Below are positions 1 through 64,000 of a stretch of 64,000 nucleotides of DNA, in pieces (within the stretch, counting starts at the first letter, position 1; every line of letters begins with the position of its first letter). The position numbers and the translations under genes are program-made. Under the pieces are notes generated by a model that did not search any database, was not told where the DNA came from, and saw nothing but the letters and a program-made list of their open reading frames with translations. The stretch covers positions 529,518 through 593,517 of the forward strand of contig CAVOQP010000010.1 in the NCBI GenBank assembly GCA_963698385.1, written 5' to 3'. This stretch comes from an uncultured Acidimicrobiia bacterium (GTDB taxonomy: Bacteria > Actinomycetota > Acidimicrobiia > Spongiisociales > JAENVV01).

Positions 1-2050
1 GGGAGAGAAGCGCCCGGCTCAGGAGCCGGTCCGAACCCGTCGTCCGCGCGATCTCCACGGCACGCTCACCGTCCGCCTCCCCCGCATCATCCGCCTCCTC
101 GAACGACCTGGTGAACGACCTTCCGGAGAGCACCGCCACCTGGAGCTCCGGCGGGAGCCCCTCGAGGTGCGCAGACACGTCAGCGAAGAACTCCAGTGCG
201 AGCGACGTGTGGCCATGCGCGAACCAGAACCACCAGATGCCGGCGACGATGCGGGCCGCCACGAGATGGTCCCCGGCCTCCAGGGCCCAGGTGAGCGCCG
301 CCCTGAGGTTGTCGTGGTCGCGCTCCAAGCGGTCGAACCACGCGGCCTGTCCGGGACCCCGGGTGGCGTCGTGCGCCTCGTCCGCCACCGCCGCGAAGTA
401 GGCGGCGTGGCGCGCCCGCCACGTCTCGCCGGCCTTGGCGTCGGTGAGCTTCCCGAGGGCGTACTGGCGCAGGGTCTCGAGGAGTCCGAACCTCCCCGAC
501 TCGGAGCCGCCCTGCACCATCGACTTGTCCACCAAGGAGGCGAGCAGCTCGAAGACGTCGAGTTCGTCGACCCCGTCCCCGGATACGATCGCCTCGACCG
601 CCTCCAGCGAGAACCCGCCGCGGAACACCGCCAGCCGATCGAAGAGGAGACGCTCCGGCTCGGTGAGGAGTTGGTACGACCAATCGACGGTGGCGAGGAG
701 CGTCTGCTGCCGGGGAAGGGCCGTCCGGCTGCCGCCGGTCAGCAACCGGAAGGTGTCGGACAGACGATCGGCGATCTGGTCGGCCGTCAGCATGCGGGAG
801 CGGGCTGCCGCCAACTCGATTGCCAGGGGCATCCCGTCCAACCGCCGACAAATCGTGGCCACCGCCTGCTCGGTCTCCTTGTCCAGGACGAACCTCGAAT
901 TGGCAGCAGAGGCCCGCTCGGCGAAGAGCTCCATGGCGTCCGGGTAGGCACCGTCCCCGATCCCACCGTCGAACGACGACGGAAGGCCGAGGCTGGGCAC
1001 CTGGATGAGGTACTCACCCCGGATGCCGAGACCCTCCCGGGACGTCGTGAGGATCTTGAGGTGCGGACATCCGCGGAGCGCGCGATCGGCGAACTCGGCG
1101 GCCGCCGAGATCAGGTGCTCACAGTTGTCGAGGATCAGGAGCGCGGTGCGGGGCGCCAGGTAGTCGACGAGGACCTCCATCGTGGTGCGCTCGTCACCGC
1201 CGCCGGAGAGCCCCCCGGCCATCCCGGCCCGGGTCACGCCCAACTCCTCGGCCACCCATTGCGGGAACCCTGCTGCCTCGGCCAAGCCGGCCAGCTCCGC
1301 CACCCACACACCGCCGGGGAACTCGTCGAACACCTCGGCGGCCGTCTGCAAGGCCAGGCGGGTCTTGCCCGACCCCCCGACGCCGGTGAGGGTGACGAGG
1401 CGACTGTCCCGCAGGCGCTTCACCGTCTCGGTGAGCTCATCGTGCCGTCCCACGAACGAACTCAGCTCCGCCGGGAGGTTGTTGAGGTGGGTGTCGAGGG
1501 TGCGCAGCGCCGGGAAGTCGTCCCGCAGGTCATGGTGGCCGAGTTGATGGAGGTGCTCCGGCGTCCCGAGGTCCTTCAGACGGTGCTCGCCCAGCGACCG
1601 GAGGGAGACGCCGGTCGGGAGTCGCTGCGACAGGAGGTCGCGGGTGGCCTGGCTGACCAGCACCTGCCCGCCGTGCCCCGCCGAGAGGATGCGTGCGGTC
1701 CGATTGAGGGTGGGACCGAAGTAGTCGCCATCGCGCTCGTGGGCCACCCCGGCGTGGATGGCCATCCGGACGCGGACCTCACCTACGGCCCATGGTTCCG
1801 TCGACAGCGCCTTCTGGGCGTCGATCGCGGTGAGGGCGGCGTCGCGCGGATCGGAGAAGGCCGCGGCGAACGCGTCGCCGGCGGTGGTGAACACGTAGCC
1901 TCGGTTGAGGGCGATCTGTTCGCGCAGGATCTCGTCGTGGCGAGCGAGGACGCCCTCCATCCGATCCGGAGCCTCTTCCCAGAGCCGGGTGCTTCCCTCG
2001 ATGTCGGTGAACAGGAACGTCACTGTCCCCGTCGGCTGTGCACTCACCAT
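1..2050 (-). CDS. Adenylate/guanylate cyclase domain + AAA/NB-ARC ATPase + TPR large regulator (partial; runs off window start)
   Basis: Reverse-complement from 2050 reads MVSAQPTGTVTFLFTDIEGSTRLWEEAPDRMEGVLARHDEIL... then GVGGSGKTRLA P-loop. This frame has no stop down to position 1. It is paralogous to the 2605..5451 protein. The plus-strand ORF 167..2110 is its antisense shadow. Confidence 0.75.
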   Translation of the reverse strand, partial: MVSAQPTGTVTFLFTDIEGSTRLWEEAPDRMEGVLARHDEILREQIALNRGYVFTTAGDAFAAAFSDPRDAALTAIDAQKALSTEPWAVGEVRVRMAIHAGVAHERDGDYFGPTLNRTARILSAGHGGQVLVSQATRDLLSQRLPTGVSLRSLGEHRLKDLGTPEHLHQLGHHDLRDDFPALRTLDTHLNNLPAELSSFVGRHDELTETVKRLRDSRLVTLTGVGGSGKTRLALQTAAEVFDEFPGGVWVAELAGLAEAAGFPQWVAEELGVTRAGMAGGLSGGGDERTTMEVLVDYLAPRTALLILDNCEHLISAAAEFADRALRGCPHLKILTTSREGLGIRGEYLIQVPSLGLPSSFDGGIGDGAYPDAMELFAERASAANSRFVLDKETEQAVATICRRLDGMPLAIELAAARSRMLTADQIADRLSDTFRLLTGGSRTALPRQQTLLATVDWSYQLLTEPERLLFDRLAVFRGGFSLEAVEAIVSGDGVDELDVFELLASLVDKSMVQGGSESGRFGLLETLRQYALGKLTDAKAGETWRARHAAYFAAVADEAHDATRGPGQAAWFDRLERDHDNLRAALTWALEAGDHLVAARIVAGIWWFWFAHGHTSLALEFFADVSAHLEGLPPELQVAVLSGRSFTRSFEEADDAGEADGERAVEIARTTGSDRLLSRALLS

Positions 2051-2090
2051 CCGATGAGCGTACCGCCCGACTCCCCGATGCGCGAGGGGC

Positions 2091-2564
2091 ATGCGAGACT
2101 CGCCCCGTGACCTCCCAACCCCTCCCAATCGGCGCTTACCGGGTGACCGACCGACTGGCCGCGGGGCCCTTCCCGCGCGGGGTGGTCGAGCAGATCGAAG
2201 CCAGGCGGGAGCCCGTCACTTCGTCGACCTCACCGGACTCGGAAAATCCTACGAAGTGCTCCTCGCCGACGGAAGCAGCCGGGCGGCCTTCCCCATCGCT
2301 GACTTCTCGACGCCCACCAGCGAGCACATGGTCACGATCCTCGACGATATCGATCAGCACCTCGACGAGGGCGTCTACCTGCATTGTGGGGCAGGCATCG
2401 GGCGCACCGGGACCGTGGTCGGGTGCTGGCTGATCCGCCACGGCCTTGCCACCCGCGACGATTGGCAACAGGTGCTGGCCGGCCTACGGCCATCAGGCGC
2501 TCCCCCTTCCCCCGAGACTGCGGCCCAACGGGCATTCGTCTCGGCCTGGGAGCCCGGGCGCTGA
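2091..2564 (+). CDS. Protein-tyrosine / dual-specificity phosphatase with CX5R motif HCGAGIGRTG; probable frameshift, with the N-terminal part in another frame from about 2107
   Basis: Frame 0 carries VDLTGLGKSYEV...VYLHCGAGIGRTGTVVGCWL, the PTP/DSP signature. Frame +1 (2107..~2205) carries the typical DSP N-terminus PLPIGAYRVTDRLAAGPFPRGVVEQIEA. The frame 0 N-terminus is R/P-rich low-complexity. Confidence 0.6.
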   Translation: MRDSPRDLPTPPNRRLPGDRPTGRGALPARGGRADRSQAGARHFVDLTGLGKSYEVLLADGSSRAAFPIADFSTPTSEHMVTILDDIDQHLDEGVYLHCGAGIGRTGTVVGCWLIRHGLATRDDWQQVLAGLRPSGAPPSPETAAQRAFVSAWEPGR

Positions 2565-2604
2565 GGAGGCTCATTCGCTACGGTTCACCGACCGCGGAGG
2601 CCAC

Positions 2605-5451
2605 ATGTCCGATCGACCAACCGGCACCATCACGTTCCTCTTCACCGACGTTGAGGGCAGCACCAAGCTGTGGGACTCGTTCCCCGAGCACATGCGAGGG
2701 GCGCTTGCCCGCCACGACGAGATCTTGCGGCAGGCCATCGCCGAGCGGCAGGGTGTGGTTTTCTCCACCGCGGGCGACTCGTTCGCTGCCGCCTTCCACA
2801 CGCCGATGGACGGTGTGCTGGCGGCGGCTTCCGCTCAATTGGCCTTGGCCGCCGAGGACTGGGGTGGACCCACCATCCGGGTACGAATGGGTCTCCACTC
2901 CGGGAGCGCCCAGGAGCGGGACGGCGACTACTTCGGCCCCACCCTCAACCGCGCCGCCCGCATCATGTCGGCCGGCCACGGCGGACAAGTGCTCCTCTCG
3001 GAGGTCACCGCCGAGGTCGTGGCTCCCGACCCGCTCGTCCTCGACGACCTCGGGACCCACCACCTCAAGGACCTGAGCGAGCCCCAGCACCTCTTCGCTG
3101 TCCTCCACCCCGACCTCGAACGAGTCGAGGCCGCCCTCCGAACGGTTGACGTCCGCAGGGACAACCTCCCGGCCAACCTCACCACCTTCATCGGCCGTGA
3201 GGCCGAGCTGGCCGAACTCGCGGAATTGGTGGCAGAGCATCGTCTCGTCGTCCTCACGGGCGTCGGCGGCACCGGCAAGACCCGGCTCGCAACCGAGGCT
3301 GTCCGTACGCTCGCCTCCGACCATCCCGACGGCGTGTGGCTGGCCGAGTTGGCCCCCGTCACCAACCCGGCCTTCATCATGGCGACGATCGGGGACGTCT
3401 GGGGACTCCGGGCCGGGGAAGGCATGCCGATCGACGAGGTCGTCCTTCGCCACCTCTACGGGAAGAGCCTCATCCTCCTCATCGACAACTGTGAGCACCT
3501 CCTCGACGGGTCGGCTGCGGCGATTCGCTCGATCCTCGATGCATGTCCGACGGTTCGCATCGTCGCCACCTCGCGGGAGTCACTGGGGATCCGGGGCGAG
3601 GCGATCTTCCAGGTGCCATCGCTCGGGCTTCCCGATGGTGACCATGCCCTCGTCGACACGGAAGCCGGCCGCCTCTTCCTCGACCGGGCCGAGGCCGTCC
3701 GACCGGGATTCGAGCCGACCACCGAGGACCTGCGGGCAATCGAGCGGATCGTGACCCGGATCGACGGCATCCCGCTCGGCATCGAACTCGCCGCCGCCCG
3801 GCTCCGGAGTCTCTCCCCCGCCGACCTGGCGGATCGGCTCGAACACTCGTTTCGGATCCTCGCCGGTTCCTCGAAGACCGCCCTCCCCCGCCAGCGCACC
3901 CTGCAAGCGACCATCGACTGGTCCCACGACCTCCTCAAGCCGGAGGAGCGTGCGGTCTTCAGGCGCCTCGCCACCTTCATCGGCGGCTTCGACCTCCAGG
4001 CGGCCGAAGCGGTCGCTGTTGGTGATGACGTCGCCGACTTCGAGGTACTCGACCACCTCGATTCCCTCGTCGACAAGTCCCTGGTGCTCATCAACCACGA
4101 CACGTCGCGATACCGCATGCTCGAGCCGGTTCGTCAGTACGCCCAGGAGCAGCTCGCCGAGTCCCACGAAGCCTCGGCGAACCAGGACGCCCACGCCCGC
4201 TACTTCGCTGGGTTCGCAGCAACCGCCTCTCCCCACATCCGTGGCCCACGCCTCACGGAGTGGAACCGGCTGATCACGCGCGATTACGAGAACCTCCGGG
4301 CCGCCCTCACCACCTTCCTGGAAGCAGGCGAGTTCGACTCCTACATCCGATTGGCGCTCGACCTCTCCGAGTTCTGGATGCACACCTCCAAACAGATCGA
4401 GGCCATCGAGATGGCCGAGCAACTCTTCTCGGTCGCTACGCCCAAGACCGACCCGCTCCTCCTCATCAAGCTCCGTTGGGCGACGGCGATCAAGTCGGCC
4501 GAGATCACGCGACCGTCCGGGATCGACCACGCCCGGGCCGGGCTGGCGCTCGCCCATGACCTGGGCGACCCCAACGCGGTCGGCCGAATGGAACTCGCCC
4601 TCGGTGCCGCGATCCGCCACGCCACCACCGACCCCGAATACCTCGAGCACCTCCACGAGGGACGTCGTCTGCTCACCGAGCATCCCAAGCCTCACTGGGC
4701 CGAACCCGACTGGGACGCGGGCCTCATCCAACTTCTCCTGGCCGCCTACCTTCCGGGGGACGACGAACACCTCGAGTCGCACTTCCATGCTGCGCTCGAC
4801 CTTTTCGAGCGGACTGGCGACGAGGCCCTGCTCGCCGCCGCGCTTGCCGACACGCCGAGCCTCTGGGGCAGGGCGGACACGGAGTGGATCATGGGCAACC
4901 TGCGGAGGGCCGTCGAGATACTCGAGCGGGTCGAGGTCCCCTACTGGCTTGGCCATGCACTCCAGACGCTGGGCATCCTCACCCGACTCGAAGGGGACAA
5001 CGACGGGGCGATCGAGCCATTGGCCGCTGCGGCCACGCTGCTCCAGGACATGGGCGATCTCTCCTGTTGGGCGACCTCCAGCCGGGCCCTCGCCAGGGTC
5101 GAGACGGCTCTCGGCGCCACATCCGACGCGGCTCGGCGGGTGGCAGCGGTGATCGACCTCATGCCTGCACTCCCCATGCAGGAGGTCGCCATTCCGCGGA
5201 CACTCGACACGGCCGCCGAGGTGCTGGCCGCCAAGGGCGACCTGCACGCGGCGGCTCGCGTGCTCGGGAGGACGATGGGCATAGAGACGCCCCCATCGGT
5301 GATTCTCGACCGGGCTGCCGGTCTCGACAGCCTGCGGGAACGCCTCACCACCTCACTCGGTGACGGATTGGTGGAGCAGCTCATCGGCGACGGGAACACC
5401 ATGAGCACCGAGGATGCCCTCGAGCTGGCCCGGACGGCTCTTCGATCCTGA
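2605..5451 (+). CDS. Adenylate/guanylate cyclase (class III CHD) + AAA/NB-ARC ATPase + TPR regulator
   Basis: ATG at 2605 gives MSDRPTGTITFLFTDVEGSTKLW (cyclase domain), then GVGGTGKTRLA Walker A, then a TPR-like C-terminus of about 948 aa. The upstream part of ORF 2446 is non-coding. Confidence 0.85.
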   Translation: MSDRPTGTITFLFTDVEGSTKLWDSFPEHMRGALARHDEILRQAIAERQGVVFSTAGDSFAAAFHTPMDGVLAAASAQLALAAEDWGGPTIRVRMGLHSGSAQERDGDYFGPTLNRAARIMSAGHGGQVLLSEVTAEVVAPDPLVLDDLGTHHLKDLSEPQHLFAVLHPDLERVEAALRTVDVRRDNLPANLTTFIGREAELAELAELVAEHRLVVLTGVGGTGKTRLATEAVRTLASDHPDGVWLAELAPVTNPAFIMATIGDVWGLRAGEGMPIDEVVLRHLYGKSLILLIDNCEHLLDGSAAAIRSILDACPTVRIVATSRESLGIRGEAIFQVPSLGLPDGDHALVDTEAGRLFLDRAEAVRPGFEPTTEDLRAIERIVTRIDGIPLGIELAAARLRSLSPADLADRLEHSFRILAGSSKTALPRQRTLQATIDWSHDLLKPEERAVFRRLATFIGGFDLQAAEAVAVGDDVADFEVLDHLDSLVDKSLVLINHDTSRYRMLEPVRQYAQEQLAESHEASANQDAHARYFAGFAATASPHIRGPRLTEWNRLITRDYENLRAALTTFLEAGEFDSYIRLALDLSEFWMHTSKQIEAIEMAEQLFSVATPKTDPLLLIKLRWATAIKSAEITRPSGIDHARAGLALAHDLGDPNAVGRMELALGAAIRHATTDPEYLEHLHEGRRLLTEHPKPHWAEPDWDAGLIQLLLAAYLPGDDEHLESHFHAALDLFERTGDEALLAAALADTPSLWGRADTEWIMGNLRRAVEILERVEVPYWLGHALQTLGILTRLEGDNDGAIEPLAAAATLLQDMGDLSCWATSSRALARVETALGATSDAARRVAAVIDLMPALPMQEVAIPRTLDTAAEVLAAKGDLHAAARVLGRTMGIETPPSVILDRAAGLDSLRERLTTSLGDGLVEQLIGDGNTMSTEDALELARTALRS

Positions 5452-5515
5452 TCGTGGCCGTTGCCACCCACCGTGTGGCGTAGCGTTCCGGGAGAACGAT
5501 CAAGGAGAACAGGCC

Positions 5516-6412
5516 ATGCAACGGGGTGCTCGCACGGGTATCTCCCTCGCCCTCGGGACCGCCCTCATCAGTGGCGTCTCGATCCCCATCAACAAGGTCG
5601 CGGTCGGGGCGATCGACAATGTCACGCTCTTCACCACGGTCAAGAACTCGATCGTCGGACTCCTCCTGCTCTCGCTGCTCGTCGTCCGGCTGGGGAGCAT
5701 CGACCGGTCCTCGCTTGCGGCTCGGTCGTGGACAGGGCTGGGCCTCATCGCGGTCATCGGTGGGAGCGTTCCGTTCCTCCTTTTCTTCAAGGGCCTCGCC
5801 CTCGCCTCGGCACCGTCGGCGGCCCTCATCCACAAGACCCTGTTCCTGTGGGTGGCGATCGCAGCAGTCCCCCTCCTCGGGGAGAAGCTCGGCCGGTGGA
5901 CCTATGGGGGTCTCGCCGTGCTCGCCGTCGGGCAGCTCATCGTCGGTTGGCCAGGGGGTTGGGGTTGGGGCACCGGTGAGTGGATGATCCTCGGGGCGAC
6001 GCTCTTCTGGACGGCCGAGACGATCCTCATCAAGCGGCTCCTCCCGACCCTCCCGGTCACATTGGCCGCCACTGCCCGCATGGCCGGGGGTGCCGTCGTG
6101 ATGTGGGGGTGGCTGCTCGTCACCGGGCAGGCAGGCGGACTCACGGCGCTGGCAGCGGCTGACTGGGCCTGGATCCTCCTCACCGCGGTCCTGCTCTTCG
6201 GCTACGTCACCACCTGGTACGGGGCCCTCTCGATGGCGCCGGCGACCGTGGTCACCAGCGTCCTCACGCTGGGGGCGGTCGTGTCGGCCGTCATCTCCAC
6301 CGTGCAGGGAACGCTCCCGGCAACGCGTCCGGCGCTGGGCCTGGTGGTGATGGTGGTGGGTGCCGGGGTGGTGGCGGCGGGGGCACGCACCCGCAGGCCC
6401 ACCTCCGGCTGA
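5516..6412 (+). CDS. EamA/DMT-family transporter (10 TM)
   Basis: ATG at 5516 preceded by AAGGAGAAC. Hydrophobic repeats typical of the EamA duplication. Confidence 0.8.
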   Translation: MQRGARTGISLALGTALISGVSIPINKVAVGAIDNVTLFTTVKNSIVGLLLLSLLVVRLGSIDRSSLAARSWTGLGLIAVIGGSVPFLLFFKGLALASAPSAALIHKTLFLWVAIAAVPLLGEKLGRWTYGGLAVLAVGQLIVGWPGGWGWGTGEWMILGATLFWTAETILIKRLLPTLPVTLAATARMAGGAVVMWGWLLVTGQAGGLTALAAADWAWILLTAVLLFGYVTTWYGALSMAPATVVTSVLTLGAVVSAVISTVQGTLPATRPALGLVVMVVGAGVVAAGARTRRPTSG

Positions 6413-6423
6413 CGCAACCCCGT

Positions 6424-6459
6424 TGACATCTGGCGGCCTGGTCGTAGGATCGCCCGATG
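6424..6459 (+). promoter_or_regulatory. Candidate leaderless promoter: TTGACA (6424-6429), 15 nt, TAGGAT (6445-6450), CGCCCG, ATG
   Basis: Perfect -35 hexamer. The 17-mer CGTAGGATCGCCCGATG is shared with 18543..18559. Confidence 0.45.
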
Positions 6460-7098
6460 GCGGACTGCTGCCACAACGACTACCGGAAGGTCTTCCGCAC
6501 CGCGGAGGGATTCCGCGACCTCAAGCGGTATGAGAAGCGAGGCCTGCAAGGGTCCGAGGCGACGATCGCTCGGTTCGTCCGCGACCTGGCCATCCGCGAC
6601 GCGTCCCTCATCGAAGTGGGGGCAGGGGCGGGCACGCTCCATGTCGACCTCCTCACGACCGGGGCTGCCTCGGCGGTGGCCGTCGACATCTCCGCAGGAT
6701 GGAACCCCTCGGCGGCCACGCTCCTCGAGCGGAAGGATCTCTCCCGGCGGGTCAACCGGGTCGTGGGTGACTTCGTCGAGCAGTCCGACACCCTCGAGGC
6801 GGCGGACGTCGTCCTCCTTCACCGGGTCATCTGCTGCTACCCCGAGTGGATGGACCTCGTGGATGCCGCGGCCACGCATGCCAAGCGGGCCGTCGTGTTC
6901 ACCGTCCCCCGCGGGAACCTCCTGGCGCGCGTGGTGCTTCTCGGGTTCAATGCCTGGCTTCGTATCCAAGGCTGCGGATTCGAGTCGTTCCTCCATCCGA
7001 TCGACCAGATCCTCGACCGGTTCGCCACCCGAGGGTTCCGAGTGACCGGCGAGGACCCGACCCTGGCGTGGGTCACCTACCGGGTCGAACGCGGATAG
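6457..7098 (+). CDS. Class I SAM-dependent methyltransferase (small; BchM/ChlM-like layout)
   Basis: VGAGAGTL glycine-rich SAM motif, 213 aa. Confidence 0.7.
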   Translation: MADCCHNDYRKVFRTAEGFRDLKRYEKRGLQGSEATIARFVRDLAIRDASLIEVGAGAGTLHVDLLTTGAASAVAVDISAGWNPSAATLLERKDLSRRVNRVVGDFVEQSDTLEAADVVLLHRVICCYPEWMDLVDAAATHAKRAVVFTVPRGNLLARVVLLGFNAWLRIQGCGFESFLHPIDQILDRFATRGFRVTGEDPTLAWVTYRVERG

Positions 7099-7108
7099 CA
7101 GCCCGGGC

Positions 7109-8791
7109 TCAGGACCAGGGGTCGAGACCGAGGACCGCGGTCGGGACCGCCGGGCGGAGCGGGGCAACCGGGCCGATCCGCTCGTAGCCCGCCTCGGGCC
7201 GCGGGTCGACCTCTCCCTTGTTCGGCCAAAAGGACAGCGCACGCTCGGCCAGGGCAGTGATCGTGAGGGACGGGTTGGCGCCGAGATTGGCCCCGACCGC
7301 CGCTCCATCCACCACGTGGAGACCGGCGACCCCGTGGACCCGGTGGTAGCCATCGATGACGCCCGACCGAGCGTCGGGGGCGATGTTGGCCCCGCCGAGG
7401 ATGTGGGCAGTGGTGGGGATGTCGAGCAGCACCTCGTTGACGGCACTCCCGGGGAAGCCGCCCATGGTCTTGGCGGCCACCCGCGCCGCCTCGTTGGCCT
7501 CGGGGATGTAGGTGGGGTTGGGTGTGCCGTGGCCCTGTTCGCTCGTGAGCCGGCCTCGTCGCCCCTTGAGAAAGACCCGGAGGCTGTTGTCTCGGCTCTG
7601 CATGACGAGAAGGATCACCGTCCGCTCGGCCCAGTGCTTGAGTGAGAACGAGCGGAAGAACGTCACCGGCCGGCGGAGGACGGCGCCAAGGAATCGGACC
7701 TGTCGCGGAATCCTCCCGCCACCGTCGACGAGGATCGTCGCCAACAGGCCCATGACGCTGCTCCCGGCCGGGTAGCGGACCGGTTCGATGTGGGTGTCGG
7801 GCAGGGGGTGGATCGACGAGGTGATCGCCACCCCATGGGAGTAGTCAATCGTCGTGTCGAGGGCGGACGCCCCGAGCAACGCTTCGGAGTTGGTGAGCAC
7901 CCGGTGCCCCACCCTGTCGGACAGGCCCGGGAGTCTTCCACGGGCCGCGAGTTGGAGGAGGAGTCGGGTGGTGCCCAGGGCGCCGGCGGCGAGGATCACC
8001 TGCCCGGCCTCGAACGTGCGGCGCCGCTTGCGGATCCACGCCCCCGGACGCTCGGTGGTGATGCGGAATCGTCCATCGGGGAGGCGCTCGATGTCCGTGA
8101 CCTGATGCTCGGCGTGGACTGTCGCGCCGGCTCGTTCGGCCAGGTAGAGGTAGTTGCGGTCGAGGGTGTTCTTGGCGTTGAATCGGCACCCGACCATGCA
8201 ACCACCGCACGACGTGCAACCGGCCCGTGCCGGCCCGGCCCCCCCGAAGTACGGGTCGGGGACCGACATGCCGGGGGCGCCCAGGAACACACCGATCGGT
8301 GTGGGACGGAACGTGTCCTCGACCCCGAAGTGGGCAGCGATGGAGCGGAGGACGTCATCGGCCGGGGTGTCGCCCACGAACTCGGTGACGCCGAGCATGC
8401 GCCTCGCCATCGCGAACCAGGGGGCGAGTTCGGCCTTCCAGTCGGTCATCGAGGCCCAGGTGGCGTCCTGGTAGAAGGCGTCGTGCGGTTCGTAGAGCGT
8501 GTTGGCGTAGACGAGGGATCCGCCGCCGACCCCCGCGCCGCTGAGCACGAGGATGTCCTTGAGGAGGGTGAGGCGCTGGATACCGCGCAGGCCGAGGCGG
8601 GGGAACCACAGGAACTTGCGCAGGTTCCAGTTCGTCGTGGGGAAGTCGGAGGGGGCGTAACGCCGTCCGGCCTCGAGGACGCCGACCGTGTAGCCCTTCT
8701 CGGTGAGGCGGAGCGCGCTCACGCTCCCACCGAACCCACTCCCAACGATGACCACGTCGTACTGCACGTCGCCAGACGCTACCCCCACCAC
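7109..8791 (-). CDS. GMC-family FAD oxidoreductase, cholesterol-oxidase-like
   Basis: YDVVIVGSGFGGSVSALRLTEKGYTVGVLEAGRRY FAD-binding fold and GMC C-terminal motifs. The first 17 codons of ORF 7109..8842 lie inside repeat element A, so the start is moved to the GTG at 8791. Confidence 0.75.
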   Translation of the reverse strand: MVGVASGDVQYDVVIVGSGFGGSVSALRLTEKGYTVGVLEAGRRYAPSDFPTTNWNLRKFLWFPRLGLRGIQRLTLLKDILVLSGAGVGGGSLVYANTLYEPHDAFYQDATWASMTDWKAELAPWFAMARRMLGVTEFVGDTPADDVLRSIAAHFGVEDTFRPTPIGVFLGAPGMSVPDPYFGGAGPARAGCTSCGGCMVGCRFNAKNTLDRNYLYLAERAGATVHAEHQVTDIERLPDGRFRITTERPGAWIRKRRRTFEAGQVILAAGALGTTRLLLQLAARGRLPGLSDRVGHRVLTNSEALLGASALDTTIDYSHGVAITSSIHPLPDTHIEPVRYPAGSSVMGLLATILVDGGGRIPRQVRFLGAVLRRPVTFFRSFSLKHWAERTVILLVMQSRDNSLRVFLKGRRGRLTSEQGHGTPNPTYIPEANEAARVAAKTMGGFPGSAVNEVLLDIPTTAHILGGANIAPDARSGVIDGYHRVHGVAGLHVVDGAAVGANLGANPSLTITALAERALSFWPNKGEVDPRPEAGYERIGPVAPLRPAVPTAVLGLDPWS

Positions 8792-8810
8792 GCAAGACTC
8801 GAGCCGTGTG

Positions 8811-8896
8811 GACTCGAACCCAGGGTTCGAGACCACACCCATGGGCGTTCTCCGGGCCCGAGACCACCTGGAGGTGGTCTCGAACCCTGGGTTCGG
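8811..8896. repeat. Palindromic MITE/REP-like element, family 1, copy A
   Basis: TIRs CTCGAACCCAGGGTTCGAG / CTCGAACCCTGGGTTCGG flank an inner hairpin GACCACCTGGAGGTGGTC. The 40-nt core is identical to copy B. Confidence 0.7.
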
Positions 8897-10318
8897 CTAC
8901 GCGGGCAGGGCGGTGAGGTAGGTGTCGATGGCGGCGGCGGCTCGGCGGCCATCGGCGAGGGCGAGGATGACCGTCGCCCCGCCGCTCGTGATGTCGCCTC
9001 CCGCGAACACGCCTGGAATCGAGGTGGCGCCGGTCGCGGGATCCACCTCCAGCGTCCCACGGCGGGTCGTCACGAGGCCGGGGGTGGCCCGCGACAGGAT
9101 CGGGTTGGGCTGGTTCCCGACCGCGATGATCGCCACGTCGCAGCGCCGGGTCTCGATCGCGCCCGGGATCGCCACCGGCCGGCTCCGCCCGTCGTCGTCG
9201 GGTTCGCCCAACTCCATCTGCTGCACCGTCACCGAGTGCAGCCAGCCCTCATCGCCTGCGAACGCGGTGGGGCCCACGAGGAACTCGAGCACCACGCCTT
9301 CCTCCCGGGCGTGCACCACCTCTTCCCGGCGGGCCGGCATCTCGGCCTCGGAGCGGCGGTAGAGCACGGTGACCGGGCTCCCGCCGAGGCGGAGGGCGGT
9401 TCGTGCCGCATCCATGGCCGTGTTGCCACCCCCGACCACCACCACCGGTCTTCCCTCGAAGTCGTACACCGGGGTCTCCGACTCGGGGTCCCACGCCCGC
9501 ATGAGGTTCACCCTGGTCAGGAACTCGTTGGCCGAGTAGACCCCGATAAGGTCCTCTCCCTCGACGTGCAGGAAGCGCGGAAACCCGGCGCCGGTCCCGA
9601 CGAACACCGCATCGAAACCCTCCTCCTCGACGAGGGCGGCGAGCGACGTACCCGGGCCGATGAGGACGTCGGTCTCGAAGGTCACACCCATCTCGGCAAG
9701 GCGGCCGATCTCGGCGGACACGATCGCCTTGGGGAGTCGGAACTCGGGGATCCCGTAGGTGAGCACTCCGCCCAATTCGTGGAGCGCCTCGAATACCGTG
9801 ACCGCGTGCCCGGCCCGGATGAGGTCGCCGGCACAGGCGAGGCCCGACGGGCCGGACCCGACCACAGCCACGCTCCGCCCGGTGGCGGGGAGGGGGTCTC
9901 GACCGGGGTCGAGCGCATGCTCCCTCGCCCAATCGGCCACGAACCGTTCCAGGTGGCCGATGGCGATCGGGCGGCCCTTCTTGCCCAACACGCACGCTCC
10001 CTCACACTGCGATTCCTGGGGACACACCCTTCCGCACACCCCAGGGAGCGAGTTGTCGGCGGCGATGACGTCGGCCGCCCCGGCGATGTCCCCGCCGGCG
10101 ACCTTGCCGATGAACTCGTCGATCCGGATCCCCACCGGGCAGCCTTCGACACAGGTGGGGTGCGTGCACATGAGGCAGCGAGAGGCCTCGAGCGCCGCCA
10201 ACCCGCTCGTGTACCCCAGGTTGACCTCGACGAACCCGCTCGCCCGCTCGCCGGCATCCCGGGCGGGCATCCCGGTCCGCTCCAATGCCATCCGCTCCCG
10301 CTTGGTGAGTTCAGGCAT
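8897..10318 (-). CDS. Glutamate synthase small-chain-like NADPH oxidoreductase (GltD/NfnB/SudA-like; 2x[4Fe-4S] plus FAD/NAD)
   Basis: Cys clusters CLMCTHPTCVEGCP..CGRVCPQESQCEGAC and the dinucleotide fold VAVVGSGPSGLA. The start at 10318 overlaps the upstream gene's stop by 8 nt. Confidence 0.85.
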   Translation of the reverse strand: MPELTKRERMALERTGMPARDAGERASGFVEVNLGYTSGLAALEASRCLMCTHPTCVEGCPVGIRIDEFIGKVAGGDIAGAADVIAADNSLPGVCGRVCPQESQCEGACVLGKKGRPIAIGHLERFVADWAREHALDPGRDPLPATGRSVAVVGSGPSGLACAGDLIRAGHAVTVFEALHELGGVLTYGIPEFRLPKAIVSAEIGRLAEMGVTFETDVLIGPGTSLAALVEEEGFDAVFVGTGAGFPRFLHVEGEDLIGVYSANEFLTRVNLMRAWDPESETPVYDFEGRPVVVVGGGNTAMDAARTALRLGGSPVTVLYRRSEAEMPARREEVVHAREEGVVLEFLVGPTAFAGDEGWLHSVTVQQMELGEPDDDGRSRPVAIPGAIETRRCDVAIIAVGNQPNPILSRATPGLVTTRRGTLEVDPATGATSIPGVFAGGDITSGGATVILALADGRRAAAAIDTYLTALPA

Positions 10319-11141
10319 CCGCCAACTCCGCCATCTGGCACTCCTCGAAGGCCCGGTAGGCCCGGTTCCTCGCCGCGAGGAGGTCGAAGTCGACGAGGTG
10401 CGCATCGAACTCGGGCCCATCCACGCAGGCGAACCTCGTCTCTCCGCCGACGCTCACCCGGCACCCGCCGCACATCCCGGTGCCGTCGACCATGATCGGG
10501 TTGAGGGACGCCACGGTGGGAATGCCCGCATCCCGGGTGGCCCCGGCCACCGCCGCCATCATCGGGATCGGGCCCACGGCGAACACGTGGTCGATCGGCC
10601 CAGCGGCCATGCGATCAAGGAGGGCGTCCGTCACGAGCCCTTTCCTGCCCGACGAGCCGTCATCGGTGGTCACTGTGAGGGTGTCGGAAGCGGCCGCCAT
10701 CTCGGCGAGGAGCAGCAGCAGCGACGCAGTCCGGGCGCCGACGATCGCGTGCACGGTGTTGCCCGCCGCCCGCAGCGCTTTGGCCACGGGGAGGGCGATC
10801 GCCGAGCCCACGCCTCCGCCGACCACCACGCAGGTGCCGAATCGGCGGATCTCGGTCGGCTTCCCGAGGGGGCCGAGGACGTCGGCCAGGTGGTCCCCCA
10901 CCGCGAGATCGGCGAAACCCTGGGTCGTGGCGCCGAGCATCTGGACCACGAGTGTGATCGTCCCCTCCTGGGGGTCGTGGTCGCTGATCGTGAGTGGGAT
11001 GCGCTCACCCGCGTCAGTGACGCGGACGATGACGAACTGGCCCGGCCGGGCGCCGTGGGCAACCCGGGGCGCCTCGACGACACATCGCACGACGTCGGGG
11101 CCGATGCTCGTCGCCTCCCGTATCCGGAAACGGTGTTCCAT
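10311..11141 (-). CDS. Ferredoxin-NADP(+) reductase-like FAD/[2Fe-2S] subunit (NfnA/SudB/PyrK-like)
   Basis: FAD/NAD-binding fold and C-terminal CGGCRV 2Fe-2S motif. Translationally coupled to the GltD-like gene. Confidence 0.8.
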   Translation of the reverse strand: MEHRFRIREATSIGPDVVRCVVEAPRVAHGARPGQFVIVRVTDAGERIPLTISDHDPQEGTITLVVQMLGATTQGFADLAVGDHLADVLGPLGKPTEIRRFGTCVVVGGGVGSAIALPVAKALRAAGNTVHAIVGARTASLLLLLAEMAAASDTLTVTTDDGSSGRKGLVTDALLDRMAAGPIDHVFAVGPIPMMAAVAGATRDAGIPTVASLNPIMVDGTGMCGGCRVSVGGETRFACVDGPEFDAHLVDFDLLAARNRAYRAFEECQMAELADA

Positions 11142-11206
11142 GCCCCAAGGCTATCGGGAGCTCCGGGGCCGGCCGTCAACCACCCCGGGCCGAACCAGCG
11201 ACGGTG

Positions 11207-11340
11207 CCTCGAACCCAGGGTTCCAGGCCACCCCGCAAAGCGTTCTGTGGGCCCCAGACCACCTGGAGGTGGTCTCGAACCCTGGGTTCCACATGTGGGG
11301 CCCTCAGAACACGTTTCGGCTGGACGTGGAACCCTGGACA
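11207..11340. repeat. Palindromic MITE/REP-like element, family 1, copy B, plus an extra solo TIR fragment
   Basis: Same TIRs and inner hairpin as copy A. An additional GTGGAACCCTGGACAC fragment sits at 11325-11340, immediately before the ATG of the aph fragment. Confidence 0.7.
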
Positions 11341-11345
11341 CACTC

Positions 11346-11795
11346 ATGCTGGCCGACGAGGCCGCCGAATGGGTGCGTGACCTTCCCGAGCTGTGGGAGT
11401 GCGCGGGACGCCCATTCGAGGAATCGCTCCTCGACACGGCAACAACGGCCCTCGCCCAACTCGCGGCCTCGCAGGGTGAGCACGTGCTCCTCCACCAGGA
11501 CCTACACGGGGACAACGTCCTCAGCTCCCAGCGGGAACCGTGGCTCGTGATCGACCCCAAGCCCCTCGTCGGGGAACGCGAGTTCTCCCTCGCCCCGATC
11601 ATCCGCTCCCACGAGTTCGGCCACGGCAGGGACGAAGTGATCGGTCGCCTCGACCGACTCAGCAGCTCCCTCGGACTCGACAGGCAACGGGCGGGCCTCT
11701 GGGCGCTGGGACAGACACTGGCGTGGGCGATCGAAGGCGCCGAAGCAGATGCGCGCCATGTCGAGACGGCGCGGTGGCTGGCGGCGTCGCTATGA
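11346..11795 (+). pseudogene. Aminoglycoside/choline-kinase-type phosphotransferase (APH family), C-terminal fragment only
   Basis: HQDLHGDNVL catalytic loop and C-lobe of 149 aa. No N-terminal ATP-binding lobe is present: upstream is repeat B and then an opposite-strand gene. Confidence 0.5.
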
Positions 11796-12461
11796 GAACG
11801 AGCGGAACGCCGCCTTGGCGCCCGAGTTGATGGCGGGTGAGTGCCCGAAGCAAGCGATGTCGAAGTGGAGGGCGCCGAGACGACGAATCGACGCGTCGAT
11901 GGTCGTGGTCCGGGCGTTGAAGTAGCCACGGACGATGGTGCCCTTCTTGTTGCGGGCGGCATCGCCCACGAACAGCACCCCCGGGCCCCGGTTGAGGACG
12001 TAGGAGACGTGGCCCTCCGTGTGGCCGGGGGTCTCATAGGCAACCAGGTCGCCGGGGAGCCGCATCCCCTCCGAGACGAGCCGATCGACCTCGACACCGG
12101 TAGCGGTCGGGACGAGTCTCATCAGCGGTTTGAGAAACGGGAACCGGAACGCGACCGGCGGCGGCGGAGCCGGCTCGTCGCCCCGCACGGCCGGGGCGTC
12201 GGTCGGCGAGGCGTAGAGCTGCGCTCCACTCTCCTGCTTGAGCTCGGCGGCGGAGCCGGTATGGTCCGAATGCGAGTGCGTGAGCATGATCGCCCGGATG
12301 TCGGAGCTCGAGCGTCCGATCGAGCCCAGGGCCCCGAGGATGCGACCTCCCTTGCCTGGTAGTCCGCTGTCGATCAGGGTCACTCCGTCGTCGCCATCCA
12401 CGATGAACATCCGGACATGCTGGATCCGGACGGAGTACACGCCCGCCGCGATCTTCTCCAT
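11790..12461 (-). CDS. MBL-fold metallo-hydrolase
   Basis: LTHSHSDHTG motif. Start placed at MEKIAAGVYSV; the ORF table extends further upstream. Confidence 0.75.
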   Translation of the reverse strand: MEKIAAGVYSVRIQHVRMFIVDGDDGVTLIDSGLPGKGGRILGALGSIGRSSSDIRAIMLTHSHSDHTGSAAELKQESGAQLYASPTDAPAVRGDEPAPPPPVAFRFPFLKPLMRLVPTATGVEVDRLVSEGMRLPGDLVAYETPGHTEGHVSYVLNRGPGVLFVGDAARNKKGTIVRGYFNARTTTIDASIRRLGALHFDIACFGHSPAINSGAKAAFRSFS

Positions 12462-12547
12462 GGGTCGCGACGCTAGCCAGACGGCCGGGCCGGCGTCGGG
12501 CCACGGGGGTGGCGTCTCGAATGCACCACCCGCCCTACCCTCCGACC

Positions 12548-13423
12548 ATGCGGTATCGACTCGCGCTCGTCGGCCTCGCGGTCCTCCTCGTCCTCCCTGC
12601 CTGCACCGCCAATCGCCCGTTCGAGGAGGTGCGGGACGGTGAACGGTCGTACACCGTGGTCCGCCCCCCTCGCCAAACCGAGCCCGCACCCACCGTCGTT
12701 GTCCTGCACGGCGGGGGCGGCACCGCCAAGCGGGTCCAGCGCTACACCGGGTTCGATGCCGTCGTGAGAAGCGACGGGATCGTCGTGGTCTACCCCGAAG
12801 CGGTTGCCGGGCACTGGAACGACGGGCGTCCGATCGACCTGGTGGACGGTATCGATGACGTGGGCTTCCTCATCGACCTCATCGACGACCTCGTCGAGGA
12901 GGGCTTGGCCGATCCGCGGCAGGTATACGTACTCGGGGCGTCCAACGGCGGGATGATGACGCTGCGAATGATCTGCGAACACCCCGACCGCTTCGCCGCG
13001 GCCGCGGTGGTGATCGCCAACGAACCGCTCGACCCGACCTACGAGTGCCGTGGGGAACCGGTGCCGATCCTGTTCCTGCATGGGACCGACGATCCGCTCA
13101 TGCCCTTCCTCGGTGGGGAGGTGGCAGCCCAGGCCAAGGAGGAGCACGGCTTCGTCTTGGGTGCCGCCGCAACCGTGGACAGGTGGGCAACGGCGAACGG
13201 CTGCTCGGGCCACTCGGAGGAGACACTCGGCACCGACGACACCGTCACCGCCACACGCCGCTCGTATGCCTGTTCAGCCGCGCCGCTGGAATGGGTCGTG
13301 CTCGACGGGGGAGGTCACGACTGGCCGGGAGCCGAGCAGTCCGCAGCCCGCGAGGCACTTCTCGGATCCTCAGGCCCGATCGACGCCACCGCGCTCATCT
13401 GGGAGTTCTTCTCGGAAGGGTGA
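12548..13423 (+). CDS. Secreted alpha/beta-hydrolase lipoprotein (PHB-depolymerase/esterase family)
   Basis: Signal plus lipobox MRYRLALVGLAVLLVLPAC, and LHGGGG...GASNGG motifs. Confidence 0.7.
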   Translation: MRYRLALVGLAVLLVLPACTANRPFEEVRDGERSYTVVRPPRQTEPAPTVVVLHGGGGTAKRVQRYTGFDAVVRSDGIVVVYPEAVAGHWNDGRPIDLVDGIDDVGFLIDLIDDLVEEGLADPRQVYVLGASNGGMMTLRMICEHPDRFAAAAVVIANEPLDPTYECRGEPVPILFLHGTDDPLMPFLGGEVAAQAKEEHGFVLGAAATVDRWATANGCSGHSEETLGTDDTVTATRRSYACSAAPLEWVVLDGGGHDWPGAEQSAAREALLGSSGPIDATALIWEFFSEG

Positions 13424-13425
13424 GG

Positions 13426-13914
13426 TCAGCGAGCCCCGAGGGTCATACCGATGATCGCGATCACCATCACCCACGCCAGCTGGACGCCGGTCCGCATCAG
13501 CTTGCCCTGCAGCGCGCCCAGGCGTTGAGCCTGCTCGGTGGTGGGAGGATCGCCGGCGAGCTCGGCCTGGACGCCTCCGAGCTTCCTGGCGGTCCGCTGT
13601 TGCACCCCGTGGCCGATGCCGGTGGCGACGAGACCCGCCAGGGCCCCAATGGTCAGCATCCAGGTGCGGAAGTCCTTGGGTGACCCCTCCACGGCATCGG
13701 TCCACATCAGGATGCCGAAGAGGACAGTGACCACACTGGCCACCATCATGACCATGCGCATGCGGCCGCTGGCGAGGGCGCCCATGAACGGCCCGGCCGC
13801 CGGACCCGCCTTGGCGGCCGCCGGCCCGATGAACCACGCCATGGCGAAGGTGCCGCCGGCCCACACGATGGCGCCCCCCACGTGCAGGAGGTTCCAGAGG
13901 TCGATGAGTTCCAC
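13426..13914 (-). CDS. Hypothetical membrane protein (about 4 TM)
   Basis: GTG start at VELIDLWNLLHVGGAIVWAGG with a hydrophobic C-terminal half. The long N-terminal extension of ORF 13426..14508 is low-complexity and overlaps 13988..14329. Confidence 0.45.
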   Translation of the reverse strand: MELIDLWNLLHVGGAIVWAGGTFAMAWFIGPAAAKAGPAAGPFMGALASGRMRMVMMVASVVTVLFGILMWTDAVEGSPKDFRTWMLTIGALAGLVATGIGHGVQQRTARKLGGVQAELAGDPPTTEQAQRLGALQGKLMRTGVQLAWVMVIAIIGMTLGAR

Positions 13915-13987
13915 GGGTGCCCTTTCAGTGCTCCACGGAATGTAGTGGCAGGCCGCGGTTGCGCCCGGCCGAGCCGTCGAAGCCGGC

Positions 13988-14329
13988 CTACCCGTGGGAG
14001 GGAGGGGCCACCGGTCCGTAGAGGTTGAACTTCTCGTCCCGCTCGCGGGAGGTGTCGACGAACGAGAGGTACTGCCGAGCGAGCTCGGTGAACACCCCGG
14101 ACGTGTCGGCCGCGGCCTTCCGCAAGTCAGGCATGTTGTTGTCGGCGTATCGCCAGACCTGGTGGTAATCGCAGGGATCGGCGGCCGCAAGCGGTCGATA
14201 TGTCCCGAGGTACTCGTAGTTCTTGGGGGCTCGCTCGAGCATGTCCTGCTCGTGGTCTGCAAGCCACGCGCGGAACTCGTCGTCCTTGCCGGGTGCGACG
14301 AAGAATCCCCAGTCGTAGAACAGCGCCAT
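13988..14329 (-). CDS. Hypothetical 113-aa protein (possible EthD/Dabb-like alpha-beta barrel)
   Basis: Clean ORF with balanced composition, MALFYDWGFFVAPGKDDEFRAW... Confidence 0.45.
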   Translation of the reverse strand: MALFYDWGFFVAPGKDDEFRAWLADHEQDMLERAPKNYEYLGTYRPLAAADPCDYHQVWRYADNNMPDLRKAAADTSGVFTELARQYLSFVDTSRERDEKFNLYGPVAPPSHG

Positions 14330-14509
14330 CTCGTGCCTCTCTCGCGATCTCGTGCGAAGGAACCTAGCGGGAGGTCAGCGTCCGCGGCCGGCTGGGCACT
14401 CCCGAGTCGGCGGCCGGTGGGTAGGAGGGTTGCCCCCGCTACCCTTTGGGCTGCAGGACGGGTCACCGGTCGCGGCCGGTTCCGTCCTTTCCCTAGATCC
14501 AGGAGCACG

Positions 14510-14923
14510 ATGCCATCAGCCGGAGACCACGTCGAGGTGCACTACACGGGCACACTCGATGACGGCACCCAGTTCGACTCGTCCGTCGGCCGCGAGCCGC
14601 TGGCGTTCGAGATGGGCGCGGGTCAGCTGATCCCCGGCTTCGAGGCAGCGATCGCAGGCCTTGCAATCGGCGAGTCGACGACGTTCAGGCTCGAACCCGG
14701 AGAAGCGTACGGCGAGTTCGACGAGTCGCGGGTGCTCAGCCTCCCCGTCGCAGGAGCCCCGGACACGTTGGATGTGGGCCATCGGGTCGAGGTCGGAAAC
14801 GGTGTCCAGGGATTGATTACCGAGATCACCGGCGAAGCGGTGGTCGTCGACACCAACCATCCGCTGGCCGGATTGGCGTTGACGTTCGAAGTGAAGTTGC
14901 TCGAAGTAGGAGGTGCCAGCTGA
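14510..14923 (+). CDS. FKBP-type peptidyl-prolyl cis-trans isomerase (SlyD/FkpB-like)
   Basis: AGGAG RBS then ATG at 14510. VHYTGTLDDGTQFDSS...FEMGAGQLIPGFE FKBP signature. Confidence 0.8.
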   Translation: MPSAGDHVEVHYTGTLDDGTQFDSSVGREPLAFEMGAGQLIPGFEAAIAGLAIGESTTFRLEPGEAYGEFDESRVLSLPVAGAPDTLDVGHRVEVGNGVQGLITEITGEAVVVDTNHPLAGLALTFEVKLLEVGGAS

Positions 14924-15144
14924 TGGCGAACGATGACTACATCAAGGCGAGTGGCACGGTCCTCCAGGTCATGGGCAATGCCACCTTCAGGGTCGAGGTC
15001 GAAGGCGGCCTCGAGGTGATGGCGAAGGCAGCCGGACGCATGCGCCGCGGCCGCAAGATCCGGATCCTCCCCGGTGACAAGGTCGAGGTCGAAGTCTCGA
15101 CCTATGACCCCACCAAGGGTCGCATCGTCTGGCGCTACCGCTAG
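14923..15144 (+). CDS. infA: Translation initiation factor IF-1
   Basis: MANDDYIKASGTVLQVMGNATFRVEVEGG...KIRILPGDKVEVEVSTYDPTKGRIVWRY. Start overlaps the FKBP stop. Confidence 0.9.
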   Translation: MANDDYIKASGTVLQVMGNATFRVEVEGGLEVMAKAAGRMRRGRKIRILPGDKVEVEVSTYDPTKGRIVWRYR

Positions 15145-15167
15145 GGAGCTCTAGCCCGGGCACGAGC

Positions 15168-15242
15168 CCGAGCCAACCCAGGGTTCCAGACCACACCCAA
15201 CGCCGTTCTGTGGGCCCCAGACCACCTCAATGTGGTGCACAG
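15168..15242. repeat. Palindromic MITE/REP-like element, family 1, copy C (degenerate right end)
   Basis: CCAACCCAGGGTTCCAGACCACACCC..GTTCTGTGGGCCCCAGACCACCT matches copies A and B. The right TIR is eroded. Confidence 0.6.
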
Positions 15243-15304
15243 CCCGCGATTCAGGACCGAGCCGAGCCGGACGGTCGCGAGTCGGAATCGCTAGGTTCGA
15301 GTCC

Positions 15305-15757
15305 ATGCAGTCGAAGGCCACAACCGTTGAGCAATACCTGGCTGACCTCCCCGACGACCGCCTCGAGGCGATCGAAGCAGTCCGAGACGTGATCCTCGCC
15401 AATCTCCCCGAGGGGTACGAGGAGACCGTCAACTGGGGCATGATCACCTACCAGGTCCCCCTCGCCCGATACCCGGACACGTACAACAAGAAGCCGCTGA
15501 TGCTGGCTGCACTCGCCTCCCAGAAGCACCACATGGCCGTGTACCTCACCGGCGTCTATGCCAACGCCGAGAGCCGGACCCGGTTCGTGTCGGCCTACAA
15601 AGAGACGGGGAAGCGAATGGACATGGGCCAGTCCTGCGTCCGATTCAGGAAGCTGGACCAACTGCCCCTCAACCTGATCGGCGATGCCATCGCGGAGTTC
15701 TCCGTGGAGGAGTTCATCGCGCTCACCGAGGGAGCCCCGTACAGGAGCCGGGGTTAG
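15305..15757 (+). CDS. DUF1801 (YdhG-like) domain protein
   Basis: MQSKATTVEQYLADLPDDRLEAIEAVRDVIL..., 150 aa. Confidence 0.65.
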   Translation: MQSKATTVEQYLADLPDDRLEAIEAVRDVILANLPEGYEETVNWGMITYQVPLARYPDTYNKKPLMLAALASQKHHMAVYLTGVYANAESRTRFVSAYKETGKRMDMGQSCVRFRKLDQLPLNLIGDAIAEFSVEEFIALTEGAPYRSRG

Positions 15758-15759
15758 TG

Positions 15760-15833
15760 TCCTCCTACCCGCATGATGTCGCCTTCGGCGACGATGCGGG
15801 GGCCCCTTCCTCCCACCTGCGGCGGGAGGACAG
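15760..15833 (+). repeat. Double-hairpin repeat, family 2, copy 1 (candidate terminator / structured 3' element)
   Basis: TCCTCCTACCCGCATGATGTCGCCTTCGGCGACGATGCGGGGGCC..TCCTCCCACCTGCGGCGGGAGGACAG, immediately after the stop of the DUF1801 gene. About 85% identical to 50416..50490. Confidence 0.6.
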
Positions 15834-15998
15834 CAGAGTCCGACCGCGCAGCGGTCAACGTCAACGTCAACCCGGAGCCTGAGGCTCGACGCCTGACCGG
15901 CTTCGTCAGCAGGAGGGGACCGGGACGAGAACGAAGGAGCGTCGACCCGCTTCTTGGTCGAAGCTGAAGTCGACGTTGACGTACGGCCGCTGGGCCGG

Positions 15999-16565
15999 TC
16001 AGCGACACACTCCGAGCCAACGGAACGTCCCGTCGACGAGGGCGTATTGGCCGATGCCGTCATCGAACCTCTGACCTTGGAACACGAACGAGACCGCGGC
16101 CGAATAGACGTCGGGGATCCCGGCCACGGTATCCGGGCCCGCCGTGACCTCGTGCAGGGTGTACTCGGAGAGGCCCATGATCTCGTTCTCCACCCATGAC
16201 CGACACAGGTCCTCGCCACCCAGGGCGACCACGTCGGGGTGGAGCCGAAGCCACACGAACTCGACGTCGCCCTCCTCCAACGCGTCGGCGAACAACAGGA
16301 CGAACTCCTCGACCGTCTCGGCCTCCTCCACGGAGACAACGGTGGTGGTCGTGGTGGATGTCGTCGATGTCGTGGATGTCGTCGATGTGGTCGCGACCGA
16401 CGTCGTGGTCGTGATCGCCTCCTCGACCTCCGTCGGCGGCACCGTCGCCAAGGTCGACACAGCGACCTCACTGGTGTCGTCATCGCTGACGTAGCCAACT
16501 ATGCCGATGACGACGGCGATCGCCCCGATCGCCATCATCAGGAGCCCAACACGCTTTCCCGTCAT
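15999..16565 (-). CDS. Membrane-anchored protein with Thr/Ser-rich (STT)n linker
   Basis: N-terminal TM segment LLMMAIGAIAVVIGIV, then an (STT) repeat, then a C-terminal globular part. Confidence 0.5.
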   Translation of the reverse strand: MTGKRVGLLMMAIGAIAVVIGIVGYVSDDDTSEVAVSTLATVPPTEVEEAITTTTSVATTSTTSTTSTTSTTTTTVVSVEEAETVEEFVLLFADALEEGDVEFVWLRLHPDVVALGGEDLCRSWVENEIMGLSEYTLHEVTAGPDTVAGIPDVYSAAVSFVFQGQRFDDGIGQYALVDGTFRWLGVCR

Positions 16566-16644
16566 CCCGTCAACCTACCGGGATCACCCGGCTTGGCTCT
16601 GGACTTCTCCAATAGCGGCTGCCACCCTACGCTTCGTGAGGTCC

Positions 16645-17343
16645 ATGAAGCCTTTTGCCATCGCCGTTGCCTTCGTTGCGTCTGTCCTGGTCATGGCTGC
16701 CGCCACCTGGGCCCCCACCGAGGGGGCGCTCGGCGCGGTTGCGGAGACGACGACCACCGTCGGGGCCCCGGTCACCACCACTCCCATCGCTCCCGCGCCC
16801 ACCACGACCTCGACCTCCACCACGACCACCTCGGTGGCGGTGAGTACCACGACCACCACCACGACGACGACGCTTGCTCCCGCGGCAACGACGCCGAAGC
16901 CCGCTCCAACGACCACCCGCCCGCCACGCCCGGCCACCACCACCACGACCACCACCACCGTGGCCGCCGTCACTCCCCACCACGACCCCGACTTCGCGTC
17001 GGGGATCTTCCAGTACGCCAACTCGGCCCGTTCGGCAGCCGGTGTCGGCACGCTCAAGTGGTCGAGTTCGCTCGCCGGCTACGCCAAGAACTGGGCCAAG
17101 AGGCTGGGCGACTCCGGCGACCTCGGCCACTCCGACTTCGGCTCGCTGCTCGGGACCACCTGGGGCACGGTTGGCGAGAACGTCGCCATGGGGCACCTCA
17201 ACCCAACCGCCATGCACAAGGGCTGGATGGCGTCGAGCAGCCACAAGGCCAATATCATCAACGCCGACTTCACACACGTCGGGACTGCCGTCTGGGTCGA
17301 TGCTTCCGGGACCACCTGGGGCGTCCAGGTGTTCGGCGGCTAA
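16645..17343 (+). CDS. Secreted CAP/SCP/PR-1 domain protein with Thr/Pro-rich linker
   Basis: Signal peptide MKPFAIAVAFVASVLVMAAATWA. C-terminal GENVAMGH...HKANIINADFTHVGTAVW CAP motifs. Confidence 0.75.
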   Translation: MKPFAIAVAFVASVLVMAAATWAPTEGALGAVAETTTTVGAPVTTTPIAPAPTTTSTSTTTTSVAVSTTTTTTTTTLAPAATTPKPAPTTTRPPRPATTTTTTTTVAAVTPHHDPDFASGIFQYANSARSAAGVGTLKWSSSLAGYAKNWAKRLGDSGDLGHSDFGSLLGTTWGTVGENVAMGHLNPTAMHKGWMASSSHKANIINADFTHVGTAVWVDASGTTWGVQVFGG

Positions 17344-17393
17344 TCAACAAAGTTGGGGAACGACATCTCCCCCGTTGCGCCGATGCATGAAGC

Positions 17394-18344
17394 ATGCGCA
17401 ACACCAACCGAGGCTCCCTTGCAGGGGAGACCATCGCCCCCCAACTTCCGCTGGGAGTCCTGGTTCGGCGATGGCTCGTCGTCATCCTTGCCACCGCGGT
17501 ATTCGGAGCGGGACTGTCGGCCGTCGCCGGGTCCTTCCAATCCGCCGAGGCGCCCACTGCTCCCGAGACCAGCCAGGTCGCCGACTCCGTCGACGCCAGT
17601 GCTGCGACACAGGAGATCCCCATCTCCACCACCCCCTCTCCAAGTTCCGACGTGACCCGGTCAGCCGCCGCCTCGACCACCTCCCCCACGACCACGGGAG
17701 CACCAGCCCCGACCACGGAGGCACCGGCCTCGACCACCACCTCCCAGGACACCACGCCTGCGGTTGATGAGACCCTCCCGCCAGACACCGACTCGTCGAT
17801 TCCCGCCACGACCGTTGCGCCCGCCGCCACCACCACCACGCCAGCACCAACCACAACGACCACCGTTACCCCGGCAACGACCACCACGACAGCCCCGGTG
17901 ACCACCACCACGGCGGCACCGACGACCACCACCACGGCAGGCCCGACGACGACCACCACTGTCGCCCCCGCGGCCCCGGCCTCGGGCGACACCGCCTTCG
18001 CCTCGTCGCTCGTCTCGCTCGCCAACAAGGCGAGGGCATCGGAGGGCATAGCCCCCCTCAGCGTCTCAAGCTCCCTCACCAGCTACGCCCAGGACTGGGC
18101 GGCGCACCTCGCTGACACCCTCACCCTCAGCCACTCGAACATCGGGAGCCTGCTCGGGGCATGGTCGACCGTTGGTGAGAACGTCGCCGCCGGGCACTCA
18201 TCGGCCCAGGTGATGCACACGGCGTGGATGAACTCGGCAGGTCACCGGGCCAACATCCTGAACCCGAACTTCACGCACATCGGGGTTGGTGTCGTGATCG
18301 ACGCCAACGGCGCTCCCAGGGGCGTCCAGGTCTTCGGCGGATAG
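17394..18344 (+). CDS. Secreted CAP/SCP/PR-1 domain protein, tandem paralog
   Basis: C-terminal domain about 60% identical to the previous gene (GENVAAGH..HRANILNPNFTHIGVGV), with a long T/P/A linker. Confidence 0.75.
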   Translation: MRNTNRGSLAGETIAPQLPLGVLVRRWLVVILATAVFGAGLSAVAGSFQSAEAPTAPETSQVADSVDASAATQEIPISTTPSPSSDVTRSAAASTTSPTTTGAPAPTTEAPASTTTSQDTTPAVDETLPPDTDSSIPATTVAPAATTTTPAPTTTTTVTPATTTTTAPVTTTTAAPTTTTTAGPTTTTTVAPAAPASGDTAFASSLVSLANKARASEGIAPLSVSSSLTSYAQDWAAHLADTLTLSHSNIGSLLGAWSTVGENVAAGHSSAQVMHTAWMNSAGHRANILNPNFTHIGVGVVIDANGAPRGVQVFGG

Positions 18345-18542
18345 GGACGGCGAGCGTCAAGCGCCATCGTCCGAGCGCAGCCAGGACTCATGTGGGTAGG
18401 GGGGTCGTAGTTTGTCGCACGGTCTTGACGCGGCGCCAACACTCACCGCCCCCACCTCCCCCTCCGCTTCGCCACGGGGCCGAGGCCTTCCTGCTCGGCA
18501 CGCGGGGACAGATGGTTGGTCCTTGGCGCTTTGCGGCCGGGG

Positions 18543-18559
18543 CGTAGGATCGCCCGATG
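18543..18559 (+). promoter_or_regulatory. Candidate leaderless promoter motif CGTAGGATCGCCCGATG
   Basis: 17/17 identical to 6443..6459. The TAGGAT hexamer lies 6 nt before the ATG. Confidence 0.45.
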
Positions 18560-20668
18560 CATCGAATCGCCGGCCTCATCGTCTCCCATCACAAGCGAGT
18601 ACTTGCCCTCACGGCGCTGATGACCATCGGCAGTGCCCTCATGTTCTTCCGGATCCAGGTCAACGCCGACATCTCCGCGTTCATGTCCGGGAGCGTCGAG
18701 GGCGAGTCGTTCGCTCTCCTCCAGGAGAAGTACGAAACGGCCGACCCGGTCAACGTCATGCTCTCCCTGCCCGATGGCGAGACGTTCCTCGACGGACCCG
18801 CGCTGGCCGACCTGGCCCGGGCGCGCGACACGCTTCTGTCCATGGAGGAGGTGGCGCTCGTCACGAGCCTCGTCCCCGACACCAACCCGCTGACGGGCGC
18901 CGCGCTCACTCCTGAGTTCCTCGAGGCACTGCCGGCATTCGCATTGGGTCAGATGATGGGAACGAACCCCTTCGCCGACCTCCTCCTGAGTGAGGACGGG
19001 CAGCACACCCTGCTGATGGCGGTCCCGGCCGGGGAACCGGTCCAGGCTGCCCACGCAATCGCCGACCTCGACCTCGGGGACCGATTCGACGTCACGGTCT
19101 CGGGCAACCCGGCGATCTATGCCGAGATCACGCAGATCCTCAGCCTCGTACTCCTCTTCATCCCGCCGGTCGTCGTCCTCCTCCTCCTGGCGACCTTCTA
19201 CGCCAACGTCGGGAGCCGGAAGCTGACCATCCTGTCGATCTTCCCGGCATTGGTCGGGACCATCTGGACCTTCGGGATGATCTTCGCCCTCGGCAAGGAG
19301 ATCGACCTCGTCACTGTGATCGTCCCGATCTTCGTAATCGTCATGGGATCGGCCGACGGCCTCCACTTCGTCACGCACTTCCAGGACGTGGCTGCCCGGA
19401 CCGACGATCCCACCGAACGGGTCCGCTCGACACTCGAACAGGTCGGCAAGCCGATGATCCTCACGACCATCTCGACGGCCGTCGGGTTCCTCTCCCTCTT
19501 CGTGGCGGACGTGGGCCCGATCCGGCAGATGGGTCTCTACGCGGCGATCGGTATCACGTTCGCGGGGATCATCTCGTTCTTCTCGCTCCCGGCCGTCCTC
19601 ACTCGGATCGACGTGGTGGGCCGGGCCCATCCCCCACGGATCGGCGGCGCGCTCATCCGCGGGCTGCAGGCATCGGTCCGCACGCGGGTCCCCGCCGTCG
19701 TCCTCACCCTGCTCCTGGTGGCCTTCGCCGTCATCTTCATCCCTCGCATCCAGGTGGACTCCGATCCGCTCTTCATGTTCGGACCCGACCATGAGGTGCG
19801 CAACGCGTTCCAGGCGACGGAGAGCCTCTTCGGCGGAGCGACACCCCTCGTAGGTGAGTTCGTGTTCGATCCGACCGACCCGACCGGCTCTCTCGCGGCC
19901 GCCCGGGACGCCACTGCCCGGCTGGAGGCCTTGCCGGAGGTGCGCACGGTGCTCTCCGTCGCATCACTCGAAGGGGTGCTCTCGCCCGACGTGGTACGCG
20001 GCGTTCTCGCCGGTGAGGTCGACCTTCCGACCGGCAAGATGGTGAGCGAAGACGGCCTCAGGTTCATGGTCCTGACCCAAGACCTCGGAACCGACGGACT
20101 CGATGCGCTTCGGGCGGCAGCCGCATCCGATCCCACCATTCGGTCGCTCACCGGGATGACGGTGATCTGGGCTGCGATGGCCGACTTGGTCCTCGACGCC
20201 CAAGTGTGGTCGGTGACAGCCGCCTTGGTGCTGGTGGCGCTCATGCTCTTCGTCACGTATCGGAAGGTCCGCCCCACCGTGGTGGCCATCGTGCCGCTCG
20301 TGCTGACCGTGGGGGCGCTCCTCGGCTTCATCTCCGCGACCGGCATCAACCTCAACCTCATCACCGCGGTTGCCTCATCGATCGTGATCGGAGTGGGGAT
20401 CGACTACGCGATCCACTTCGTCGCAGCGATCCAGCATGCGGAGAAAGACGGTCCAGGGTATGTCCACCGAGCTCTCCGATCCGCGGGACGACCGATCGTC
20501 GCCAATGCCCTCGGTATTGCCATAGGGCTCACCGGACTCTGGTTGAGTCCCCTCCAGCCGCACCACCACATCTCACTCATCATGTGGTTCTCGATGGTGG
20601 TGGCCGCACTTGCCGCCCTCATCATCATTCCGGCACTCCTGCCCCGGGACGCCGTGGCCGACGGATAG
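18557..20668 (+). CDS. MMPL/RND-superfamily membrane transporter
   Basis: 703 aa with two 6-TM bundles (SSD-like) and periplasmic loops. Confidence 0.85.
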   Translation: MHRIAGLIVSHHKRVLALTALMTIGSALMFFRIQVNADISAFMSGSVEGESFALLQEKYETADPVNVMLSLPDGETFLDGPALADLARARDTLLSMEEVALVTSLVPDTNPLTGAALTPEFLEALPAFALGQMMGTNPFADLLLSEDGQHTLLMAVPAGEPVQAAHAIADLDLGDRFDVTVSGNPAIYAEITQILSLVLLFIPPVVVLLLLATFYANVGSRKLTILSIFPALVGTIWTFGMIFALGKEIDLVTVIVPIFVIVMGSADGLHFVTHFQDVAARTDDPTERVRSTLEQVGKPMILTTISTAVGFLSLFVADVGPIRQMGLYAAIGITFAGIISFFSLPAVLTRIDVVGRAHPPRIGGALIRGLQASVRTRVPAVVLTLLLVAFAVIFIPRIQVDSDPLFMFGPDHEVRNAFQATESLFGGATPLVGEFVFDPTDPTGSLAAARDATARLEALPEVRTVLSVASLEGVLSPDVVRGVLAGEVDLPTGKMVSEDGLRFMVLTQDLGTDGLDALRAAAASDPTIRSLTGMTVIWAAMADLVLDAQVWSVTAALVLVALMLFVTYRKVRPTVVAIVPLVLTVGALLGFISATGINLNLITAVASSIVIGVGIDYAIHFVAAIQHAEKDGPGYVHRALRSAGRPIVANALGIAIGLTGLWLSPLQPHHHISLIMWFSMVVAALAALIIIPALLPRDAVADG

Positions 20669-20731
20669 CCACATCGCGGGGCGCTCCCTGCCGCGAGGCT
20701 GAACGCACCGCCCGGCGCTCTGCCCAAAGGG

Positions 20732-23302
20732 GTGCAGGGCTACGCTTTGCCCATGAGAAGGGCATTCCGGGTCCACCATGACCCGGCACCGGGAGAGTCG
20801 GTTCAGCTCATCATCGACTACCTCCCCGAAGGGATGCGACCCATCGGAGGCGGCTGGTGGGAAGCCGCCGCCGACGTCGACGAGGGTTCCGTCTACTACT
20901 ACCGCGTGGTGGATGAGGCCGGTCGGGTCACCCGGATCGACCACGGACGGCCCCGGAGGCCCCTGGGGGAGTCCGTGATCATCGACCGCTGGCGCGCCGC
21001 CGATCCTGCCCGCATGGCCCGCCACTCGGCGCTCTTCAAGTCCGGCATCGGCCGGCACTGGCCGGAGGCTCAAGGCGCCTCCGGACTGCGCCTCACCATT
21101 CGCCTCCACGAGCCATCGATCGAACCGGGGAACAGGGTGGCGGTCGTCGGCTCGGATCCCGTGTTGGGCGCATGGGACGAGTCCGAGGCAAGGCGGATGA
21201 CCGCCAGCCCCTACCCGTGGTGGACCCTCACGCTCGACCTCGAGCACCCCGAGGAGCCCGGCGAGTACTCCTACCTGGTGATCGATACCGACGGTGGCGT
21301 CGTGCACCGCGATCCGATGCGGCACCCGCTCCCCCCTTGCCCGGCCTCGACCATTGTCAACGACGAGGCGATCGTCGGGCTCCCGGACTGGCGAGGCACC
21401 GGCGTGGCGGTCCCGGTGTTCGCCCTCCGGACGGAGCGCTCCTTCGGGGTGGGTGAGTTCCGGGACCTGATGCCGTTCGCCGATTGGGCGGCGTCGTGCG
21501 GGATCTCGCTCATCCAGGTCCTGCCCCTGAATGACACCATCAAGGACCACTCCTGGGGGGACTCCTACCCATACAACCCGATCTCGGTGCGGGCCCTCCA
21601 TCCGCTCTACATGGATCTCTTCGACCTCCCGGGCTCCGCCAACCTCGACCCGGGCATCAGGGACCTCGGACGCGCGTTGAACCGAGAGCCCGAGGTGGCT
21701 TACGAGCGGGTCATGGAGGCCAAGCTGGCCATCCTCCGCGAGTTGTTCGCCGAAGCTCCACCCGACACCGCCGAGCAGGGCTTCCGGTCGGAAAACTGGG
21801 AGTGGCTGGGTCCCTACGCCCACTGGTGCTCACTGCGGGACCATTTCGGAACATCCAACATGACCCAGTGGGGTGCCGACGAGCACTACGATCCGGCGCG
21901 CCTCGAGGCAGCCCTGGCCGATGCCGAACACCGCGACCTCGAGTTCTGGTGCTGGGTCCAGTACCACCTCCATCGCCAACTCGGCCGAGCCGTTGAGCAC
22001 ATCCACAGCCTGGGAATCGCACTCAAGGGTGACCTCCCGATCGGGGTGGCTCCCAACAGCGTCGAGACCTGGACCCGTCCCGAACTGTTCCACCTCGGCA
22101 CGCAGGCGGGCGCCCCGCCCGACGACTTCGCCATCCGCGGCCAGAACTGGGGCTTCCCCACGTACGACTGGGACGCCATGGCGGCCGACGAATACCAGTG
22201 GTGGAAGGACCGATTCGTCGCCATGCACGCCTACGCCGACGCCTACCGCATCGACCACATCCTCGGGTTCTTCCGGATCTGGGAGATCCCACGCGACGCC
22301 GTGGACGGACTCCTCGGCGTCTTCAGGCCATGCAAACCGCTCACCCGAGCCGAGGTCGAAGCCCACCTCCCGCAGGCGGACCTGGGTTGGCTCATCCGAC
22401 CGATGATCGACCTGGATGTCCTCCATCGCCGCTTCGGGGACCAAGCCCCATCCGTCCGCGAGCGCTGCTTCACCGGGGAGGACGGCGATCTCCGATTCAG
22501 GCCGACGTTCTCCAACCAGCGTGCCGTGGCCGATGCGTCGATCGCCGGGGCATTCGACGGCCTCGGCAATCGGTCGACGGTCACCCGCCACCTGCTGGAC
22601 CTCCGGGCGGATGCCCCCCTGATGGAGGTCGAAGGGGGCTACCACCCACGCATCTCCTGGCAGGCAACCGAGGCGTACCAGCGCCTCCCCGGCCATGAAA
22701 AGGGTGCATTCGACACGATGGCGACGGACTTCTTCCACCATCGGCACACTGGCCTGTGGCGGGCCCAGGGCATTCGCAGTCTCCCGGCCGTGGTCGACGT
22801 CACACCGCTGCTCCCCTGCGGCGAGGTCCTGGGGATGGTCCCCGACATGGTCCCCGCACTCATGGAGGAGCTTGGGATCCTCGGCCTCGAAATCGAGCGT
22901 ATGCCCAAGACCCCGGGGGCGTGGCGAGCCGACCCGTCATCGGCGCCATACCTGTCGGTGGTGAGCCCGGCCACCCATGACATGGCGCCCCTCCGTCTGT
23001 GGTGGGCAGAGGATCGTTCAGCCGCCCAGCGCTATTGGACCGAGGTGCTGGGGCGTGACGGGGAAGCACCGGAGCGAGCCTCGGACGAGGTGTGCCGGGT
23101 GATCATCGGCAACCATTTGTCCTCACCGGCGATGCTGGCAGTCGTGCAACTCCAGGACCTGCTGGCCACCGTCCCCGAGGCCCGGAGACCGGACATCGCG
23201 GCGGAACGGGTGAATGTGCCATCGGATCGCCAGCATCGGTGGCGGTACCGATGCCACCTCGATGTGGGTGATCTCCCGGTGCGGGACTGGCAGCGGACCT
23301 AG
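20732..23302 (+). CDS. malQ: 4-alpha-glucanotransferase (GH77, amylomaltase) with N-terminal CBM20 starch-binding domain
   Basis: CBM20 motif GNRVAVVGSDPVLGAWDESEARRM..WW, then GH77 motifs GVGEFRDL, PLNDT, YRIDHILGFFRIWEIP. Confidence 0.85.
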   Translation: MQGYALPMRRAFRVHHDPAPGESVQLIIDYLPEGMRPIGGGWWEAAADVDEGSVYYYRVVDEAGRVTRIDHGRPRRPLGESVIIDRWRAADPARMARHSALFKSGIGRHWPEAQGASGLRLTIRLHEPSIEPGNRVAVVGSDPVLGAWDESEARRMTASPYPWWTLTLDLEHPEEPGEYSYLVIDTDGGVVHRDPMRHPLPPCPASTIVNDEAIVGLPDWRGTGVAVPVFALRTERSFGVGEFRDLMPFADWAASCGISLIQVLPLNDTIKDHSWGDSYPYNPISVRALHPLYMDLFDLPGSANLDPGIRDLGRALNREPEVAYERVMEAKLAILRELFAEAPPDTAEQGFRSENWEWLGPYAHWCSLRDHFGTSNMTQWGADEHYDPARLEAALADAEHRDLEFWCWVQYHLHRQLGRAVEHIHSLGIALKGDLPIGVAPNSVETWTRPELFHLGTQAGAPPDDFAIRGQNWGFPTYDWDAMAADEYQWWKDRFVAMHAYADAYRIDHILGFFRIWEIPRDAVDGLLGVFRPCKPLTRAEVEAHLPQADLGWLIRPMIDLDVLHRRFGDQAPSVRERCFTGEDGDLRFRPTFSNQRAVADASIAGAFDGLGNRSTVTRHLLDLRADAPLMEVEGGYHPRISWQATEAYQRLPGHEKGAFDTMATDFFHHRHTGLWRAQGIRSLPAVVDVTPLLPCGEVLGMVPDMVPALMEELGILGLEIERMPKTPGAWRADPSSAPYLSVVSPATHDMAPLRLWWAEDRSAAQRYWTEVLGRDGEAPERASDEVCRVIIGNHLSSPAMLAVVQLQDLLATVPEARRPDIAAERVNVPSDRQHRWRYRCHLDVGDLPVRDWQRT

Positions 23303-23475
23303 ACCGCGAGTTCGTCGTCGTCGGTGATCGCGGCGTCCAATTCGACGGAGACCATGTTCTCGCGGCGGATGTCCATCGATTTGATGCGCTCGGTGAGCGA
23401 GACGCCGCGTGTGAAGCCTCCGAGGCGCTCCCGGAGCGCTGATCCGACCAATTCCGGTACTCGATCCTGATCCAC
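23299..23475 (-). CDS. Hypothetical small acidic protein (58 aa)
   Basis: AAGGAGGA RBS then a GTG start. Has no recognisable motif. Confidence 0.3.
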   Translation of the reverse strand: MDQDRVPELVGSALRERLGGFTRGVSLTERIKSMDIRRENMVSVELDAAITDDDELAV

Positions 23476-23560
23476 GCTTCCTCCTTGCATGGATATGACG
23501 ACGGCCGAGCCGTCATGCAGATCCTACCGCCTCGAAGCAGGCCGCGGGTGGATTGGCGGC

Positions 23561-24733
23561 TCAGGCCAGGCGTCGACGGCCGACCACCGCCAGGCCGGCC
23601 AAGAGGAGCACGATCGAAGAACCGGCATAGAAGCTCGCCGACGACCCGATGGTCGCCAACCCGATCCCACCCACGATGGGGCCGATCGTCTGGCCCAGGC
23701 GTAGGCCGCCGACCCACACCGCCATGACCGTTCCCCGGCTCTGGTGGTCGGCCGCCTCGACTACACGGTCCTGGGTCGGAGGGAAGACCAGGCCCTCTGC
23801 GAGGCCCCACAAGACCGCACCGAAGGCGTACACCACGAGTGGGAGCGGGCTTCCGAGAACGGCGAAGGAGAGACCGAAGAGAAAGATCCCCCATGTGACC
23901 GCTCTCCCCCGCCCGAAGCGCTGGGCGATCCGTCCCGCATTCATCGCCACCCAGAACGACACGAGGGACGGGATCCCGAGGAAGATACCGCGCCCACCGG
24001 CAGAGAGGCCGAACTCGGATTCGAGGTGGAACGGGAGGATGGTCAGGATCAACCCGAAGATGGCGATCATGACCCCGATCATCAGCAGGATCAGGCCGAA
24101 CACGACCGGGGATCTGAGAACGAGCCACGAGGCCCGGAGTTGCTCCCGCACCGAGAGTGTCGCCAAGGGACGGTCCGGTGGGAGATGTCTCCAGGCCAAG
24201 TAGCCGATGATGAACCCGAGCGGGTAGAGGTGGAATGGGCCCCGCCAGCCGAACGCATCGGCCAGCAGTCCGCCGATCGTGGGGATCGCAGCAAGGCCGA
24301 CGGTGAGCGCCGCTGAGTTCCTCCCGATCATCCTGACCCGATCGGTCCCTTCCCAGTGATCACCGATGAGCACCACGACGAGGTTGATGAGGCCCGCGGC
24401 CCCCATCCCCTGGAAGAAGCGAGCGACGGCGAGCCAGGTGATGGTCGGCATGTAGGCCGACACGGTGCCTGCGGCCGCGAACAGCAGGAGGCACGGCACG
24501 AGGACTCTCCGACGGCCATGCCGGTCGGCCAGCACGCCGATGACCGGGGCGAGGAGGATGCCCGGGGCAGTGGCTGAGCCGAGGATCAGGCCAGCAGCGC
24601 TCTCGGACTCGCCGAAGGCTCGCAGTATGTCGGGGATGACCGGGGCGATCGGGGTGATGAGGGTGATCCCGACGATCGTGATCGAGAACAGCAGCCACGG
24701 CGGCGGGCGACGAACAACGGGGGCTGTGGACAC
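23561..24733 (-). CDS. MFS transporter
   Basis: 12 TM, GVLADRHGRRRV MFS signature. Confidence 0.8.
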   Translation of the reverse strand: MSTAPVVRRPPPWLLFSITIVGITLITPIAPVIPDILRAFGESESAAGLILGSATAPGILLAPVIGVLADRHGRRRVLVPCLLLFAAAGTVSAYMPTITWLAVARFFQGMGAAGLINLVVVLIGDHWEGTDRVRMIGRNSAALTVGLAAIPTIGGLLADAFGWRGPFHLYPLGFIIGYLAWRHLPPDRPLATLSVREQLRASWLVLRSPVVFGLILLMIGVMIAIFGLILTILPFHLESEFGLSAGGRGIFLGIPSLVSFWVAMNAGRIAQRFGRGRAVTWGIFLFGLSFAVLGSPLPLVVYAFGAVLWGLAEGLVFPPTQDRVVEAADHQSRGTVMAVWVGGLRLGQTIGPIVGGIGLATIGSSASFYAGSSIVLLLAGLAVVGRRRLA

Positions 24734-24867
24734 CGGACGAGGCTACCCGGGGAACGGCGGGAGCAAGCAGGGGCCGGGAGGGGCTCCCGGGCCCCCACTG
24801 GTGGTTGCCCGTGCGTCGATGACGACGTCTCCACTCCATGTGCGGACCCGCCATTAGGGTCTCTTGA

Positions 24868-25131
24868 ATGCACCGGATCGACCTGACCTACTGCGTTCCC
24901 TGAGACTATTCCGATCGTGCCGTGAGCACGGTGAAGGACCTCTTGGGCAATTACCAGCACATCATCGAGGAGCTCCGACTCGTGACGGGTTCAAAGGGGG
25001 TATTCGACGTCGTCGTCGACGGGGAGATCCTGTACTCGAAACACACCGAGGGTCGCCACGCCGAACCGGGCGAAGTGCTCGCCCGCTTCGTCCAGGCCTA
25101 CGGCCAAGGTGTCGCCCGGTACGGGGAGTAG
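24868..25131 (+). CDS. selW: SelW/Rdx-family selenoprotein with in-frame TGA (Sec) at 24901-24903 in a CVPU motif
   Basis: Reads MHRIDLTYCVPU(TGA)DYSDRAVSTVKDLL...GVFDVVVDGEILYSKHTEGRHAEPGEVL. This matches the Rdx consensus IEYCxxC..RA.WxAQELL...FEV.VDGELV.SK...GRFP. The ORF table only called the post-TGA half, 24922..25131. Confidence 0.7.
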
Positions 25132-25236
25132 CCCGCCCAGGTTCTCAGACCGTTCTCACGGGCACCTTACGATTGTCTCATCTCCGACCGCGACAGTGAC
25201 TCGTGACGGTGCAGCAAATCGAAAAGGAGTCGCACC

Positions 25237-25893
25237 ATGAAGAAGACAATCGCAGCATTGCTTGCGGGTATCGCTTTCGTCGCCGGAGGGTTCTTCGCCG
25301 GCACGTTCGGGGCATCCGACACCGCCGCAGCCGAAGAAGGTGACACGGCGGTCACCGCCGACGCCCCCGCTTGGAGTGGCGAGCACAGGGCCGATCACCG
25401 ACGCGGTCCCATGATCCACATGCTCGAGAGCGCGGCCGAGTTCCTCGATCTTGAACCCGTGGAGGTGCTCGAAGCACTCGCCGACGGAGGAGTCCTTGCG
25501 GACCTCACCGACGACGATGCCGGGCTGGTGGCGGCGATCGTCGCTGCGGCCGAAGCCGACATCGACCAGGCGGTCACTGACGGCAGGATGGATGCCGACC
25601 GCGCCGATGCGCTCAAGGACCAACTCGCAGATCGGGTGGAGACATTCATCACGACGTCCCATGAGCGACCGGACGACCGGCCGTTCCACGACCGGCACGT
25701 CCGCGGTTTCGTCAAGGAAGCAGCCGACGTCATCGGCATCGACGCGGCAGACCTCGTCGAAGGCCTCGCTGACGGAAAGAGCATCGCGGACGTGGCACTG
25801 GAGAACGGATTGAGCGAGTCCGACCTCGTCGACGCTCTCACCGATGCCGCCCGCGAGCGGATCGAAGAAGCGGTGAACAAGACGAAGCCGTAA
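25237..25893 (+). CDS. Secreted acidic hypothetical protein
   Basis: AAAAGGAG RBS and signal peptide MKKTIAALLAGIAFVAGGFFAGTFGA. Asp/Ala-rich. Confidence 0.55.
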   Translation: MKKTIAALLAGIAFVAGGFFAGTFGASDTAAAEEGDTAVTADAPAWSGEHRADHRRGPMIHMLESAAEFLDLEPVEVLEALADGGVLADLTDDDAGLVAAIVAAAEADIDQAVTDGRMDADRADALKDQLADRVETFITTSHERPDDRPFHDRHVRGFVKEAADVIGIDAADLVEGLADGKSIADVALENGLSESDLVDALTDAARERIEEAVNKTKP

Positions 25894-25918
25894 GCACGAG
25901 GTACGAAGTACGAAGAGT

Positions 25919-25950
25919 GGGCCCCGGCATCGCCGGGGCCCTCTTCGTTT
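25919..25950 (+). terminator. Intrinsic terminator hairpin GGGCCCCGGC-ATC-GCCGGGGCCC followed by TCTTCGTTT
   Basis: Perfect 10-bp GC stem, 26 nt after the stop at 25893. Confidence 0.65.
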
Positions 25951-25976
25951 GGCGGTCGGGCGCACGACTGACGAAG

Positions 25977-26046
25977 TAGGACTCGGGACTCGGGACTTGG
26001 GACTCGGGACTCGGGACTCGGGACTCGCACCTGGCACCTCGCACGC
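25977..26046. repeat. Tandem heptamer array (GGGACTC) x about 7, then (GCACCTN) x about 3
   Basis: GGACTCGGGACTCGGGACTTGGGACTCGGGACTCGGGACTCGGGACTCGCACCTGGCACCTCGCAC. Confidence 0.8.
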
Positions 26047-26184
26047 GATACTTTCTCCATGTACTCCGACGGCCCGACCCGGCTCAGACCCGACGCTCTT
26101 CGCCTCGTGGCGGCCTGCCCCGCCTCCTCGCTTCCCCGTCGCACGAAGAAGCCCGACAATGCCCTCCTTCGATGGAAGGTGGCC

Positions 26185-27474
26185 ATGGACGCCATCACCC
26201 AGTGGTACCGGGCGGGAACCCCCGAGGACGTCGACCAGATCGAACGAGACCTCTTCGCCGCCCTCGACCCCGTCCAGCGCGACGTGACGAGCCGGGCGTT
26301 CCGGGCCTGGCGGGAGAGCGTCGGTAGGGGTGGCACCATCGGATTCGATGCGGTGGGCCCGTCTGTCGTCTCCGAGGATGAGGCGTACTACCTCACTTCG
26401 GCCATCCAGCTGACATTGACCGACGACGACGGGACCGTCGAACACATCAAAGTCAAGCTGCGTACGCCGACGGGCGAGGACGAACGGGCGATCATCACGC
26501 TCGGAGCCGAGCCGGGCATCGACTACCTCGAAGTCATCCTCGACCCGGGTCAAGTGGACTCCCTCCTGATCGACCGGGGGCGGGCTCAGGAAGTCATCGC
26601 CGAGCTCTTCGCGATGGGGAAGCAGGAGTTCGACAAGAACGACCACGTCGGCGGTCGCCACTGTTGGTGGTGCGACCGGGCTTCGCTGTGCAAGCAGTAC
26701 CCGCCCCTCGGCGACAGCGCGCCGCCTTCGGGGACGAAGAGCCTCGTCCTCGGGAAGGGCACCCTTTCCCGGCTCCCCGAGTGCCCCCGGCGGGTTTCGT
26801 GGAAGGCGATCTTCCAGTTCGCCGACGAACGCTCTGACACCGACGACACCAGTCCGGCCCTCGCCATGGGCAATCACTTCCATGCGGCGATCGCCGGAGC
26901 CCTCCTGGACGCGGACCCCGACGGCGTGATGCGCTCCCATGCCCTCGCATTGGCGGCCTCCGAACAATCGGAGTTCCTCTCCCTATGGGACACGCACCGC
27001 TCCCTCGCGGAGGCAGAACCCGACCCTGTGGAGTTCTCCCGGACGGAGCTCCCCATCGGCTGCACGGCGCCTGCATTCACTGGAGGTGAGGCCACGGCCG
27101 TGACCTTCCTGGGGATCGTCGACGCCGGGGGCCGGGAGAGCGATGGCACCCCGGCGATCGTGGAGCACCGCACCACCATGCGCCGCGACCTCCCCTACCT
27201 CGAACAGGAGCTCTACGCCGTTGCCGGGGCGCTGGCGGTGAAGTCGGACCGGATCGCGGTACACCATCATTGGCTTCGGTCGCCCGTGGACGAGGCGTGT
27301 ACCCGACGCCTGTTCGAGCCGGGGGACCTCGAGCAGGCCCGCGACGCCCTCGTGGCGGCGGCGGGGGTGATCGCCGGCTGGGACCGGGAAGACGCCACCC
27401 ACGCCCCGCACGTCGTTGGGGAGTGGTGCGCCTTCTGCCCGTATCGGGTGCTCTGCACCCGCCACCGCACCTGA
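26185..27474 (+). CDS. PD-(D/E)XK (RecB/Cas4-like) nuclease-family protein with putative Fe-S Cys cluster in C-terminal half; N-terminal half unknown
   Basis: GGAAGG RBS then ATG at 26185. C-terminal half has GIVDAG...AIVEHRTT..EQELY (D/E-x-K and QxxY-like motifs). Terminal CAFCPYRVLC (Cx2Cx5C) plus an earlier HCWWCDRASLC. Confidence 0.45.
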   Translation: MDAITQWYRAGTPEDVDQIERDLFAALDPVQRDVTSRAFRAWRESVGRGGTIGFDAVGPSVVSEDEAYYLTSAIQLTLTDDDGTVEHIKVKLRTPTGEDERAIITLGAEPGIDYLEVILDPGQVDSLLIDRGRAQEVIAELFAMGKQEFDKNDHVGGRHCWWCDRASLCKQYPPLGDSAPPSGTKSLVLGKGTLSRLPECPRRVSWKAIFQFADERSDTDDTSPALAMGNHFHAAIAGALLDADPDGVMRSHALALAASEQSEFLSLWDTHRSLAEAEPDPVEFSRTELPIGCTAPAFTGGEATAVTFLGIVDAGGRESDGTPAIVEHRTTMRRDLPYLEQELYAVAGALAVKSDRIAVHHHWLRSPVDEACTRRLFEPGDLEQARDALVAAAGVIAGWDREDATHAPHVVGEWCAFCPYRVLCTRHRT

Positions 27475-27583
27475 GCCGCAGCACCCGGCACCCGGTCAGA
27501 ACCGACCTCGACCGACTGGCTTCCCGTCGTCGGGACCAATGCGGATCCATCGGCATAGCGATTCGTGCAGTCTCGCCACTGAA

Positions 27584-27601
27584 TTGTGAAACGGATTACA
27601 A
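27584..27601 (+). promoter_or_regulatory. Candidate Rex-type operator TTGTGAA-ACGG-ATTACAA upstream of nsrR-nosZ
   Basis: 12/14 match to the Rex operator consensus TTGTGAA-N4-TTCACAA, 33 nt upstream of the nsrR start. It could alternatively be the Rrf2 site. Confidence 0.35.
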
Positions 27602-27633
27602 TCGGATATAGACTCCGGGAGTCAACAACTCTC

Positions 27634-28026
27634 ATGCGACTCGAACTCACCAGGAAGACCGACCTAGCCCTCCGAGTGCTCAGGGCACTCTCCGGGAAGG
27701 GCCGCGTCCCACGGAAGGACCTTGCCGATCAGGCCGGGACCACGCCGCAGTTTCTCGCTCGGGTGATGAGTCCGCTCGTGAAGAGCGGTCTGGTCGAATC
27801 CAAGCCGGGGACTGCCGGTGGCTACGCCCTCGTGAGCGACCCCTGCACCATCTCGGTGCTCGACCTGATCGAAGTGATGGAGGGGCCGGTCATCAACGGG
27901 CGATGTGTGCTGCAGGGAGGGCTGTGTCCCGCCGACGGGAACTGCTCACTCCACACGGCCTGGTCGAGGGCTCGGGAAGCACTGATGGAAGAACTGAACG
28001 CCACAACCGTGGCGGACTGCAACTGA
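27634..28026 (+). CDS. nsrR: Rrf2-family transcriptional regulator with three-Cys Fe-S ligand set (NsrR/IscR-like)
   Basis: MRLELTRKTDLALRVL wHTH domain, then C..x..C..x..C (CVLQGGLCPADGNCSLH). Directly upstream of nosZ. Confidence 0.75.
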   Translation: MRLELTRKTDLALRVLRALSGKGRVPRKDLADQAGTTPQFLARVMSPLVKSGLVESKPGTAGGYALVSDPCTISVLDLIEVMEGPVINGRCVLQGGLCPADGNCSLHTAWSRAREALMEELNATTVADCN

Positions 28027-28044
28027 GGAGAAGGAGAACCCCTC

Positions 28045-30048
28045 ATGTCCGGACTGGACACGCCGGTGGAGCGTAAGCGCATCACGTGGCAAACCCTGCT
28101 GGCGATTGCCAGCGTGCTCATGCTGATCTTCGCGGCCTGTACGTCAGGTTCGAGTACTGCAGATGTCGGTGCCGACATCATCGAGGCTCGCGGCCTGACC
28201 GATGCCGACGTCGAAGCTGCCCTGAAGACCTTCACCCCTTCGGGTACCCACGACGAATACCTCCTGTTCGCCTCCGGCGGACACGGTGGCCAGATCGGCA
28301 TCATCGGTGTGCCGTCGATGCGCCTCCTGAAGGTGATCGCCGTGTTCACACCCGAACCCTGGCAAGGCTGGGGCTACGGCGACCTGAAGACAGAAGAAGT
28401 CCTGTCCTCCGGCGACGTCAACGGCATCGAGGTCCGTTGGGCCGACACCCACCACCCCGCCCTCTCCGAGACCGGCGGCGACTACGACGGCCAGTTCGTA
28501 TTCATCAACGACAAAGCCAACGCCCGCATCGCGGTCGTCGATCTTCGCGACTTCGAGACGAAGCAGATCGTCAAGAACCCCATCGCCATCAATGACCACG
28601 GCGGGACCATGGTCACCCCCGACACCGACTGGATCATCGAAGGCGGGCAGTACGCCACACCGCTGGCCGGTGAGTGGGCACCGATCGAGGACTACGTCGA
28701 GTCCTACCGCGGCATGGTGACGTTCTGGAAGTTCGATCGGGATAGCGGCCGCGTCCTCGAGGACCAGTCCTTCGCCATGGAACTCCCGCCCTACTGGCAG
28801 GACCTGTGTGACGCCGGCAAGCTCGTCTCCGACGGATGGGTGTTCTGCAACTCCTTCAACGTCGAGATGGCAACCGGTGGTGTCGAGGACGGCAACCCGC
28901 CATTCGAGGCCGGTGCATCGGCGCGCGACAACGACTATCTCCATGTCATCAATCTCGAGGCCGCCGTGGCAGCGAGGGATGCTGGCAAGACCGTCGACAT
29001 GAACGGCTTCCCCGTCATCGAGCTGCAAACCAGCATCGACGAGGGCCTGCTCTACTTCGTGCCAGAGCCCAAGAGCCCACATGGTGTCGACATCACCCCC
29101 AAGGGCGACTACCTCGTCATCTCCGGCAAGCTCGACCCGCACAGCACGATCTACTCATTCGAGAAGATCCAGCAGGCGATCGCGGACGAGAACTGGACCC
29201 CCGACGAGTTCGGTGTGCCGGTCCTCGACTTCGACGCGGTGCTCGAGGCCCAGGTCGAGTTGGGACTCGGTCCGCTCCACACCCAGTTCGACGACAAGGG
29301 CTACGCCTACACGTCGCTCTTCCTCGACTCGGCCGTCGCACGTTGGACCCTCGGGCCCAACTACGACCCACCTGAGGAGCCATGGACCCTGGTGACGAAG
29401 ACCCCGGTGCAGTACAACGTCGGTCACCTTGTCACCGCAGAAGGAGACACCGTCTCACCGGACGGCAAGTACCTGGTGTCACTGAACAAGTGGGCGATCG
29501 ACCGCTTCGCCGACGTCGGCCCGCTGCTCCCGCAGAACTTCCAGCTGGTCGACATCTCCCAAACCGGAGAGACGATGCCGGTGATCTACGACATGCCGAT
29601 CGGGTGGGGCGAACCGCACTACGCGCAGATCATCAAGGCTGACAAGCTGAACGCATGGCAGACGTACCCAGAGGTCGGCTTTGACCCCGGCACGATGTCG
29701 GTTGACCCCGACGCCCCCCAGTTGGGCAACGAGCGGATCGAGCGCAATGGCACCGAAGTGGAGATCTGGATGACCGCCATCCGCTCACACTTCACGCCCG
29801 AGCATGTCTCGCTCAAGCAGGGTGACCATGTCATCTGGCACATCACCAACGTGGAAACGTCCCACGACGCCACCCACGGCTTCGCGCTGCCAGGCTACAA
29901 CGTCAACCTCTCACTGGAACCAGGCGAAACGGCGTCGTTCGAGTTCGATGCAGTGAACGCAGGTGTGTACACCTACTACTGCACGGAATTCTGCTCCGCC
30001 CTCCACTTGGAGATGACGGGATACCTCATGATCGAGCCAAACTCCTAA
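28045..30048 (+). CDS. nosZ: Nitrous-oxide reductase, Sec/lipoprotein-type signal (clade II-like)
   Basis: Seven-blade propeller region and C-terminal CuA cupredoxin motif HGF...CTEFCSALHLEM. N-terminus has lipobox LIFAAC and no twin-arginine. Confidence 0.9.
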   Translation: MSGLDTPVERKRITWQTLLAIASVLMLIFAACTSGSSTADVGADIIEARGLTDADVEAALKTFTPSGTHDEYLLFASGGHGGQIGIIGVPSMRLLKVIAVFTPEPWQGWGYGDLKTEEVLSSGDVNGIEVRWADTHHPALSETGGDYDGQFVFINDKANARIAVVDLRDFETKQIVKNPIAINDHGGTMVTPDTDWIIEGGQYATPLAGEWAPIEDYVESYRGMVTFWKFDRDSGRVLEDQSFAMELPPYWQDLCDAGKLVSDGWVFCNSFNVEMATGGVEDGNPPFEAGASARDNDYLHVINLEAAVAARDAGKTVDMNGFPVIELQTSIDEGLLYFVPEPKSPHGVDITPKGDYLVISGKLDPHSTIYSFEKIQQAIADENWTPDEFGVPVLDFDAVLEAQVELGLGPLHTQFDDKGYAYTSLFLDSAVARWTLGPNYDPPEEPWTLVTKTPVQYNVGHLVTAEGDTVSPDGKYLVSLNKWAIDRFADVGPLLPQNFQLVDISQTGETMPVIYDMPIGWGEPHYAQIIKADKLNAWQTYPEVGFDPGTMSVDPDAPQLGNERIERNGTEVEIWMTAIRSHFTPEHVSLKQGDHVIWHITNVETSHDATHGFALPGYNVNLSLEPGETASFEFDAVNAGVYTYYCTEFCSALHLEMTGYLMIEPNS

Positions 30049-30071
30049 ACGCAACGAAGACTGGAGAAACG

Positions 30072-30728
30072 ATGGAGGCCACCAATCGTTTCCTCGGCCC
30101 CCGGGTCCCGAAAGAGACCCGGGGGCGGAGGGAATTCAGACTCCCTACGATCTTCTTCGTCAGCGCAGCCGTGCTGTTGTTGGCGTCGATCTTCGTTCCC
30201 TACTGGCGCCTGAACCTTGCCGCGCCCCAGTTCCCCAAGGGACTCATCGTCGACATCTACGTCAACGAGATGGCCGGGGACGTCGACCTCCTCGAGGGGC
30301 TCAACCACTATGTGGGACTCCCCGGGTTCGACGAAGGCGCGACACTCGAGCGCCAGATCGCCGTTGCCGGCATCCTGGCGGTCGTGGGTGCGCTCGCAGC
30401 GGGATTGTTCATCCACAGCAAATGGATCGTCCTGTTCACGCTTCCCACGCTCACGTTCCCGCTGGTGTTCCTGGCTGACCTTCAGTATTGGCTCTGGCAC
30501 TACGGGCACTCGCTCGACCCACTGGCACCGTTCGCCAGCGCCGTCGGCGAGTTCACCCCACCGGTGCTGGGACCATCCAAGATCGCCCAGTTCGACACCA
30601 TGGCCCTACCCCACGTCGGCCTCATCATGGCCTTCACCGCCACCGCACTCGTGATCCTCGGCCTTCGGGCCCATCGCAAGGTGTACGAGCCGTTGTTCGA
30701 GGCAGCCGATGAGGCACCGGTTGCATAG
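30072..30728 (+). CDS. NosB-like integral membrane protein (clade II nos accessory)
   Basis: 218 aa, about 5-6 TM, immediately after nosZ as in clade II clusters. Confidence 0.55.
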   Translation: MEATNRFLGPRVPKETRGRREFRLPTIFFVSAAVLLLASIFVPYWRLNLAAPQFPKGLIVDIYVNEMAGDVDLLEGLNHYVGLPGFDEGATLERQIAVAGILAVVGALAAGLFIHSKWIVLFTLPTLTFPLVFLADLQYWLWHYGHSLDPLAPFASAVGEFTPPVLGPSKIAQFDTMALPHVGLIMAFTATALVILGLRAHRKVYEPLFEAADEAPVA

Positions 30729-32166
30729 GCGCCCGGGTACAGGGCCCATCGGTCGAGCGGCGCACCTCAAGGCGCCGAAACGGTCGGGGTACCTGCTGCC
30801 CGGCGGGTCCCGCACGCTCACCCGTCTCCTGGTGGTGGTGCTCGTCGTGGCCGGCGTGGCGACGACCTCCCCGGCACACGCGGTGGACGACCTCCAGGGC
30901 CTCATCGACGGCGCCGAGGCCGGGTCGGAGCTCCTGGTCCCGGCCGGGACGTACAGCCCGATCGTCATCGACAAGCCGATCACCCTCCAGGGCATCGGCA
31001 ACCCTGTCATCGACGGCCACGGAGAGGGAACCGTGGTCACCATCAACGCCGACGACGTCACCATCACCGGCTTCACGATCCGGTCGTCCGGCCGATCTCT
31101 CGACCACGAGGATTCCGGCGTCTTTGCCCAAGGCGCCAGGATCACCGTCACCCACAACGTCTTCGAGGACGTCCTCTTCGGCATCTACCTACGCCTCGGA
31201 GAGGACTCGGTCATCACTCACAACGTCATCGGAGCCAAGGATCTCGAGTCGGGGCGACGCGGGGATCCCGTGAAGCTCTGGGAGAGCCCGCGCACACTCT
31301 TTGCCGACAACTCCGTCCAGAGCGGCCGTGACGTCGTGCTCTGGTACTCCGAGGGGATCGTCATCCGGGACAACGTGATCCAGGACGGTCGCTACGGCCT
31401 CCACTTCATGTACAGCCACGACGCCATGGTCTCTGGCAACACGCTCCGGGACAACTCTGTCGGGGCGTTCCTCATGTACTCCTACAACTTGACCTTCAAC
31501 GACAACCTCGTCGTGGGCAACCACGGGCCATCCGGGTACGGGATGGGGCTCAAGGACATGGACGGCGTGGAGGCGTCCGGCAATGAGTTCATCGGCAACC
31601 GCATTGGGATCTACCTCGACAACTCCCCCACCAAGGTCGACCTCATCCAACACTTCACCGACAACCTCATCGCCCACAACGACGTCGGTGTCATGCTGCT
31701 TCCCGCTGTCCAAGGCAACGTGTTCTCGGGCAACGCCTTCGTCGAGAACCGCGAACAGGTCGGCGTTGCCGGATCCGGTACCCCTCGCAACAACGATTGG
31801 GCGGCCAACGGCATCGGCAACCACTGGAGCGACTTCGCCGGCTATGACGCCGACGGCGACGGGTTGGGAGACATCCCCCACCGGGTCGACGACCTCTTTT
31901 CTGCCCTCACCGATACGAAGTCCGAACTCATGATCTTCTCCGGGTCGCCCGCAGCCAGGCTCATCGACGCCGCCGCCAGGGCCTTCCCGACGCTCCGACC
32001 CGAACCGAAGGCGATCGACCCTTCGCCCCTCGTGGATCTCCCCTCGTTTGCCGCGCCCTCGGGGGCGTCGGCGCCCTTCGGCGTTACGCTCCTCGGGACC
32101 CTCCTCCTTGGGCTGGCAGCACTCATCGTCACCGCCGGTCGCCCACGCCGGGAGCTCCGCCCATGA
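30709..32166 (+). CDS. nosD: NosD, periplasmic right-handed beta-helix copper-processing protein
   Basis: Repeated beta-helix motifs (NVI.DN..G.., GNR.G.YL.NS) with signal peptide. Confidence 0.85.
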   Translation: MRHRLHRRPGTGPIGRAAHLKAPKRSGYLLPGGSRTLTRLLVVVLVVAGVATTSPAHAVDDLQGLIDGAEAGSELLVPAGTYSPIVIDKPITLQGIGNPVIDGHGEGTVVTINADDVTITGFTIRSSGRSLDHEDSGVFAQGARITVTHNVFEDVLFGIYLRLGEDSVITHNVIGAKDLESGRRGDPVKLWESPRTLFADNSVQSGRDVVLWYSEGIVIRDNVIQDGRYGLHFMYSHDAMVSGNTLRDNSVGAFLMYSYNLTFNDNLVVGNHGPSGYGMGLKDMDGVEASGNEFIGNRIGIYLDNSPTKVDLIQHFTDNLIAHNDVGVMLLPAVQGNVFSGNAFVENREQVGVAGSGTPRNNDWAANGIGNHWSDFAGYDADGDGLGDIPHRVDDLFSALTDTKSELMIFSGSPAARLIDAAARAFPTLRPEPKAIDPSPLVDLPSFAAPSGASAPFGVTLLGTLLLGLAALIVTAGRPRRELRP

Positions 32167-33017
32167 TCTCCATCACGAACCTCACCAAGCGCTACGGCTC
32201 CCAACTGGCGCTTGACGACGTGTCGATCGAGATCCCCGCCGGCGACGCGATCGCGCTCTGGGGCCACAACGGCGCCGGCAAGACGACCATCGTCCGCTCG
32301 ATCCTCGGCCTCATCCACTACCAGGGCGGGATCACGGTCGGCGGTCATGACGCGTTCTCGGAGGGGATCGCCGTTCGCCACCTCATCGGCCATGTACCCC
32401 AGGAACTCTCCTTCCACGATGAACTCACCGTGGCGGAGACGATGGAGTTCTCCTGCGCCCTCAAGGGCGTCAGCGGCGCACGGGCCAGGGAAGTCCTGGC
32501 CCAGGTGGGACTCGAGGGAGAGCTCGGCAAGAGGGTCGGGGCCCTCTCCGGGGGAATGAAGCAGCGCCTCGCCATCGGCCTCGCCCTGCTGGCCAACCCA
32601 CCCGTCCTGCTCCTCGACGAGCCGACCTCCAACCTGGATGCGGCCACCCGCGAGCAGATGGTCCACGTGCTGCAGGACCTGAAATCCGAGCAAAGGACCC
32701 TGGTACTCACCTCCCACAACCTCGGGGAAGTCGGCCTGCTGGCAGACCGGGTCATCACCCTCGAACACGGCCGAGTCGTGCTCGAATGCAGCCCCGGCGA
32801 ACTCGACGCGAAGCTCGGGATCTCGACCTGGCTCCATGTCACCGTCAAACAAGACGAGATCAGCCGAGCCATCGAGGCGATCCTCGGGATTGGCATGAAG
32901 GCTCGCAGCAACGGGACCGGCATCCTCGTCGAGGCGCCCGCCCAGGAGAAGGCCAAGGCCCTCGCGGTACTCGCCGCAGCCGGTGTCGATGTCCAGGACT
33001 TCGAGGTGTGGCGATGA
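32163..33017 (+). CDS. nosF: NosF ABC transporter ATP-binding protein
   Basis: GHNGAGKTT Walker A, LSGGMKQRLAIG signature, LLLDEPTSNLD Walker B. Confidence 0.85.
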   Translation: MISITNLTKRYGSQLALDDVSIEIPAGDAIALWGHNGAGKTTIVRSILGLIHYQGGITVGGHDAFSEGIAVRHLIGHVPQELSFHDELTVAETMEFSCALKGVSGARAREVLAQVGLEGELGKRVGALSGGMKQRLAIGLALLANPPVLLLDEPTSNLDAATREQMVHVLQDLKSEQRTLVLTSHNLGEVGLLADRVITLEHGRVVLECSPGELDAKLGISTWLHVTVKQDEISRAIEAILGIGMKARSNGTGILVEAPAQEKAKALAVLAAAGVDVQDFEVWR

Positions 33018-33847
33018 ACGGGCACTGGAACGCCATCCGAACCGTGGCCCGCAAGGAACTGCGGGAATCGATCCGCAACCGTTGGTTGTGGGCCATGGCC
33101 TCCGGCTTCGCACTCATCGCAGTAGCTCTCACCCTCGTGGGGCTTCCCGGCGCCCGAACCGTGGGGGCCGGGGGGTTCGGGCGCACCGCGGCGTCGTTGG
33201 TGGCCCTTGCCCAGCTCATGGCACCGCTCCTCGGGCTCACGGTGGGTGCCCAGGCGCTGGCCACGGCACGTGAGCGGGGGACCCTTCGCTTCGTGCTGTC
33301 ACACCCAATCGGCCGCTCCGACGTCCTCGCAGGGATGTTCCTGGGCTTGGGGAGCGCGGTCTGGGCGGCCGTGCTTGCCGGGTTCGGCGCCGCTGCGCTG
33401 GTGAGCGCGGCCCTGGGCTCCGCGGGACCGGCCGCGGTCGTCTTCACACTCACGGTCCTCTCCGGGTTGCTCGCCACGGCAATGCTCGCCCTCGGGATGG
33501 CCATCGGTGCCGGGAAGCGCGAGGCCTCCACGGCCCTCGGCACGGCCATCTTCATCTGGCTGCTGCTCGTGTTCGCAGGGGACCTGGGAATCATGGGGTC
33601 GGCCATTGCCGTCAAGATGCCGGTGAGCATCCTGTTCTTCTCGGTGATGATCAACCCGGTGGAGGCCTTCCGCATGCTGGCTGTGCCGTTCTTCGCCACA
33701 TCACTCGACGTGCTCGGGCCCGCCGGCTCCTATGCAGTCGACACACTGGGGTCCTTGGCACCCGCCACCGGCGCAGTGGTGTTGGCAGCGTGGATCGTCA
33801 TCCCCGGCGTGTTTGCATTGCGGCGATTCAATCGGAGTGACTTCTGA
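33014..33847 (+). CDS. nosY: NosY ABC-2 type permease
   Basis: 6 TM. ATG overlaps the nosF stop (ATGA). Confidence 0.8.
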   Translation: MNGHWNAIRTVARKELRESIRNRWLWAMASGFALIAVALTLVGLPGARTVGAGGFGRTAASLVALAQLMAPLLGLTVGAQALATARERGTLRFVLSHPIGRSDVLAGMFLGLGSAVWAAVLAGFGAAALVSAALGSAGPAAVVFTLTVLSGLLATAMLALGMAIGAGKREASTALGTAIFIWLLLVFAGDLGIMGSAIAVKMPVSILFFSVMINPVEAFRMLAVPFFATSLDVLGPAGSYAVDTLGSLAPATGAVVLAAWIVIPGVFALRRFNRSDF

Positions 33848-34443
33848 TGACCCCCCACCGAGCCCGAGCGTCGAGCCCGAGCCAGCGGCGCCGAAGCCCA
33901 CACGTGCTCGTGCTGGTGCTCGCGCTCGGGCTGTTCGCGGCCGCCTGCTCCACCTCCGTCAACCTCGATGAACCGCCTGGGCTGAACGTCGGCCGGGACA
34001 TCTGCGCCCGGTGCGGCATGATCATCGAGGACGTCAGGTTCGCCGCCGGCTTTCGGCTTGAGGACGGCACGTCCCGGGTGTTCGACGACATCGGCGGGAT
34101 GTTGGCATGGGGCAAGCTCTCCGGAGAACTCGAAGGGGCCCGCGTCTGGGTCCACGACTACCACTCGGAGTCGTGGGTCGATGCGACGACCGCTACATTT
34201 GTCCTGTCATCCGATATCCCGACGCCGATGGCGTTCGGCATCGCCGCCTTCTCCACCAGGGAGGCAGCGGAGGCCTTCGCCCAGGAGTTGGATGCCATGG
34301 TCCACAGCTGGGACGATGTCTCGGCCATGGGCGAGGCAGGAGAACTCGAAGATCACCACGGCGAAGGAGCCGAGGGAGCCAACGCAGACCATGCAACCCA
34401 TGCGTCCGAGTCGGAGGTAGAGCATGCACACACTGATTCCTAA
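33847..34443 (+). CDS. nosL: NosL copper-chaperone lipoprotein
   Basis: Lipobox LFAAAC and DICARCGMII motif. Confidence 0.8.
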   Translation: MTPHRARASSPSQRRRSPHVLVLVLALGLFAAACSTSVNLDEPPGLNVGRDICARCGMIIEDVRFAAGFRLEDGTSRVFDDIGGMLAWGKLSGELEGARVWVHDYHSESWVDATTATFVLSSDIPTPMAFGIAAFSTREAAEAFAQELDAMVHSWDDVSAMGEAGELEDHHGEGAEGANADHATHASESEVEHAHTDS

Positions 34444-34468
34444 CCGGAACCCAAGAAAGGAACCAACC

Positions 34469-34873
34469 ATGAAGAAGAGCACGATCGCGATCCTCTTCAC
34501 TGTCCTCGCTCTGATGGTCGCCGCGTGCGGCGGCGGGAGTGACGGCGACGGTGGGACCGCCGCGACCGAAGCTCCATCCGGAGCCGGCTCCGGCGGCGAT
34601 GCAGCCAACGGCGAGAAGGTCTTCGCCGGCACCTGCTCGGCCTGCCACGGTGCAGACGCAATGGGCATCGACGGTCTCGGCAAGCAGCTTGTCGAGTCCG
34701 AATTCGTCGCGAGCCAATCCGACAGTGAGCTTTTCACGCTCATCACGACCGGACGCCCCTCAAGCGATCCCCTCAACACGACAGGCGTCGACATGCCTCC
34801 CAAGGGCGGCAACCCTTCGCTCAACGATGCGGCGATTGCCGATCTCGTCGCCTACCTCAGGTCCCTGGCCTAG
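34469..34873 (+). CDS. Mono-heme c-type cytochrome lipoprotein (probable electron donor to NosZ)
   Basis: AAAGGAACCAACC then ATG. Lipobox LMVAAC and CSACHG heme-binding motif. Confidence 0.75.
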   Translation: MKKSTIAILFTVLALMVAACGGGSDGDGGTAATEAPSGAGSGGDAANGEKVFAGTCSACHGADAMGIDGLGKQLVESEFVASQSDSELFTLITTGRPSSDPLNTTGVDMPPKGGNPSLNDAAIADLVAYLRSLA

Positions 34874-34882
34874 TCCCAGGTG

Positions 34883-34903
34883 AGGCCGCCCTCTGGGCGG
34901 CTT
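34883..34903 (+). terminator. Terminator hairpin AGGCCGCCC-TCT-GGGCGGCTT
   Basis: 9-bp stem, 10 nt after the stop of the cytochrome c gene. Confidence 0.55.
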
Positions 34904-35082
34904 CGAACAGGGCCGCGGAGGGCAGTGTGGCCTCCACCTTCCACGGCCGTTGCTGGGCCCGCCCCTCGGGGTGGGCCCAGCGCATTGTTGGGCTCGGCCT
35001 CGAGCTCGAGCCCGAGGGGCCCCACACCGTCGCCTCGCCAGTCTGACGCCTCGCCGCCGCTCCACACCCAGCCGGTAGCCTC

Positions 35083-36180
35083 TTGCCCATGCGCGCAGCG
35101 GCCCTCTTCGAGCAGCCAGGAGTCCTTCGGCTCGTCGACGTCGAGATCGATGGCCCCCAGCCCCACGAAGTCCTCGTTCGTACCGCCGCCTGCGGACTCT
35201 GCCATAGCGACCTCCACGCCTTGACCGGCGATGTACCCGCCCACCTGCCGTCGGTCCTTGGTCATGAAGCCGCAGGCGTGGTCGAAGCCGTCGGGGAGTC
35301 GGTGACGGGCTTCGCGGCGGGTGACCACGTGGTGGCCTGCATCACCCCCTATTGCGGTTCGTGCGCGGCCTGCAATCGCGGAGAGACCTGGCTGTGCCAA
35401 CTGCGCGACCAACCACCCCTCGTGCGAGGGCCCGACGATCGACCCCGACTATGGCACGGTGATGGCCCAGCCAGCCAGTTCTTGGCGATCGCCGGCTTCG
35501 CCGAGCGACTGCTCGTCAGCGAGAGGGCCCTGGTCCGGGTGCCCGATGAGCTGCCGCTGGATCGGGCTTCGCTCCTCGGTTGCGGCACGCTCACCGGCTA
35601 CGGGACCATCGTGAACAAGGCCAGGGTCCGCCCCGGTGAGTCGGTGGTCGTGGTCGGCTGCGGTGGAGTCGGGCTCTCAGCCATCCAGGCCGCTTCGATC
35701 GTTGGGGCCGGCCCGATCATCGCCATCGACATCCACGACCACGCCCTCGACCTTGCCCGGCAGTTGGGTGCCACCGTCACCATCAACTCCTCCGAGGACG
35801 ATGCCAGGAGCATGGTCAAGGCCCTCACCAAGGGCGGGGCCGACCACGTGATCGAAGCCATCGGGCTCCCGTCCACCATGGCGCAGATCGTCGACATGAT
35901 CCGACCGGGCGGAAACGCCTATTGCATCGGGATCGCTCCCATCCCCTCCAAGATGGAGTTGAGTGCCTTCCGCCTGGTGTGGTTCAACCGCAGCGTGCAT
36001 GGCGTGTTCATGGGAGCGAACAACTTCCGACGCGACATCCCCGCCTTGGCCGACCTCTACCTGTCGGGGAAGCTCGACCTCGACCACCTCGTCACCGACC
36101 GCATCACGCTCGATGAGGTGAACACCGGATTCGACGCCATGCGGGCCGGTTCACTCGGCCGCACCGTGGTGATGTTCTAG
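35083..36180 (+). CDS. Zn-dependent alcohol dehydrogenase (MDR superfamily)
   Basis: GHEAAGVVEAVGESV, CGSCAACNRG structural zinc motif, GCGGVGLS NAD fold. Confidence 0.85.
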   Translation: MPMRAAALFEQPGVLRLVDVEIDGPQPHEVLVRTAACGLCHSDLHALTGDVPAHLPSVLGHEAAGVVEAVGESVTGFAAGDHVVACITPYCGSCAACNRGETWLCQLRDQPPLVRGPDDRPRLWHGDGPASQFLAIAGFAERLLVSERALVRVPDELPLDRASLLGCGTLTGYGTIVNKARVRPGESVVVVGCGGVGLSAIQAASIVGAGPIIAIDIHDHALDLARQLGATVTINSSEDDARSMVKALTKGGADHVIEAIGLPSTMAQIVDMIRPGGNAYCIGIAPIPSKMELSAFRLVWFNRSVHGVFMGANNFRRDIPALADLYLSGKLDLDHLVTDRITLDEVNTGFDAMRAGSLGRTVVMF

Positions 36181-36344
36181 TGGTGTGTCTGCGAATTGAT
36201 GGTGGCGTGTCCCGGAGCGATCATCGTCTCTCCCAAGGACGCACAACGCAGGCGCATCGGTAGATGCGTCAAGGCGGAGGACGCCGGGAGGGGCGACTGA
36301 GCGCCCGGGAGACGACCCAGCCAATTCGGAGACGTACCACTACG

Positions 36345-36445
36345 GGAGTCCCAAGTCCCAAGTCCCGAGTCCCAACAAGCGTTAATCGTCAAGGTACGAG
36401 TCCTGAGCCCCCAGTCCTCGGTCCTCGGTCCTCGGTCCTTGGCTG
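36345..36445. repeat. Tandem heptamer arrays: (GAGTCCC, the reverse complement of GGGACTC) x about 4, then (GTCCTCG) x about 4
   Basis: GGGAGTCCCAAGTCCCAAGTCCCGAGTCCCAAC ... CAGTCCTCGGTCCTCGGTCCTCGGTCCTTGG, between convergent genes. Confidence 0.75.
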
Positions 36446-37690
36446 CTACTTCGCCAACACCGTTCCCGGCGCCTTCTTCACAATGGCTTCGAGGGCCTGG
36501 TAGGCCTGCTCCCCGATTCCCTTCTCCTCCTCGTTGAGGAGATTGGCCATCACCTTGAGGACCCACTCCATGAGCGGTCGCGACCGCAGGCCCACATGGG
36601 TGAGCGTGCGCATGACCGAGGGGTAGCCGATCGCCTTCACGAAGAGACGGGCAAAGCGGTAGTAGTCGCCGTACTCGTCCTGCAGGCTGGCCTCGTACCG
36701 ACCAAGCAGCGTGGGATCATGAGCGTCGATGGCCTCGCCGAGCACCCGGGCGGCGAGATGACCGGTCTCATAGGCGTAGGAGATCCCCTCACCGTTCCAG
36801 GGGTTGATGGCCCCGGCTGCATCGCCGACGATCAGCCAATTCGGACCGGAGCGCGGTCCCACCGAGAGCGCCATCGAGAGCTTTCCGCCCCGGTGCCCCG
36901 TGGGGTTGGTCAGGTCCCAGTAGTCGGGTGAAGAGTCGACGTAGGCACTCATCATGTCGCTCGTGTTGACGTCCTTCCATCGCTTGAACGTCGAGAGGAG
37001 ACCGACGCCGACGTTCACCTGCCCGTCGCCGAGGGGGAAGATCCATCCATAACCCGGCATTGCAGCGCCAGTGGCGTCTCGAATGTCGAGCTGGGACTCC
37101 ATGAAGCGGTCGTCGCTGCGCGGGGAGTCGAAATAGCCGCGGGCGGCGAGGCCCATGGGGTAATCACGACGCCGGTGGGTGCCGAGTTCCCTGCCGACTC
37201 GCGACAGAGAGCCGTCCGCCACCACCACGTAATCGACATCGATCACCTCACTGTCCGTCCCTCGGTCGAGGGTGACCGAGGAGATCCTGCCCCGATCGAC
37301 CTGGACCGAGCCGGTTGTTCGATCGACGATCTTGACGCCCTCGGCCCTGGCCAACTCGGCGACCTGGAGATCAAGATCCCGCCGACGGATGATGCCGCCC
37401 CAGTTCGGGAAGACGGGATGGTCGGGCCAGTCGAGTTCCAGGCAGAGCGAGTCACCGGCGTAGGAGCGGAGACCGGTCACCCGGTGGAAGCCGGGGACGT
37501 CGAAGTCGAACCCCATGCGTTGGAGTTGGTGGATGGCCCGCGGAGTCAAACCGTCCCCACAGGTCTTGTCCCTGGGGAAGCGCTTCTTCTCGATGAGGGT
37601 CACATCGTGACCGGCCTTCGCCAGCCAGAGCGCGGCAGCTGCCCCGCCGGGTCCGGCTCCGATCACTGCGATCCTGGGGGAGGACGACAT
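36446..37690 (-). CDS. Geranylgeranyl-reductase-family FAD-dependent oxidoreductase
   Basis: IAVIGAGPGGAAAALWLAKAGHDVTLIEK dinucleotide fold and GDAAG motif. Confidence 0.8.
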   Translation of the reverse strand: MSSSPRIAVIGAGPGGAAAALWLAKAGHDVTLIEKKRFPRDKTCGDGLTPRAIHQLQRMGFDFDVPGFHRVTGLRSYAGDSLCLELDWPDHPVFPNWGGIIRRRDLDLQVAELARAEGVKIVDRTTGSVQVDRGRISSVTLDRGTDSEVIDVDYVVVADGSLSRVGRELGTHRRRDYPMGLAARGYFDSPRSDDRFMESQLDIRDATGAAMPGYGWIFPLGDGQVNVGVGLLSTFKRWKDVNTSDMMSAYVDSSPDYWDLTNPTGHRGGKLSMALSVGPRSGPNWLIVGDAAGAINPWNGEGISYAYETGHLAARVLGEAIDAHDPTLLGRYEASLQDEYGDYYRFARLFVKAIGYPSVMRTLTHVGLRSRPLMEWVLKVMANLLNEEEKGIGEQAYQALEAIVKKAPGTVLAK

Positions 37691-37786
37691 CGACGGGAAG
37701 GGTACCGCCGGGTCCGGCCTAGCCCGTGGGAGGGACCCGTCCTCGACCCGGCACCGAAGCGTCATCGGGACAATCTCCTACAATCC

Positions 37787-37805
37787 ATGTGAGATCTCTC
37801 ACAAT
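37787..37805 (+). promoter_or_regulatory. Candidate Rex operator ATGTGAG-ATCT-CTCACAA (core TGTGAGA-TC-TCTCACA, a perfect palindrome) overlapping the rex promoter
   Basis: 11/14 match to TTGTGAA-N4-TTCACAA. A TAGAGT -10-like hexamer at 37811-16 lies 6 nt before the rex ATG. Confidence 0.5.
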
Positions 37806-37822
37806 TGGTCTAGAGTGTGGCC

Positions 37823-38434
37823 ATGACCAAGCATGCGATCCCCCGGGCGACGGTTCGGCGCCTCCCCCGTTACCTGGGATTCCTCGAAGGGATGGAGCGA
37901 AACACCGTCTCCTCCAAACAGTTGGCGCTCGGCTCCGCAACCACCGATGCCATCGTCCGTCGGGACATGCTCGAGATGGGCATCTCGGGAACCCGCGGCG
38001 TTGGCTATGACGTGGCCACCCTCATCGACGTGTTCCGTCGGGAGTTGGGGGTCGAGAAGGACCGGCGCATCGTCATCATTGGGGTCGGCCACCTGGGCAC
38101 GGCGCTCGCCAACTACGCAGGGTTCGACTCCGCCGGGTTCCACGTCATCGGCCTCTACGACACTGCACCCCGCAAGATCGGCTCCATTGAGTCGGGCCAT
38201 GTCGTCCAGTCACTCGAGGAGTTGGCCGATGATGTCGCCGATGTCAGCGTCGAGACGATCGCCATCCTCGCCGTCCCCGCGAAGGCAGCCCAAACCGCCG
38301 CCGAGGCCGTGGTGCGAGCCGGGGTCAAGTCGATCCTGAACTTCGCTCCCAGGACGCTGCACCTCGACCCCTCCATCACGGTTCGACACGTGGACCTGTC
38401 AATCGAGCTGCAGCTGCTCTCGTACTTCTCGTAG
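37823..38434 (+). CDS. rex: Redox-sensing transcriptional repressor Rex
   Basis: ATVRRLPRYLGFLE wHTH, then Rossmann GVGHLGTALANY. Confidence 0.85.
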   Translation: MTKHAIPRATVRRLPRYLGFLEGMERNTVSSKQLALGSATTDAIVRRDMLEMGISGTRGVGYDVATLIDVFRRELGVEKDRRIVIIGVGHLGTALANYAGFDSAGFHVIGLYDTAPRKIGSIESGHVVQSLEELADDVADVSVETIAILAVPAKAAQTAAEAVVRAGVKSILNFAPRTLHLDPSITVRHVDLSIELQLLSYFS

Positions 38435-38572
38435 AGAGCGCGGGCCCGAGCCAAAGCAGCACGAGCCCAAGGGGCGAGCGAGCACGAGCCAGGAGCGCCG
38501 GTCTGGTACGCCTCCATCGTCTCGCCCTCCCGTTCTTGCTCGTGCTCGTGCCCTGAGCCGTAGGCTCCGTCG

Positions 38573-40405
38573 ATGACGTGGATCCCTGACGCGGCGACGG
38601 TGGCCGGGGCCAACCTCACTCGAGCAATCGCCGATCGTGGACTCGAGTCGTATGCCGACTTCCATGCGTGGTCGGTGACCGACCGAGCAGCGTTCTGGAC
38701 CGACGTGGTCGACCGACTCGGGATCGCCTTTGCCCGTGGTCCTGCCGCTGTCCTCGGGTCCGGGGATCCACTCGATCCGCAGTGGATGCGCGGCGCGCTC
38801 CTCAACATCGCCGAAAGCTGTTTCACGGGTGACCCCACCGGGACAGCCGTCATCCACGGGACCGGGACCACATGCACCCGGGTCACCTTCGGGAAGCTCC
38901 AACAGGATGTCTGGCGGTTCGCCAACGGACTCGACGCCCTCGGCCTCGGCCCCGGCGATCGGGTCGGAGTCGCCATGCCGATGACCTATCAGTCGGTGGT
39001 CGCCTATCTCGGCACGGTGTGGGCCGGCGGGACGGTCGTCTCGATCGCCGACTCGTTCGCACCTCCGGAGATCGCCACCCGGCTACGAATCGCTGATGCC
39101 CACCTCGTCGTCACCCAAGACCGGGTCGAGCGCGGCGGGAAGGAGCTCCCGATGGCGGCCAAGGTCTTGGCGGCCGGGGCCGAGCGGGCGGTCGTCGTCG
39201 ACACCGGTGGCCCGATCAGGTCGAGGCCCGGGGATCTCGACTGGACCGCGTTCATGGCGGATCCCACCGAACGCCCCGCGACCCGAACCGCGCCCCACCA
39301 CAGGACGAACATCCTCTTCTCGTCGGGTACCACCGGCGATCCAAAGGCGATCCCGTGGACCCAGGTGACCCCGATCAAGGCCGCCATGGACGGGTACTTC
39401 CACCAGGACATCCATGCTTCCGACGTCGTGGCCTGGCCGACGAACCTCGGATGGATGATGGGTCCGTGGCTCATCTACGCCACGCTCATCAACGGGGCCA
39501 CCATGGCCCTCCACGATGACGTGCCCACAGGCCATTCGTTCGCCGACTTCGTCGAGTCGGCGGGGGTCACGATCCTCGGCGTGGTCCCGAGCCTCGTCGC
39601 CTCGTGGCGAGCCACAGGTGTGTTGTGCGAGGCGGATTGGAGCCGGGTCCGACTCTTCAGCACAACAGGTGAAGCCTCGAAGGCGGCCGACATGGAGTGG
39701 CTGATGGAGGTTGGCGGGGGAAAACCGGTGATCGAGTACTGCGGTGGCACCGAGATCGGGGGCGGCTACCTCACTTCGACCGTACTCCACCCCTCGGTGC
39801 CCTCCCACTTCACCACTGCCGCCCTTGGCCTCGACCTGATGATCCTCGACGACAAGGGCCACCCGGGGGAGATCGGCGAGGTGTTCCTCGAACCACCTTC
39901 GATCGGGCTCTCGGAGACACTCCTCAACAGCGATCACTTCACCGTCTACCACGCGGAGGCACCTGCACTCGGCGGCCGCACCCTCCGCCGCCACGGGGAT
40001 GAGGTGATTCGCCTCCCTGACGGGACCTACCGAGTACTGGGGAGGGCGGACGACACGATGAACCTCGGCGGAATCAAGGTGGGGTCAGCGGAGCTCGAAC
40101 GGGCGATCGCCGATACCCCGGGCCTGGCGGACTGCGCCGCCGTCGCAGTGGCATCGGATGGGGGCGGCCCTGCCATGCTGGTGATCTTCGCCGTGGCCGC
40201 GACCGGGACAGACCCCGAGGAGCTGAGAACGGCATTCACGGTCGGGATCAGGGAACGACTCAATCCCCTCTTCAAGGTGGCGAGAGTGGTGATCGTCGAT
40301 GCGCTCCCGCGGACGGCATCAGGAAAGGTGATGCGCCGGGAGCTACGCGACCGGGCTGCTGTCCAGGACGAGAAGCCCCTCGCGGACGCAGACGCAGACG
40401 CCTAG
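38573..40405 (+). CDS. AMP-dependent synthetase/ligase (acetyl-/acyl-CoA synthetase family)
   Basis: FSSGTTGDPK AMP-binding motif, ...GRADDTMNLGGIKV, ...PRTASGKVMRR. Confidence 0.8.
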   Translation: MTWIPDAATVAGANLTRAIADRGLESYADFHAWSVTDRAAFWTDVVDRLGIAFARGPAAVLGSGDPLDPQWMRGALLNIAESCFTGDPTGTAVIHGTGTTCTRVTFGKLQQDVWRFANGLDALGLGPGDRVGVAMPMTYQSVVAYLGTVWAGGTVVSIADSFAPPEIATRLRIADAHLVVTQDRVERGGKELPMAAKVLAAGAERAVVVDTGGPIRSRPGDLDWTAFMADPTERPATRTAPHHRTNILFSSGTTGDPKAIPWTQVTPIKAAMDGYFHQDIHASDVVAWPTNLGWMMGPWLIYATLINGATMALHDDVPTGHSFADFVESAGVTILGVVPSLVASWRATGVLCEADWSRVRLFSTTGEASKAADMEWLMEVGGGKPVIEYCGGTEIGGGYLTSTVLHPSVPSHFTTAALGLDLMILDDKGHPGEIGEVFLEPPSIGLSETLLNSDHFTVYHAEAPALGGRTLRRHGDEVIRLPDGTYRVLGRADDTMNLGGIKVGSAELERAIADTPGLADCAAVAVASDGGGPAMLVIFAVAATGTDPEELRTAFTVGIRERLNPLFKVARVVIVDALPRTASGKVMRRELRDRAAVQDEKPLADADADA

Positions 40406-40758
40406 ATGTCCTTGTCCTGCTCTTGCTCCCACTTGCCCAAGGCCGTGAGGAACATGAAGAACAGGATCGTGGAGACGATCATCCAGCTGAGGGGGATGAT
40501 CCGGATCTCGAAGTTGTTGAGTCCTTCGAAGTTGGCCGGCTTGGGGCCCCGCGGGGCGTACATGACGAACAGAAGGGAGTTGATCGCCATCCACCCCGAC
40601 AGGCCTGCTCCAACGACGAGGAAGGCCAGTTTCTTGCCGAGATTGGTGGCGTTGATGAGGTACACCGACCCGTAGAACACGAGGATCGCCGACAGCACCA
40701 GGACGATGCCGGTGAACAGGACACTTGAGCTCAACAGCTCCCGCATGAGTTCTCGCAT
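40402..40758 (-). CDS. Small 3-TM membrane protein (last gene of the bc-complex operon)
   Basis: 118 aa and hydrophobic. Overlaps the stop of the upstream cytochrome c gene. Confidence 0.5.
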   Translation of the reverse strand: MRELMRELLSSSVLFTGIVLVLSAILVFYGSVYLINATNLGKKLAFLVVGAGLSGWMAINSLLFVMYAPRGPKPANFEGLNNFEIRIIPLSWMIVSTILFFMFLTALGKWEQEQDKDI

Positions 40759-42281
40759 CAGTTGCCTCCTCCGAGCGCTGGACCGCCCAAGGTGTCGCCC
40801 AGCAGGTATGTGGCCAGCAGGTCGAGGTCGGCCTGGGAGAGCAAACCACCGAACCCGGGCATGTACCCGCGGCCGATGCCGTTCACGCCGTAGGGCTGGC
40901 CCGACACGGAGCCCGAGGCGATGAAGCCGGCCAGGCTCACGGCGTCACCGAACTGGACCGTCGCCCTGGGTGGCAGCAACGATGGCCCGAACCCGCCGGC
41001 GCCGATCGGGCCCTGGAACGCCGCCCCGGCCGAGTATCCGGTGGTGTGACATCGCGAGCAGTTGGCGTTGAAGAGGTTGATGGCTCGTTGGGCCGAGGCG
41101 CGGTCGCCACTGAATGAAGCGTCCGCCACCGCATCGATGTCGACCTCCCACAGCGCACCTGAGATGGCGTCGGTCAAATAGTCGAGCCCACCCTGGAACC
41201 GCTCGAGGGTCCGGGCCTTGGTCTCGGCCGCCACCTCGAAGAGCTGGATCGTCTTGATGATTCTCGAGAAGTCGCCTTCCACGACGTGGCCGCCCTCGTC
41301 GGTGTAGCCGTGGAACACGTCGCCGTCGTCGGTGACCCCGTTCGTCCTTGGGTTCCGCGGGTCGAGGTCGAGGTCGGGTATCAGCACGGGCGTCACGCCG
41401 AGTACCTCGTACTCCTTGAGCCCGAGGGCTGCCACCTCGGCGAAGAGCCCGGGGAGGAGGTTCTCGGCATTGTCGGAGAGGCCGTCCCGGTCGACGTCGA
41501 CGCCGTCGTCCTCCGAGAGGGCCACGATCTTCTCACCGATGACAGAGAGGGCCGGGGCGAAGCGCCCCGCATCGTTGGCGAATGCGACCAGCGTCTGCTG
41601 GGATGCCAGCAGCGCGGCCGCCGCGTCGCCGCTTCCTTCGAGCCTGGCCTGGGCGACTGCCACGTCGCCTTCGATGAGGTTGAGCGCCTCGGCCTGGGTG
41701 AGTTGGACCGACTCGATGTAGTTGAGGAGGTCTTCGACCTCCTGGTCGTTGAGGGGTCCGCCCCCAGCGAGACCCCACGCCGGCATCGGGGTCCCCGGGC
41801 GCCCGTACTCGATCCAGAACTTGACCTCGTCGCGGCTGTACCGATACATGATCGTGTCGAGTCGGGGAGCCAGCCAACTGACAGCCACGTTGGACCGGCC
41901 CTCGACGAAGGAGGCCACGCCCCCGGACAGCCCCGGTCCATGACACCCGGCGCAGTCGAGTCCACCGTCGGCGGTGGTGGCCGCAGCCGCGGTCCCGCGC
42001 GCCAGCGACTCCGCCTCGAAGTCGTGGGCGAACCCGGCCTGGCGGTCGGTCTCACCGAGGAAGTACACCGGCATCGAGATGGCGAGGAAAGCAGCGAAGA
42101 TGACCGACCAGGCCAGGGCCTTGTCGAGTCGGGGACCCTCCAGTTCGTCGTTCGGCATCCCCGGGCGCAGGTTCGCCGGGACCTTCTCCTTGCCCTTCCC
42201 ACGCACGGAGCCGACGACCATGTACGACAACCAGGTGACGACCGCGACCGCGGCGAGCACCATGACGAGACTGTTCAGCAT
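40758..42281 (-). CDS. Membrane-anchored di-heme c-type cytochrome
   Basis: AAAGGAG RBS. N-terminal TM segment, then CAGCHG and CSRCHT heme motifs. Confidence 0.8.
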   Translation of the reverse strand: MLNSLVMVLAAVAVVTWLSYMVVGSVRGKGKEKVPANLRPGMPNDELEGPRLDKALAWSVIFAAFLAISMPVYFLGETDRQAGFAHDFEAESLARGTAAAATTADGGLDCAGCHGPGLSGGVASFVEGRSNVAVSWLAPRLDTIMYRYSRDEVKFWIEYGRPGTPMPAWGLAGGGPLNDQEVEDLLNYIESVQLTQAEALNLIEGDVAVAQARLEGSGDAAAALLASQQTLVAFANDAGRFAPALSVIGEKIVALSEDDGVDVDRDGLSDNAENLLPGLFAEVAALGLKEYEVLGVTPVLIPDLDLDPRNPRTNGVTDDGDVFHGYTDEGGHVVEGDFSRIIKTIQLFEVAAETKARTLERFQGGLDYLTDAISGALWEVDIDAVADASFSGDRASAQRAINLFNANCSRCHTTGYSAGAAFQGPIGAGGFGPSLLPPRATVQFGDAVSLAGFIASGSVSGQPYGVNGIGRGYMPGFGGLLSQADLDLLATYLLGDTLGGPALGGGN

Positions 42282-42300
42282 GTTGTCAGCTCCTTTCTCG

Positions 42301-43158
42301 TCAGATGCAGGACGGGCCCTGCGGGTACTTCACGGACTTACGGACGGCACGAGATGTCTCGATGATCTGGCCGGTGCTGATGATGAACCGGTTGCGATCG
42401 TTCACCGCCACGACGAAGCGGTCGAGGTTGCGAGGCGCCGGGCCGGCGATGTATTCACCGGCGGCGTTGTACTTCGATCCGTGGCAGGGGCACTCGAATC
42501 CCTGTGACGGTGTGCACCACGGGACCCGGCAGCCGAGGTGCACGCAGGTCTGGTAGAGGGCGACCAGGTTGTGGTCGACCGTCGAGTTTCCCTCGAACTG
42601 GGACCCGGTCACCGACTCCGGCAGCATTGGGATGACGTAGGCGCGGGCCTCCGGGAGGAACAGCGGGCTGATGGTCCCGTCGGCGTTGAGGACCTTGGCC
42701 AGGATCTCGTCGGCATCGCCACCATCGATGTCCGCCCCGAAGCCGCCCTTCACCTTCGGCCACATGAAGGCAAAGGCGCTCATCCCGAAACCGGCGAGGA
42801 AGGTCCCCCACATGGCAAGGAGGGCACGGTTCAGGAACATGCGGCGGGTGACGCCTTGCTCGTCGGGGGTGGCCTCGACGTAGTCCACGACGACGGGGGA
42901 CTCCTCGGCCACTTCGGTGAGGACCATCGTGTCGCCGGTCCCGGCGTCCGCCACGGCATCCGCCACTGCGTGCTCCTCGGCGACCTGGGCAGTGGCGATC
43001 ATCACCGGGACCTCGGAGCGCTTGTCGGCCTTGGCGGCCTTCTCGTCGACCCTCGCCTTCCAGCCCGGGTCGTTGCTCCGGCGGTAGGCAATCGTGAAGG
43101 CGGCCGCAGCAGCAAGGACGGCAACCGCCGCCAGCGCAATCGGGAGCAGGTCGGTCAT
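42301..43158 (-). CDS. Rieske [2Fe-2S] iron-sulfur subunit of a cytochrome bc/b6f-type complex
   Basis: CVHLGC...CPCHGS Rieske boxes with an N-terminal TM anchor. The long N-terminal extension of ORF 42301..43473 is rejected. Confidence 0.85.
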   Translation of the reverse strand: MTDLLPIALAAVAVLAAAAAFTIAYRRSNDPGWKARVDEKAAKADKRSEVPVMIATAQVAEEHAVADAVADAGTGDTMVLTEVAEESPVVVDYVEATPDEQGVTRRMFLNRALLAMWGTFLAGFGMSAFAFMWPKVKGGFGADIDGGDADEILAKVLNADGTISPLFLPEARAYVIPMLPESVTGSQFEGNSTVDHNLVALYQTCVHLGCRVPWCTPSQGFECPCHGSKYNAAGEYIAGPAPRNLDRFVVAVNDRNRFIISTGQIIETSRAVRKSVKYPQGPSCI

Positions 43159-43967
43159 CAGTGGCCTCCGAGGTCCGCGAAGTGGACCCAGTCCTTGAGA
43201 TCGTCGAAGAAGATCCCATCGTTCCACGGGTAGACGAAGTTGAAGCCCGGACCCCGGAAGAGGACACCGAACATCGTGAGCGTCGCCGCGCCCATCAGGA
43301 AGAACGTGAACATGAAGATCACGAACTTGCGATCGGATGGCTTGGTCGAAGGGTTCTTGTCGATGTAGGGCACGGCCATGAGCCCGAACAGACCGGTGAT
43401 GAGCGGGACCGACACACCTGCGACCGCAGGGTCGAAGTAGGAAAGGAGTTCCTGCAAGCCGAGGAAGTACCACGGGGCCTTCGACGGGTTGGGGGTGGCG
43501 TTGAAGTTCGCGGCCTCGAGCAGCGGAGCCTGGAGGATGGTCGAGAGAACGATGAGGATCCCGGTGACCGCGAGAAGAGCCGCGAACTCGATGATCATCA
43601 GGTGCGGCCAGGTGTTCACCTTGTCCTGGGGTTCGACCTTGGCCTGCTGAATCGCCTTGGCCTTGACGACGGTGAGGAGACGCTGGGTCCGCACACCCTC
43701 CGGGCCCGAGACCGCCGGGGCGACCGGGCGCACCGAGGTGGCTTTCGACGGGTCACCGGTCATCACCACTGCGGCAGGCACCGGTGCAGCCGCAGGAGCA
43801 GCCGCGACAGCCGGTGCCGGTTCCGCGGCGGGTACGGCCGCAACGGGCGCGGCAGTCGGGGGCGCTTCGCCCTTCAGTTGGGCCATCGCTTCCTCGACCG
43901 AGATGCCGAGTGCTTTCGCCTTGGCCTCCGCCGACCGGCGGAGTAGGTGTTCGGGGAGTTCAGCCAT
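43158..43967 (-). CDS. Cytochrome b C-terminal (subunit IV-like) protein with extra N-terminal cytoplasmic module
   Basis: PWYFLGLQELLSYF motif of cytochrome b6f subunit IV / cytochrome b C-terminus. N-terminus MAELPEHLLRRSAEAKAKALGISVEE resembles the N-termini of 47560 and 48343. Confidence 0.75.
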   Translation of the reverse strand: MAELPEHLLRRSAEAKAKALGISVEEAMAQLKGEAPPTAAPVAAVPAAEPAPAVAAAPAAAPVPAAVVMTGDPSKATSVRPVAPAVSGPEGVRTQRLLTVVKAKAIQQAKVEPQDKVNTWPHLMIIEFAALLAVTGILIVLSTILQAPLLEAANFNATPNPSKAPWYFLGLQELLSYFDPAVAGVSVPLITGLFGLMAVPYIDKNPSTKPSDRKFVIFMFTFFLMGAATLTMFGVLFRGPGFNFVYPWNDGIFFDDLKDWVHFADLGGH

Positions 43968-43979
43968 CGCACCTTCTCC

Positions 43980-44741
43980 TTACAGCGGCCCAGAGATGCC
44001 GCCATCCTTCCGGACACGCCAGAAGTGGACGGCCATGAAGATGACGATGATGAATGGGAAGAAGAGGACATGGAGCACGTACCAGCGGAGGAGGGTGTCG
44101 GCCGACACCACCGCCGAGCCCAGCAGGGTGAACTTCACCTGGCTCCCGAAGACCGGCACGAACGACGCCATGTTCGTTCCCACGGTGACGGCCCAGAGGG
44201 CCAACTGGTCCCACGGCAGGAGGTAGCCGGTGAAGGAGAGAAGGAGAGTGAGGAGCAGGAGCACGACGCCGACCACCCAGTTGAACTCGCGGGGCGGCTT
44301 GTAGGCACCGTGGTAGAAGACCCGGCTCATGTGGAGGAAGACCGTGAGCACCATGAAGTGGGCTCCCCACCGGTGCATGTTCCGCACGAGGGACCCGAAC
44401 GCCACGGAGGTCGAGAGCTCCTGGATGTCCTGGTAGGCAGCCTCGGCGGTCGGGGCGTAATAGAACATGAGGAAGATGCCGGTGATCGTCAGCAGGATGA
44501 AGAGGAAGAAGCTGAGGCCCCCGAGGCACAGGGTGTAGGAGAGCCGAACGCTGTGCCGCTTCACCTTGACCGGGTGGAGGTGATAGAGCACGTTGTTCAT
44601 GATCACGTAGGAGCGGTTGCGGGGGCTGTCCGTGTACCCCTTCTTGAAGGGGGACCCCGGCCGGAGGATCGAGTCCATGAGCGGACTGCCATGCAGGGCC
44701 GACGGAAGCTCTTTGACCTTGTTGAGGAGTTTCTGCACCAC
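43980..44741 (-). CDS. Cytochrome b6-like (N-terminal half of a split cytochrome b; bis-His heme b ligands)
   Basis: 4 TM with His pairs ([10 protein letters not shown], ...HVLFFPF...HFW). GTG start at VVQKLLNKV is an inference. Confidence 0.75.
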
Positions 44742-44746
44742 TGTTC

Positions 44747-45199
44747 TCACATCCCGCGAATGCCGTAGACGAACCCGTTCTTGTGGTCCCGCTCGCCCGA
44801 GTCGATCTCCCACGGGGCGGGGAGACCTTCCTGCTCGGCGGTGGCGGAGACCGAACCTTCGAACTTGCCGAGGGTGATCACGCCCGTGGGGCACCGGTCG
44901 ATGCAGAGCGCGCACCGGGTGCAGGTGTCCTCGTCCACGAGGAAGAAGCCGAACGCCTCGGGGTCATCGTGGGGATCGGCCACACCGGATGCATCGCGGA
45001 TGGCGTCGATCGAGAGGTAGTGGATGCACTTCCAGGGACAGATATCGACGCAGCCCTCACACAGGATGCATTCGGCTTGGTCGATGTGGAGGAACTGCTT
45101 GGGTCTGACCTGCTTGAGCAGGTAGTCGCCTTCGACCAGGGCGAGGGTGTAGTCGTCGCGGATCGGGGGGACTTCGAAGTAGACCTCGGTGCGGGCCAT
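44747..45199 (-). CDS. 2x[4Fe-4S] ferredoxin-type subunit
   Basis: [12 protein letters not shown] and [16 protein letters not shown] overlap with the upstream gene. Confidence 0.8.
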
Positions 45200-45831
45200 C
45201 AGGCGCCGGCCTTCTTCAGCGGGCGGCCATACGGGGAGATCGCATCGCCCTCGGCCACCCTCGGTGTCGTCTTCCCCCACCCCTGGATCTTGAAAGCGAA
45301 GTACAGGACCGCCGCCAGCGAGGCGAGGTGGTAGCCACCGAGGACCATGTCCTTGAGGGCTGCGTAGGAAATGCTGATCGGGTTGTTGAGCACGATCCAC
45401 TTGGGGATCGTGAAGGCGATCTTCTGGGAGGTGAAACCGAGGGGGCCCTGGGTGAGGTTCAGCCACTCGGACGGGATGACGCCCCACACGAGGATGAGTT
45501 CGATGAAGGCCAGCCAAGCTGCGAAGCCTGCCCGTGCCCACGTCATCGGCTTGTTGGCCACCCACTGCAGCGCGGCACCGGCCAGGAGGAACTGTGAACC
45601 GCCGATCGCCACCAACTGCCCGGCGGTGAAGACGACCCAGTGGCGGGGAACCCAGGTGAGGTAGGTCGCGAAGTGCTCCTCCCCGGGAGCCGTGCCATCG
45701 GGGGCGAGCCCGGCGTGGGCAAAGAAGATCCCGACCACCAACGCGCCGAAGCCCAACACCATGAGCGCCCACGCGATGCGTGAGCGTTGCTTGTCGGTGA
45801 GGTTGGCAAGTCGATGAATCAGTCGGTCCAT
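45199..45831 (-). CDS. Hypothetical membrane protein (about 5 TM), first gene of the bc-complex operon
   Basis: MDRLIHRLANLTDKQRSRIAWALMVLGFGALVVGIFFA... Confidence 0.45.
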   Translation of the reverse strand: MDRLIHRLANLTDKQRSRIAWALMVLGFGALVVGIFFAHAGLAPDGTAPGEEHFATYLTWVPRHWVVFTAGQLVAIGGSQFLLAGAALQWVANKPMTWARAGFAAWLAFIELILVWGVIPSEWLNLTQGPLGFTSQKIAFTIPKWIVLNNPISISYAALKDMVLGGYHLASLAAVLYFAFKIQGWGKTTPRVAEGDAISPYGRPLKKAGA

Positions 45832-46153
45832 GCGAGCCGTCGATGCCTGTCTTGGGTCGGTGTTCCTGTTCGCGGCGATGCCCGTGGGAGGCCAGGGCGT
45901 CGGCGCCATGTTTAGCAGAATCACCCTACCGACATCGAAACGGGATCAAGGTCCGGATCGCCGTCGAGGACGGGTCCCGGGGCGTCGGAGGCCGGGACCG
46001 AGCGGCGGCTGGAAGGCGGGTTTTGACGCTCCCCATCCGGAGAGCGAGAATGCGTGACGCCGGCGCGGGTTCGCGTCGGGCGAGGGAGCATGAAGGAGTC
46101 GCGGACCGGTAGGCTGCGGCCGTCTCCGACCGAGGAAAGAGAAGGAGTTGGGG

Positions 46154-47563
46154 TTGGCCACTGACACAGAAGCGGCACACGCGGTGGATGGTGCCACCGT
46201 CGTGACCCGCTGGGCGCTGGTGGCGGGCGCTGTCCTGATCGCCTTGGCCGCCTTCCTCCACTTCAGCGCATGGCTCTCGCTGGTCTTCCCGCCGGTCTTC
46301 GGCGGGTTGGGATTCGCGCAATTCGGACGACTGAAACCCATGGCCGATGCCGTCCTGATGTTCGGTGGCTTCTACTTCGTCAATACCGGCGCCCTCTACA
46401 TCCTCCTCCCGCGCCTCACCGGCACCACACTGCGGGATGTCGGCCTCGCGCGTGCCAACACCCTGTGGACGCTGCTCGTGGGCGTCGCCTCGGTCGTCGC
46501 CGTGGGTATCGGACTCGGCGACGGAAGGGCCGGCTTCGAGTTCCCGCTCATCCTCGACGCCGCCTATCTCACAACCCTCTTCGTCCCGGCCTGGATCACC
46601 CGGCGTGCATTCTCGACTCGAACCGAGGACTCGCTCCACCCGACCGTGTGGGCCCTGATGACGGGGTTCCTCGCCCTGGCGGTTGCCCTCGTTGTCGCCA
46701 ACTTCCCCCTCACGGAGGCCACCGGAGGTTGGATCCAAGTGGCGTTCGGACGCGGCCTCGTGCTGTGGACCTGGGTGCTCGGGTCGGGCGTCGGCATCGC
46801 CTGGTACGTGGTGCCCAAGGCATCCGGTCGTCCGCTGTTCAGTCGTCAACTGGCTCAGATCGTCGTCTTCTCGATGCTTCTCCCACCCGCGGTCGCAGGG
46901 CTGGCCGGGCTGGCATTCGGCCCGGTCGCCGATTGGGCCGAGACCATCGGCGTCGTCTTCCGATTCTCCCTACTGGTCCCCGCGCTCGCAGTGCCGGCCG
47001 GGATCCTCGGCACCATCAACGGGGCCGATGGGCCACGGATCGCCTCGTCGCCCGCCGTTCGTACTGCGCTCGCCGGCTCTTGGCTGCTCGCCGGAGGCGG
47101 CGTCGCCAGCGCGCTCTCCGCCTTTCCCTACGTCCAGTCCGTTGTCGGACTCACGACCTTCGAGGACGGAACCATGGCGCTCCTGGTAGGAGCCGCCACG
47201 CTCTTCGCCGCTTCGTTCATCTACCACTGCCTCCCGGAGGTGACCGGCAAACCCCTCTTCTCGACGACGTTGGCCATCGACCACATGAAGCTCGTGCTGT
47301 GGGGGTCGGGCTTGACTGCCCTCTTCCTCTGGTACGCCGGGATCTACTCCGGTGCCGGGTTCCGGGGCGGCGCCCTCGGGGGACTGTGGACGGCGGTCGG
47401 TGACGGATTCGGTGATGCCACGGACGGGGCGATCCCCCTCTACATGATCGCACTCCTCGGGATGGCGTTGGTGGCGGCCGGCCAGGTCGCCTTCATGATC
47501 AACGTCCTCGGCACGACCCGCGGCGGTGCGGCCACGACCGAGTCCGAGGAGGTGGCCGCATGA
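46154..47563 (+). CDS. 12-TM membrane protein with three internal 4-TM sequence repeats; occupies the ccoN-like position but lacks the heme-copper-oxidase His ligand set
   Basis: GAAGGAG RBS. 12 hydrophobic segments. Repeated motif Y.LLPRLTGTTL / WYVVPKASGRPLFSRQL / YHCLPEVTGKPLFSTTL, one per third. Only 4 His in the TM region and no HH pair. Its stop overlaps the ATG of the FixO-like gene. Confidence 0.55.
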   Translation: MATDTEAAHAVDGATVVTRWALVAGAVLIALAAFLHFSAWLSLVFPPVFGGLGFAQFGRLKPMADAVLMFGGFYFVNTGALYILLPRLTGTTLRDVGLARANTLWTLLVGVASVVAVGIGLGDGRAGFEFPLILDAAYLTTLFVPAWITRRAFSTRTEDSLHPTVWALMTGFLALAVALVVANFPLTEATGGWIQVAFGRGLVLWTWVLGSGVGIAWYVVPKASGRPLFSRQLAQIVVFSMLLPPAVAGLAGLAFGPVADWAETIGVVFRFSLLVPALAVPAGILGTINGADGPRIASSPAVRTALAGSWLLAGGGVASALSAFPYVQSVVGLTTFEDGTMALLVGAATLFAASFIYHCLPEVTGKPLFSTTLAIDHMKLVLWGSGLTALFLWYAGIYSGAGFRGGALGGLWTAVGDGFGDATDGAIPLYMIALLGMALVAAGQVAFMINVLGTTRGGAATTESEEVAA

Positions 47564-48336
47564 GTGAGTACCTCGCAGCCGCGGCCGCCAACATGGGCAT
47601 GCCCGAGTCACTCGTGATGCGCTCCGCCGAGGCCAAGGCCAAGGCTGGCGGTGTCACCGTCGAGGACCTCCTCAGGGAATGGGCGGGCGGGGAACCGGCG
47701 ACTGCGTCCGCGCCTCCGTCCGCGCCCGCGTCTGCAGCTTCGTCTGCCCCGGAGCCTGTGTCTGCGGCTGCTCCAGCCGCTCCCGCCGCGCCGGTGGTCG
47801 TCACAGCCGCTGCGACACGACGGCACGTCGTGGCCCGCAAGGACCCGGATGCTGCCCCCCTCCTCGTAGGCGCCCGACAGGGACACATCCGGATGCTCTT
47901 GACCATCATGACGGTGCTCGTCGTCGGCTCAGCCCTCGGGGCGCTCCTGCCGACCCAGGCCGCCCGCCAGGACGTGAACAACGCCATCGGCTCACAACCC
48001 GACTACACCGACCAAGCCATCAGCGGGCGGGACATCTACCTGGCCGAGGGGTGCTGGACATGCCACACGATGGTGGTCAGGGCCACCGCCACCGACTACG
48101 GCCTCGGCAAGGTCACCACCCCGAAGGACGTTGCGCCGGTTGCCGGTGAGTCGCTCGGGGTGCGGAGGATCGGTCCCGACCTCGCCCACATCGGAAGTCG
48201 CCGAGACCCGGCCTTCATCTTCAACTTCCTCGTCGACCCCGGCTCGGTGGCCGAAGGTGCCCGGCACCCCGGCTATGCGTTCCTTTCCGAAGACGAACTC
48301 GGCTCGCTGACCGCGTTCCTGATCGAGACGAAGTGA
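47560..48336 (+). CDS. ccoO: FixO/CcoO-like membrane-anchored mono-heme cytochrome c (cbb3 oxidase subunit II family) with N-terminal extension
   Basis: GRDIYLAEGCWTCHT...RRIGPDLAHIGSR...PGYAFL aligns with the FixO motifs GRNIYIREGCYLCHS...KRTGPDLARVG...PGYAFL. Carries about 100 extra N-terminal residues. Confidence 0.8.
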   Translation: MSEYLAAAAANMGMPESLVMRSAEAKAKAGGVTVEDLLREWAGGEPATASAPPSAPASAASSAPEPVSAAAPAAPAAPVVVTAAATRRHVVARKDPDAAPLLVGARQGHIRMLLTIMTVLVVGSALGALLPTQAARQDVNNAIGSQPDYTDQAISGRDIYLAEGCWTCHTMVVRATATDYGLGKVTTPKDVAPVAGESLGVRRIGPDLAHIGSRRDPAFIFNFLVDPGSVAEGARHPGYAFLSEDELGSLTAFLIETK

Positions 48337-48342
48337 GTGCCG

Positions 48343-49269
48343 ATGAGTGAATACCTCGCAGCCGCGGCCGCCAAGATGGGCATGCCCGAGTCACTCGTCA
48401 TGCGCTCCGCCGAGGCCAAGGCCAAGGCCGGTGGCGTCACCGTCGAGGACCTGCTCCGCGAATGGGCGGGCGGGGAAGCAGCGTCAGCAGGAAAGCCCGA
48501 GCCCGGGCCCGAGCCCAAGGTGCCGGCCGAGCCGGCGTCCGAGGAGGCGGCAGCACCTGCCGCTCCGTCTGTGCCGGTCGCCGAGGCAGGGCCGGTCGAG
48601 GTGGTCTACGAGACCCTGCCGACCCCGGCGACCGTGACCCCCGAAGAAGCCATGGCCTGGGACCAGGTGACCACCATCGCTTCGGACGACGTGCGGGAGC
48701 GACCCGGGTCGGTGATCCCCCGCTGGCTGGCAGCGGCGTTCGTCATCATTCCAGTGCTGGCCCTCGGCTACCTCTTCATGAACACCGATGGCCTCACGTG
48801 CGGTGAGTCCGGCCTCCTTGCCTCGGACTTCGAAGGCAACCTCGCCAACTGCGACATGACTGCGTACGTGCCGGGAGGAGGGTCCGAGGGCGCGCTCGTC
48901 ACTGCAGCTTTCGCCGAAGGACAGGGGCTCTATTCGTCGTGCGTGTCGTGCCACGGAGCGAGCGGGGAAGGTGGTGTGGGCCCCGCATTCGGGGACGTGA
49001 CCACGACCTTTGCCGCCTGCTCCGACCACATCGAGTGGGTCAAGGTTGGCTCGGCGGGTTGGCCGACCGGGACATACGGGGACATTGGGAAACCGGTCGT
49101 CGGGGGCATGCCGGGGTTCTTCGCATCGATGTCCGAGGACCAACTCCAGTCCATCGCCCTCTACGAGCGGGTCCAGTTCGGTGGGGAAGCACTCACCGAC
49201 GCCGGGGTCAACTGCGGCATCGTCGAGGCTGAACCCGCCGAGGGCGAAGCTCCCGCTGAGGACGCCTGA
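48343..49269 (+). CDS. Membrane-anchored mono-heme cytochrome c with the same N-terminal module
   Basis: N-terminal 47 aa about 90% identical to 47560. A/P linker, TM segment, CVSCHG heme motif. Confidence 0.75.
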   Translation: MSEYLAAAAAKMGMPESLVMRSAEAKAKAGGVTVEDLLREWAGGEAASAGKPEPGPEPKVPAEPASEEAAAPAAPSVPVAEAGPVEVVYETLPTPATVTPEEAMAWDQVTTIASDDVRERPGSVIPRWLAAAFVIIPVLALGYLFMNTDGLTCGESGLLASDFEGNLANCDMTAYVPGGGSEGALVTAAFAEGQGLYSSCVSCHGASGEGGVGPAFGDVTTTFAACSDHIEWVKVGSAGWPTGTYGDIGKPVVGGMPGFFASMSEDQLQSIALYERVQFGGEALTDAGVNCGIVEAEPAEGEAPAEDA

Positions 49270-49372
49270 CCGCACACCCCCATCCGTCTTGGGGTCATTC
49301 GAGTCGACACATCGCGATCAAGCGACCCCAGAACGGCGCTAGGTCGGGTGTGGCCGATACCATCGGTCGACG

Positions 49373-50203
49373 ATGTCACTCCCCATCTCGTTCCTCTCCG
49401 ACTTCGGCCTGGCCGACGAGTTCGTGGGGGTCGTGCACGGCGTCATCGCAACCCTGGCCCCCGGTTCGCGGGTGATCGATGTGAACCACAACGTCGCCCC
49501 CGGCGACGTCAGGGGAGGCGCACTCTCACTCATGCGGGCGATCCAATACCTCCCGGAGGGGGTCGCACTGGCGGTCGTCGACCCGGGAGTGGGGACCGAC
49601 CGGCGAGCGATCGCAATCCAGACGGAGTGGGGCTACTTCGTCGGCCCCGACAATGGGCTTCTCTCGCCGGCCGTTGCGATGGTCGGCGGGGCGCTGGGCG
49701 CCGTCTCGATCGAGAACGCCGATGCTCGACTCCCTGCCACCGGCGCCACCTTCCACGGACGCGACGTGTTCGCTCCGGCAGCCGCGCTCCTCGCGGCTGG
49801 CGAGACCGGTGTCGACGAACTCGGACCCCGGCTCGATACCGAGCAACTCATCCCGATGCTCCTCCCCCTCCCGGAGTTCCAGGCAGGGGCTGTCAAAGGG
49901 ACGACCTGGTGGATCGACCACTTCGGGAACGTCCAGACGAACCTCTCACCCGCCGACCTGGCGACCATCGATCTCGTGGAGGGCGGGGAGGTTGCCCTGC
50001 GGCTCGGGGCCGAGCGGTACGACGTTCCCTGGGTCGGGGCGTACGGCGACGCTCCGGCCGGGACCCTCGTCCTCGTGACCGATTCCCACGGCCTGGTGGC
50101 CATCTCGGCGGTGGGCGGCAGCGCGGCCGATCGCTTGGGTATCGGCCATGACCGGGAGGTCGTATTCAGCCCAAGCAGCCAACTGAAGGTGTACCCCACA
50201 TGA
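49373..50203 (+). CDS. SAM hydroxide adenosyltransferase family protein (DUF62; fluorinase/chlorinase-like fold)
   Basis: ISFLSDFGLADEFVGVVHGVI...VVDPGVGTDRRAIA...WWIDHFGN motifs. Confidence 0.8.
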   Translation: MSLPISFLSDFGLADEFVGVVHGVIATLAPGSRVIDVNHNVAPGDVRGGALSLMRAIQYLPEGVALAVVDPGVGTDRRAIAIQTEWGYFVGPDNGLLSPAVAMVGGALGAVSIENADARLPATGATFHGRDVFAPAAALLAAGETGVDELGPRLDTEQLIPMLLPLPEFQAGAVKGTTWWIDHFGNVQTNLSPADLATIDLVEGGEVALRLGAERYDVPWVGAYGDAPAGTLVLVTDSHGLVAISAVGGSAADRLGIGHDREVVFSPSSQLKVYPT

Positions 50204-50292
50204 GACCTGGGACGACCATCGTCATCGTCGCGCTCCTCCTCCTGCTCTTCGTCGCCGCCGCGATCCTCGCCTGGCAGTTGGGGAGGGTGTGA
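50200..50292 (+). CDS. Possible 30-aa single-TM micro-protein
   Basis: ATGA overlap with the upstream stop. MRPGTTIVIVALLLLLFVAAAILAWQLGRV. Confidence 0.3.
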   Translation: MRPGTTIVIVALLLLLFVAAAILAWQLGRV

Positions 50293-50415
50293 GGAGAGCA
50301 AGATTCCAGGAGCCGCTTCGGCGAGGCCACGGCCACACGCACCGCCCCCCAGGGTGCTGGGGGGAACGGCCCCGCAAGCGAAGCGAGGCGGGTAGGGGGC
50401 CGTACCCGATCAGTG

Positions 50416-50490
50416 CCCTCCTACCCCGCAAGAAGTCGCCTGCGGCGACGATGCGGGGGCCTCTTCCTCCCACCGTCGGTGGGAGGACAG
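50416..50490 (+). repeat. Double-hairpin repeat, family 2, copy 2
   Basis: CCCTCCTACCCCGCAAGAAGTCGCCTGCGGCGACGATGCGGGGGCCTCTTCCTCCCACCGTCGGTGGGAGGACAG. The second stem carries compensatory changes relative to copy 1. Confidence 0.6.
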
Positions 50491-50667
50491 ACATCGTCCT
50501 CAGCATGAGAACGGGACCCCGTGGGGTCCCGTTCTCGCGAGTGATGATCGTCAGGGCGGGCTGGGAGGCTTCCTGTCAGGACCCGGCGCATCCGGGTGTC
50601 TGGGTAGACGCCACCACTCGCTTCTCCTCTTCTATCGTCATCTGACACCCCGAATCTTGAGTCCCCG

Positions 50668-50919
50668 ATGCACGTGACCCTGCTGGGCCGCCACAATTGC
50701 CACCTGTGCGACGATGCCGCGTCGCTCCTCCTCTCAGTCCGGGAGCGGTTCAGCCTCGAGATCGAGGCACGGGACATCGACTCCGACGACGAGTTGGTGA
50801 AGGAGTACGGCCTGCGAATCCCGGTCCTCCTCGGGCCCGATGGCGCCGTGCTGGCCGAGGGAGCGATCACTCCGGAGAGCCTCGTGGAAGCCCTCCACGG
50901 GGCAGCCGGGGCCGGGTGA
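50668..50919 (+). CDS. Glutaredoxin-like small thiol-disulfide protein (CHLC active site)
   Basis: VTLLGRHNCHLCDDA and C-terminal thioredoxin fold, 83 aa. Confidence 0.65.
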   Translation: MHVTLLGRHNCHLCDDAASLLLSVRERFSLEIEARDIDSDDELVKEYGLRIPVLLGPDGAVLAEGAITPESLVEALHGAAGAG

Positions 50920-50937
50920 ACCGCCGCGCCGAGGGCC

Positions 50938-51822
50938 TCAGTCGAGGCCGAACATGACCTCGCGCAGGTTCACCGGCGACGCCCGATAGGTCGATCTGTC
51001 GATTCGGAGCGACCCAAGGCGGAGACCGCGCATGCCCTCGCCCACGGACGTCTCCACTCGCAGGACATCGCCGTCATAGTCGAGGACGCCAAGTCCGAGG
51101 CATCGATCGTCACCGTCATGGACCCCCACGAGCATGTCCTGGAGGCGACCGGGATCGAGGCCGGCTGGAAGCGTCGGGGCGAACACCGTGGGTCTGACCC
51201 TCCAGCGATCCGTGTCGCCCGTGAGGGCATCCTCCATCGATCGCCGCATCTGCTCGGCCCGGTCGGTCGGCGACGATGGCTTCACGTCAGGGTGGGCGGG
51301 GGTGGTCTCGATGTCCGCGGGGAAGAAGCGGCGCAGCATCCCCACCAGTGGCTCGAGCTCGCCTCCACGCTGGAGTCCGATGACGATGTCGGGTCGGCAC
51401 AGTTCGAGTTTGTGGTACTTGAGGGTTTCCCCCGTCACCCCACTGACCACACCGGTGGTGTCGACGATGACGATGTCGGCCTTCTGGCGAGCAGTCGCAA
51501 CCAGCCGGCTGGTTGCGATCACGAGTTGGAGGACGAGGTGCTTCGGTGAGGTGGAGCCGACGAAGCGGATCTCGTCCGCACTACCGAGCGAGCCGAGGTC
51601 GTCCGGGGACTCGAGGTAGCGCACTCCGGCGCAGGCGGGCGGGGCAACCATGGCGACGGCGACATCGACGTCGATCAGGGCCACTTTCTTCCTCGCTGCC
51701 AGTGCAGCACCGGCCAACTCCCTGGCATAGGTGCTCTTCCCGGTGTCAGAGGCTCCGATCAGCATCACCACGGCCGAGCCTGCGTCGGGCAGTCGGTCGA
51801 GCACGCTCTTGGGGGGAAGCAT
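50938..51822 (-). CDS. Clp1/Grc3-family P-loop polynucleotide kinase-like protein
   Basis: VVMLIGASDTGKSTYAREL Walker A and DTTGVVSG Walker B-like motif. Confidence 0.6.
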   Translation of the reverse strand: MLPPKSVLDRLPDAGSAVVMLIGASDTGKSTYARELAGAALAARKKVALIDVDVAVAMVAPPACAGVRYLESPDDLGSLGSADEIRFVGSTSPKHLVLQLVIATSRLVATARQKADIVIVDTTGVVSGVTGETLKYHKLELCRPDIVIGLQRGGELEPLVGMLRRFFPADIETTPAHPDVKPSSPTDRAEQMRRSMEDALTGDTDRWRVRPTVFAPTLPAGLDPGRLQDMLVGVHDGDDRCLGLGVLDYDGDVLRVETSVGEGMRGLRLGSLRIDRSTYRASPVNLREVMFGLD

Positions 51823-51831
51823 CCTTTGAGG

Positions 51832-52419
51832 CTACAGCGATTCCGGGGGGTCTCCGCCCGGCTCCGAGAGCGGGTCGACAGGGCCCCTGGACTCATAGAA
51901 GGAGAGCGTCGAGACGATCCTGTCGCAGGCGATCTCGACGTCCGTACACGAGTATCCGAGCAGCCGCAGCGGGAACTCCACTCGCTCCGCCTGCTCCCTG
52001 GTGAGCTGTGCTCCGGTTCCTGCATGGTGAGCGTCGAGGGCCTCTGCCGCCTTGGCGAAGTAGTTGCTGACGGCGCCCGGGAGGTAGCCGTCGAGCTCCC
52101 GCCGGGGCCGTAGGTGCCTCAGTTCGGGGGCGGTGACCCTCTTGTGGCCGCTCCCGGAGGCGATCCCCAGTTCGTAGAGAGTCTCGGCTGCGTGGGCAAG
52201 GAACGCATCCACCTCATCCGAGGCATAGCCCCTCAGCGACCTTGAGAACGTCGCCCCTTCCAACTCCCGCGCCCCGATGGCGAGCCCACGAACCACGCCC
52301 CGGCCCGCCTCGGCAAGGGTGATCACAAGCCTGCTCCTCACCGCCTCGACCTCGTCCATTCGATAGCCACCCAGCCTGCGGGGGAACGCAGCGTCGGTGG
52401 CCTCGAACACGGTGAGCAT
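51832..52419 (-). CDS. Protein with three DivIVA-type N-terminal domain repeats
   Basis: Three F.R.L.GY...EV(D/E) motifs (FPRRLGGYRMDEVEAV, FSRSLRGYASDEVDAF, FPLRLLGYSCTDVEIA). Confidence 0.6.
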   Translation of the reverse strand: MLTVFEATDAAFPRRLGGYRMDEVEAVRSRLVITLAEAGRGVVRGLAIGARELEGATFSRSLRGYASDEVDAFLAHAAETLYELGIASGSGHKRVTAPELRHLRPRRELDGYLPGAVSNYFAKAAEALDAHHAGTGAQLTREQAERVEFPLRLLGYSCTDVEIACDRIVSTLSFYESRGPVDPLSEPGGDPPESL

Positions 52420-52523
52420 GGGCGGAGCCTAGAAGGCACGAGAAGCGACCTGTTCGAGCTCCGAGCCGGCGTCGTACCTCCCGAGGAGAAGCGCTGTTGG
52501 GCCAGCCCACTATCCTTCCGTCG

Positions 52524-52997
52524 ATGCCAGAAACCTCGTTCTTGACGCCTGCCGCCAAGGCCCGCCTCGACGAGGAGCTCAACGAGCTCCTCACCAACGG
52601 GCGCGCCCACATCGAGGCGCGTATCGCCGAGGCACGGTCGCACGGCGACCTCAAGGAGAACGCCGACTACGACGCCGCCAAGAACGAGCAGGGCCTCATG
52701 GAAGCGCGGATCCGCCAGCTGAAGCACATCCTCGAGAACGCCGAAGTGCGGGAATCGGTCTCCACCGACATCGTCGAGACCGGCTCGATCGTCGTCGTCA
52801 CCGACGCCGACGGGGATGAGATGGAGTACTTCGTCGCCCCACCAGAGAACAAGGCGCCCGGCATGCTCCTCGCCTCGCCAGCCAGCCCCCTGGGGATTGC
52901 GCTCATAGGGGCCAAGGTCGGCGACACGGTCACCTACGAAGCACCTGGCGGTGCATTCCAGGTCACGATCGCCTCGGTCCGGCCCTTCGAGGGATGA
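52524..52997 (+). CDS. greA: Transcription elongation factor GreA
   Basis: LTPAAKARLDEELNELL...HGDLKENADYDAAKNEQG, and C-terminal FKBP-like domain. Confidence 0.85.
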   Translation: MPETSFLTPAAKARLDEELNELLTNGRAHIEARIAEARSHGDLKENADYDAAKNEQGLMEARIRQLKHILENAEVRESVSTDIVETGSIVVVTDADGDEMEYFVAPPENKAPGMLLASPASPLGIALIGAKVGDTVTYEAPGGAFQVTIASVRPFEG

Positions 52998-53014
52998 CAT
53001 GACAGGGGGCGAGA

Positions 53015-54415
53015 GTGGTCAGGTTCAAGCTCAGTAGTCCTCGACAAGCCGCCGGCAACCTCCGTTCGCGGGCGCGCAACGATCCGAAGACCGTCGCCAC
53101 CTACCTGAAGGGCAACCTGCAGGAGTGGTTCGCGCTGGTGGAGGCCGATCCGGCCGATGCTGCCGACGTCCTCGAGGAGCTTGGCGGGGACATTGCGGTC
53201 GGGATCTTCAACCTCCTGAGCGTTGAACGGGGCGCGCCCCTGCTCGAGGAGGCTCGCGATGACTTCGCTGTCGACATCCTCGAGCAACTCCCCGTCGCCC
53301 GAGCAAGTGCCCTCCTCGCCGAGATGCCGGCCGACGAGGCGGCTGACCTCGTCATCCATCTCGACGACGATCTGCGCGCCAGCCTCCTCGACGCGATGCC
53401 CGACGAGACCGGGCAGGAGATCAAGACCCTCCTCCGCTACCCGGCCGACACGGCCGGTGGCCTCATGACGACCGACTTCGCCGCCCTCCCCATGGGGATG
53501 ACCGCCGGGGAGGCCATCGAGGCCATCCGCCGCCTTCACGAGGACCTCGAGGACCTCACCTACGTGTATGTCGTGGACGAGGAAGGCCGGCTCCGCGGAG
53601 TCATCTCGTTCCGAGACCTCGTGTTCCGGCGGCCCGGCGTAGGACTCGACGAGGCCATGCTCGCCGACCCGGTGACGGTCCGGCCGATGGCAGACCGGTC
53701 AGAGGTGGCCGATCTCTCCACCCGCTACAACCTCTTCGCCATCCCCGTGGTCGACCAGCGCGGTCGCCTGGTCGGGGTGGTCACCACCGACGCGGTGTAC
53801 GAGGTCCTGCAAGAGGAGGCCTCGGAGGACTTCGCCACTTCCGTGGGCGCCGGCGCCCAGGAGACGGTGTACACGGATGTTCTCGTCTCGGTCAAGCAAC
53901 GCTCGCCATGGCTACTCCTCAACCTCGGGCTGGCGCTCATCGTCTCGATCGCCGTGTCGCAGTTCGAGGAGATCCTCGCCCGGGCACCGATCCTGGCCGT
54001 TCTCATGCCGATAGTTGCCCTCCTCGGCGGGAACGCCGGGGCGCAGAGCCTGGCGGTGACGATCCGGGGCCTCGCTTCGGATGACGTGCCCCGCGCGGAG
54101 ACCCGGGGGATCCTCGGTCGTCAGGCAGCGATTGGGGTCGCCAACGGAGTCCTCATCGGGACCGCGGCAGGGATCGTCGCAAGCGTGTTCGCAATCAGTG
54201 CCCGCACCGCCGAGGACCCATTCAACATCGGCATCATCGTCGGCGTGGCCGCGCTGGTGAACCTCATCGTCGCCACCTGCGCAGGGGCCGCCATCCCGCT
54301 CACGCTGCGGGCCTTGCGTCTCGACCCTGCGCTCGCCTCCAACATCTTCCTCACGTTGGTCACCGACCTCGTCGGTTTCGCCGGGTTCCTCGGGGTGGCA
54401 TCGCACCTCCTGTGA
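53015..54415 (+). CDS. mgtE: Magnesium transporter MgtE
   Basis: N-domain, CBS pair, 5-TM C-terminus with GGNAGAQS motif. Confidence 0.85.
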   Translation: MVRFKLSSPRQAAGNLRSRARNDPKTVATYLKGNLQEWFALVEADPADAADVLEELGGDIAVGIFNLLSVERGAPLLEEARDDFAVDILEQLPVARASALLAEMPADEAADLVIHLDDDLRASLLDAMPDETGQEIKTLLRYPADTAGGLMTTDFAALPMGMTAGEAIEAIRRLHEDLEDLTYVYVVDEEGRLRGVISFRDLVFRRPGVGLDEAMLADPVTVRPMADRSEVADLSTRYNLFAIPVVDQRGRLVGVVTTDAVYEVLQEEASEDFATSVGAGAQETVYTDVLVSVKQRSPWLLLNLGLALIVSIAVSQFEEILARAPILAVLMPIVALLGGNAGAQSLAVTIRGLASDDVPRAETRGILGRQAAIGVANGVLIGTAAGIVASVFAISARTAEDPFNIGIIVGVAALVNLIVATCAGAAIPLTLRALRLDPALASNIFLTLVTDLVGFAGFLGVASHLL

Positions 54416-54488
54416 CCCACCGGTCCTTCTCACCTGATTCTCAGGGGATCCTCAGGAACCGTTCACACGCGCCGGGCACAGTCACGAC

Positions 54489-55739
54489 ATGAGCACCTCG
54501 GAGTACGAGCGCATCAGCCACGTGGTCAGGCGCCTCGGTATGGGCGGTCACGGACCGGCCGTCGGGCGACTCACCTCGGTCGAGGAGGCCATCGCCGACT
54601 CCCTCAGCCTGGATGGCGACGAGCCTTCCCTGCCCTCGTTTCCCGTTCCGCAGGACCTCGAGGAGGCCCGGAATCGGAACCTGCTGGGTCAGATCGTCTC
54701 GAGCTGGCTGGAGGCGATGCGCACTCCACAACGCCGAGTCGCCGAGCGGCTGACGTGGTTCTGGCACGACCATTTCGCGGTCTCGGCCAGGAAGGTCGGG
54801 GCCTACAACCTGCTTGCCAATCACCTCACCATGCTCAGGTCCCACGCCGTGGGACGGTTCGACGCACTGCTGAGGGCAACGGCGACCGACGGAGCGATGC
54901 TCATCTACCTCGACGGTGCCACGAACAGCGCCGGCCAGGTGAATGAGAACTACGCCCGGGAGGTCATGGAACTCCACACGATCGGGCTCGGTCAGTACGA
55001 CCAGGCCGACATCACCGAGGCGGCAAGGGCCCTCACCGGGTGGGTACTCGCAATACCCGGAGGACGACGACCCATCCCTGACGAGGTCGAGCCTTGGGCT
55101 TCGGTCTTCGCTCCGTTCCGCCACGACGCCGGCACCAAGACCATCCTGGGGGCGACCGGCAGCTTCGACCTCGAGGACCTCATCGACCTTCTCCTGGACC
55201 ACCCAGAAACCGCCCGACACGTCGCCGGCAAGCTCTACACCCACCTCGTCGGGTCACCTCCCGATGAGGCCACCACCACCCACCTCGCCTCGGTGTTCTC
55301 CGGGGACTGGGAGATCCTGCGGCTGGTCGAGGAGATCGTCGCTCACCCCGCCTTCACGGCAGACGAGTCCATCCGCAGCAAGGTGCGAACGCCAATCGAG
55401 CGAGCGCTCACGATCGCCCAGGGATTCCGACGTGCGGACGACCGACTTCCCGAGGACCTGCCTCTCGTCCTGGCCCGGCTCGGGTACGTCCCGCTCGCTC
55501 CCCCCAACCCGGCTGGCTTCCCCCCGGACAGCCTCCTCCTGGGGCCCTACCAACTCACCCACTCCCTCGACCTCCTGAACGTGGCCACCGAGGTGGATGC
55601 AATGGGGGTCGACGAAGTCCTCGCCGGCCTCGGCCTCTACGACGTCTCCCGCCCGACCCGGCTCACCCTCGAGCGGGCGGAGGACCCCGCAACGCTCATC
55701 GCTCTTGCTGCGTCGTCGCCCGAATTCGCATTGACCTGA
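54489..55739 (+). CDS. DUF1800 family protein
   Basis: Typical DUF1800/DUF1501 gene pair. WFWHDHF motif. Confidence 0.7.
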   Translation: MSTSEYERISHVVRRLGMGGHGPAVGRLTSVEEAIADSLSLDGDEPSLPSFPVPQDLEEARNRNLLGQIVSSWLEAMRTPQRRVAERLTWFWHDHFAVSARKVGAYNLLANHLTMLRSHAVGRFDALLRATATDGAMLIYLDGATNSAGQVNENYAREVMELHTIGLGQYDQADITEAARALTGWVLAIPGGRRPIPDEVEPWASVFAPFRHDAGTKTILGATGSFDLEDLIDLLLDHPETARHVAGKLYTHLVGSPPDEATTTHLASVFSGDWEILRLVEEIVAHPAFTADESIRSKVRTPIERALTIAQGFRRADDRLPEDLPLVLARLGYVPLAPPNPAGFPPDSLLLGPYQLTHSLDLLNVATEVDAMGVDEVLAGLGLYDVSRPTRLTLERAEDPATLIALAASSPEFALT

Positions 55740-55748
55740 GGAGCCGCA

Positions 55749-56996
55749 ATGGAATGCAGTCGCAGAACGTTCGTCCAGGGGCTGGGAATGTCCGTCATCG
55801 TCACGGCGTGCACCGGGGGCCGGATCTCGACATGGGGACCGGACACGACGACCGCAACCTCGACCACCGCTCCCTACGCCGGGTCGTTGGCGCGACCGAA
55901 CGGTCGGACCTTGGTGGTGCTCGAACTCGGAGGCGGGAACGACGGCCTGAACATGGTGGTCCCCCACGCCGACCCCGCGTACCGAACGCTTCGCCCCACG
56001 CTCGGTATCGACGACCCACTCGACCTCGACGGCTCGATCGGGCTCCATCCCGGGCTCCGCACCACCGCTGAGCGGTATCGGTCCGGCCAGGTGACGATCG
56101 TCGAAGGGATCGGATACCCGGATCCCGATCTCTCGCATTTCGAGTCCATGGACACGTGGTGGACCGCCGACGGAGGAACCAACGGAGTCGGCTGGCTGGG
56201 GCGGTACCTCGACGGGACGTTCGGGTTCGACTCCCCCACCGCCGCGGTTTCGATAGGGCCAGGCCCCTCCCGAGCCATGCTGGGTGCTGCCTCCTACACC
56301 GTCGCGATCCAAGGCGCTGACGGGCTTCAGCCCGAGACCCCGGCCTGGATCGATGACGTCGACGAACTCATCGGGGCGTGGTCCGGATTCGTCCCGGTCC
56401 TGGAAGGCGACCCGGGTCCGATCCGCGACGTTCGCAGGGCACTGACTGCCACCGTGGCCGCACGCTCGGAACTCGACGCGCTCCTCGGCTCACCTCAACG
56501 TTCCACCCGCAGGATCCTCCCGTCCTTCACCCAGCAACTCGACGTCGCTGCCACGCTGGCCACGTCCGACAACCCGCCCCAGGTCATGTTCCTCCACGGT
56601 GCCGGCGACTTCGACACGCACCGTGGCCAACAGGGTCGACACGGTGCTCTCATGTCGGAGATCGACAGTGCCATCGACTCCTTTCTCACCAGGGTCGAAG
56701 CGGCCGGGCGTCTCGATGACACCCTTCTCATGACGACCTCCGAGTTCGGCAGGCGCGCCAAGGAGAACGGGGACGGTACCGACCATGGGACGGCCGCTCC
56801 CCACTTGCTCATCAGCGGAGCAATCCGAGGCGGTCGGCTCGGGGAGGCACCCGACCTCACGGACCTCGACGCCAACGGCAACCTCCGTCACACGGTCGAC
56901 TTCCGCTCCCTCTACGCGTCGGTCCTCGACACCTGGCTCGAGGCCGACGCAGACGAGATCCTCCAAGGCACGTTCGAACGACTCCCCATCCTCTGA
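55749..56996 (+). CDS. DUF1501 family protein (Tat signal; sulfatase-like fold)
   Basis: RRTFVQGLG twin-arginine signal. Confidence 0.7.
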   Translation: MECSRRTFVQGLGMSVIVTACTGGRISTWGPDTTTATSTTAPYAGSLARPNGRTLVVLELGGGNDGLNMVVPHADPAYRTLRPTLGIDDPLDLDGSIGLHPGLRTTAERYRSGQVTIVEGIGYPDPDLSHFESMDTWWTADGGTNGVGWLGRYLDGTFGFDSPTAAVSIGPGPSRAMLGAASYTVAIQGADGLQPETPAWIDDVDELIGAWSGFVPVLEGDPGPIRDVRRALTATVAARSELDALLGSPQRSTRRILPSFTQQLDVAATLATSDNPPQVMFLHGAGDFDTHRGQQGRHGALMSEIDSAIDSFLTRVEAAGRLDDTLLMTTSEFGRRAKENGDGTDHGTAAPHLLISGAIRGGRLGEAPDLTDLDANGNLRHTVDFRSLYASVLDTWLEADADEILQGTFERLPIL

Positions 56997-57041
56997 ACGG
57001 CCTCCAGCCCGATACATCATCACCTCCGTACCATGTACGTC

Positions 57042-57551
57042 ATGAAGCGATTGCTGCTCCCACTGTTGGCCCTCACGCTCCTGGGGACCGCCTGCGATCG
57101 AGCATCCGACACGACCACCACCACGATGCCCTCGGCCGTGGTCACGACGTCGAGCACCGAGGCACCGGTCGAGACCATCGTCGCCGAGGACACCATCCCT
57201 GAGACCACGACCACCATCGCCTCGTCGGTGATCCACCTCGAGTACCAGGTCCGGTTCAAGGGGACCACCGACGGCAAGACCGTCGTCATCCTCCAGATCG
57301 ACGAGGGAACCGCGACCGACATCGCCCTCGAGTCACTCGCCCGTCAAGCAGTGGACGAGTTCGAGCCGCTCACCGAATTGTTCGTGGTCGACGCCGAGGA
57401 GGCGATAGAGCTCGTCCGCGTCGACCCCAGCTCACTCACCGATGAGGAAAAGAGCGTCCTCGCCCAGCATTGGCTCCTCCACGTCAAGGACGCCGTCCTC
57501 AGCTTCAAGGGGCCGTTCAGCGGCCTCGACGGTTTCATCCTCGGTAGCTGA
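57042..57551 (+). CDS. Hypothetical lipoprotein
   Basis: MKRLLLPLLALTLLGTAC lipobox. Confidence 0.5.
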   Translation: MKRLLLPLLALTLLGTACDRASDTTTTTMPSAVVTTSSTEAPVETIVAEDTIPETTTTIASSVIHLEYQVRFKGTTDGKTVVILQIDEGTATDIALESLARQAVDEFEPLTELFVVDAEEAIELVRVDPSSLTDEEKSVLAQHWLLHVKDAVLSFKGPFSGLDGFILGS

Positions 57552-57666
57552 CCGCGACCTAGCCTCGCGGTGGGCCGTCTGGGTCGATCCATCGCCATGA
57601 GAGGATCCCGAGGGGTCGTGGGATCCGCGGTACGAGCGAGCGGCCGATACCGAATAGGCTGCGCAC

Positions 57667-59331
57667 ATGTTCCTGCGTGTCGCCGGCGCCCAGCTCAACC
57701 TCACGGTCGGGGCACTCGAAGCCAACACCGACCGCATCCTCGAAGCCATGGCGTGGGCCGAGGACCAGCAGGCCGACATCCTGCTCCTCCCCGAGTTGGC
57801 CATCACCGGCTACCCGCCCGAGGACCTCGTCCTGCGTTCCGGGTTCCTGGCCCGGGCCCAGGCCTGCCTCGACCGGATCGCCGGGGCTTCCGGTCGTTGC
57901 ACGACCATCGTGGGCTATCCCCGGCGGCTCGACGCGGCCGAAGCCGAGCTCGACGCCCGGCAACGGGACTCGGCCAACTCCGCGGCCGCGGTTCGGGAGG
58001 GCCGCGTGCTCGTCACCTATGACAAGGTCCTGCTGCCGAACTACGGCGTGTTCGACGAGAGCCGCTACTTCGCGCAGGGCGACCACCCCGACCTCCTTGC
58101 CGAGGTATCCGGGACGCGGGTCGGCATCTCGGTGTGTGAGGACATCTGGCGTGAGGACGGGCCACCCACCCGCCAGGCAGAGGCTGGAGCCAAGCTCCTC
58201 CTCAACATCAACGCCTCCCCCTTCCACCACGGGAAGGCCCGCGAGCGGGAGCAGCTCCTGCGAAGCAGGGCACGTGGCACCGGGGTCCCCCTCGTATACC
58301 TCAACCTCGTCGGGGGCCAGGACGAGCTCGTTTTCGACGGATGCTCGGTGGTGATCGACCAGCAGGGCGAGCTCCTCCACCGCTCCCCCCAATTCGAGGA
58401 AGACCTCTTCATCGTGGACATCCCGATCCCCGACCTGGGCACGGAGGAGGCGGCTCCCGCCTCACGCTCGATCACCCCACTCATCGAGCATGAGGAGGAG
58501 GTATACCGGGCCCTCACCACCGGCTTGCGGGACTACGTCGTCAAGAACGGGTTCCCCGGGGTGGTCATCGGGCTCTCCGGCGGAATCGATTCGGCGCTGA
58601 CTGCCGCCGTGGCCGTCGACGCCCTCGGGCCCGACGCCGTCACCGGCATCACGATGCCGTCGCCCTACTCGTCCGGGGGCTCCGTGACCGACTCGGAAAG
58701 CCTCGCCCGCAACCTGGGCATCCGGCTCCACACGCTCCCTATCGCGGGCCCGTTCGCGTCACTCACCGAGACCCTGGCCCCGGTCTTCGGTGACCGCCCA
58801 ACCGGGGTGGCCGAGGAGAACGTCCAAGCCCGCATCCGAGGCTTGCTCCTCATGGCGGTCTCCAACAAGCTGGGCCCGATGGTGGTGACCACCGGGAACA
58901 AATCGGAGATGGCGGTCGGCTACGCCACGTTGTACGGGGACATGGCTGGCGGCTACTCGGTGCTGAAGGACGTCTTCAAGACCGAGGTCTTCCGCCTCGC
59001 CCGCTGGCGCAACCGCAACGGGGAGGTGATCCCGGAAGGCACCATCAACAAGCCTCCGTCTGCGGAGCTCCGCCCCGACCAGAAGGACTCCGACTCGCTC
59101 CCTCCCTATGACCTGCTCGACGCCATCCTCGAGCGATACGTCGAAGGTGACGAGTCCATCGGCGACATCGTTGCAGCCGGGTTCGACGCCGACATCGTCA
59201 GGGAAGTGACTCGCATGGTCGATCGCAACGAATACAAACGGCGGCAGGCGGCACCCGGCGTGAAGATCACCACCAAGGCCTTCGGCAAGGACAGGCGCTT
59301 GCCGATCACGAACAGGTACACCCCATCATGA
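57667..59331 (+). CDS. nadE: Glutamine-dependent NAD+ synthetase
   Basis: N-terminal nitrilase/CN-hydrolase domain and C-terminal GLSGGIDSALTAA PP-loop. Confidence 0.9.
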   Translation: MFLRVAGAQLNLTVGALEANTDRILEAMAWAEDQQADILLLPELAITGYPPEDLVLRSGFLARAQACLDRIAGASGRCTTIVGYPRRLDAAEAELDARQRDSANSAAAVREGRVLVTYDKVLLPNYGVFDESRYFAQGDHPDLLAEVSGTRVGISVCEDIWREDGPPTRQAEAGAKLLLNINASPFHHGKAREREQLLRSRARGTGVPLVYLNLVGGQDELVFDGCSVVIDQQGELLHRSPQFEEDLFIVDIPIPDLGTEEAAPASRSITPLIEHEEEVYRALTTGLRDYVVKNGFPGVVIGLSGGIDSALTAAVAVDALGPDAVTGITMPSPYSSGGSVTDSESLARNLGIRLHTLPIAGPFASLTETLAPVFGDRPTGVAEENVQARIRGLLLMAVSNKLGPMVVTTGNKSEMAVGYATLYGDMAGGYSVLKDVFKTEVFRLARWRNRNGEVIPEGTINKPPSAELRPDQKDSDSLPPYDLLDAILERYVEGDESIGDIVAAGFDADIVREVTRMVDRNEYKRRQAAPGVKITTKAFGKDRRLPITNRYTPS

Positions 59332-60173
59332 CCCCGGTGATCGTCATCGACGGGGTCGTCACCGACCTGGAATCGGCGGCCATCTCCGTCCTCGACCTCG
59401 CCGTCCTGCGAGGGATGGGAGTGTTCGAGGCGATGCGCTCGTACTCCGGGGTTCCGTTCGGCCTCGACCGGCACCTGGACCGGCTCGAACACTCGGCTGC
59501 CGCCAACCACACCCCCCTCGCCCCGCGGGCAGACATCGACACCTGGTGCCGTACCGTTGGGCGCCTCGGCGGTGATTCGATCGTCCGCCTCGTCAGCACC
59601 CCGGGATCACCCCTCGGTGCCCCACCCCGCACGGTCGTGGTTGCCGAGCCGATCCCACCCGTGCCCGACGCTTTCCGACTCCAGACGATGGTCGCACCGT
59701 GGCATCCTGCCGGCGCCGAATGGGCACTCGCCGGGGCCAAGACCCTGTCCTACGGCCCCAACCTCACCGCGACGAAGGTCGCCAAGGAAGCCGGCTTCGA
59801 CGACGCCTTCCTCCTCTCCCGAGACCGCATTGCCCTCGAGGGCCCCACGTCGTCGGTGGGTTGGGTCATCGGTGGTGTCCTCCACTTCCCCAGCCTCGAC
59901 CTCGGCGTGTTGGCCTCGGTGACCAGGATCGTGGTCGAGGAAGTGGCAGCCGAGCTGGGCATCCCAGTGGAGACGGGCGTCGACCACATCGACGTGGTCC
60001 TGGAAGCCGACGAGGTCCTCGTCATGTCGACGGTCAAGGAGGTCCGCCCGGTGATCGCGATCGACGACCGGGGTTTCGCCCCGGGGCCGGTGACCCGGGC
60101 CCTTGCCGCGGGGTTCAACGCCCGGGTTCGAGCCGAGGTCGCCGCGTACGCGCCCGACGCAGGCGGCTCCTAG
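59328..60173 (+). CDS. Class IV (PLP fold-type IV) aminotransferase / aminodeoxychorismate-lyase-like
   Basis: Fold-type IV layout. ATGA overlap with the nadE stop. Confidence 0.7.
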   Translation: MTPVIVIDGVVTDLESAAISVLDLAVLRGMGVFEAMRSYSGVPFGLDRHLDRLEHSAAANHTPLAPRADIDTWCRTVGRLGGDSIVRLVSTPGSPLGAPPRTVVVAEPIPPVPDAFRLQTMVAPWHPAGAEWALAGAKTLSYGPNLTATKVAKEAGFDDAFLLSRDRIALEGPTSSVGWVIGGVLHFPSLDLGVLASVTRIVVEEVAAELGIPVETGVDHIDVVLEADEVLVMSTVKEVRPVIAIDDRGFAPGPVTRALAAGFNARVRAEVAAYAPDAGGS

Positions 60174-60177
60174 GCGA

Positions 60178-61353
60178 ATGGACGCAACTACCCTCGGGGC
60201 CATGCTCCCCCACCTCGTAGCCGGGCTCGTCCCGTCCCTGATCGAGCTTCGTCGAGCGCTCCACCGGCACCCTGAGCTCGGCTTCAAGGAGTTCGAGACC
60301 ACCAAGCGCATCGTGGCGGCCCTGGACTCCCATGGCATTCCTGTCAACGTCCGCGAGTCCGGCGCGGGAGCCTGGATCGAACTGGGCGCTGGCGATCGTC
60401 TTGTTGCCTACCGGGCCGACATCGACGGCCTGCCTCTCGAGGAGGAGTCGGGCGTGTCCTTCGCCTCCGAGAACCCGGGCGTCATGCACGCCTGTGGGCA
60501 CGACGCCCACACCGCCATCGGGGTTGGGGTGGCTGCCGCCCTGGCCGGCATGGGTGAGTTGCCCGGGCGCGTCCGGATCATCTTCCAACCGGCAGAGGAG
60601 GTCTTCCCCGGGGGGGCAGAGGTCATGCTCGAGGAACACGTCCTCGAGGGTGTCGAGCGCATCATCGCCATGCACGTCGATCCTTCCCTCGAGACCGGTT
60701 GTATCGGCCTCAAGCCGGGTGCAATCACCTCGTCCTCCGACCGATTCACGATCACTCTCCGGGGCCCGGGCGGTCATACCTCCCGCCCGCACGAGTCGCC
60801 CGACACGGTCTTTGCCGCAGGGAAGATCATCACCGAGCTCGAGGGGTTGCTCTCGCGCCATATCGATGCTCGCACGCCACGAGCTGTCGTCTTCGGGGCG
60901 ATCCACGGGGGTGAGGCAGCCAATGTCATCCCGGCGTCGGTCCGGCTCACCGGTACCGTGCGGGTGGCCGGAATGGCCCTGTGGGATGAGATCGGGCCGC
61001 TGCTCACCGAATTGGTCCCCCAGATCGTCAGCCCGACCGGGGTCGAGGCCGAGATCGAATACGAGAAGGGACTCGGCCCGGTCAACAACGACCCAGACGT
61101 GGTGTGGGCCGTGGAGCATGCCGCCGTCAAGGTGCTTTCTCCCCATTCGGTCCTGAGCACCTACACCTCGATGGGTGCCGAGGACTTCTCCGTCTTCACC
61201 AATGCGGTTCCGGGTGCACTCATCCGTCTCGGCTGCAAGATCGACGGCCGACCTGCCAGGCTCCACTCAGCCCGCTTTGACCTCGACGAGGACGCCATCC
61301 GGGTGGGGACGCTCGTCGGCGCTGCCGCCGTGCTTCGCCTACTCGAGGACTGA
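60178..61353 (+). CDS. M20-family amidohydrolase (N-acyl-amino acid amidohydrolase / hippuricase-like)
   Basis: HACGHDAH metal-binding motif and GGEAANVIP. Confidence 0.8.
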   Translation: MDATTLGAMLPHLVAGLVPSLIELRRALHRHPELGFKEFETTKRIVAALDSHGIPVNVRESGAGAWIELGAGDRLVAYRADIDGLPLEEESGVSFASENPGVMHACGHDAHTAIGVGVAAALAGMGELPGRVRIIFQPAEEVFPGGAEVMLEEHVLEGVERIIAMHVDPSLETGCIGLKPGAITSSSDRFTITLRGPGGHTSRPHESPDTVFAAGKIITELEGLLSRHIDARTPRAVVFGAIHGGEAANVIPASVRLTGTVRVAGMALWDEIGPLLTELVPQIVSPTGVEAEIEYEKGLGPVNNDPDVVWAVEHAAVKVLSPHSVLSTYTSMGAEDFSVFTNAVPGALIRLGCKIDGRPARLHSARFDLDEDAIRVGTLVGAAAVLRLLED

Positions 61354-61388
61354 CCGGCCGGCCTTCTCGGCGGGTAGGACGGGCATCC

Positions 61389-62429
61389 GTGGCAGACTTC
61401 CCCACGCAAGTGATCATCATCATGCGTCCCCAGGCCCTGGAGTCCGAGATCGACGTTGTCGTTCAGCGACTCAAGGACCACGACTGCAACGCCCACGTGT
61501 CCCGCGGTACGACCCACACCGTGATCGGGGTGGTGGGCGACACACGGACCGTCTTCCAGGCAGCCGGGTGGGAGCGCCTGCCGGGTGTCGAAAAGGTGGT
61601 TCGGGTCATGGAGTCCTACAAGCTCGTTTCACGGAAGTTCCAGCCCGAGTCGACGATCATCACCGTGCGCGGGGTCTCGATCGGGGAAGGTTCCTTCACC
61701 GCTGTCGCCGGTCCCTGTGCCGTGGAGAGCCGAGACCAGCTCTTCCGGACCGCGGAAGCCGTGAAGCAGGCTGGTGCCCGCGTTCTCCGGGGTGACGCCT
61801 TCAAGCCCCGTACATCGCCCTACGCGTTCCAGGGCCTCGGCGAAGAGGGTCTCCAATACCTGGCCGAGGCGCGGGAGGAGTTCGACATGCCGTTCGTGGC
61901 CGAGGTGCTCGACCCTCGCGATGTCGAGCTCGTCGCCTCCTACGCCGACATCCTCCGGGTGGGGACCCGCAACATGGCCAACTACACCCTCCTCCAGGAG
62001 GTCGGGCAGACCAACAAACCAGTCCAGCTCAAGCGTGGATTCACGGCCACCATCGACGAGTGGCTCAACGCGGCGGAGTACATCTTCAAGTCGGGGAACC
62101 CCCAGATCATCATGGTGGAACGGGGCATTCGCACGTTCGAGACTGCGTCCCGCAACACCCTCGACATCACGGCCGTGCCCCTCCTCAAGCACATCTCACA
62201 CCTGCCGGTCATGGTGGATCCCTCCCATTCTGGGGGGCGGCGGGAACTGGTCGCTCCGCTGAGCAGGGCCGGGTTGGCGGCGGGCGCAGACGGGATCATG
62301 GTGGACGTCCATCCCGAGCCGGACTCCGCCAAGGTCGACGGCGCCCAGGCACTCCTCCCCGAGGAGTTCGCCGAGCTGATGGCGGTGCTGCGCAAGCTGG
62401 CAGCGGCGCTCGACGTCACCATGACATGA
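61389..62429 (+). CDS. 3-deoxy-7-phosphoheptulonate (DAHP) synthase, type I-beta, with N-terminal regulatory domain
   Basis: AGPCAVES...KPRTSPY motifs of the KDOPS/DAHPS I-beta family. Confidence 0.85.
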   Translation: MADFPTQVIIIMRPQALESEIDVVVQRLKDHDCNAHVSRGTTHTVIGVVGDTRTVFQAAGWERLPGVEKVVRVMESYKLVSRKFQPESTIITVRGVSIGEGSFTAVAGPCAVESRDQLFRTAEAVKQAGARVLRGDAFKPRTSPYAFQGLGEEGLQYLAEAREEFDMPFVAEVLDPRDVELVASYADILRVGTRNMANYTLLQEVGQTNKPVQLKRGFTATIDEWLNAAEYIFKSGNPQIIMVERGIRTFETASRNTLDITAVPLLKHISHLPVMVDPSHSGGRRELVAPLSRAGLAAGADGIMVDVHPEPDSAKVDGAQALLPEEFAELMAVLRKLAAALDVTMT

Positions 62430-63445
62430 GCCAGGTCGCCATCCTCGGGACCGGCCTCATCGGGGCGTCGATCGGGATGGCCCTGCGCACCCTCCAGCAT
62501 CGAGTGATCGGATGGGATTCGTCAGCCGACGAGGCGTCCGAGGCACTCCTCAAGGGAGCGATCGACCGCATCGCCACCGACAGGTCCGACGCCATCGCCG
62601 GCGCGGACCTCATCGTTCTCGCCGCACCACCGGACGCCATCATCGCCCACTTGGCGGACCTCCAGACCGACGCACTGGTCATCGACGTGGCCGGCGTCAA
62701 GCAGCCCGTTGTCGAGGCTGCAGGCCGGCTTCCCCGCTTCGTCGGAACCCACCCCATGGCCGGGCGGGAGCACGGCGGGGCTCGCCACGCTTCGCCGACC
62801 CTCTTCCGGGGGGCGATGTGGATCATCACGTCTGATCGGGCCACCGAGGCCGACGTTCGAGAGGTGGAGAAGCTCCTCGACCGCATCGGGGCCGTGCCCA
62901 TCGTGATGACTGCCGACGAGCACGACCAGGCCGTCGCCGCCATCAGCCACGTCCCCCAGTCGCTTGCCGTCGCCCTCATCCAACACGCCGCCGAGGACCC
63001 GACCCGCCTCCTTCTCGCCTCTGGCAGCTTTCGCGACCTCACCCGGGTGGCCCTGTCGGGCGAGGGCATGTGGACCGAGATCCTCACCGCCAACAGCCCC
63101 ACCGTCGCCGCGCAGTTGCGTCAGCTGTCAGGTCGAATCGAGGCGTTCGCCGGCCTCATCGAGGGAGGGGACCGGGAGGCGATCACCGACCTGCTCTCCG
63201 AGGCCCGACGACAACGACAGGGCATGGCACCGCCGATGGTGAGCGTCGCCATCATCCTCGAGGATCGCCCCGGGGAGTTGGCCAGGGTCGGCGAGGCATT
63301 CGCCACCTCGCACGTCGACGTCCGGGACCTCCAACTCCGTCACGGACGGCATGGGGGCGGCGGTGTGCTCACGATCTCGGTGCGCCCCGGGGAGGCCGAA
63401 CTCCTCCGGGACGCCCTCCGCAGCCAGGGCTTCGAGCTCGCGTAG
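62426..63445 (+). CDS. tyrA: Prephenate dehydrogenase with C-terminal ACT domain
   Basis: VAILGTGLIGASIG Rossmann fold, HPMAG motif. ATGA overlap with the upstream stop. Confidence 0.85.
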   Translation: MSQVAILGTGLIGASIGMALRTLQHRVIGWDSSADEASEALLKGAIDRIATDRSDAIAGADLIVLAAPPDAIIAHLADLQTDALVIDVAGVKQPVVEAAGRLPRFVGTHPMAGREHGGARHASPTLFRGAMWIITSDRATEADVREVEKLLDRIGAVPIVMTADEHDQAVAAISHVPQSLAVALIQHAAEDPTRLLLASGSFRDLTRVALSGEGMWTEILTANSPTVAAQLRQLSGRIEAFAGLIEGGDREAITDLLSEARRQRQGMAPPMVSVAIILEDRPGELARVGEAFATSHVDVRDLQLRHGRHGGGGVLTISVRPGEAELLRDALRSQGFELA

Positions 63446-63468
63446 CCAGCGCCCGCTTCTACCCGTGA

Positions 63469-63585
63469 CGTGGGACTCGGGACTCGGGACTCGGGACTTG
63501 CTCGGGACCAGGGACTCGGGACTCGGGACTCGCTCGGGACTCGGGACTCGGGACTCGCTCGGGACTCGGGACTTGCCCAGGACTC
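63469..63585. repeat. Tandem heptamer array (GGGACTC) x about 14, with higher-order 25-mer periodicity (GGGACTC x3 + GCTC)
   Basis: GGGACTCGGGACTCGGGACTCGGGACTTGCTCGGGACCAGGGACTCGGGACTCGGGACTCGCTC... Confidence 0.8.
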
Positions 63586-63602
63586 CGTAGGATCGCGCCA
63601 TG
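63586..63602 (+). promoter_or_regulatory. Leaderless-promoter-like motif CGTAGGATCGCGCCATG
   Basis: 15/17 identical to the 6443 and 18543 motifs. TAGGAT is 6 nt from the ATG. Confidence 0.4.
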
Positions 63603-64000
63603 TCCCGCATCCTCGTCACCGCTGCGGCGTCCTGGGAGGGCGCACGGCTCATCAATCGCCTCGTCCACCGAGACGGGGTGACGGTGATCGCCGTCGACGA
63701 CGAGGACCGCCGGGCGCTTCCCGTCCCTCTCCACCGAGCCGCCCTCGACACACTCGAGTTCGCCCACTTCGTCGTCGAAGCCGACCCGACGGCCATCATT
63801 CACCTCGCGACCATCGACCGCAGCAACCGCTTGGGCAAGGAACGCTCCCGGGAGGCGGTGATCCTTGGAACCCAGGCCCTGTTCGGGGCTTCCGAGCGGC
63901 TTCGCAACCTCACTCATGTGGTGGTGCGATCGGAGGGCCATGTCTACGGAAGCGGCAACCGCACCGCCCTCATCGCCCGTGAGGGGGATCGTCTCGGTGG
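63600..64000 (+). CDS. Partial CDS (runs off window end); possible NAD-dependent epimerase/dehydratase-like protein
   Basis: MSRILVTAAASWEGARLINRLV..., open to the end of the window. Confidence 0.35.
   Translation, partial: MSRILVTAAASWEGARLINRLVHRDGVTVIAVDDEDRRALPVPLHRAALDTLEFAHFVVEADPTAIIHLATIDRSNRLGKERSREAVILGTQALFGASERLRNLTHVVVRSEGHVYGSGNRTALIAREGDRLG

Follow-up and report, generated by a model that had tools for sequence, protein, structure and literature searches.

Organization of the Locus

The DNA analyzed here (the window) is a 64,000-nt stretch of the genome of an uncultured Acidimicrobiia bacterium, and its open reading frames (ORFs) include seven tightly packed, co-directional genes on the minus strand between positions 40402 and 45924. 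In operon order they encode a 210-amino acid orphan membrane protein (memA, 45199-45831), a 150-amino acid 2x[4Fe-4S] ferredoxin (Fd, 44747-45199), a cytochrome b6 with four transmembrane (TM) helices (43980-44750), a subunit IV-like protein with three TM helices (SUIV, 43158-43967), a Rieske [2Fe-2S] protein (42301-43158), a 507-amino acid di-heme cytochrome c with two CxxCH motifs (40758-42281) and a second orphan membrane protein of 118 amino acids (memB, 40402-40758). An earlier note on this DNA had described the same order, including a cytochrome b split into separate b6 and subunit IV genes, and Pfam matches back the family assignments: Cytochrome_B for b6 (E-value 9e-48), Cytochrom_B_C for SUIV (1e-6), Rieske (4e-9), Fer4 for Fd (2e-11) and Cytochrome_CBB3/Cytochrom_C for the cytochrome c (1e-13).

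The gene junctions were read directly from the sequence. The memA/Fd, SUIV/Rieske and di-heme cytochrome c/memB junctions all read TGATG, and the b6 GTG start overlaps the TGA of Fd, so that Fd is translationally coupled on both sides; b6 and SUIV are separated by a 12-nt spacer with AGGAGAAGG, and the Rieske and di-heme cytochrome c genes by a 19-nt spacer with AAAGGAG. The overlaps had previously been given as ATGA; the motif is really TGATG with 1-nt overlaps, and the tight coupling of the genes deduced from them holds. Two starts have alternatives. The memA ORF is open upstream to a GTG at 45924, but since memA homologues are 208-210 amino acids long the ATG at 45831 is favored; a later GTG at 44741 could serve b6 in place of that at 44750 and would leave a 5-nt gap after Fd (the nearest b6 homologues have 253 amino acids).

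An intergenic region (45832-46147), presumed to hold the promoters of both operons, separates memA from a divergent plus-strand cluster of CcoN-like, FixO-like and cytochrome c genes (46148-49269; Pfam COX1 and FixO matches), the CcoO-like module from which the operon had correctly been said to diverge. Downstream of the operon lies a plus-strand gene for a Rex-type redox-sensing regulator (37817-38434; Pfam Put_DNA-bind_N and CoA_binding), and the nos cluster about 6 kb away is also where it had been placed, with NosZ (28027-30048), NosD, NosF-like and NosL genes ending at 34443.

The Rieske/Cytochrome b Core and Its Predicted Electron Exit

The b6 protein passes the equivalog cut-off of the NCBIfam model cytb_ExtP (305.9 versus 290), and scores 218 with the b6 model PRK03735 and 114 bits with the actinobacterial QcrB model (cut-off 500), which bears out the claim that the architecture is unlike canonical actinobacterial QcrCAB; its nearest solved structures are the b6 chains of b6f complexes at 168 bits, with mycobacterial QcrB at 84 bits. 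It keeps a TLC75LGG motif, the histidine pairs H125/H139 and H227/H242 with the b6-type spacing of 14 and 15 residues, and a 10-letter C-terminal motif. The cofactors predicted for it are hemes bL and bH and, probably, a heme ci bound covalently through the CxGG cysteine. SUIV has an APWY Qo-site motif and a score of 56.6 with the NCBIfam ExtQ model, under the cut-off of 150. It begins with a 115-amino acid cytoplasmic extension made up of a PEHLLRRSAEAKAKALG module followed by an Ala/Pro-rich linker; NPSKAPWYFLGLQELL is kept across 68 orthologues, and the N-terminal motif is common to the FixO-like protein and the third cytochrome c encoded by the divergent cluster.

The N-terminus of the Rieske protein has an extra TM helix followed by a twin-arginine (Tat) signal-anchor whose TRRxF motif is kept among orthologues, and export by Tat is predicted. 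Its nearest NCBIfam model is b6f PetC, with a score below the cut-off. The CVHLGC...CPCHGSKY sequence is kept, with S at +2 and Y at +4 after CxCH, a pattern that the published rule would class as a "high potential" signature. In the di-heme cytochrome c the CAGCH and CSRCH motifs and the MP methionine ligands are kept and two N-terminal hydrophobic segments are predicted; this putatively membrane-anchored protein, which the earlier note had rightly called a di-heme cytochrome c, is predicted to let electrons leave the complex on the outer (p) side.

Conservation across the Acidimicrobiia

For comparison of synteny 80 Acidimicrobiia species-level loci were fetched, and the denominators given here and below are the loci whose contig reaches far enough. 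All seven genes are found in the same order in 80/80 loci as far as the contigs extend (memA, upstream of Fd, in 79/79, b6 73/73, SUIV 67/67, Rieske 63/63, di-heme cytochrome c 57/57, memB 54/54); since it recurs wherever the contig allows, the arrangement is not due to chance. Homologues of Fd were found by tblastn at no fewer than 509 places in a species-genome collection. Median identity to the window protein across the 80 species is 71% for Fd, 50% for the Rieske protein and 40% for the cytochrome c, and within the cluster b6 alone ranks higher than Fd. Published KEGG tables for the Acidimicrobiia order UBA5794 list K03887 (b6-type cytochrome b) for 80.6% of the genomes and K03891 (qcrB) for 5.1%, with qcrA in 4% and qcrC in 1%. 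From its gene content and distribution, the operon can be read as encoding the ordinary respiratory complex III of the Acidimicrobiia, the rarity of qcr genes being that in genomes of one order. A standard architecture was one half of what the earlier note had itself set against its proposal; the other half, a ferredoxin gene unrelated to the complex, does not hold, because Fd is tightly linked to it.

The Ferredoxin and the Orphan Membrane Proteins

Fd has both CxxCxxCxxxCP motifs; its eight cluster cysteines never vary, and neither do the PPxRxDY motif at its N-terminus and the APWxxDxGxRDxKNG tail at its C-terminus. With neither a signal peptide nor a TM helix predicted, it is expected to be cytoplasmic (n-side). 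Its AlphaFold2 model is poor (pLDDT 40). Fd is 35-44% identical (63-79 bits) to the C-terminal two-cluster domain of GltD-like NAD(P)H oxidoreductases, and matches individual polyferredoxin domains at only 35-42 bits; it has neither a Fer4_20 nor an FAD/NAD(P) domain, and thus consists of the two-cluster stub alone. Four of the six GltD-ferredoxin fusions sampled adjoin APWY-type Rieske/cytochrome b genes, and in one of these loci (L093) the fusion is the first gene, directly upstream of b6, in the order fusion-b6-SUIV-Rieske-di-heme cytochrome c. More distant Fd homologues (30-37% identity) occupy the same place in Fd-b6-SUIV-Rieske-cytochrome c clusters of other lineages, one pair of loci coming from MAGs labelled Actinomycetota, and these clusters adjoin cytochrome c maturation genes or caa3 oxidase genes. 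The domain type is not exclusive to Rieske/cytochrome b complexes, since cytochrome b genes are missing beside two of the six fusions and beside one of four small, distant ferredoxins. In the Acidimicrobiia loci, linkage of the ferredoxin gene to the complex is universal, and its coupling to memA and b6 likewise supports the earlier view that it belongs there.

The memA protein has no Pfam or NCBIfam match, and its homologues, annotated "hypothetical", were found in Acidimicrobiia only. It has four predicted TM helices and an invariant C-terminal SPYGRPL motif, and AlphaFold2 models it confidently (pLDDT 86) as four long helices plus a small hairpin; the model has no structural match in the PDB. 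The memB protein, with a median identity of 58%, also has no Pfam or NCBIfam family match; it is homologous to the N-terminal regions of downstream ORFs in three distant Fd-b6 clusters (L083, L086 and L092).

Cytoplasmic oxidoreductase subunits have been described in the literature for this Rieske/cytochrome b subfamily, and a chain of Fe-S clusters running away from heme bH/ci has been modelled. We consider it most likely that memA, memB and Fd are stoichiometric subunits of the complex, and that Fd is a cytoplasmic electron port at its heme bH/ci side, with flow in either direction. An unlikely competitor is that Fd is a co-transcribed helper and not an electron-transfer subunit, the complex running a plain Q cycle; Fd could then be a maturation factor, for example one providing reductant for the covalent attachment of heme ci or for inserting cofactors, or a redox/oxygen sensor. 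Consistent with such a role, Pfam and NCBIfam searches of the operon genes found neither an FAD/NAD(P) module nor any other partner, the b6-type complexes of Firmicutes and cyanobacteria function with no ferredoxin subunit of this kind, heme ci maturation in bacteria other than cyanobacteria is not understood, and assembly could also be the role of the orphan memA and memB. However, a rank of second most conserved protein of the cluster would be unusual for an assembly factor, the homologous domain in related complexes forms the membrane-proximal end of the modelled electron wire, and in L093 it is the GltD-ferredoxin fusion that holds the same first-gene position, directly upstream of b6.

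The Divergent Cluster and Other Neighbors

The divergent cluster encodes a CcoN-like protein with 12 TM helices (46148-47563), a FixO/CcoO-like mono-heme cytochrome c (47560-48336) and a membrane-anchored cytochrome c (48337-49269), which are kept beside the bc operon in 69/70, 59/59 and 51/52 loci, respectively; the head-to-head arrangement of memA and the CcoN-like gene is kept in 69/70. At what we take to be the six histidine-ligand positions of P. stutzeri CcoN, as used in our alignment, the CcoN-like protein has A, R, A/G or gaps, and no histidine is conserved across 75 orthologues, so that it appears to be a CcoN-like protein without canonical metal ligands. The intergenic region has one sigma-70-like match (plus strand, 46023-46051) and no Rex-box-like site; a palindrome resembling a Rex operator lies at 37787-37804, just upstream of the Rex gene itself. 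A Rex gene is present in 49 related loci and also adjoins the distant cluster L083.

We rate as very improbable the idea that Fd and the flanking membrane proteins serve the CcoN-like module, or that all ten genes encode a supercomplex in which Fd has a structural role. The ten genes are conserved together, and the N-terminal cytoplasmic motif that SUIV shares with both the third cytochrome c and the FixO-like protein suggests that the three bind one partner or are assembled together, but no CcoN-like cluster was seen in the flanks fetched with the distant Fd-b6-SUIV-Rieske-cytochrome c clusters, and Fd is coupled to b6 and not to the divergent operon.

Relationship to Known Complexes

The motifs and model scores assign the complex to the APWY clade: its APWY motif, CxGG cysteine and S-Y Rieske signature match the published clade definition, and the b6 score above the ExtP cut-off supports this placement, ExtP being the Geobacter cytochrome b and delta-proteobacterial sequences belonging to the clade. 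Geobacter ExtP belongs to the clade, as do planctomycete, Chloroflexi and Nitrospirae relatives; no member had been biochemically characterized as of the 2014 survey of Kao and Hunte (PMC4122944), who already listed Ilumatobacter (Acidimicrobidae) among the few actinobacteria whose cytochrome b is split. By our own reckoning it is probably the "subfamily G" of Dibrova et al. (PMC5600118). The window complex has the clade's split cytochrome b with CxGG, APWY Qo site and mid-to-high-potential Rieske signature, but its CxGG reads LCLGG where the clade commonly has WCMGG, and it would serve an entire aerobic class as its sole or principal complex III rather than being one of several copies in an anaerobe. 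In the Geobacter sulfurreducens ExtMNOPQS cluster, whose ExtP gives the window b6 its highest score among the curated families, ExtO, ExtP and ExtQ form a Rieske/b6/SUIV-like core as in the window; unlike the window it has multi-heme ExtM, ExtN, ExtS and ExtKL plus outer-membrane parts, and no ferredoxin. The NCBI name "selenite/tellurite reduction" on Acidimicrobiia homologues comes from the NCBIfam Ext names and is an over-transfer.

The anammox (Kuenenia) complexes Kuste4569-4574 and Kustd1480-1485 (PMC12954380; PMC5600118) share the b6-type core and a co-encoded cytoplasmic Fe-S protein, and their low-potential electron is proposed to be sent to the cytoplasm (PMC12954380; PMC5600118); the likeness of Fd rests on metagenome GltD-like proteins of the same domain architecture, not on the Kuenenia proteins. 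The window complex differs in its di-heme cytochrome c exit (versus multi-heme or HAO-like cytochromes), in a subunit IV with three helices instead of five, in a ferredoxin lacking the FAD/NAD(P) module on which the point of the anammox proposal depends, and in its host, an actinobacterium with N2O reductase genes. With cyanobacterial and chloroplast b6f it shares the split b6/SUIV, the heme-ci cysteine, the b6-type histidine spacing, the S-Y Rieske signature and a C-terminal RK(D/Q)G(G)ISGPL in b6, whereas the window cluster has no cytochrome f or PetG/L/M/N genes and its Qo motif is APWY, not PEWY. In b6f cyclic electron flow soluble ferredoxin has long been proposed as an electron donor to heme ci; that ferredoxin is a transient soluble partner, and the window Fd is an operon-encoded, dedicated protein.

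Actinobacterial QcrCAB (the bcc of bcc-aa3 in Mycobacterium and Corynebacterium) comes from the same phylum, is likewise expected to oxidize menaquinol, passes its electrons out through a membrane-bound di-heme cytochrome c instead of a soluble one, and has a Rieske protein with more than one TM helix before the Tat motif; its QcrB, however, is unsplit, about 540 amino acids long, without CxGG and with a PDWY motif, and there is no ferredoxin. Firmicute b6c (Bacillus QcrABC) and heliobacterial complexes have a split cytochrome b and the heme-ci cysteine and belong to Gram-positive menaquinone users, but their Qo motif is PDWY or PEWY, their Rieske potential is low, they have no cytoplasmic Fe-S subunit, and in Bacillus subunit IV is fused to cytochrome c; "Firmicute/heliobacterial-like", as the window complex had been called, is therefore imprecise for an APWY complex that falls with the APWY clade.

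That this is an extra, laterally acquired Firmicute/heliobacterial-like complex, giving an alternative quinol:cytochrome c or quinol:NosZ route beside QcrCAB, is the least probable reading: in this genome only 6 kb separate the operon from the end of the nos cluster, the cytochrome b is nearer to b6 and ExtP than to actinobacterial QcrB, and the clade stands in a taxonomically mixed part of the published tree, as would fit ancient gene transfer, but the conserved order in 80/80 Acidimicrobiia loci, the rarity of qcrB, qcrA and qcrC in UBA5794, and the absence of a ferredoxin subunit and use of PDWY in Firmicute complexes all argue against it. Because the same architecture is standard across the source lineage, the seven-gene complex is not an alternative pathway. 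Nor did the short fetched flanks reveal any specific link to NosZ; the conserved neighbors there are the CcoN-like/FixO-like/cytochrome c cluster, Rex and a geranylgeranyl-reductase-like gene, not nos genes. None of the related loci has the AMP-ligase gene that stands between the operon and Rex in the window, so the operon-nos spacing is particular to this genome.

A Working Model

We judge it probable that the operon encodes the ordinary menaquinol:cytochrome c oxidoreductase of the Acidimicrobiia, an APWY b6-type complex with Fd as a cytoplasmic electron port. In this model the membrane-anchored di-heme cytochrome c would replace cytochrome c1/f and a soluble carrier. Menaquinol, the presumed quinol, would be oxidized at the Qo site, one electron passing through the Rieske protein and the di-heme cytochrome c to terminal acceptors and the other crossing the membrane through hemes bL and bH/ci. 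Fd would dock at the cytoplasmic face beside bH/ci, its two clusters forming a port to a partner in the cytoplasm. The analogous NAD(P)H-oxidoreductase subunits of anammox-type complexes suggest that the port would most likely release low-potential electrons of the bifurcating Qo reaction from the membrane; reverse flow, in which Fd feeds electrons to the Qi site, is equally possible. The APWY clade and the split cytochrome b of Ilumatobacter were already known, and to these can be added that this complex, in the Acidimicrobiia, always carries a small ferredoxin, most likely as a cytoplasmic subunit.

Gene content of the operon

Seven consecutive open reading frames lie on the minus strand at 40402-45924, with the high third-position GC content of real genes (the window is 67% GC), and five of them were assigned by Pfam and NCBIfam. 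The second gene encodes a 150 aa ferredoxin with two CxxCxxCxxxCP motifs, the third (b6) a cytochrome b/b6 N-terminal-type protein, the fourth (SUIV; 43158-43967, minus strand) a separate cytochrome b C-terminal/petD-type protein (Pfam Cytochrom_B_C, 1e-6), the fifth a Rieske protein (Pfam Rieske, 4e-9) and the sixth a 507 aa di-heme cytochrome c with two class I cytochrome c domains. Membrane proteins that match no family in Pfam or NCBIfam are encoded by the first and last genes, here called memA and memB. Three junctions (memA/ferredoxin, SUIV/Rieske and di-heme c/memB) have the sequence TGATG, a 1 nt overlap each; at the ferredoxin/b6 junction the b6 start is a GTG that either shares bases with the stop codon or, alternatively, falls 5 nt beyond it; and the two remaining junctions are short spacers with clear Shine-Dalgarno sequences. 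Since homologues of memA are 208-210 aa long, the ATG at 45831 is favored as its start. The earlier note thus described the operon accurately, except in how exactly the genes overlap and in where memA starts. Scans for terminators and promoters gave no signal above background.

The orphan membrane proteins yielded little to deeper searches: the AlphaFold2 model of memA is good (pLDDT 86) and found no match in the PDB by Foldseek (best E-value 0.65), the sole Pfam match among memA homologues was a sub-cut-off hit to DUF7139 in one homologue, and memB matched nothing in Pfam even at E-values up to 10. In the linker of the di-heme cytochrome c, at about residues 255-278 (41450-41520, minus strand), there is an acidic DxDxDGxSDxxE motif (DVDRDGLSDNAE) that is partly conserved in orthologues and resembles calcium-binding loops.

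Class of the Rieske/cytochrome b complex

The b6 protein is a four-helix cytochrome b in which H125/H139 and H227/H242 are conserved in 77 sequences, with the histidine spacing of b6-type proteins (14 residues in helix B and 15 in helix D) and the conserved b6-type C-terminal motif. Its CxGG motif, TLC75LGG, has an invariant cysteine, the residue that binds haem ci covalently in b6f and in Bacillus, and haem ci binding is predicted here as well. The best solved-structure matches of b6 are b6f cytochrome b6 chains (168 bits, versus 84 bits for mycobacterial QcrB). Its top curated family is Geobacter ExtP (305.9 bits, cut-off 290), the generic b6 model scores 218, and the actinobacterial QcrB model NF050120 is not reached (114 bits, cut-off 500). 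The Qo motif of SUIV is APWY in place of PEWY, within an NPSKAPWYF stretch that is invariant in 68 orthologues. The Rieske motifs CVHLGC...CPCHGSKY are conserved, so that both the cluster ligands (CxH...CxxH) and the disulfide cysteines are present, and at least 98% of sequences keep the serine and the tyrosine that follow CPCH (CPCH-G-S-K-Y). By the published rule, a serine at +2 and a tyrosine at +4 from CxCH indicate a high-potential Rieske center, and in the APWY clade the Rieske signature, S-F or S-Y after CxCH, lies in the Mid+ to high potential range (Kao and Hunte, PMC4122944).

The complex encoded by the operon therefore appears to match the APWY clade of Kao and Hunte, a membership that rests on the defining motifs and family scores; the APWY-type cytochromes b of two loci with GltD-ferredoxin fusions (see below), L082 and L093, share 53-54% identity with b6. 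No member of the clade had been characterized as of 2014, and that survey (PMC4122944) gave Ilumatobacter as the only Acidimicrobidae member whose cytochrome b is split, so this feature of the lineage has been on record since then.

The operon differs from each of the better known systems. The b6f complexes sensu stricto of cyanobacteria and plastids have a cytochrome f domain and PetG/L/M/N, none of which is present in the window cluster, where a di-heme class I cytochrome c serves as exit protein and the extra membrane proteins are the orphans of 210 and 118 aa. Actinobacterial QcrCAB has an unsplit QcrB of ~540 aa, whereas the cytochrome b here is split. Its QcrC subunit is a di-heme cytochrome c; the window cytochrome c has two CxxCH motifs, an N-terminal anchor and a ~200 aa linker joining its two haem domains, and gave no QcrC-type family match. 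Bacillus-type QcrABC (b6c) has SUIV fused to a cytochrome c and carries PDWY, whereas the window SUIV has no haem motif and carries APWY; in a published gene table for the order UBA5794 (see below), K03888 is in 2% of genomes.

The Geobacter ExtMNOPQS system deserves separate mention: the window b6 passes the ExtP cut-off, but the ExtQ score is 56.6 against a cut-off of 150, and the multi-heme cytochromes ExtM/N/S have no equivalent in the window operon. We rejected an Ext identity because the Geobacter cluster has these multi-heme cytochromes and no ferredoxin. Five Acidimicrobiia b6 homologues (P0057, P0071, P0085, P0089 and P0119) are named "selenite/tellurite reduction operon b-type cytochrome ExtP" by NCBI because they pass this Geobacter-derived equivalog model. 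Since the Acidimicrobiia and Geobacter clusters share only the Rieske/b6/SUIV core, this name is an over-transfer, and a misleading automatic annotation is thereby corrected.

The ferredoxin and its relatives

The ferredoxin should be cytoplasmic, since neither a signal peptide nor a transmembrane segment was predicted in it. In 18 diverse family members both cluster motifs (C44/47/50/54 and C93/96/99/103) are invariant, as are an N-terminal PPxRxDY, a PKQFLHI stretch ahead of the first of these motifs and an APWxxDxGxRDxKNG tail at the C-terminus. Across the 80 best ferredoxin loci of the species-genome scan (see below) its median identity of 71% is the second highest in the cluster, after b6 (84%) and ahead of the Rieske protein (50%) and the cytochrome c (40%). 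An exact-sequence look-up of the ferredoxin found no record, and its AlphaFold2 model, built from the 18-sequence alignment, was unusable (pLDDT 40).

When 1.8 billion representative proteins were searched exhaustively with a profile, a single full-length cluster of this ferredoxin family emerged, followed at lower rank by distant small ferredoxins and the C-terminal domains of ~600 aa proteins. The latter are GltD-like oxidoreductases composed of Fer4_20, FAD/NAD(P)-binding and C-terminal two-cluster domains. Against the C-terminal regions of six such GltD-ferredoxin fusions, the window ferredoxin gives a single-segment alignment (35-44% identity, 63-79 bits) that includes the long insert between the cluster motifs. 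We considered whether this likeness is mere generic Fer4 similarity and rejected that explanation, as individual polyferredoxin domains score about half as high (35-42 bits only).

Gene context gives independent support for this homology: four of the six sampled fusions adjoin APWY-type Rieske/cytochrome b genes (the other two lie elsewhere, unlinked to cytochrome b). The four arrangements are fusion-Rieske-long cytochrome b-multi-heme c (L082), fusion-Rieske (L090), SUIV-fusion-multi-heme c (L091) and fusion-b6-SUIV-Rieske-di-heme c (L093), the last of which reproduces the gene order of the window operon. Of four small ferredoxins that are more distant (30-37% identity), three lie inside x-Fd-b6-SUIV-Rieske-cyt c-x clusters of other lineages; L086 and L087 are from MAGs labelled Actinomycetota. 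These clusters adjoin Rex together with genes for cytochrome c maturation, or genes for caa3 oxidase and haem A synthesis, and their downstream ORF is homologous to memB.

Rieske/cytochrome b complexes with an oxidoreductase subunit are expressed by Kuenenia (Dibrova et al., PMC5600118). In 2025 models of two Kuenenia complexes the oxidoreductase sits on the cytoplasmic face, with four Fe-S clusters in a chain from the haem bH/ci region to FAD; high Rieske potentials were measured, and bifurcation was argued to push the second electron low enough for NAD(P)+ reduction (PMC12954380). The anammox-type GltD-like subunit has Fer4_20 and FAD/NAD(P) domains, whereas the 150 aa window ferredoxin lacks both and has Fer4-type matches only; the C-terminal 2x[4Fe-4S] domain that the anammox type encodes beside b6/Rieske genes does have a counterpart in the window ferredoxin gene. 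The ferredoxin is the counterpart of that C-terminal domain, minus the flavin module, and by inference we place the domain at the membrane-proximal end of the Fe-S chain.

The b6 protein also has an N-terminal extension, predicted to be on the cytoplasmic side, that contains an invariant 10-residue stretch including HLHP (residues 57-66; 44553-44582, minus strand) and a further histidine. HLHP is common to the APWY-type cytochromes b of five other loci (L082, L083, L086, L092 and L093). The AlphaFold3 models of the Kuenenia complexes predict an extra haem b between the cytochrome b monomers, held by a near-N-terminal histidine (PMC12954380), and a histidine of the HLHP region may match that ligand.

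Distribution and synteny in the Acidimicrobiia

The named closest homologues of b6 and the ferredoxin are almost all from Acidimicrobiia MAGs, and a scan for the ferredoxin in one genome per species confirmed at least 509 matching stretches. The 80 best loci are mostly labelled Acidimicrobiia or Acidimicrobiaceae; others carry broader labels and two are labelled Acidobacteriota. We searched these loci with the window proteins by tblastn, counting for each gene only loci whose contig extends to it, and found memA in 79/79, b6 in 73/73, SUIV in 67/67, the Rieske gene in 63/63, the di-heme c gene in 57/57 and memB in 54/54. The divergent cluster on the other side of memA is equally regular (CcoN-like gene 69/70, FixO-like gene 59/59, third cytochrome c gene 51/52), order and orientation are constant wherever the contig reaches, and a complete Acidimicrobiia chromosome of 3.48 Mb carries the same ten genes. 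In the gene table published for UBA5794, an order of the Acidimicrobiia, K03887, a b6-type cytochrome b, is in 80.6% of genomes, against 5.1%, 4.1% and 1.0% for actinobacterial qcrB, qcrA and qcrC, respectively; proteobacterial CYTB is in none among the listed rows of the gene counts. From the synteny in the 80 loci, the complete chromosome and this table we conclude that the operon is the standard complex III of the Acidimicrobiia and no add-on.

Frequent neighbors of the ten genes are Rex (49 loci) and a geranylgeranyl-reductase-like gene (42 loci). In the window an AMP-dependent ligase gene (38573-40405, plus strand) that is found in 0/81 related loci lies between these two genes and the operon, and as the Rex and reductase-like genes beyond it are conserved, it is a lineage-specific insertion; its stop codon overlaps that of memB on the opposite strand (40402-40405). 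No nos genes were found within the 8-kb flanks of the related loci, a distance shorter than that to the nos genes in the window itself.

Two palindromes resembling the Rex operator (TTGTGAA-N4-TTCACAA) are present on the plus strand of the window, one with three mismatches just upstream of rex (37787-37804) and one with two mismatches ~430 bp upstream of nosZ (27584-27601). This number is weakly above chance (0.31 expected; two were reached in 5 of 100 shuffles), and the same search found none in the promoter region between the bc operon and its divergent neighbor. At the start of the window (2-5451) are two neighboring genes whose large products both carry an adenylate/guanylate cyclase domain close to the N-terminus: a 738 aa protein (minus strand) that runs off the window start and a 1005 aa protein (plus strand) that also has an AAA_16 domain.

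The divergent CcoN-like cluster

The first divergent gene (46148-47563, plus strand) encodes a CcoN/COX1-like protein with 12 transmembrane segments that aligns over its full length with P. stutzeri CcoN (3mk7_A). At what we take to be the six histidine ligand positions of the P. stutzeri protein for haem b, haem b3 and CuB, it has A66, R202, A251/G252 or gaps, and no histidine is conserved in it across 75 Acidimicrobiia orthologues. It thus looks like a cofactor-less "pseudo-oxidase", yet it is kept beside the bc operon in all but one of the loci that could be scored. Its FixO-like partner retains a CxxCH motif.

SUIV, the FixO-like protein and the third cytochrome c share an N-terminal motif of ~35 aa, PExLxxRSAEAKAKAxGxxVE.. 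(43869-43967, minus strand; 47560-47694 and 48343-48477, plus strand, respectively), that is predicted to be cytoplasmic and is followed by an Ala/Pro-rich linker and then a transmembrane helix. With a strict pattern, between about half and three quarters of each protein's orthologues show the motif, which has no Pfam match at E-values up to 10 and may be a docking or assembly module. At their 5' ends (47560-47700 and 48343-48483, plus strand) the adjacent genes for the FixO-like protein and the third cytochrome c are identical at 130 of 141 DNA positions, far above the rest of the genes, which points to gene conversion or to recent duplication of this N-terminal module. Together, the ligand-less CcoN-like protein and the shared motif hint at a larger assembly.

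Possible roles of the ferredoxin

In bc/b6f complexes menaquinol is oxidized at Qo, and one electron passes to the Rieske protein and cytochrome c while the other passes to bL and then bH/ci. In the complex encoded here the quinone is presumably menaquinone, to judge from the chemotaxonomy of the class; its oxidation at Qo would send the first electron through the Rieske protein to the di-heme cytochrome c and the second through bL to bH/ci, and the ferredoxin would dock on the cytoplasmic face, where its clusters would exchange electrons with the bH/ci site. A high-potential Rieske center together with a menaquinol donor could make the low-potential branch very reducing, which favors release of its electrons to a cytoplasmic acceptor; inward electron flow that aids quinone reduction at Qi is also possible. 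Given the observed gene set, motifs and universal synteny and the homology and gene context of the ferredoxin, we think it reasonably probable that the operon encodes a standard complex III in which the ferredoxin is a subunit acting as a cytoplasmic electron port, in whichever direction the electrons flow.

The main rival to this reading, that the ferredoxin is a maturation or sensing factor, seems to us unlikely. We hold it equally doubtful that the operon encodes a bifurcating menaquinol:cytochrome c and ferredoxin oxidoreductase with a permanently bound ferredoxin, or such a port running in reverse, within a ten-gene supercomplex. In the bifurcating case the strongly downhill electron to the high-potential Rieske center would drive the second across the membrane onto the [4Fe-4S] clusters. 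On this reading the ten genes, with their ligand-less CcoN-like module and shared N-terminal motif, may encode an undescribed respiratory supercomplex. The window also encodes, at 8897-11150 (minus strand), a GltD-like protein (Fer4_20 and FAD/NAD(P), 518 aa) beside a PyrK-like protein that has a DHODB Fe-S domain; together they resemble the ferredoxin-linked NAD(P)H oxidoreductases NfnAB or SudAB, and could be a cytoplasmic partner of a ferredoxin-type electron port. The alternative quinol:cytochrome c or quinol:NosZ pathway proposed in the earlier note was not borne out, as the same architecture recurs throughout the related loci and qcrB is so rare in UBA5794, and we regard it as very improbable.

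Significance

The split b6 of this lineage and cytoplasmic Fe-S partners within its clade are already known. In the literature that we searched there was no description of a ferredoxin-containing operon in Acidimicrobiia, of a ferredoxin-only version as the universal complex III of an abundant aerobic class, of two conserved orphan membrane proteins with such a complex III, or of its head-to-head arrangement with a ligand-less CcoN-like module.

Members of the Acidimicrobiia are frequent in soils, fresh water, oceans and wastewater, and complex III of the class has usually been recorded as no more than a KEGG hit. The class as a whole relies on a b6-type enzyme of a clade that was biochemically uncharacterized at the 2014 survey, and with it always come two orphan membrane proteins and a cytoplasmic two-cluster ferredoxin of its own. 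If the bifurcating port were real, it would be a respiratory source of low-potential reducing power in abundant aerobic actinobacteria, possibly handed to the NfnAB-like enzyme encoded in the window; run in reverse, it would be a hard-wired ferredoxin-to-haem-ci route of the kind long proposed for b6f cyclic electron flow. The ferredoxin looks like a minimal form of the anammox cytoplasmic arm proposed to make NAD(P)H by electron bifurcation, and it also mirrors the ferredoxin-to-haem-ci contact debated for b6f, so cultured aerobic Acidimicrobiia could be a simpler system in which to test both ideas.

Follow-up and report, generated by a model that had tools for sequence, protein, structure and literature searches.

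The window, i.e. the whole stretch of 64,000 nucleotides that was analysed, harbors two divergently oriented operons whose features are listed in Table 1. The forward operon comprises a homologue of CcoN, the catalytic subunit of cbb3 oxidases (N'), a CcoO/FixO-like cytochrome (O') and a further mono-haem cytochrome (P'). The reverse operon encodes a Rieske/cytochrome b6-type (bc-type) complex. N'O'P' genes facing a divergent bc-type cluster were found in six genome loci and in further Acidimicrobiia-like contigs; the arrangement is hence retained across the Acidimicrobiia. Inspection by eye revealed no Rex-type operator in the 229-bp region between the two operons. The true start of the 2x[4Fe-4S] protein is located at about 45196, and the longer listed ORF represents an off-frame extension. 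The 210-aa membrane protein at the head of the reverse operon has 730 homologues, and the named ones are all annotated as "hypothetical protein" of Acidimicrobiia; it has no sequence match in the PDB, and its AF2 model (pLDDT 80) has no structural match there. A nos cluster is located in the same window, with NosZ encoded 16 kb away from N'O'P'.

Table 1. Features of the N'O'P' locus and of the divergent bc-type operon (window coordinates).
Feature	Coordinates	Strand	Evidence or remark
118-aa small membrane protein, last gene of bc-type operon	40402..40758	-	kept in L001-L006; no family match
Dihaem cytochrome c subunit	40758..42281	-	two Cytochrome_CBB3/Cytochrom_C domains
Rieske iron-sulfur subunit, start approximate	42301..43158	-	PF00355; NF045928
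Subunit IV (PetD-like), with N-terminal module	43158..43967	-	PF00032; module HMM
N-terminal module, weaker copy, N-terminus of bc subunit IV	43869..43958	-	module HMM, E 4.6e-8
Cytochrome b6-type subunit, start approximate	43980..44750	-	PF00033 162 bits; NF040969 305 bits; 253-254 aa in relatives
2x[4Fe-4S] ferredoxin-domain protein	44747..45196	-	Fer4 families; 146-151 aa in relatives
210-aa four-helix membrane protein, first gene of divergent operon	45199..45831	-	no Pfam/NCBIfam match
Divergent intergenic region, bc-type operon / N'O'P' operon	45925..46153	.	
N', CcoN homologue without cofactor ligands, 469 aa, 12 TM helices	46154..47563	+	
FGRLKPMADAV, helix 2: Ala in place of low-spin haem ligand H60 (CcoN GRLRPLHTNAV)	46322..46354	+	alignments
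Repeat 1, LLPRLTGTTL, TM2-3 loop	46403..46432	+	hhalign of thirds; motif also in CcoN
AFGRGLV, helix 6: CuB ligand H207 (CcoN WYGHNAV) substituted	46742..46762	+	alignments
Repeat 2, WYVVPKASGRPLFSRQL, TM6-7 loop	46802..46852	+	hhalign; z-scores
AVAGLAGLAF, helix 7: no CuB ligands H257/H258 (WAGPHHLHY), no cross-link Tyr	46889..46918	+	alignments
TTFEDGTMALLVG, helix 10: no haem ligands H345/H347 (CcoN TDWTIGHVHAGALG)	47153..47191	+	alignments
Repeat 3, YHCLPEVTGKPLFSTTL, TM10-11 loop, includes H360	47222..47272	+	hhalign
O', CcoO/FixO-like mono-haem c subunit	47560..48336	+	PF02433; alignment to 6xkw_o
~45-aa cytoplasmic N-terminal module on O' (MSEYLAAAAANMGMPESLVMRSAEAKAKAGGVTVEDLLREWAGGE)	47560..47694	+	module HMM
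P', membrane-anchored mono-haem cytochrome c, weakly CcoP-like	48343..49269	+	Pfam; sequence
N-terminal module, second copy, on P'	48343..48477	+	module HMM

Within the mechanical ORF that spans N' (46148..47563), the TTG at position 46154 is the likelier start codon, because a ribosome-binding site (GAAGGAG) is located at 46141-46147; this start agrees with the coordinate of the original prediction. The stop codon of N' and the ATG of O' overlap in the tetranucleotide ATGA (47560-47563). The dN/dS ratio between N' and its L001 orthologue is 0.17, similar to that of the neighbouring genes, and the ORFs of the orthologues are intact at identities of 36-84%. Judged from these comparisons, N' is under purifying selection.

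The sole Pfam match of N' at E <= 0.1 is COX1 (PF00115), with 53.3 bits at a cut-off of 34.8. Neither NnrS (PF05940) nor a transporter family was found; such an identity, which had been named as a refuting outcome, is rejected, with COX1 as the only family reported by Pfam. The match to the CcoN equivalog TIGR00780 (E 9e-20) reaches 71.1 bits and lies below the curated threshold of 583 bits. Residues 24-459 of N' are collinear with residues 22-461 of CcoN from P. stutzeri (3mk7_A, E 1.4e-11), and the equivalent of its E125 is kept as Glu. The AlphaFold (AF2) model of N' consists of 12 long helices (pLDDT 80.5, pTM 0.86), and its top structural matches are CcoN chains (3mk7, 8smr, 6xkw) with TM-scores of 0.84-0.87 (E 6e-18), followed by NorB of cNOR (4xyd_A, 3o0r_B) with 0.76-0.78. 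With 12 TM helices, pseudo-threefold symmetry and a significant profile match, N' exhibits the core-fold characteristics of subunit I of haem-copper oxidases (HCO). The original prediction of this fold in the position of CcoN is accordingly borne out by the COX1 match, the alignment and the model, which jointly indicate that N' is genuinely related to the catalytic subunit of cbb3 (C-family) oxidases.

The same prediction had claimed that the His ligands of the oxidase are absent, and this is exactly what the alignments document. N' contains five His in total (H11, H38, H164, H360 and H379), and none of them is found at the six ligand columns of CcoN. The H60 column is occupied by A, the H207 column by R or G depending on the alignment, the H257/H258 columns by A/G and the H345/H347 columns by T and a gap or A. 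A frameshift that conceals the ligands is ruled out by the CcoN alignment and by the orthologues, at least 13 of which have the same His loss as N'. All 15 close family members likewise have none of the six ligands, and the complete set is kept in 27/27 canonical relatives in the same alignment. One distant orthologue retains a single His among 425 residues. H360 is the sole near-invariant His of the N' family and corresponds to no ligand position of CcoN. The cross-linked Tyr and the K-analogue channel have changed as well in the family (Y251 to P/G, T215 to V/L, Y223 to W/F, S240 to A, Y317 to L/I/V), and the E323 column contains V/A. Ligands, Tyr and channel residues are missing from the entire Acidimicrobiia family and from 75 members at a greater distance, whereas the 27 canonical relatives retain all three. 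Not one His, Met, Cys, Tyr or Lys is invariant in the membrane core of N', and the family alignment contains no new conserved polar or ligand residues. NorB of cNOR, whose partner NorC is related to CcoO, keeps six His and the FeB Glu; N' has none of these and no His in any ligand column. Due to the loss of the six His, the active-site Tyr and the channel residues, N' is almost certainly devoid of haem b, haem b3 and CuB and almost certainly unable to reduce O2 or NO or to pump protons by the known mechanism.

Three internal repeats had been interpreted as a special triplication of N'. The repeats do exist, though they are weak: the single-sequence z-scores are 1.2, 2.2 and 2.9, and profile-profile comparison of the thirds with hhalign yields P values of 3e-4, 7e-5 and 2e-5 in a register of helices 2, 6 and 10. 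Canonical CcoN carries the equivalent motifs YYSVQRTCQTTLF, YYFVPKQAERPVYSYRL and YHLVPKVFGREQMHS with a z-score of 5.9 for thirds 2 versus 3, which is stronger than in N'. Their presence in the canonical protein indicates that the repeats are an inherited, ancestral pseudo-threefold symmetry, which is reflected by the three loop motifs that N' and cbb3 CcoN have in common; a novel triplication is ruled out. The proposed resemblances to oxidase motifs were partly apt, but the right counterparts are the TM2-3, TM6-7 and TM10-11 loops of the C-family rather than those of the A-family. HCLPEV, which had been likened to GHPEVY of the CuB site, actually aligns with YHLVPKV of CcoN.

The genes downstream of N' encode the partners that had been expected, namely a CcoO-like protein and a mono-haem cytochrome. 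O' is a FixO-domain protein (PF02433, 68.8 bits, cut-off 29.6) that is coupled to N' by the ATGA overlap; against TIGR00781 (CcoO), it scores 61 bits and stays below the cut-off of 200. Its cytoplasmic N-terminal module is followed by a single TM helix (residues 110-130) and a haem domain in which CWTCH occupies residues 165-169. In its FixO domain, N-terminal TM helix and CxxCH motif, and in the gene order N-O-(P-like), the system corresponds to cbb3 oxidases, but O' is truncated shortly past the axial-ligand position, which is occupied by His instead of Met (RHPGY, residues 235-239). The axial His is retained in distant Acidimicrobiia (L001, L004 and L099), and the haem of O' in the lineage of the window is predicted to be bis-His ligated, a coordination that usually lowers the haem potential. 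P' matches Cytochrom_C (1.5e-7), Cytochrome_CBB3 (5.5e-6) and FixP_N (0.058) in Pfam. It comprises an N-terminal module, a TM helix (residues 129-148 in the numbering of the ORF that starts at 48337), CVSCH and GGMPGF; with one CxxCH it carries a single haem, whereas CcoP of cbb3 oxidases carries two. Across all loci, a profile HMM of the N-terminal module matches nothing but the N-terminal ends of O', P' and bc subunit IV. The copy on subunit IV is also present in L001-L006, L011, L014 and L015, and at loci with a fused O' the module occurs in duplicate, on P' and subunit IV.

A word-indexed search retrieved 15-17 homologues, and the breadth of the family was seen by an exhaustive profile search with 1,511 hits, in which about 100 of the top 150 clusters at 50% identity are ligand-free. 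A metagenome scan with the narrower alignment A3 as query yielded at least 564 relatives; 52 of the 80 retained contigs have no His at any ligand column. According to these searches, the ligand-free CcoN-like clade is large and diverse. It includes natural fusions of N' with FixO and with a type-1-copper (blue-copper) domain, and one N'::cupredoxin fusion is encoded between bc-type genes and the gene for caa3 subunit II. N' has thus kept its 12 helices and its partner O', to which it is linked by translational coupling in the window and by covalent fusion in other lineages. The ATGA overlap and the fusions speak for an obligate link between N' and a periplasmic one-electron carrier. In a second lineage, the ligand-free gene is associated with alternative complex III (ACIII): ActF is located directly upstream in 29/29 zero-His loci with at least 2 kb of upstream sequence, actA-F precede it in 13/13 of those with at least 9 kb, and O' follows in 33/34. 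Canonical six-His CcoN occupies the same post-ACIII slot in 14 related contigs. The ACIII-linked ligand-free protein P0140 has a median score of 325 bits against ACIII-linked canonical CcoN and of 56 bits against N' of the window. These BLAST scores, on which the count is based, suggest that the ligands have been lost at least twice independently. Most other ligand-free lineages have ordinary His/Met haems in O', and the His switch is thus lineage-specific and not a defining character. Partly degenerate relatives keep the haem ligands and have altered CuB ligands (e.g. HHQNHH and HEAPHH), which indicates that the family explores new active sites. The cbb3 assembly genes FixG/H/I/S and FixQ flank all three canonical relatives whose neighbours were examined, and none of them was found beside ligand-free loci where gene and Pfam tables were returned; in its gene neighbourhood, N'O'P' accordingly differs from cbb3 systems, which possess ccoQ and ccoGHIS.

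The coupling of complex III to an HCO module with c-haems is established for the bc1-cbb3 supercomplexes of R. capsulatus (6XKW) and P. aeruginosa (8SMR) and for ACIII-aa3 of F. johnsoniae (cited in PMC8407424 and PMC8552683). The ligand-free trio resembles these assemblies in that it occupies the slot of a real oxidase in related operons, the coupling being genetic and the physical association presumed. Unlike in the supercomplexes, the HCO core cannot be the electron sink, and an assembly with such a core must therefore hand its electrons elsewhere.

Our preferred explanation, which we regard as slightly more probable than not, is that the dead cbb3 core provides a membrane scaffold for a relay of c-haems on complex III-type enzymes. 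To judge from gene order and from the module in common, N'O'P' would stay physically attached to a quinol:cytochrome c oxidoreductase, i.e. the divergently encoded Rieske/cytochrome b6-type complex in the window and ACIII in other lineages. The redox-inert N' would act as scaffold and docking platform and keep a single-electron carrier, or two of them, in place on the outer side of the membrane, namely the c-haems of O' and P' or the blue-copper domain of the fusions. These carriers would receive electrons from the c-haems of complex III and pass them to separate terminal enzymes; candidate acceptors are A-family oxidases (compare the caa3-adjacent fusion locus) and extracytoplasmic reductases such as the nearby NosZ. 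A candidate for the element that tethers the two assemblies to each other is the cytoplasmic N-terminal module, which O' and P' have in common with subunit IV. The original core reading, a ligand-free HCO fold with CcoO-like and mono-haem partners, agrees with every test that was run.

Other explanations differ in what they make of the emptied core. The genome has a high GC content and numerous spurious overlapping ORFs, and a pseudogene in decay or a normal ccoN called in the wrong frame might be suspected. The chance of this is practically negligible and effectively ruled out by the continuous 469-codon frame with its full-length alignment to CcoN, the recurrence of its substitutions in numerous genomes and contigs, the dN/dS of 0.17, the ribosome-binding site and the translational coupling. 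It is more conceivable, yet unlikely, that N' together with O' and P' is a structural relic, kept only for assembly or stability of the partner complex by constructive neutral evolution after catalytic loss in a complex III-oxidase supercomplex, the c-haems having no specific role. The common operon slot of ligand-free and canonical versions after ACIII, the repeated loss and the lack of newly conserved polar or ligand residues are all in line with such a fate. On the other hand, CxxCH and the axial ligand are kept in 64 of 65 ACIII-linked O' proteins and in 29 of 32 fusions, and some lineages have exchanged the haem domain for a blue-copper domain whose Cys/His/Met site is intact. This conservation argues for selection on a redox carrier function beyond mere bulk.

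If N'O'P' were still an enzyme, its active site would have to be relocated or unconventional: the His/His haem of O', one ligand of which may be labile, might reduce NO, O2, peroxide or N-oxides, or N' might bind a metal or haem via non-His residues. The Met-to-His switch of O' that is conserved in distant Acidimicrobiia, the nos cluster of the window and the partly degenerate relatives with altered CuB ligands speak for this quite improbable scenario, but none of the His, Met, Cys, Tyr or Lys residues of the membrane core is invariant, the proton-channel residues are lost and most other ligand-free lineages have an ordinary His/Met haem. The complete 12-helix architecture, in which numerous Gly, Pro, Trp and Arg positions are conserved under purifying selection, exceeds the needs of a simple anchor, and the emptied fold could instead be a conduit for ions, protons or small molecules beside its complex-III partner. 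This is very improbable, given that the membrane interior shows no evident series of conserved polar or charged residues, that the C-family channel positions T215, S240, Y317 and E323 have become hydrophobic and that Pfam reveals no similarity to any transporter family. The relay scaffold has difficulties of its own. The predicted bis-His haem of O' fits awkwardly downstream of a Rieske/c-haem donor, and a 12-helix anchor is costly where a single helix would do, so that N' may have a further role.

Cytochrome bd contains CydB, a haem-free paralogue of CydA with a structural role. CydB is unrelated to N' in fold and family and functions next to a CydA that is active, whereas the N'O'P' operon encodes no active HCO subunit. 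Partial loss or substitution of cofactors in HCOs has precedents, namely bo3 subunit II without CuA, qNOR without haem c and the His-to-Lys/Asp site of gNOR, which the preprint presents as the first HCO family that replaces even one active-site His (bioRxiv 10.1101/2021.10.15.464467). N', the homologue of the catalytic subunit itself, lacks the full set of six. We found no published description of a ligand-free CcoN or HCO subunit I in open-access papers; within this literature, the ligand-free CcoN core seems to be undescribed, as originally supposed. A Nitrospinae paper on bd-like oxidases and a Ferrigenium preprint, followed up as literature leads, turned out to be irrelevant.

NCBI and JGI name the ligand-free proteins "cbb3-type cytochrome c oxidase subunit I", and from a gene with such a name it is routinely concluded that an organism can respire microaerobically and with high affinity. 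Where the gene belongs to the ligand-free clade, this conclusion is almost certainly wrong. The loss of the ligands and the conservation beside complex-III-type enzymes in many bacteria suggest that N' is probably a non-catalytic scaffold wrongly annotated as a high-affinity oxidase. Acidobacterial "cbb3" genes are reported to be hardly expressed and to confer no high affinity for O2, in a study that did not examine the ligands and whose ccoN genes include those of Terriglobus roseus KBS 63 and Acidobacterium capsulatum 161 (PMC8407424). It is possible, and proposed here with reserve, that ligand-free cbb3 cores are widespread convergent respiratory pseudoenzymes, which are obligate structural subunits of complex-III-type enzymes and whose c-haem or copper arm provides the electron exit to other terminal reductases. 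The partners would be Rieske/b6-type complexes in Acidimicrobiia and ACIII in soil and peat lineages. If true, a large share of the "cbb3 subunit I" genes from which high-affinity aerobic respiration is deduced for environmental genomes would encode no oxidase. A catalytic subunit without any of its cofactor ligands that was nevertheless retained beside complex-III-type enzymes, at least twice independently, would clearly exemplify a pseudoenzyme within the respiratory chain of bacteria and would represent a natural experiment on the contribution of the HCO fold to supercomplex architecture apart from catalysis. The model predicts that c-type haem is the only cofactor, with neither haem b nor copper, and that the proteins co-purify with the bc complex or with ACIII.

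Sequence and model place the CcoN-like protein N' among haem-copper oxidase (HCO) subunits I. N' clears the gathering score of Pfam COX1 (53.3 against 34.8 bits) and matches NCBIfam ccoN over its full length (E 9e-20), far under the equivalog cut-off of 583 bits. The best PDB-sequence match in phmmer is P. stutzeri CcoN (3mk7_A, E 1.4e-11), with residues 24-459 aligned to 22-461 in one collinear stretch. An AlphaFold model built from 13 family members has twelve long helices (pLDDT 80.5, pTM 0.86), and Foldseek retrieves CcoN chains (TM 0.84-0.87, E 6e-18 to 5e-15) followed by NorB, ba3 and aa3 subunit I, in agreement with the twelve helices and the HCO fold of the original prediction. Mechanical listing gives the reading frame as 46148..47563 (+), but a start at TTG 46154 is favoured because of a ribosome-binding site (GAAGGAG, 46141-46147); the database copy P0001 begins at the same codon, which had also been proposed. 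The stop of N' overlaps the ATG of O' (ATGA, 47560-47563).

The ligand columns were read in three alignments (pairwise, family plus CcoN, and an independent 143-sequence MAFFT alignment), after P. stutzeri CcoN 22-461 had been rebuilt from the phmmer alignment and its six ligand His and Y251 confirmed at the expected numbers. In all three, N' has no His at H60, H207, H257, H258, H345 or H347, as predicted, and the MAFFT alignment shows all six kept in 27 of 27 canonical relatives. At Y251, the Tyr that is cross-linked in the C-family, and at T215, Y223, S240 and Y317 of the proton channel, 26-27 of these 27 sequences keep the residue; the N' family has P/G, V/L, W/F, A and L/I/V, respectively. 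No corrected frame restores the ligands, given a total of five His in N' and one in 425 residues of a distant Acidimicrobiia orthologue (L099).

The three repeats that had been described in N' exist as motifs, but not as a special triplication, since all three places bear this motif in canonical CcoN too, where the thirds resemble each other more strongly (z 5.9 for thirds 2 versus 3). Among the thirds of N', single-sequence similarity is weak (z 1.2, 2.2 and 2.9 versus shuffles), and in profile-profile comparisons the family thirds reach P values of 3e-4, 7e-5 and 2e-5. These alignments bring helices 1-2, 5-6 and 9-10, with the loops after them, into register. The comparison with CcoN rules out a new triplication: the repeats are the pseudo-threefold symmetry of HCO subunit I, passed on by descent.

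Coordinates of features in the window
Feature	Position	Strand	Remarks
1001-aa adenylate/guanylate cyclase-AAA protein	2446..5451	+	
CAP-domain genes (cysteine-rich secretory protein family)	16501..17343, 17394..18344	+	two in tandem
Rrf2 regulator	27586-28026	+	
NosZ	28045-30048	+	
218-aa ORF	30072-30728	+	
NosD	30709-32166	+	
NosF	32163-33017	+	
NosY	within 32786-33847	+	
NosL	33847-34443	+	
Mono-haem cytochrome c	34424-34873	+	
Geranylgeranyl-reductase-like FAD protein	36446..37765	-	FAD_binding_3/GGR_cat
N-terminal module, bc subunit IV	43869..43958	-	
2x[4Fe-4S] ferredoxin-domain protein	44747..45196	-	second in operon
Four-helix membrane protein	45199..45831	-	first in operon; 730 homologues
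N'	46154..47563	+	469 aa
O'	47560..48336	+	FixO domain, 68.8 bits; cytoplasmic N-terminal extension, one TM helix, CWTCH
N-terminal module, O'	47560..47694	+	
P'	48343..49269	+	membrane-anchored mono-haem cytochrome c; CVSCH, GGMPGF; faint FixP_N match
N-terminal module, P'	48343..48477	+	

The assignment of O' as FixO/CcoO-like is upheld by its domain score and CWTCH motif. Residues 235-239 (48262..48276, +) read RHPGY, with His where CcoO has the axial Met (S.MPxY). The same exchange occurs in O' of the related loci L001, L004 (45% identity) and L099 (GNHPAA) and throughout the unfused Acidimicrobiia O'; fused O' and those linked to alternative complex III (ACIII) mostly have Met (MPxY). Because the axial Met is replaced by His, the O' haem of the Acidimicrobiia lineage is predicted to be bis-His. 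O' stops about 20 residues past this position, as do the FixO parts of natural fusions. O' and P' share a cytoplasmic N-terminal module of about 45 aa (..GMPESLVMRSAEAKAKAGGVTVEDLLREWAGG) without a Pfam match. An HMM of this module, searched against the window and every locus translated in six frames, matched nothing but the N-termini of O', of P' and of the bc-type complex's subunit IV. It is also present in L001-L006, L011, L012, L014 and L015; in L014 and L015, where N' and O' are fused, P' and subunit IV carry two copies each. The module is a candidate tether of the two assemblies, or to a common cytoplasmic partner.

The operon divergent from N'O'P' encodes, in order, a 210-aa four-helix membrane protein, the ferredoxin-domain protein, cytochrome b6, subunit IV, a Rieske protein, a dihaem cytochrome c and a small membrane protein. 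The first has no structural match in the PDB, and its source-named homologues are all Acidimicrobiia 'hypothetical protein'; PF23600 occurs in one cluster. The ferredoxin-domain gene is an unusual addition to a bc-type complex, and the cytochrome b6 exceeds the NCBIfam ExtP cut-off (305 vs 290 bits). The listed ferredoxin, b6 and Rieske frames (44747..45772, 43980..44915 and 42301..43473, all -) overlap upstream genes through long Arg/Pro/Gly-rich N-terminal extensions. These extensions are off-frame and an artefact of high GC; the genes really begin near 45196, 44750 and 43158. The whole layout is kept in six Acidimicrobiia genome loci, with N' identity down to 39%, and recurs in contigs found via more distant members (L011, the fused L014/L015 and L099-L101). 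In L099-L101 a cyclase-like gene separates the bc operon from N'. In L016 (5020..7104), N' carries a fused type-1 (blue) copper domain and faces this set of membrane-protein, ferredoxin and b6 genes, with System II cytochrome c maturation genes (ResA/ResB/CcsB) between the b6-side genes and the fusion, and a caa3-type subunit II gene following it. The geranylgeranyl-reductase-like protein adjoins the island in the window and again in L011, L014, L017 and L099. Its frequent companions are a Rex-type regulator, a SAM hydroxide adenosyltransferase and a CLP1_P-loop protein, with nuo genes next in some loci. Together with bc/N'O'P' they look like a conserved respiratory island, in which the menaquinone side chain may be the substrate of the FAD protein.

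A search of the N' family profile against 1.84 billion cluster representatives returned 1,511 matches at E <= 1e-3 and 191 at E <= 1e-30, the first canonical CcoN ranking 39th (219 bits). Ligand columns were scored in the top 150 matches and the family members, and 104 of these rows lack His at every column. Among 32 ligand-free members of 600-1000 aa, 28 contain both CxxCH and the Met motif; nine were scanned and comprise seven N'::FixO and two N'::cupredoxin fusions. The ligand-free P0140 (85 bits to CcoN; ligand columns A/G/A/A/A/S) is encoded directly 3' of an ACIII operon, and a metagenome scan with its subfamily yielded at least 564 relatives. The 80 loci retained (L018-L097; metagenome contigs, chiefly from soil, peat and wetland) include actABCDEF-(122-aa gene)-N-O-P superoperons of both six-His and ligand-free type, with a conserved 122-aa gene between actF and N'. 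All ligand His are missing in 52 of the loci, one or two remain in 14, and a further 14 are canonical throughout. Zero-His loci have ActF next door in 29/29 cases with at least 2 kb upstream and actA-F in 13/13 with at least 9 kb; O' follows in 33/34 and P' in 24/27. Since six-His and zero-His forms both stand behind the ACIII genes, genuine cbb3 oxidases and ligand-free versions share one operon slot. P0140 is far nearer to the canonical CcoN of ACIII loci (median 325 bits) than to N' of the window (56 bits), which itself clusters with further ligand-free proteins (110-184 bits). Judged by BLAST scores plus average-linkage clustering rather than a phylogeny, the ligand set was thus lost at least twice. 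Intermediate C-family relatives (P0133, P0155, P0149, P0159, P0092, P0151 and clusters 5-7), several of 600-1000 aa, keep the haem ligands with changed CuB ligands (e.g. HHQNHH, HEAPHH, HEVHHH) or retain some His only, and may represent further active-site variants.

The closest known system is the cbb3 oxidase, and N'-type proteins bear the database name cbb3-type cytochrome c oxidase subunit I. N' should nevertheless not be filed there, because it departs from cbb3 in ligands, Tyr, channel and equivalog score; its surroundings also lack a dihaem CcoP and nearby maturation genes. Partial cofactor loss is already known in the HCO superfamily; according to a survey of new HCO families (bioRxiv 10.1101/2021.10.15.464467), gNOR is the first in which so much as a single active-site His is exchanged. 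In the open-access literature we found no published subunit I devoid of every ligand.

Sequence, predicted structure and gene order, on which the whole case is based, document N' as a predicted HCO fold of C-family descent that lacks ligands and channel residues, always comes with a periplasmic one-electron carrier and in every case lies next to the genes of a quinol:cytochrome c oxidoreductase. On the favoured reading, N' would be a redox-inert scaffold on which the O' and P' haems, or a copper domain, stay docked to a complex-III-type enzyme; from there these carriers would pass electrons on to terminal enzymes of their own kind elsewhere. The rival idea of an active site that has moved or is unconventional finds its best argument in the Met-to-His switch of O'; in N' itself, the family alignments reveal no invariant Met, Cys, Tyr or Lys in the membrane core, and the only near-invariant His, H360, sits in a YH..P loop motif that is no ligand position in CcoN. 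N' could also be a purely structural relic. Its dN/dS against the L001 orthologue is 0.17 (neighbouring genes 0.06-0.29), a value that effectively excludes a pseudogene and indicates a gene under purifying selection that is not decaying. A transport role is the remaining alternative; an identity as a non-oxidase transporter, which would have contradicted the original prediction, fails on the CcoN matches by sequence and Foldseek. The scaffold-and-relay reading is compatible with the caa3-adjacent fusion locus and with the nos cluster in the window, neither of which is proof.

This complete nitrous-oxide reductase cluster (27586..34873, +) lies about 6 kb upstream of the bc-type operon and 16 kb from N', and no working oxidase genes were found in the 64-kb window. 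No NosR or NosGH-type donor genes were seen there, which makes it plausible that electrons reach the cluster from the bc complex through a cytochrome c. Farther away, the window contains the tandem CAP-domain genes and the large cyclase-AAA protein.

Follow-up and report, generated by a model that had tools for sequence, protein, structure and literature searches.

The window, that is, the whole 64-kb stretch of DNA analysed, contains a b6-type Rieske/cytochrome b operon (the bc operon; 40758..45924, minus strand) and a divergent operon that begins with a gene for a CcoN-like protein. The two share the intergenic region 45925..46147, where one promoter-like site was found at 46023-46051 (+). 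The six genes of the bc operon encode a membrane protein (45199-45924, -), a 2x[4Fe-4S] ferredoxin (44747-45199, -), cytochrome b6 (43980 to about 44678, -; PF00033, 162 bits), a cytochrome b6f subunit-IV-like protein (suIV; 43158..43967, -), a Rieske protein (42301-43158, -) and a di-haem cytochrome c (40758-42281, -). They are tightly coupled, with start and stop codons adjacent or overlapping at the two junctions checked. The ExtQ-like suIV was assigned from its match to PF00032 (29.3 bits; cutoff 20.7), three predicted TM helices and the location of its gene after that of cytochrome b6.

In the divergent operon, the first gene (46148..47563, +) encodes a 12-TM protein with weak COX1 and ccoN matches. 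Its stop codon is overlapped (ATGA) by the start codon of the gene for a CcoO/FixO-like mono-haem cytochrome c (47560..48336, +), which is followed by the gene for a membrane-anchored mono-haem cytochrome c with a CcoP-like domain (48343..49269, +; PF00034, PF13442). The CcoO-like protein exceeds the Pfam FixO threshold (PF02433, 68.8 bits; cutoff 29.6) and contains CxxCH, as in cbb3 CcoNOP systems, which also share the order CcoN-like, CcoO-like and c-type cytochrome. In contrast to those systems, the CcoN-like protein lacks the conserved His residues, the third subunit is mono-haem instead of di-haem, and both cytochromes carry the N-terminal module described below. The CcoO-like protein misses the TIGR00781 equivalog level (61 bits against a cutoff of 200.65), and all the NCBIfam equivalog cutoffs for CcoNOP were missed widely.

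The CcoN-like protein lacks all six haem and copper His ligands, as do its 47 orthologues. The ligands in P. stutzeri CcoN, which we take to be H60 and H347 (low-spin haem), H345 (high-spin haem) and H207, H257 and H258 (CuB), correspond in the alignment to 3MK7_A, in which the H60 position was confirmed by counting, to A, R, two non-His residues, L and a gap. Independently of the reference, no column was His in more than 50% of the 48 orthologues, with a single His in some members. The six conserved His residues of a haem-copper oxidase catalytic subunit are thus absent from 46148-47563, and the "oxidase" context is misleading. Our literature search found nothing on a ligand-less CcoN.

At the 5' ends of the two cytochrome genes, the segments 47560-47700 and 48343-48483 align without gaps, with 130 of 141 nucleotides identical (11 mismatches, 92.2%), confirming the near-identical coding duplication reported in the earlier note. 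Copy A of the module (47560..47694, +; MSEYLAAAAANMGMPESLVMRSAEAKAKAGGVTVEDLLREWAGGE; HMM E 2e-27) comprises codons 1-45 of the CcoO-like gene, and copy B (48343..48477, +; HMM E 6e-27) codons 1-45 of the mono-haem cytochrome c gene. Over these codons, 126 of 135 nucleotides are the same (93.3%); seven codons carry synonymous changes and one a non-synonymous change, so that the peptides share 44 of 45 residues with the single change N11K. The identity collapses from codon 46 on. A repeat search ranked the pair, with a spacing of 783 nt, first among the direct repeats of the region. Its identity is far beyond chance, since 135-nt segments paired at random and in frame from these two genes gave a mean of 31 +/- 4% and a maximum of 44%.

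As described earlier, both open reading frames continue into an Ala/Pro-rich linker, one TM helix and a CxxCH haem-c domain. For the CcoO-like protein, these are the linker at 47695..47892 (+; 65-66 aa, 49% A+P), the TM helix at 47893-47949 (aa 112-130) and CWTCH from 48052 (aa 165). For the mono-haem cytochrome c, they are the linker at 48478-48723, the TM helix at 48724-48780 (aa 128-146) and CVSCH from 48940. The related start that had been noticed on suIV is real: a diverged copy at 43860..43967 (-; MAELPEHLLRRSAEAKAKALGISVEEAMAQLKGEAP; aa 1-36), which lacks the first helix, was detected by tblastn (E 2e-7, 52% over 33 aa) and by the HMM (E 5e-14). A shared N-terminal module therefore exists on three membrane redox subunits, and the tblastn search of the whole 64 kb gave no fourth copy, the next best match having E 0.16. 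Because the repeat is in frame, starts at ATG, has a dN/dS ratio of 0.08 and is conserved class-wide as protein, we rejected a mobile or repetitive DNA element (REP/MITE).

The module as a domain, its carriers and its subtypes

The ~45-residue module is predicted by AF2 to form three helices, at residues 5-12, 16-30 and 34-41 (pLDDT 91.7), and the model of a full-length carrier has the same fold over residues 1-40 (pLDDT 88-94). It has a short G-x-[ST] turn plus the third helix, R21, A23, A25 and G31 are invariant, and copies A and B differ by dN 0.020 and dS 0.259 (dN/dS 0.076). The predicted fold and its retention in the full-length carrier, the low dN/dS ratio and the invariant residues indicate that the module is a domain rather than a leader. 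A Sec or Tat signal peptide or an ordinary signal-anchor, in which a hydrophobic h-region would follow the n-region within about 30 residues of the N-terminus, was rejected, because the three proteins of the window have their first hydrophobic segment only from aa 112, 128 and 122 on; the signal-anchor reading is also countered by the high conservation over 451 clusters and by the predicted fold. The "RR" of the suIV-type module is followed by SAEAKAKA, with no Tat consensus and no h-region.

The earlier impression that the module matches no family recognisable by eye was borne out against Pfam, NCBIfam, PDB sequences and PDB folds. The N-terminal module of full-length carriers had no match in Pfam-A 2025 or NCBIfam r20, and 50 module sequences searched against Pfam at E<=10 gave scattered single-member noise only (LysM_RLK 2/50, RWP-RK 1/50, others). 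The module profile had no significant match among PDB sequences (best E 0.39), the fold search against the PDB gave no match, and nothing on the module was found in the literature. Weak Pfam matches of suIV-type modules to MIF (PF01187) were rejected, as was the label "ArfA" that JGI gives to one homologue of suIV, both reflecting local compositional similarity to a helix-Gly-Pro-Val-Glu stretch.

The 46-aa module by itself was too short a query for a word-index homology search, which returned one fragment. Full-length queries were used instead, together with an exhaustive HMM search of 1.84 billion representatives, in which 451 clusters carried the module. Genome loci were collected with a hand-made degenerate DNA pattern and then verified with the HMM (116 of 118). 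Given these numbers, the possibility raised in the earlier note, that the module is a signal-anchor variant conserved only in these paralogues, does not hold. All named carriers are Acidimicrobiia, except for two contigs that are probably mis-binned, and no record was found of contigs encoding the window's own CcoO-like protein. A phage origin was rejected, since the sole IMG/VR match (L121) is a 4.2-kb fragment with an Actinomarina-type pair of CcoO and cytochrome c, most likely cellular. Canonical CcoO and suIV of outgroups from other phyla (P0064-P0067) lack the module.

The carriers that could be classified (143 of 226) are CcoO-like proteins, cytochromes c, suIV or members of a polytopic family; the remaining 83 are mostly fragments (63 shorter than 200 aa), those in genome loci being nearly all cut by the locus end. 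The module occurs in 1-7 tandem copies per protein, with an exact intragenic duplicate in one carrier and internal copies far from the N-terminus in some. Its presence in four unrelated architectures and in variable tandem arrays indicates that it is portable. The repeat thus encodes a portable, previously undescribed domain of ~45 residues with three predicted helices.

Two subtypes were distinguished. The acidic W-type, ending in ...AWAGG, stands at the N-terminus of the CcoO-like protein, the mono-haem cytochrome c and the polytopic protein, whereas the M-type (IPEHLLRRSAEAKAKA...LAEMKGE) opens suIV of the b6-type bc complex and is kept on all of the best 120 suIV homologues (median net charge -4 and -1, respectively). 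The suIV copy is therefore related, as had been proposed, but it belongs to a separate, orthologously conserved type that is not homogenised with the two W-type copies. The two types at times occur in one polypeptide (P0068/L048, L106). In 16 of 16 loci with both types, the bc operon and the CcoN-like operon lie next to each other in divergent orientation, 3.4-3.9 kb apart. The polytopic W-type carrier is encoded near a Caa3_CtaG assembly gene, which in L001 belongs to a full caa3 oxidase operon.

In complete carriers, the module precedes the first TM helix on Ala/Pro-rich linkers of ~70 aa, and K+R are enriched ahead of TM1; the linker-equivalent region in the model of the polytopic carrier is predicted to be disordered. 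The module thus stands before TM1 of proteins with a necessarily periplasmic haem-c domain, or of suIV with its n-side N-terminus, which is consistent with the cytoplasmic placement suggested earlier.

Gene conversion between the W-type copies

The DNA identity of copies A and B might be explained without conversion, by protein constraint and codon bias or by a recent one-off duplication, and the 67% GC content of the genome, its biased codon usage and the strong purifying selection would favour this. Such an explanation is, however, hardly credible in view of the codon comparisons. The window copies use the same codon at 32 of 39 positions, where the codon usage of the operon itself would predict 17 (P 9.5e-7), and the median same-codon fraction is 0.60 for paralogues within genomes but 0.36-0.38 at identical residues between genomes. 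The W-type copies are 100% identical in nucleotide sequence in five genomes; in the low-GC Actinomarina they are 100% identical within a genome, yet species of one genus differ by 7-19%. Assembly collapse is an unlikely cause of such pairs, because the two members of each pair sit on one contig, ~790 nt from each other, and their flanks are distinct.

In addition, the identity between genomes is 0.60 for CcoO with CcoO and 0.61 for CcoO with cytochrome c, so that no orthology signal is left, and 33 of 60 modules are closest to the paralogue from their own genome. The conversion tracts, ~135 to >300 nt long, begin exactly at the ATG, whereas their 3' ends vary. In L107, L003 and L093, the identity continues past the domain into linker sequence that is unconstrained. 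These sequence comparisons strongly support recurrent gene conversion that homogenises the two W-type copies within a genome.

CcoO and cytochrome c pairs with the module are present in at least 30 species from all over the class, among them Ca. Actinomarina with a GC content of 34%. Given this class-wide pairing, the duplication is ancient, which also argues against the explanation without conversion. In the window copies, ~0.26 synonymous substitutions per site have accumulated since a conversion, with purifying selection acting strongly; the last conversion is not very recent (dS 0.26). Of the recent gene conversion or duplication suggested in the earlier note, gene conversion is upheld by the same-codon excess, the fully identical pairs and the tracts, whereas a recent duplication is contradicted by the distribution over at least 30 species and by the dS value. 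Identity of the W copies is not required, since in roughly one genome in three it has fallen to 58-70%.

Concerted evolution by gene conversion is known for bacterial paralogues such as tufA/tufB and the rRNA operons. As in the tufA/tufB type, the W copies are closer to each other than orthologues are between genomes, at synonymous sites too, and have tract-like boundaries. Unlike in tufA/tufB, conversion is confined to the 5' domain part of two adjacent, otherwise unrelated genes, and the locus is an unusually clean natural case of such domain-limited conversion.

Possible functions of the module

Our best guess, offered tentatively, is that the module provides multivalent docking in the cytoplasm, by which respiratory complexes would be co-assembled. 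It would act as a protein-protein "sticker" on flexible "spacers" at the cytoplasmic face and would bring about the co-assembly or co-localisation of the part of the respiratory chain that leads from quinol to acceptor, namely the bc complex, the two cytochromes on the ligand-less CcoN scaffold and the caa3-associated membrane protein. Contacts might be made from module to module or via a common partner, with the variable copy number setting the valency, and conversion might be tolerated or favoured because all W copies would have to fit one surface. The restriction of the classified carriers to respiratory membrane proteins supports docking indirectly, as does the divergent pairing of the operons in 16 of 16 loci; this pairing and the polytopic carrier beside caa3/CtaG genes suggest that the carriers are functionally coupled.

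Several observations stand against docking. The invariant Ala, Gly, Trp or Met and Pro-Glu (helix cap) residues could all be structural, and thus do not demonstrate a conserved binding patch. The drift of the W copies in about a third of genomes shows that their identity is not needed, and the combination of W and M in one polypeptide is awkward for a simple lock and key in which W binds M. A long flexible linker would equally suit the recruitment of a soluble partner.

Known supercomplexes provide both a precedent and a difference. The bcc-aa3 supercomplex is obligate in Mycobacterium and Corynebacterium, an actinobacterial precedent for a hard-wired association of complexes III and IV. Supercomplexes of bc1 and cbb3 have been described in Pseudomonas aeruginosa (PMC10556555) and Rhodobacter capsulatus (PMC7876108). 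As is proposed for the window genes, these systems couple a Rieske/cytochrome b complex to a CcoN/CcoO-type complex with membrane-anchored c-type cytochromes as relay. However, they are held by transmembrane and periplasmic contacts without cytoplasmic tethers and contain a competent oxidase, whereas the window offers putative cytoplasmic connectors on flexible linkers and a ligand-less CcoN. If true, tethering from the cytoplasm would mean that respiratory supercomplexes can be built on a new principle.

The multivalent "sticker-and-spacer" scaffolds CcmM (SSUL repeats) and CsoS2 function in carboxysome assembly. Like the module, they consist of small tandem units on flexible linkers in lineage-variable copy number, and they cluster complexes by avidity; they are, however, soluble and have an experimentally defined target, Rubisco, whereas the module repeats are part of membrane subunits.

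A broader reading joins these elements: the ligand-less CcoN would serve solely as a membrane scaffold for the two c-type cytochromes, this relay unit, the b6-type bc complex and the caa3-associated protein would be clustered by the cytoplasmic multivalent "sticker", and ongoing conversion would keep the W copies compatible. As a whole, this is doubtful. If true, the end of the respiratory chain in Acidimicrobiia, including the marine Ca. Actinomarina, would be organised in a way not described elsewhere.

Alternatively, the module may recruit a soluble cytoplasmic factor to each carrier without linking complexes, which we regard as possible although rather unlikely. Candidates would be an assembly or maturation chaperone, a cofactor-delivery protein, a protease adaptor for quality control, a kinase or the soluble 2x[4Fe-4S] ferredoxin encoded in the bc operon. 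The anatomy of a folded mini-domain, a ~70-aa flexible linker and tandem arrays suits recruitment as it suits docking, and the concerted evolution of the W copies would fit a single shared ligand. Peripheral-subunit-binding domains (PSBD, E3_binding) and lipoyl domains sit on Ala/Pro-rich linkers in the E2 chains of 2-oxoacid dehydrogenases, and by analogy the module resembles the PSBDs, which recruit E1 and E3. The PSBD, which docks other proteins, is the nearest "works-like" analogue: it too is a helical domain of ~35-45 aa on long Ala/Pro-rich linkers, sometimes in tandem. It differs in having two helices and a loop instead of three helices, and in sitting on a soluble enzyme core instead of integral membrane respiratory subunits. 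A sequence relationship to PF02817 is absent (no match among 50 module members at E<=10), as is the helix-loop-helix with a GTG..GRI loop. Against recruitment, no candidate partner was identified, and a single maturation factor is not obvious, since the cofactors of the carriers differ (haem c; none for suIV). Canonical CcoO and suIV of other phyla also assemble without the module.

An aid to biogenesis is improbable. A fast-folding N-terminal cap might enforce the N-in orientation of the signal-anchor or shield the linker from degradation. The folding state of an N-terminal domain is known, mainly from the eukaryotic ER, to influence signal-anchor orientation, and by analogy such a role would suit a predicted stable, autonomously folding mini-domain at the extreme N-terminus, upstream of the first TM helix, with the signal-anchor emerging more than 100 residues later. 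This would leave unexplained the tandem arrays of up to seven, the internal copies and the two conserved subtypes tied to particular complexes, and homologues elsewhere insert correctly without domain and linker. Binding to nucleic acid or the membrane surface by a helix-extended-helix or ANTAR-like three-helix fold, anchoring the complexes to the nucleoid, RNA or anionic lipids, is very improbable given the negative median net charge of both subtypes.

Whatever the module does, it represents a hitherto unrecognised domain family that is a mark of bc subunit IV and of the CcoO-like cytochrome across an entire bacterial class, to which some of the most abundant actinobacteria of the sea belong. 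Its retention in streamlined genomes of about 34% GC suggests that it is presumably important. The absence of metal ligands from the CcoN of these organisms also means that high-affinity oxygen respiration inferred from Acidimicrobiia "cbb3-type oxidase" genes in metagenomes may be wrong. Oxidases of the cbb3 type have been assigned to several metagenome-assembled genomes (PMC8357290), although those genomes may not be Acidimicrobiia, nor the genes of the type seen here.

Two divergent operons and a repeated coding segment

The plus-strand operon encodes a CcoN-like protein (46148-47563, +) with weak matches to the COX1 and ccoN models, a CcoO/FixO-like mono-haem cytochrome (47560-48336, +; PF02433, 68.8 bits) and, as its third gene, a mono-haem cytochrome c (48343-49269, +). 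The ungapped alignment of 47560-47700 with 48343-48483 contained 11 mismatches in 141 nt (92.2% identity), and the earlier note's description of a near-identical coding duplication of about 140 bp is accurate. In the self-comparison of the window, this pair, with a spacing of 783 nt, was recovered as the region's top-ranking direct repeat. Over codons 1-45, copy A (47560-47694, CcoO-like gene) and copy B (48343-48477, cytochrome c gene) differ by seven synonymous changes and one non-synonymous change (N11K), and the resemblance drops away abruptly from codon 46; the chance baseline for random in-frame 135-nt pairs from the same genes was 31 ± 4% identity. Searching the entire window by tblastn revealed one more, diverged copy at the N-terminus of the ORF at 43158-43967 (-) (52% over 33 aa, E = 2e-7), and no additional copy of the module besides it.

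This ORF encodes the subunit-IV-like protein of the divergent bc operon (-), whose products are a membrane protein, a 2x[4Fe-4S] ferredoxin, cytochrome b6, the subunit-IV-like protein, a Rieske protein and a di-haem cytochrome c. Little space separates the genes, whose start and stop codons overlap at both junctions that were located, and a Rieske/cytochrome b complex with this make-up is unusual. Its first two genes (44747-45924, -) encode a 241-aa membrane protein lacking a Pfam match and a soluble 150-aa 2x[4Fe-4S] ferredoxin (44747-45199); the start codon of the ferredoxin gene overlaps the stop codon of the gene upstream. Cytochrome b6 and the subunit-IV-like protein scored best against the ExtP and ExtQ models (305 bits for ExtP).

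In each carrier of the window, 65-85 aa of Ala/Pro-rich linker separate the module from the first TM helix; in the two cytochromes, the order of linker, TM anchor and cytochrome c domain is as originally described. Lys and Arg are commoner before the first TM helix than after it. Since haem-c domains are necessarily periplasmic and the N-terminus of subunit IV is on the n-side, the module is cytoplasmic, as had been proposed; its position before the first TM helix, the charge bias and the established topology all agree.

Family status, carriers and subtypes of the module

The consensus of a 50-sequence alignment was MSE.LAAAA..MG.PE.LV.RSAEARAKA.G.SVD.IL.AWAGGEA, in which R21, A23, A25 and G31 are invariant; these four residues may all be structural. 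The module matched nothing in Pfam, even member by member at E ≤ 10, or among the PDB sequences, and the test for membership in any described family was negative, in agreement with the earlier remark that no family was recognisable by eye. Neither the module nor a ligand-less CcoN was found in the literature searched. The precomputed Pfam MIF match on some subunit-IV-like homologues and the JGI label "ArfA" on one of them (P0339) are apparently spurious matches to the module.

The module is located at residue 1 in all the CcoO-like homologues except a truncated fragment (P0008), and four outgroup CcoO proteins are without it. The homologue search for the CcoO-like protein also drew in unrelated proteins via the module alone, namely cytochromes c bearing two or three tandem copies and polytopic proteins of ~390 aa without a Pfam domain. 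When 1.84 billion representatives were searched exhaustively with the profile, 451 clusters matched at E ≤ 1e-3 and 290 at E ≤ 1e-10, with as many as seven copies per protein. Among 226 carriers, 62 were CcoO-like, 46 were mono-haem cytochromes c (1-5 copies), 23 were polytopic and 12 were subunit IV proteins (2-5 copies); the 83 unclassified carriers were mostly fragments (63 under 200 aa), and those in the genome loci were nearly all cut by a locus end. All of the 120 best subunit-IV homologues bear 1-4 copies.

The survey of related genomes that had been proposed was extended with a degenerate nucleotide pattern built on the invariant core, which found at least 118 loci, listed from MAGs and SAGs, in species-representative genomes; at least 116 were HMM-verified, and the two unverified loci are chance matches in other phyla. 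Among the matches listed, all named carriers except two contigs belong to Acidimicrobiia, including Ca. Actinomarina, OM1/OCS155, Spongiisociaceae and Aldehydirespiratoraceae. HMM-verified modules lie on a Kiloniellaceae (L062) and a Thermoanaerobaculia (L070) MAG contig, in bins assigned outside Actinomycetota; both contigs are probably mis-binned. The sole "viral" contig with the module (IMGVR_UViG_3300006481_000153, 4176 nt) encodes an Actinomarina-type pair of CcoO-like protein and cytochrome c with identical modules, and looks like a cellular Actinomarina fragment misfiled as viral.

Two subtypes were distinguished. The W-type, which ends in WAGG and has a median net charge of -4, is carried by the CcoO-like, cytochrome c and polytopic proteins, and the M-type (IPEHLLRRSAEAKAKA..LAEMKGE, net charge -1), whose first copy is without helix 1, by subunit IV. 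Between genomes, the M-type copies are 69% conserved; their similarity to the W copies of the same genome (42%) does not exceed that to random W copies (45%). Therefore, of the earlier claim that three redox subunits share the module, the presence of a related sequence on the subunit-IV-like protein stands, whereas that sequence is a relative and not the same module. In P0339 (residues ~125-240), two M-type copies and their linkers are exact tandem duplicates, indicating that copy number is shifting through recent intragenic duplication.

Concerted evolution of the paired copies

In 30 of the genomes retrieved, among them the 34%-GC Actinomarina, a CcoO module is followed 740-950 nt downstream by a cytochrome c module, indicating that the duplication is ancient. 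The within-genome paralogues were nevertheless more similar (median identities of 0.79 for aa and 0.76 for nt; same-codon fraction, 0.60) than between-genome orthologues (0.60-0.63, 0.62-0.64 and 0.36-0.38, respectively). Between genomes, CcoO-to-CcoO identity equalled CcoO-to-cytochrome-c identity, and thus the orthology signal is gone. The own-genome paralogue was the nearest neighbour for 33 of 60 modules, and in five genomes the copies were 100% identical in nucleotides, whereas congeneric Actinomarina species differ by 7-19%. The identity tracts always begin precisely at the ATG. Their 3' end coincides with the domain boundary in the window and falls shortly inside the linker at L116; at three other module-bearing loci (L107, L003 and L093) the tracts extend at least 170 nt beyond the PE codon.

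The window copies use the same codon at 32 of 39 informative positions, compared to 17 expected from codon usage (P = 9.5e-7), and show a dS of 0.259, a dN of 0.020 and a dN/dS of 0.076. Across the genomes, the paired copies are homogenised by recurrent gene conversion; the synonymous sites and the tracts rule out selection acting without conversion. Of the initial suggestion of recent gene conversion or duplication, conversion is thus borne out, whereas the duplication is ancient and, given the dS, the latest conversion in the window is not very recent.

The 135-nt direct repeats (47560-48483) bracket the main part of the CcoO-like gene. If they recombined homologously with each other, CcoO would be lost and the module left fused to cytochrome c; that the pair persists in at least 30 species suggests selection against such deletion.

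Possible function and genomic setting

The module is a selected and portable cytoplasmic domain with a predicted fold, found only on membrane proteins from the quinol-to-acceptor part of the chain; its valency varies on flexible spacers, and its W copies evolve in concert. We tentatively propose a protein-protein docking role, in which the module might co-assemble or cluster the carrier complexes, the modules contacting either each other or one common partner. Among the nearest systems is the actinobacterial bcc-aa3 supercomplex. The nearest working analogues include the sticker-and-spacer scaffolds CcmM and CsoS2, and the E2 peripheral-subunit-binding domain, a small docking domain on Ala/Pro linkers. 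By analogy with the latter, the module may instead recruit a soluble factor; this main alternative to docking between the carriers appears rather unlikely. A role in biogenesis or topology would leave the tandem arrays unexplained. Nucleic-acid or lipid binding is disfavoured, as the module is acidic and has no profile or fold match. We regard the module as a portable domain of putative docking type whose copies evolve in concert, with a real chance that it reveals a new way of organising a respiratory chain. The bc1-cbb3 supercomplexes (PMC10556555, PMC7876108) are also among the nearest systems.

In the alignment to P. stutzeri CcoN (3MK7), the CcoN-like protein of the window has a non-His residue or a gap at all six metal-ligand positions; the absent canonical His ligands are those of haem b, haem b3 and CuB. 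Among 48 near-full-length CcoN-like orthologues from the Acidimicrobiia loci, no His column exceeded 50%, and some have one His in the whole sequence. Canonical binding of haem b, haem b3 or CuB by this protein is predicted to be impossible. The protein has the look of a scaffold for both c-type cytochromes, and the operon that goes under the name cbb3 in this lineage probably does not encode an oxygen reductase.

The bc and CcoN-like operons were divergent neighbours in all 16 loci holding both module types, with the W-type and M-type starts 3.4-3.9 kb apart. The polytopic W-type carrier (~390 aa), for which neither a Pfam match nor a known fold relative was found, follows a ~450-aa membrane protein with an HGIGG..DLP motif at its start in 12 of 13 loci (e.g., L001 at 7885-11194, L036, L044 and L061). 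A Caa3_CtaG assembly gene lies a few kb from the polytopic carrier in most loci, and at L001 it belongs to a full caa3 oxidase operon. The polytopic cluster of L001 and L002 also encodes a Thr-rich lipoprotein-like protein and a 53-aa protein. In the window, a nitrous-oxide reductase cluster (28045-33847, +), comprising nosZ (667 aa, nos_propeller), nosD, nosF (ABC ATPase) and nosY (ABC-2 permease), lies ~7 kb from the bc operon, and the bc complex and the cytochrome relay could feed nitrous-oxide reductase.
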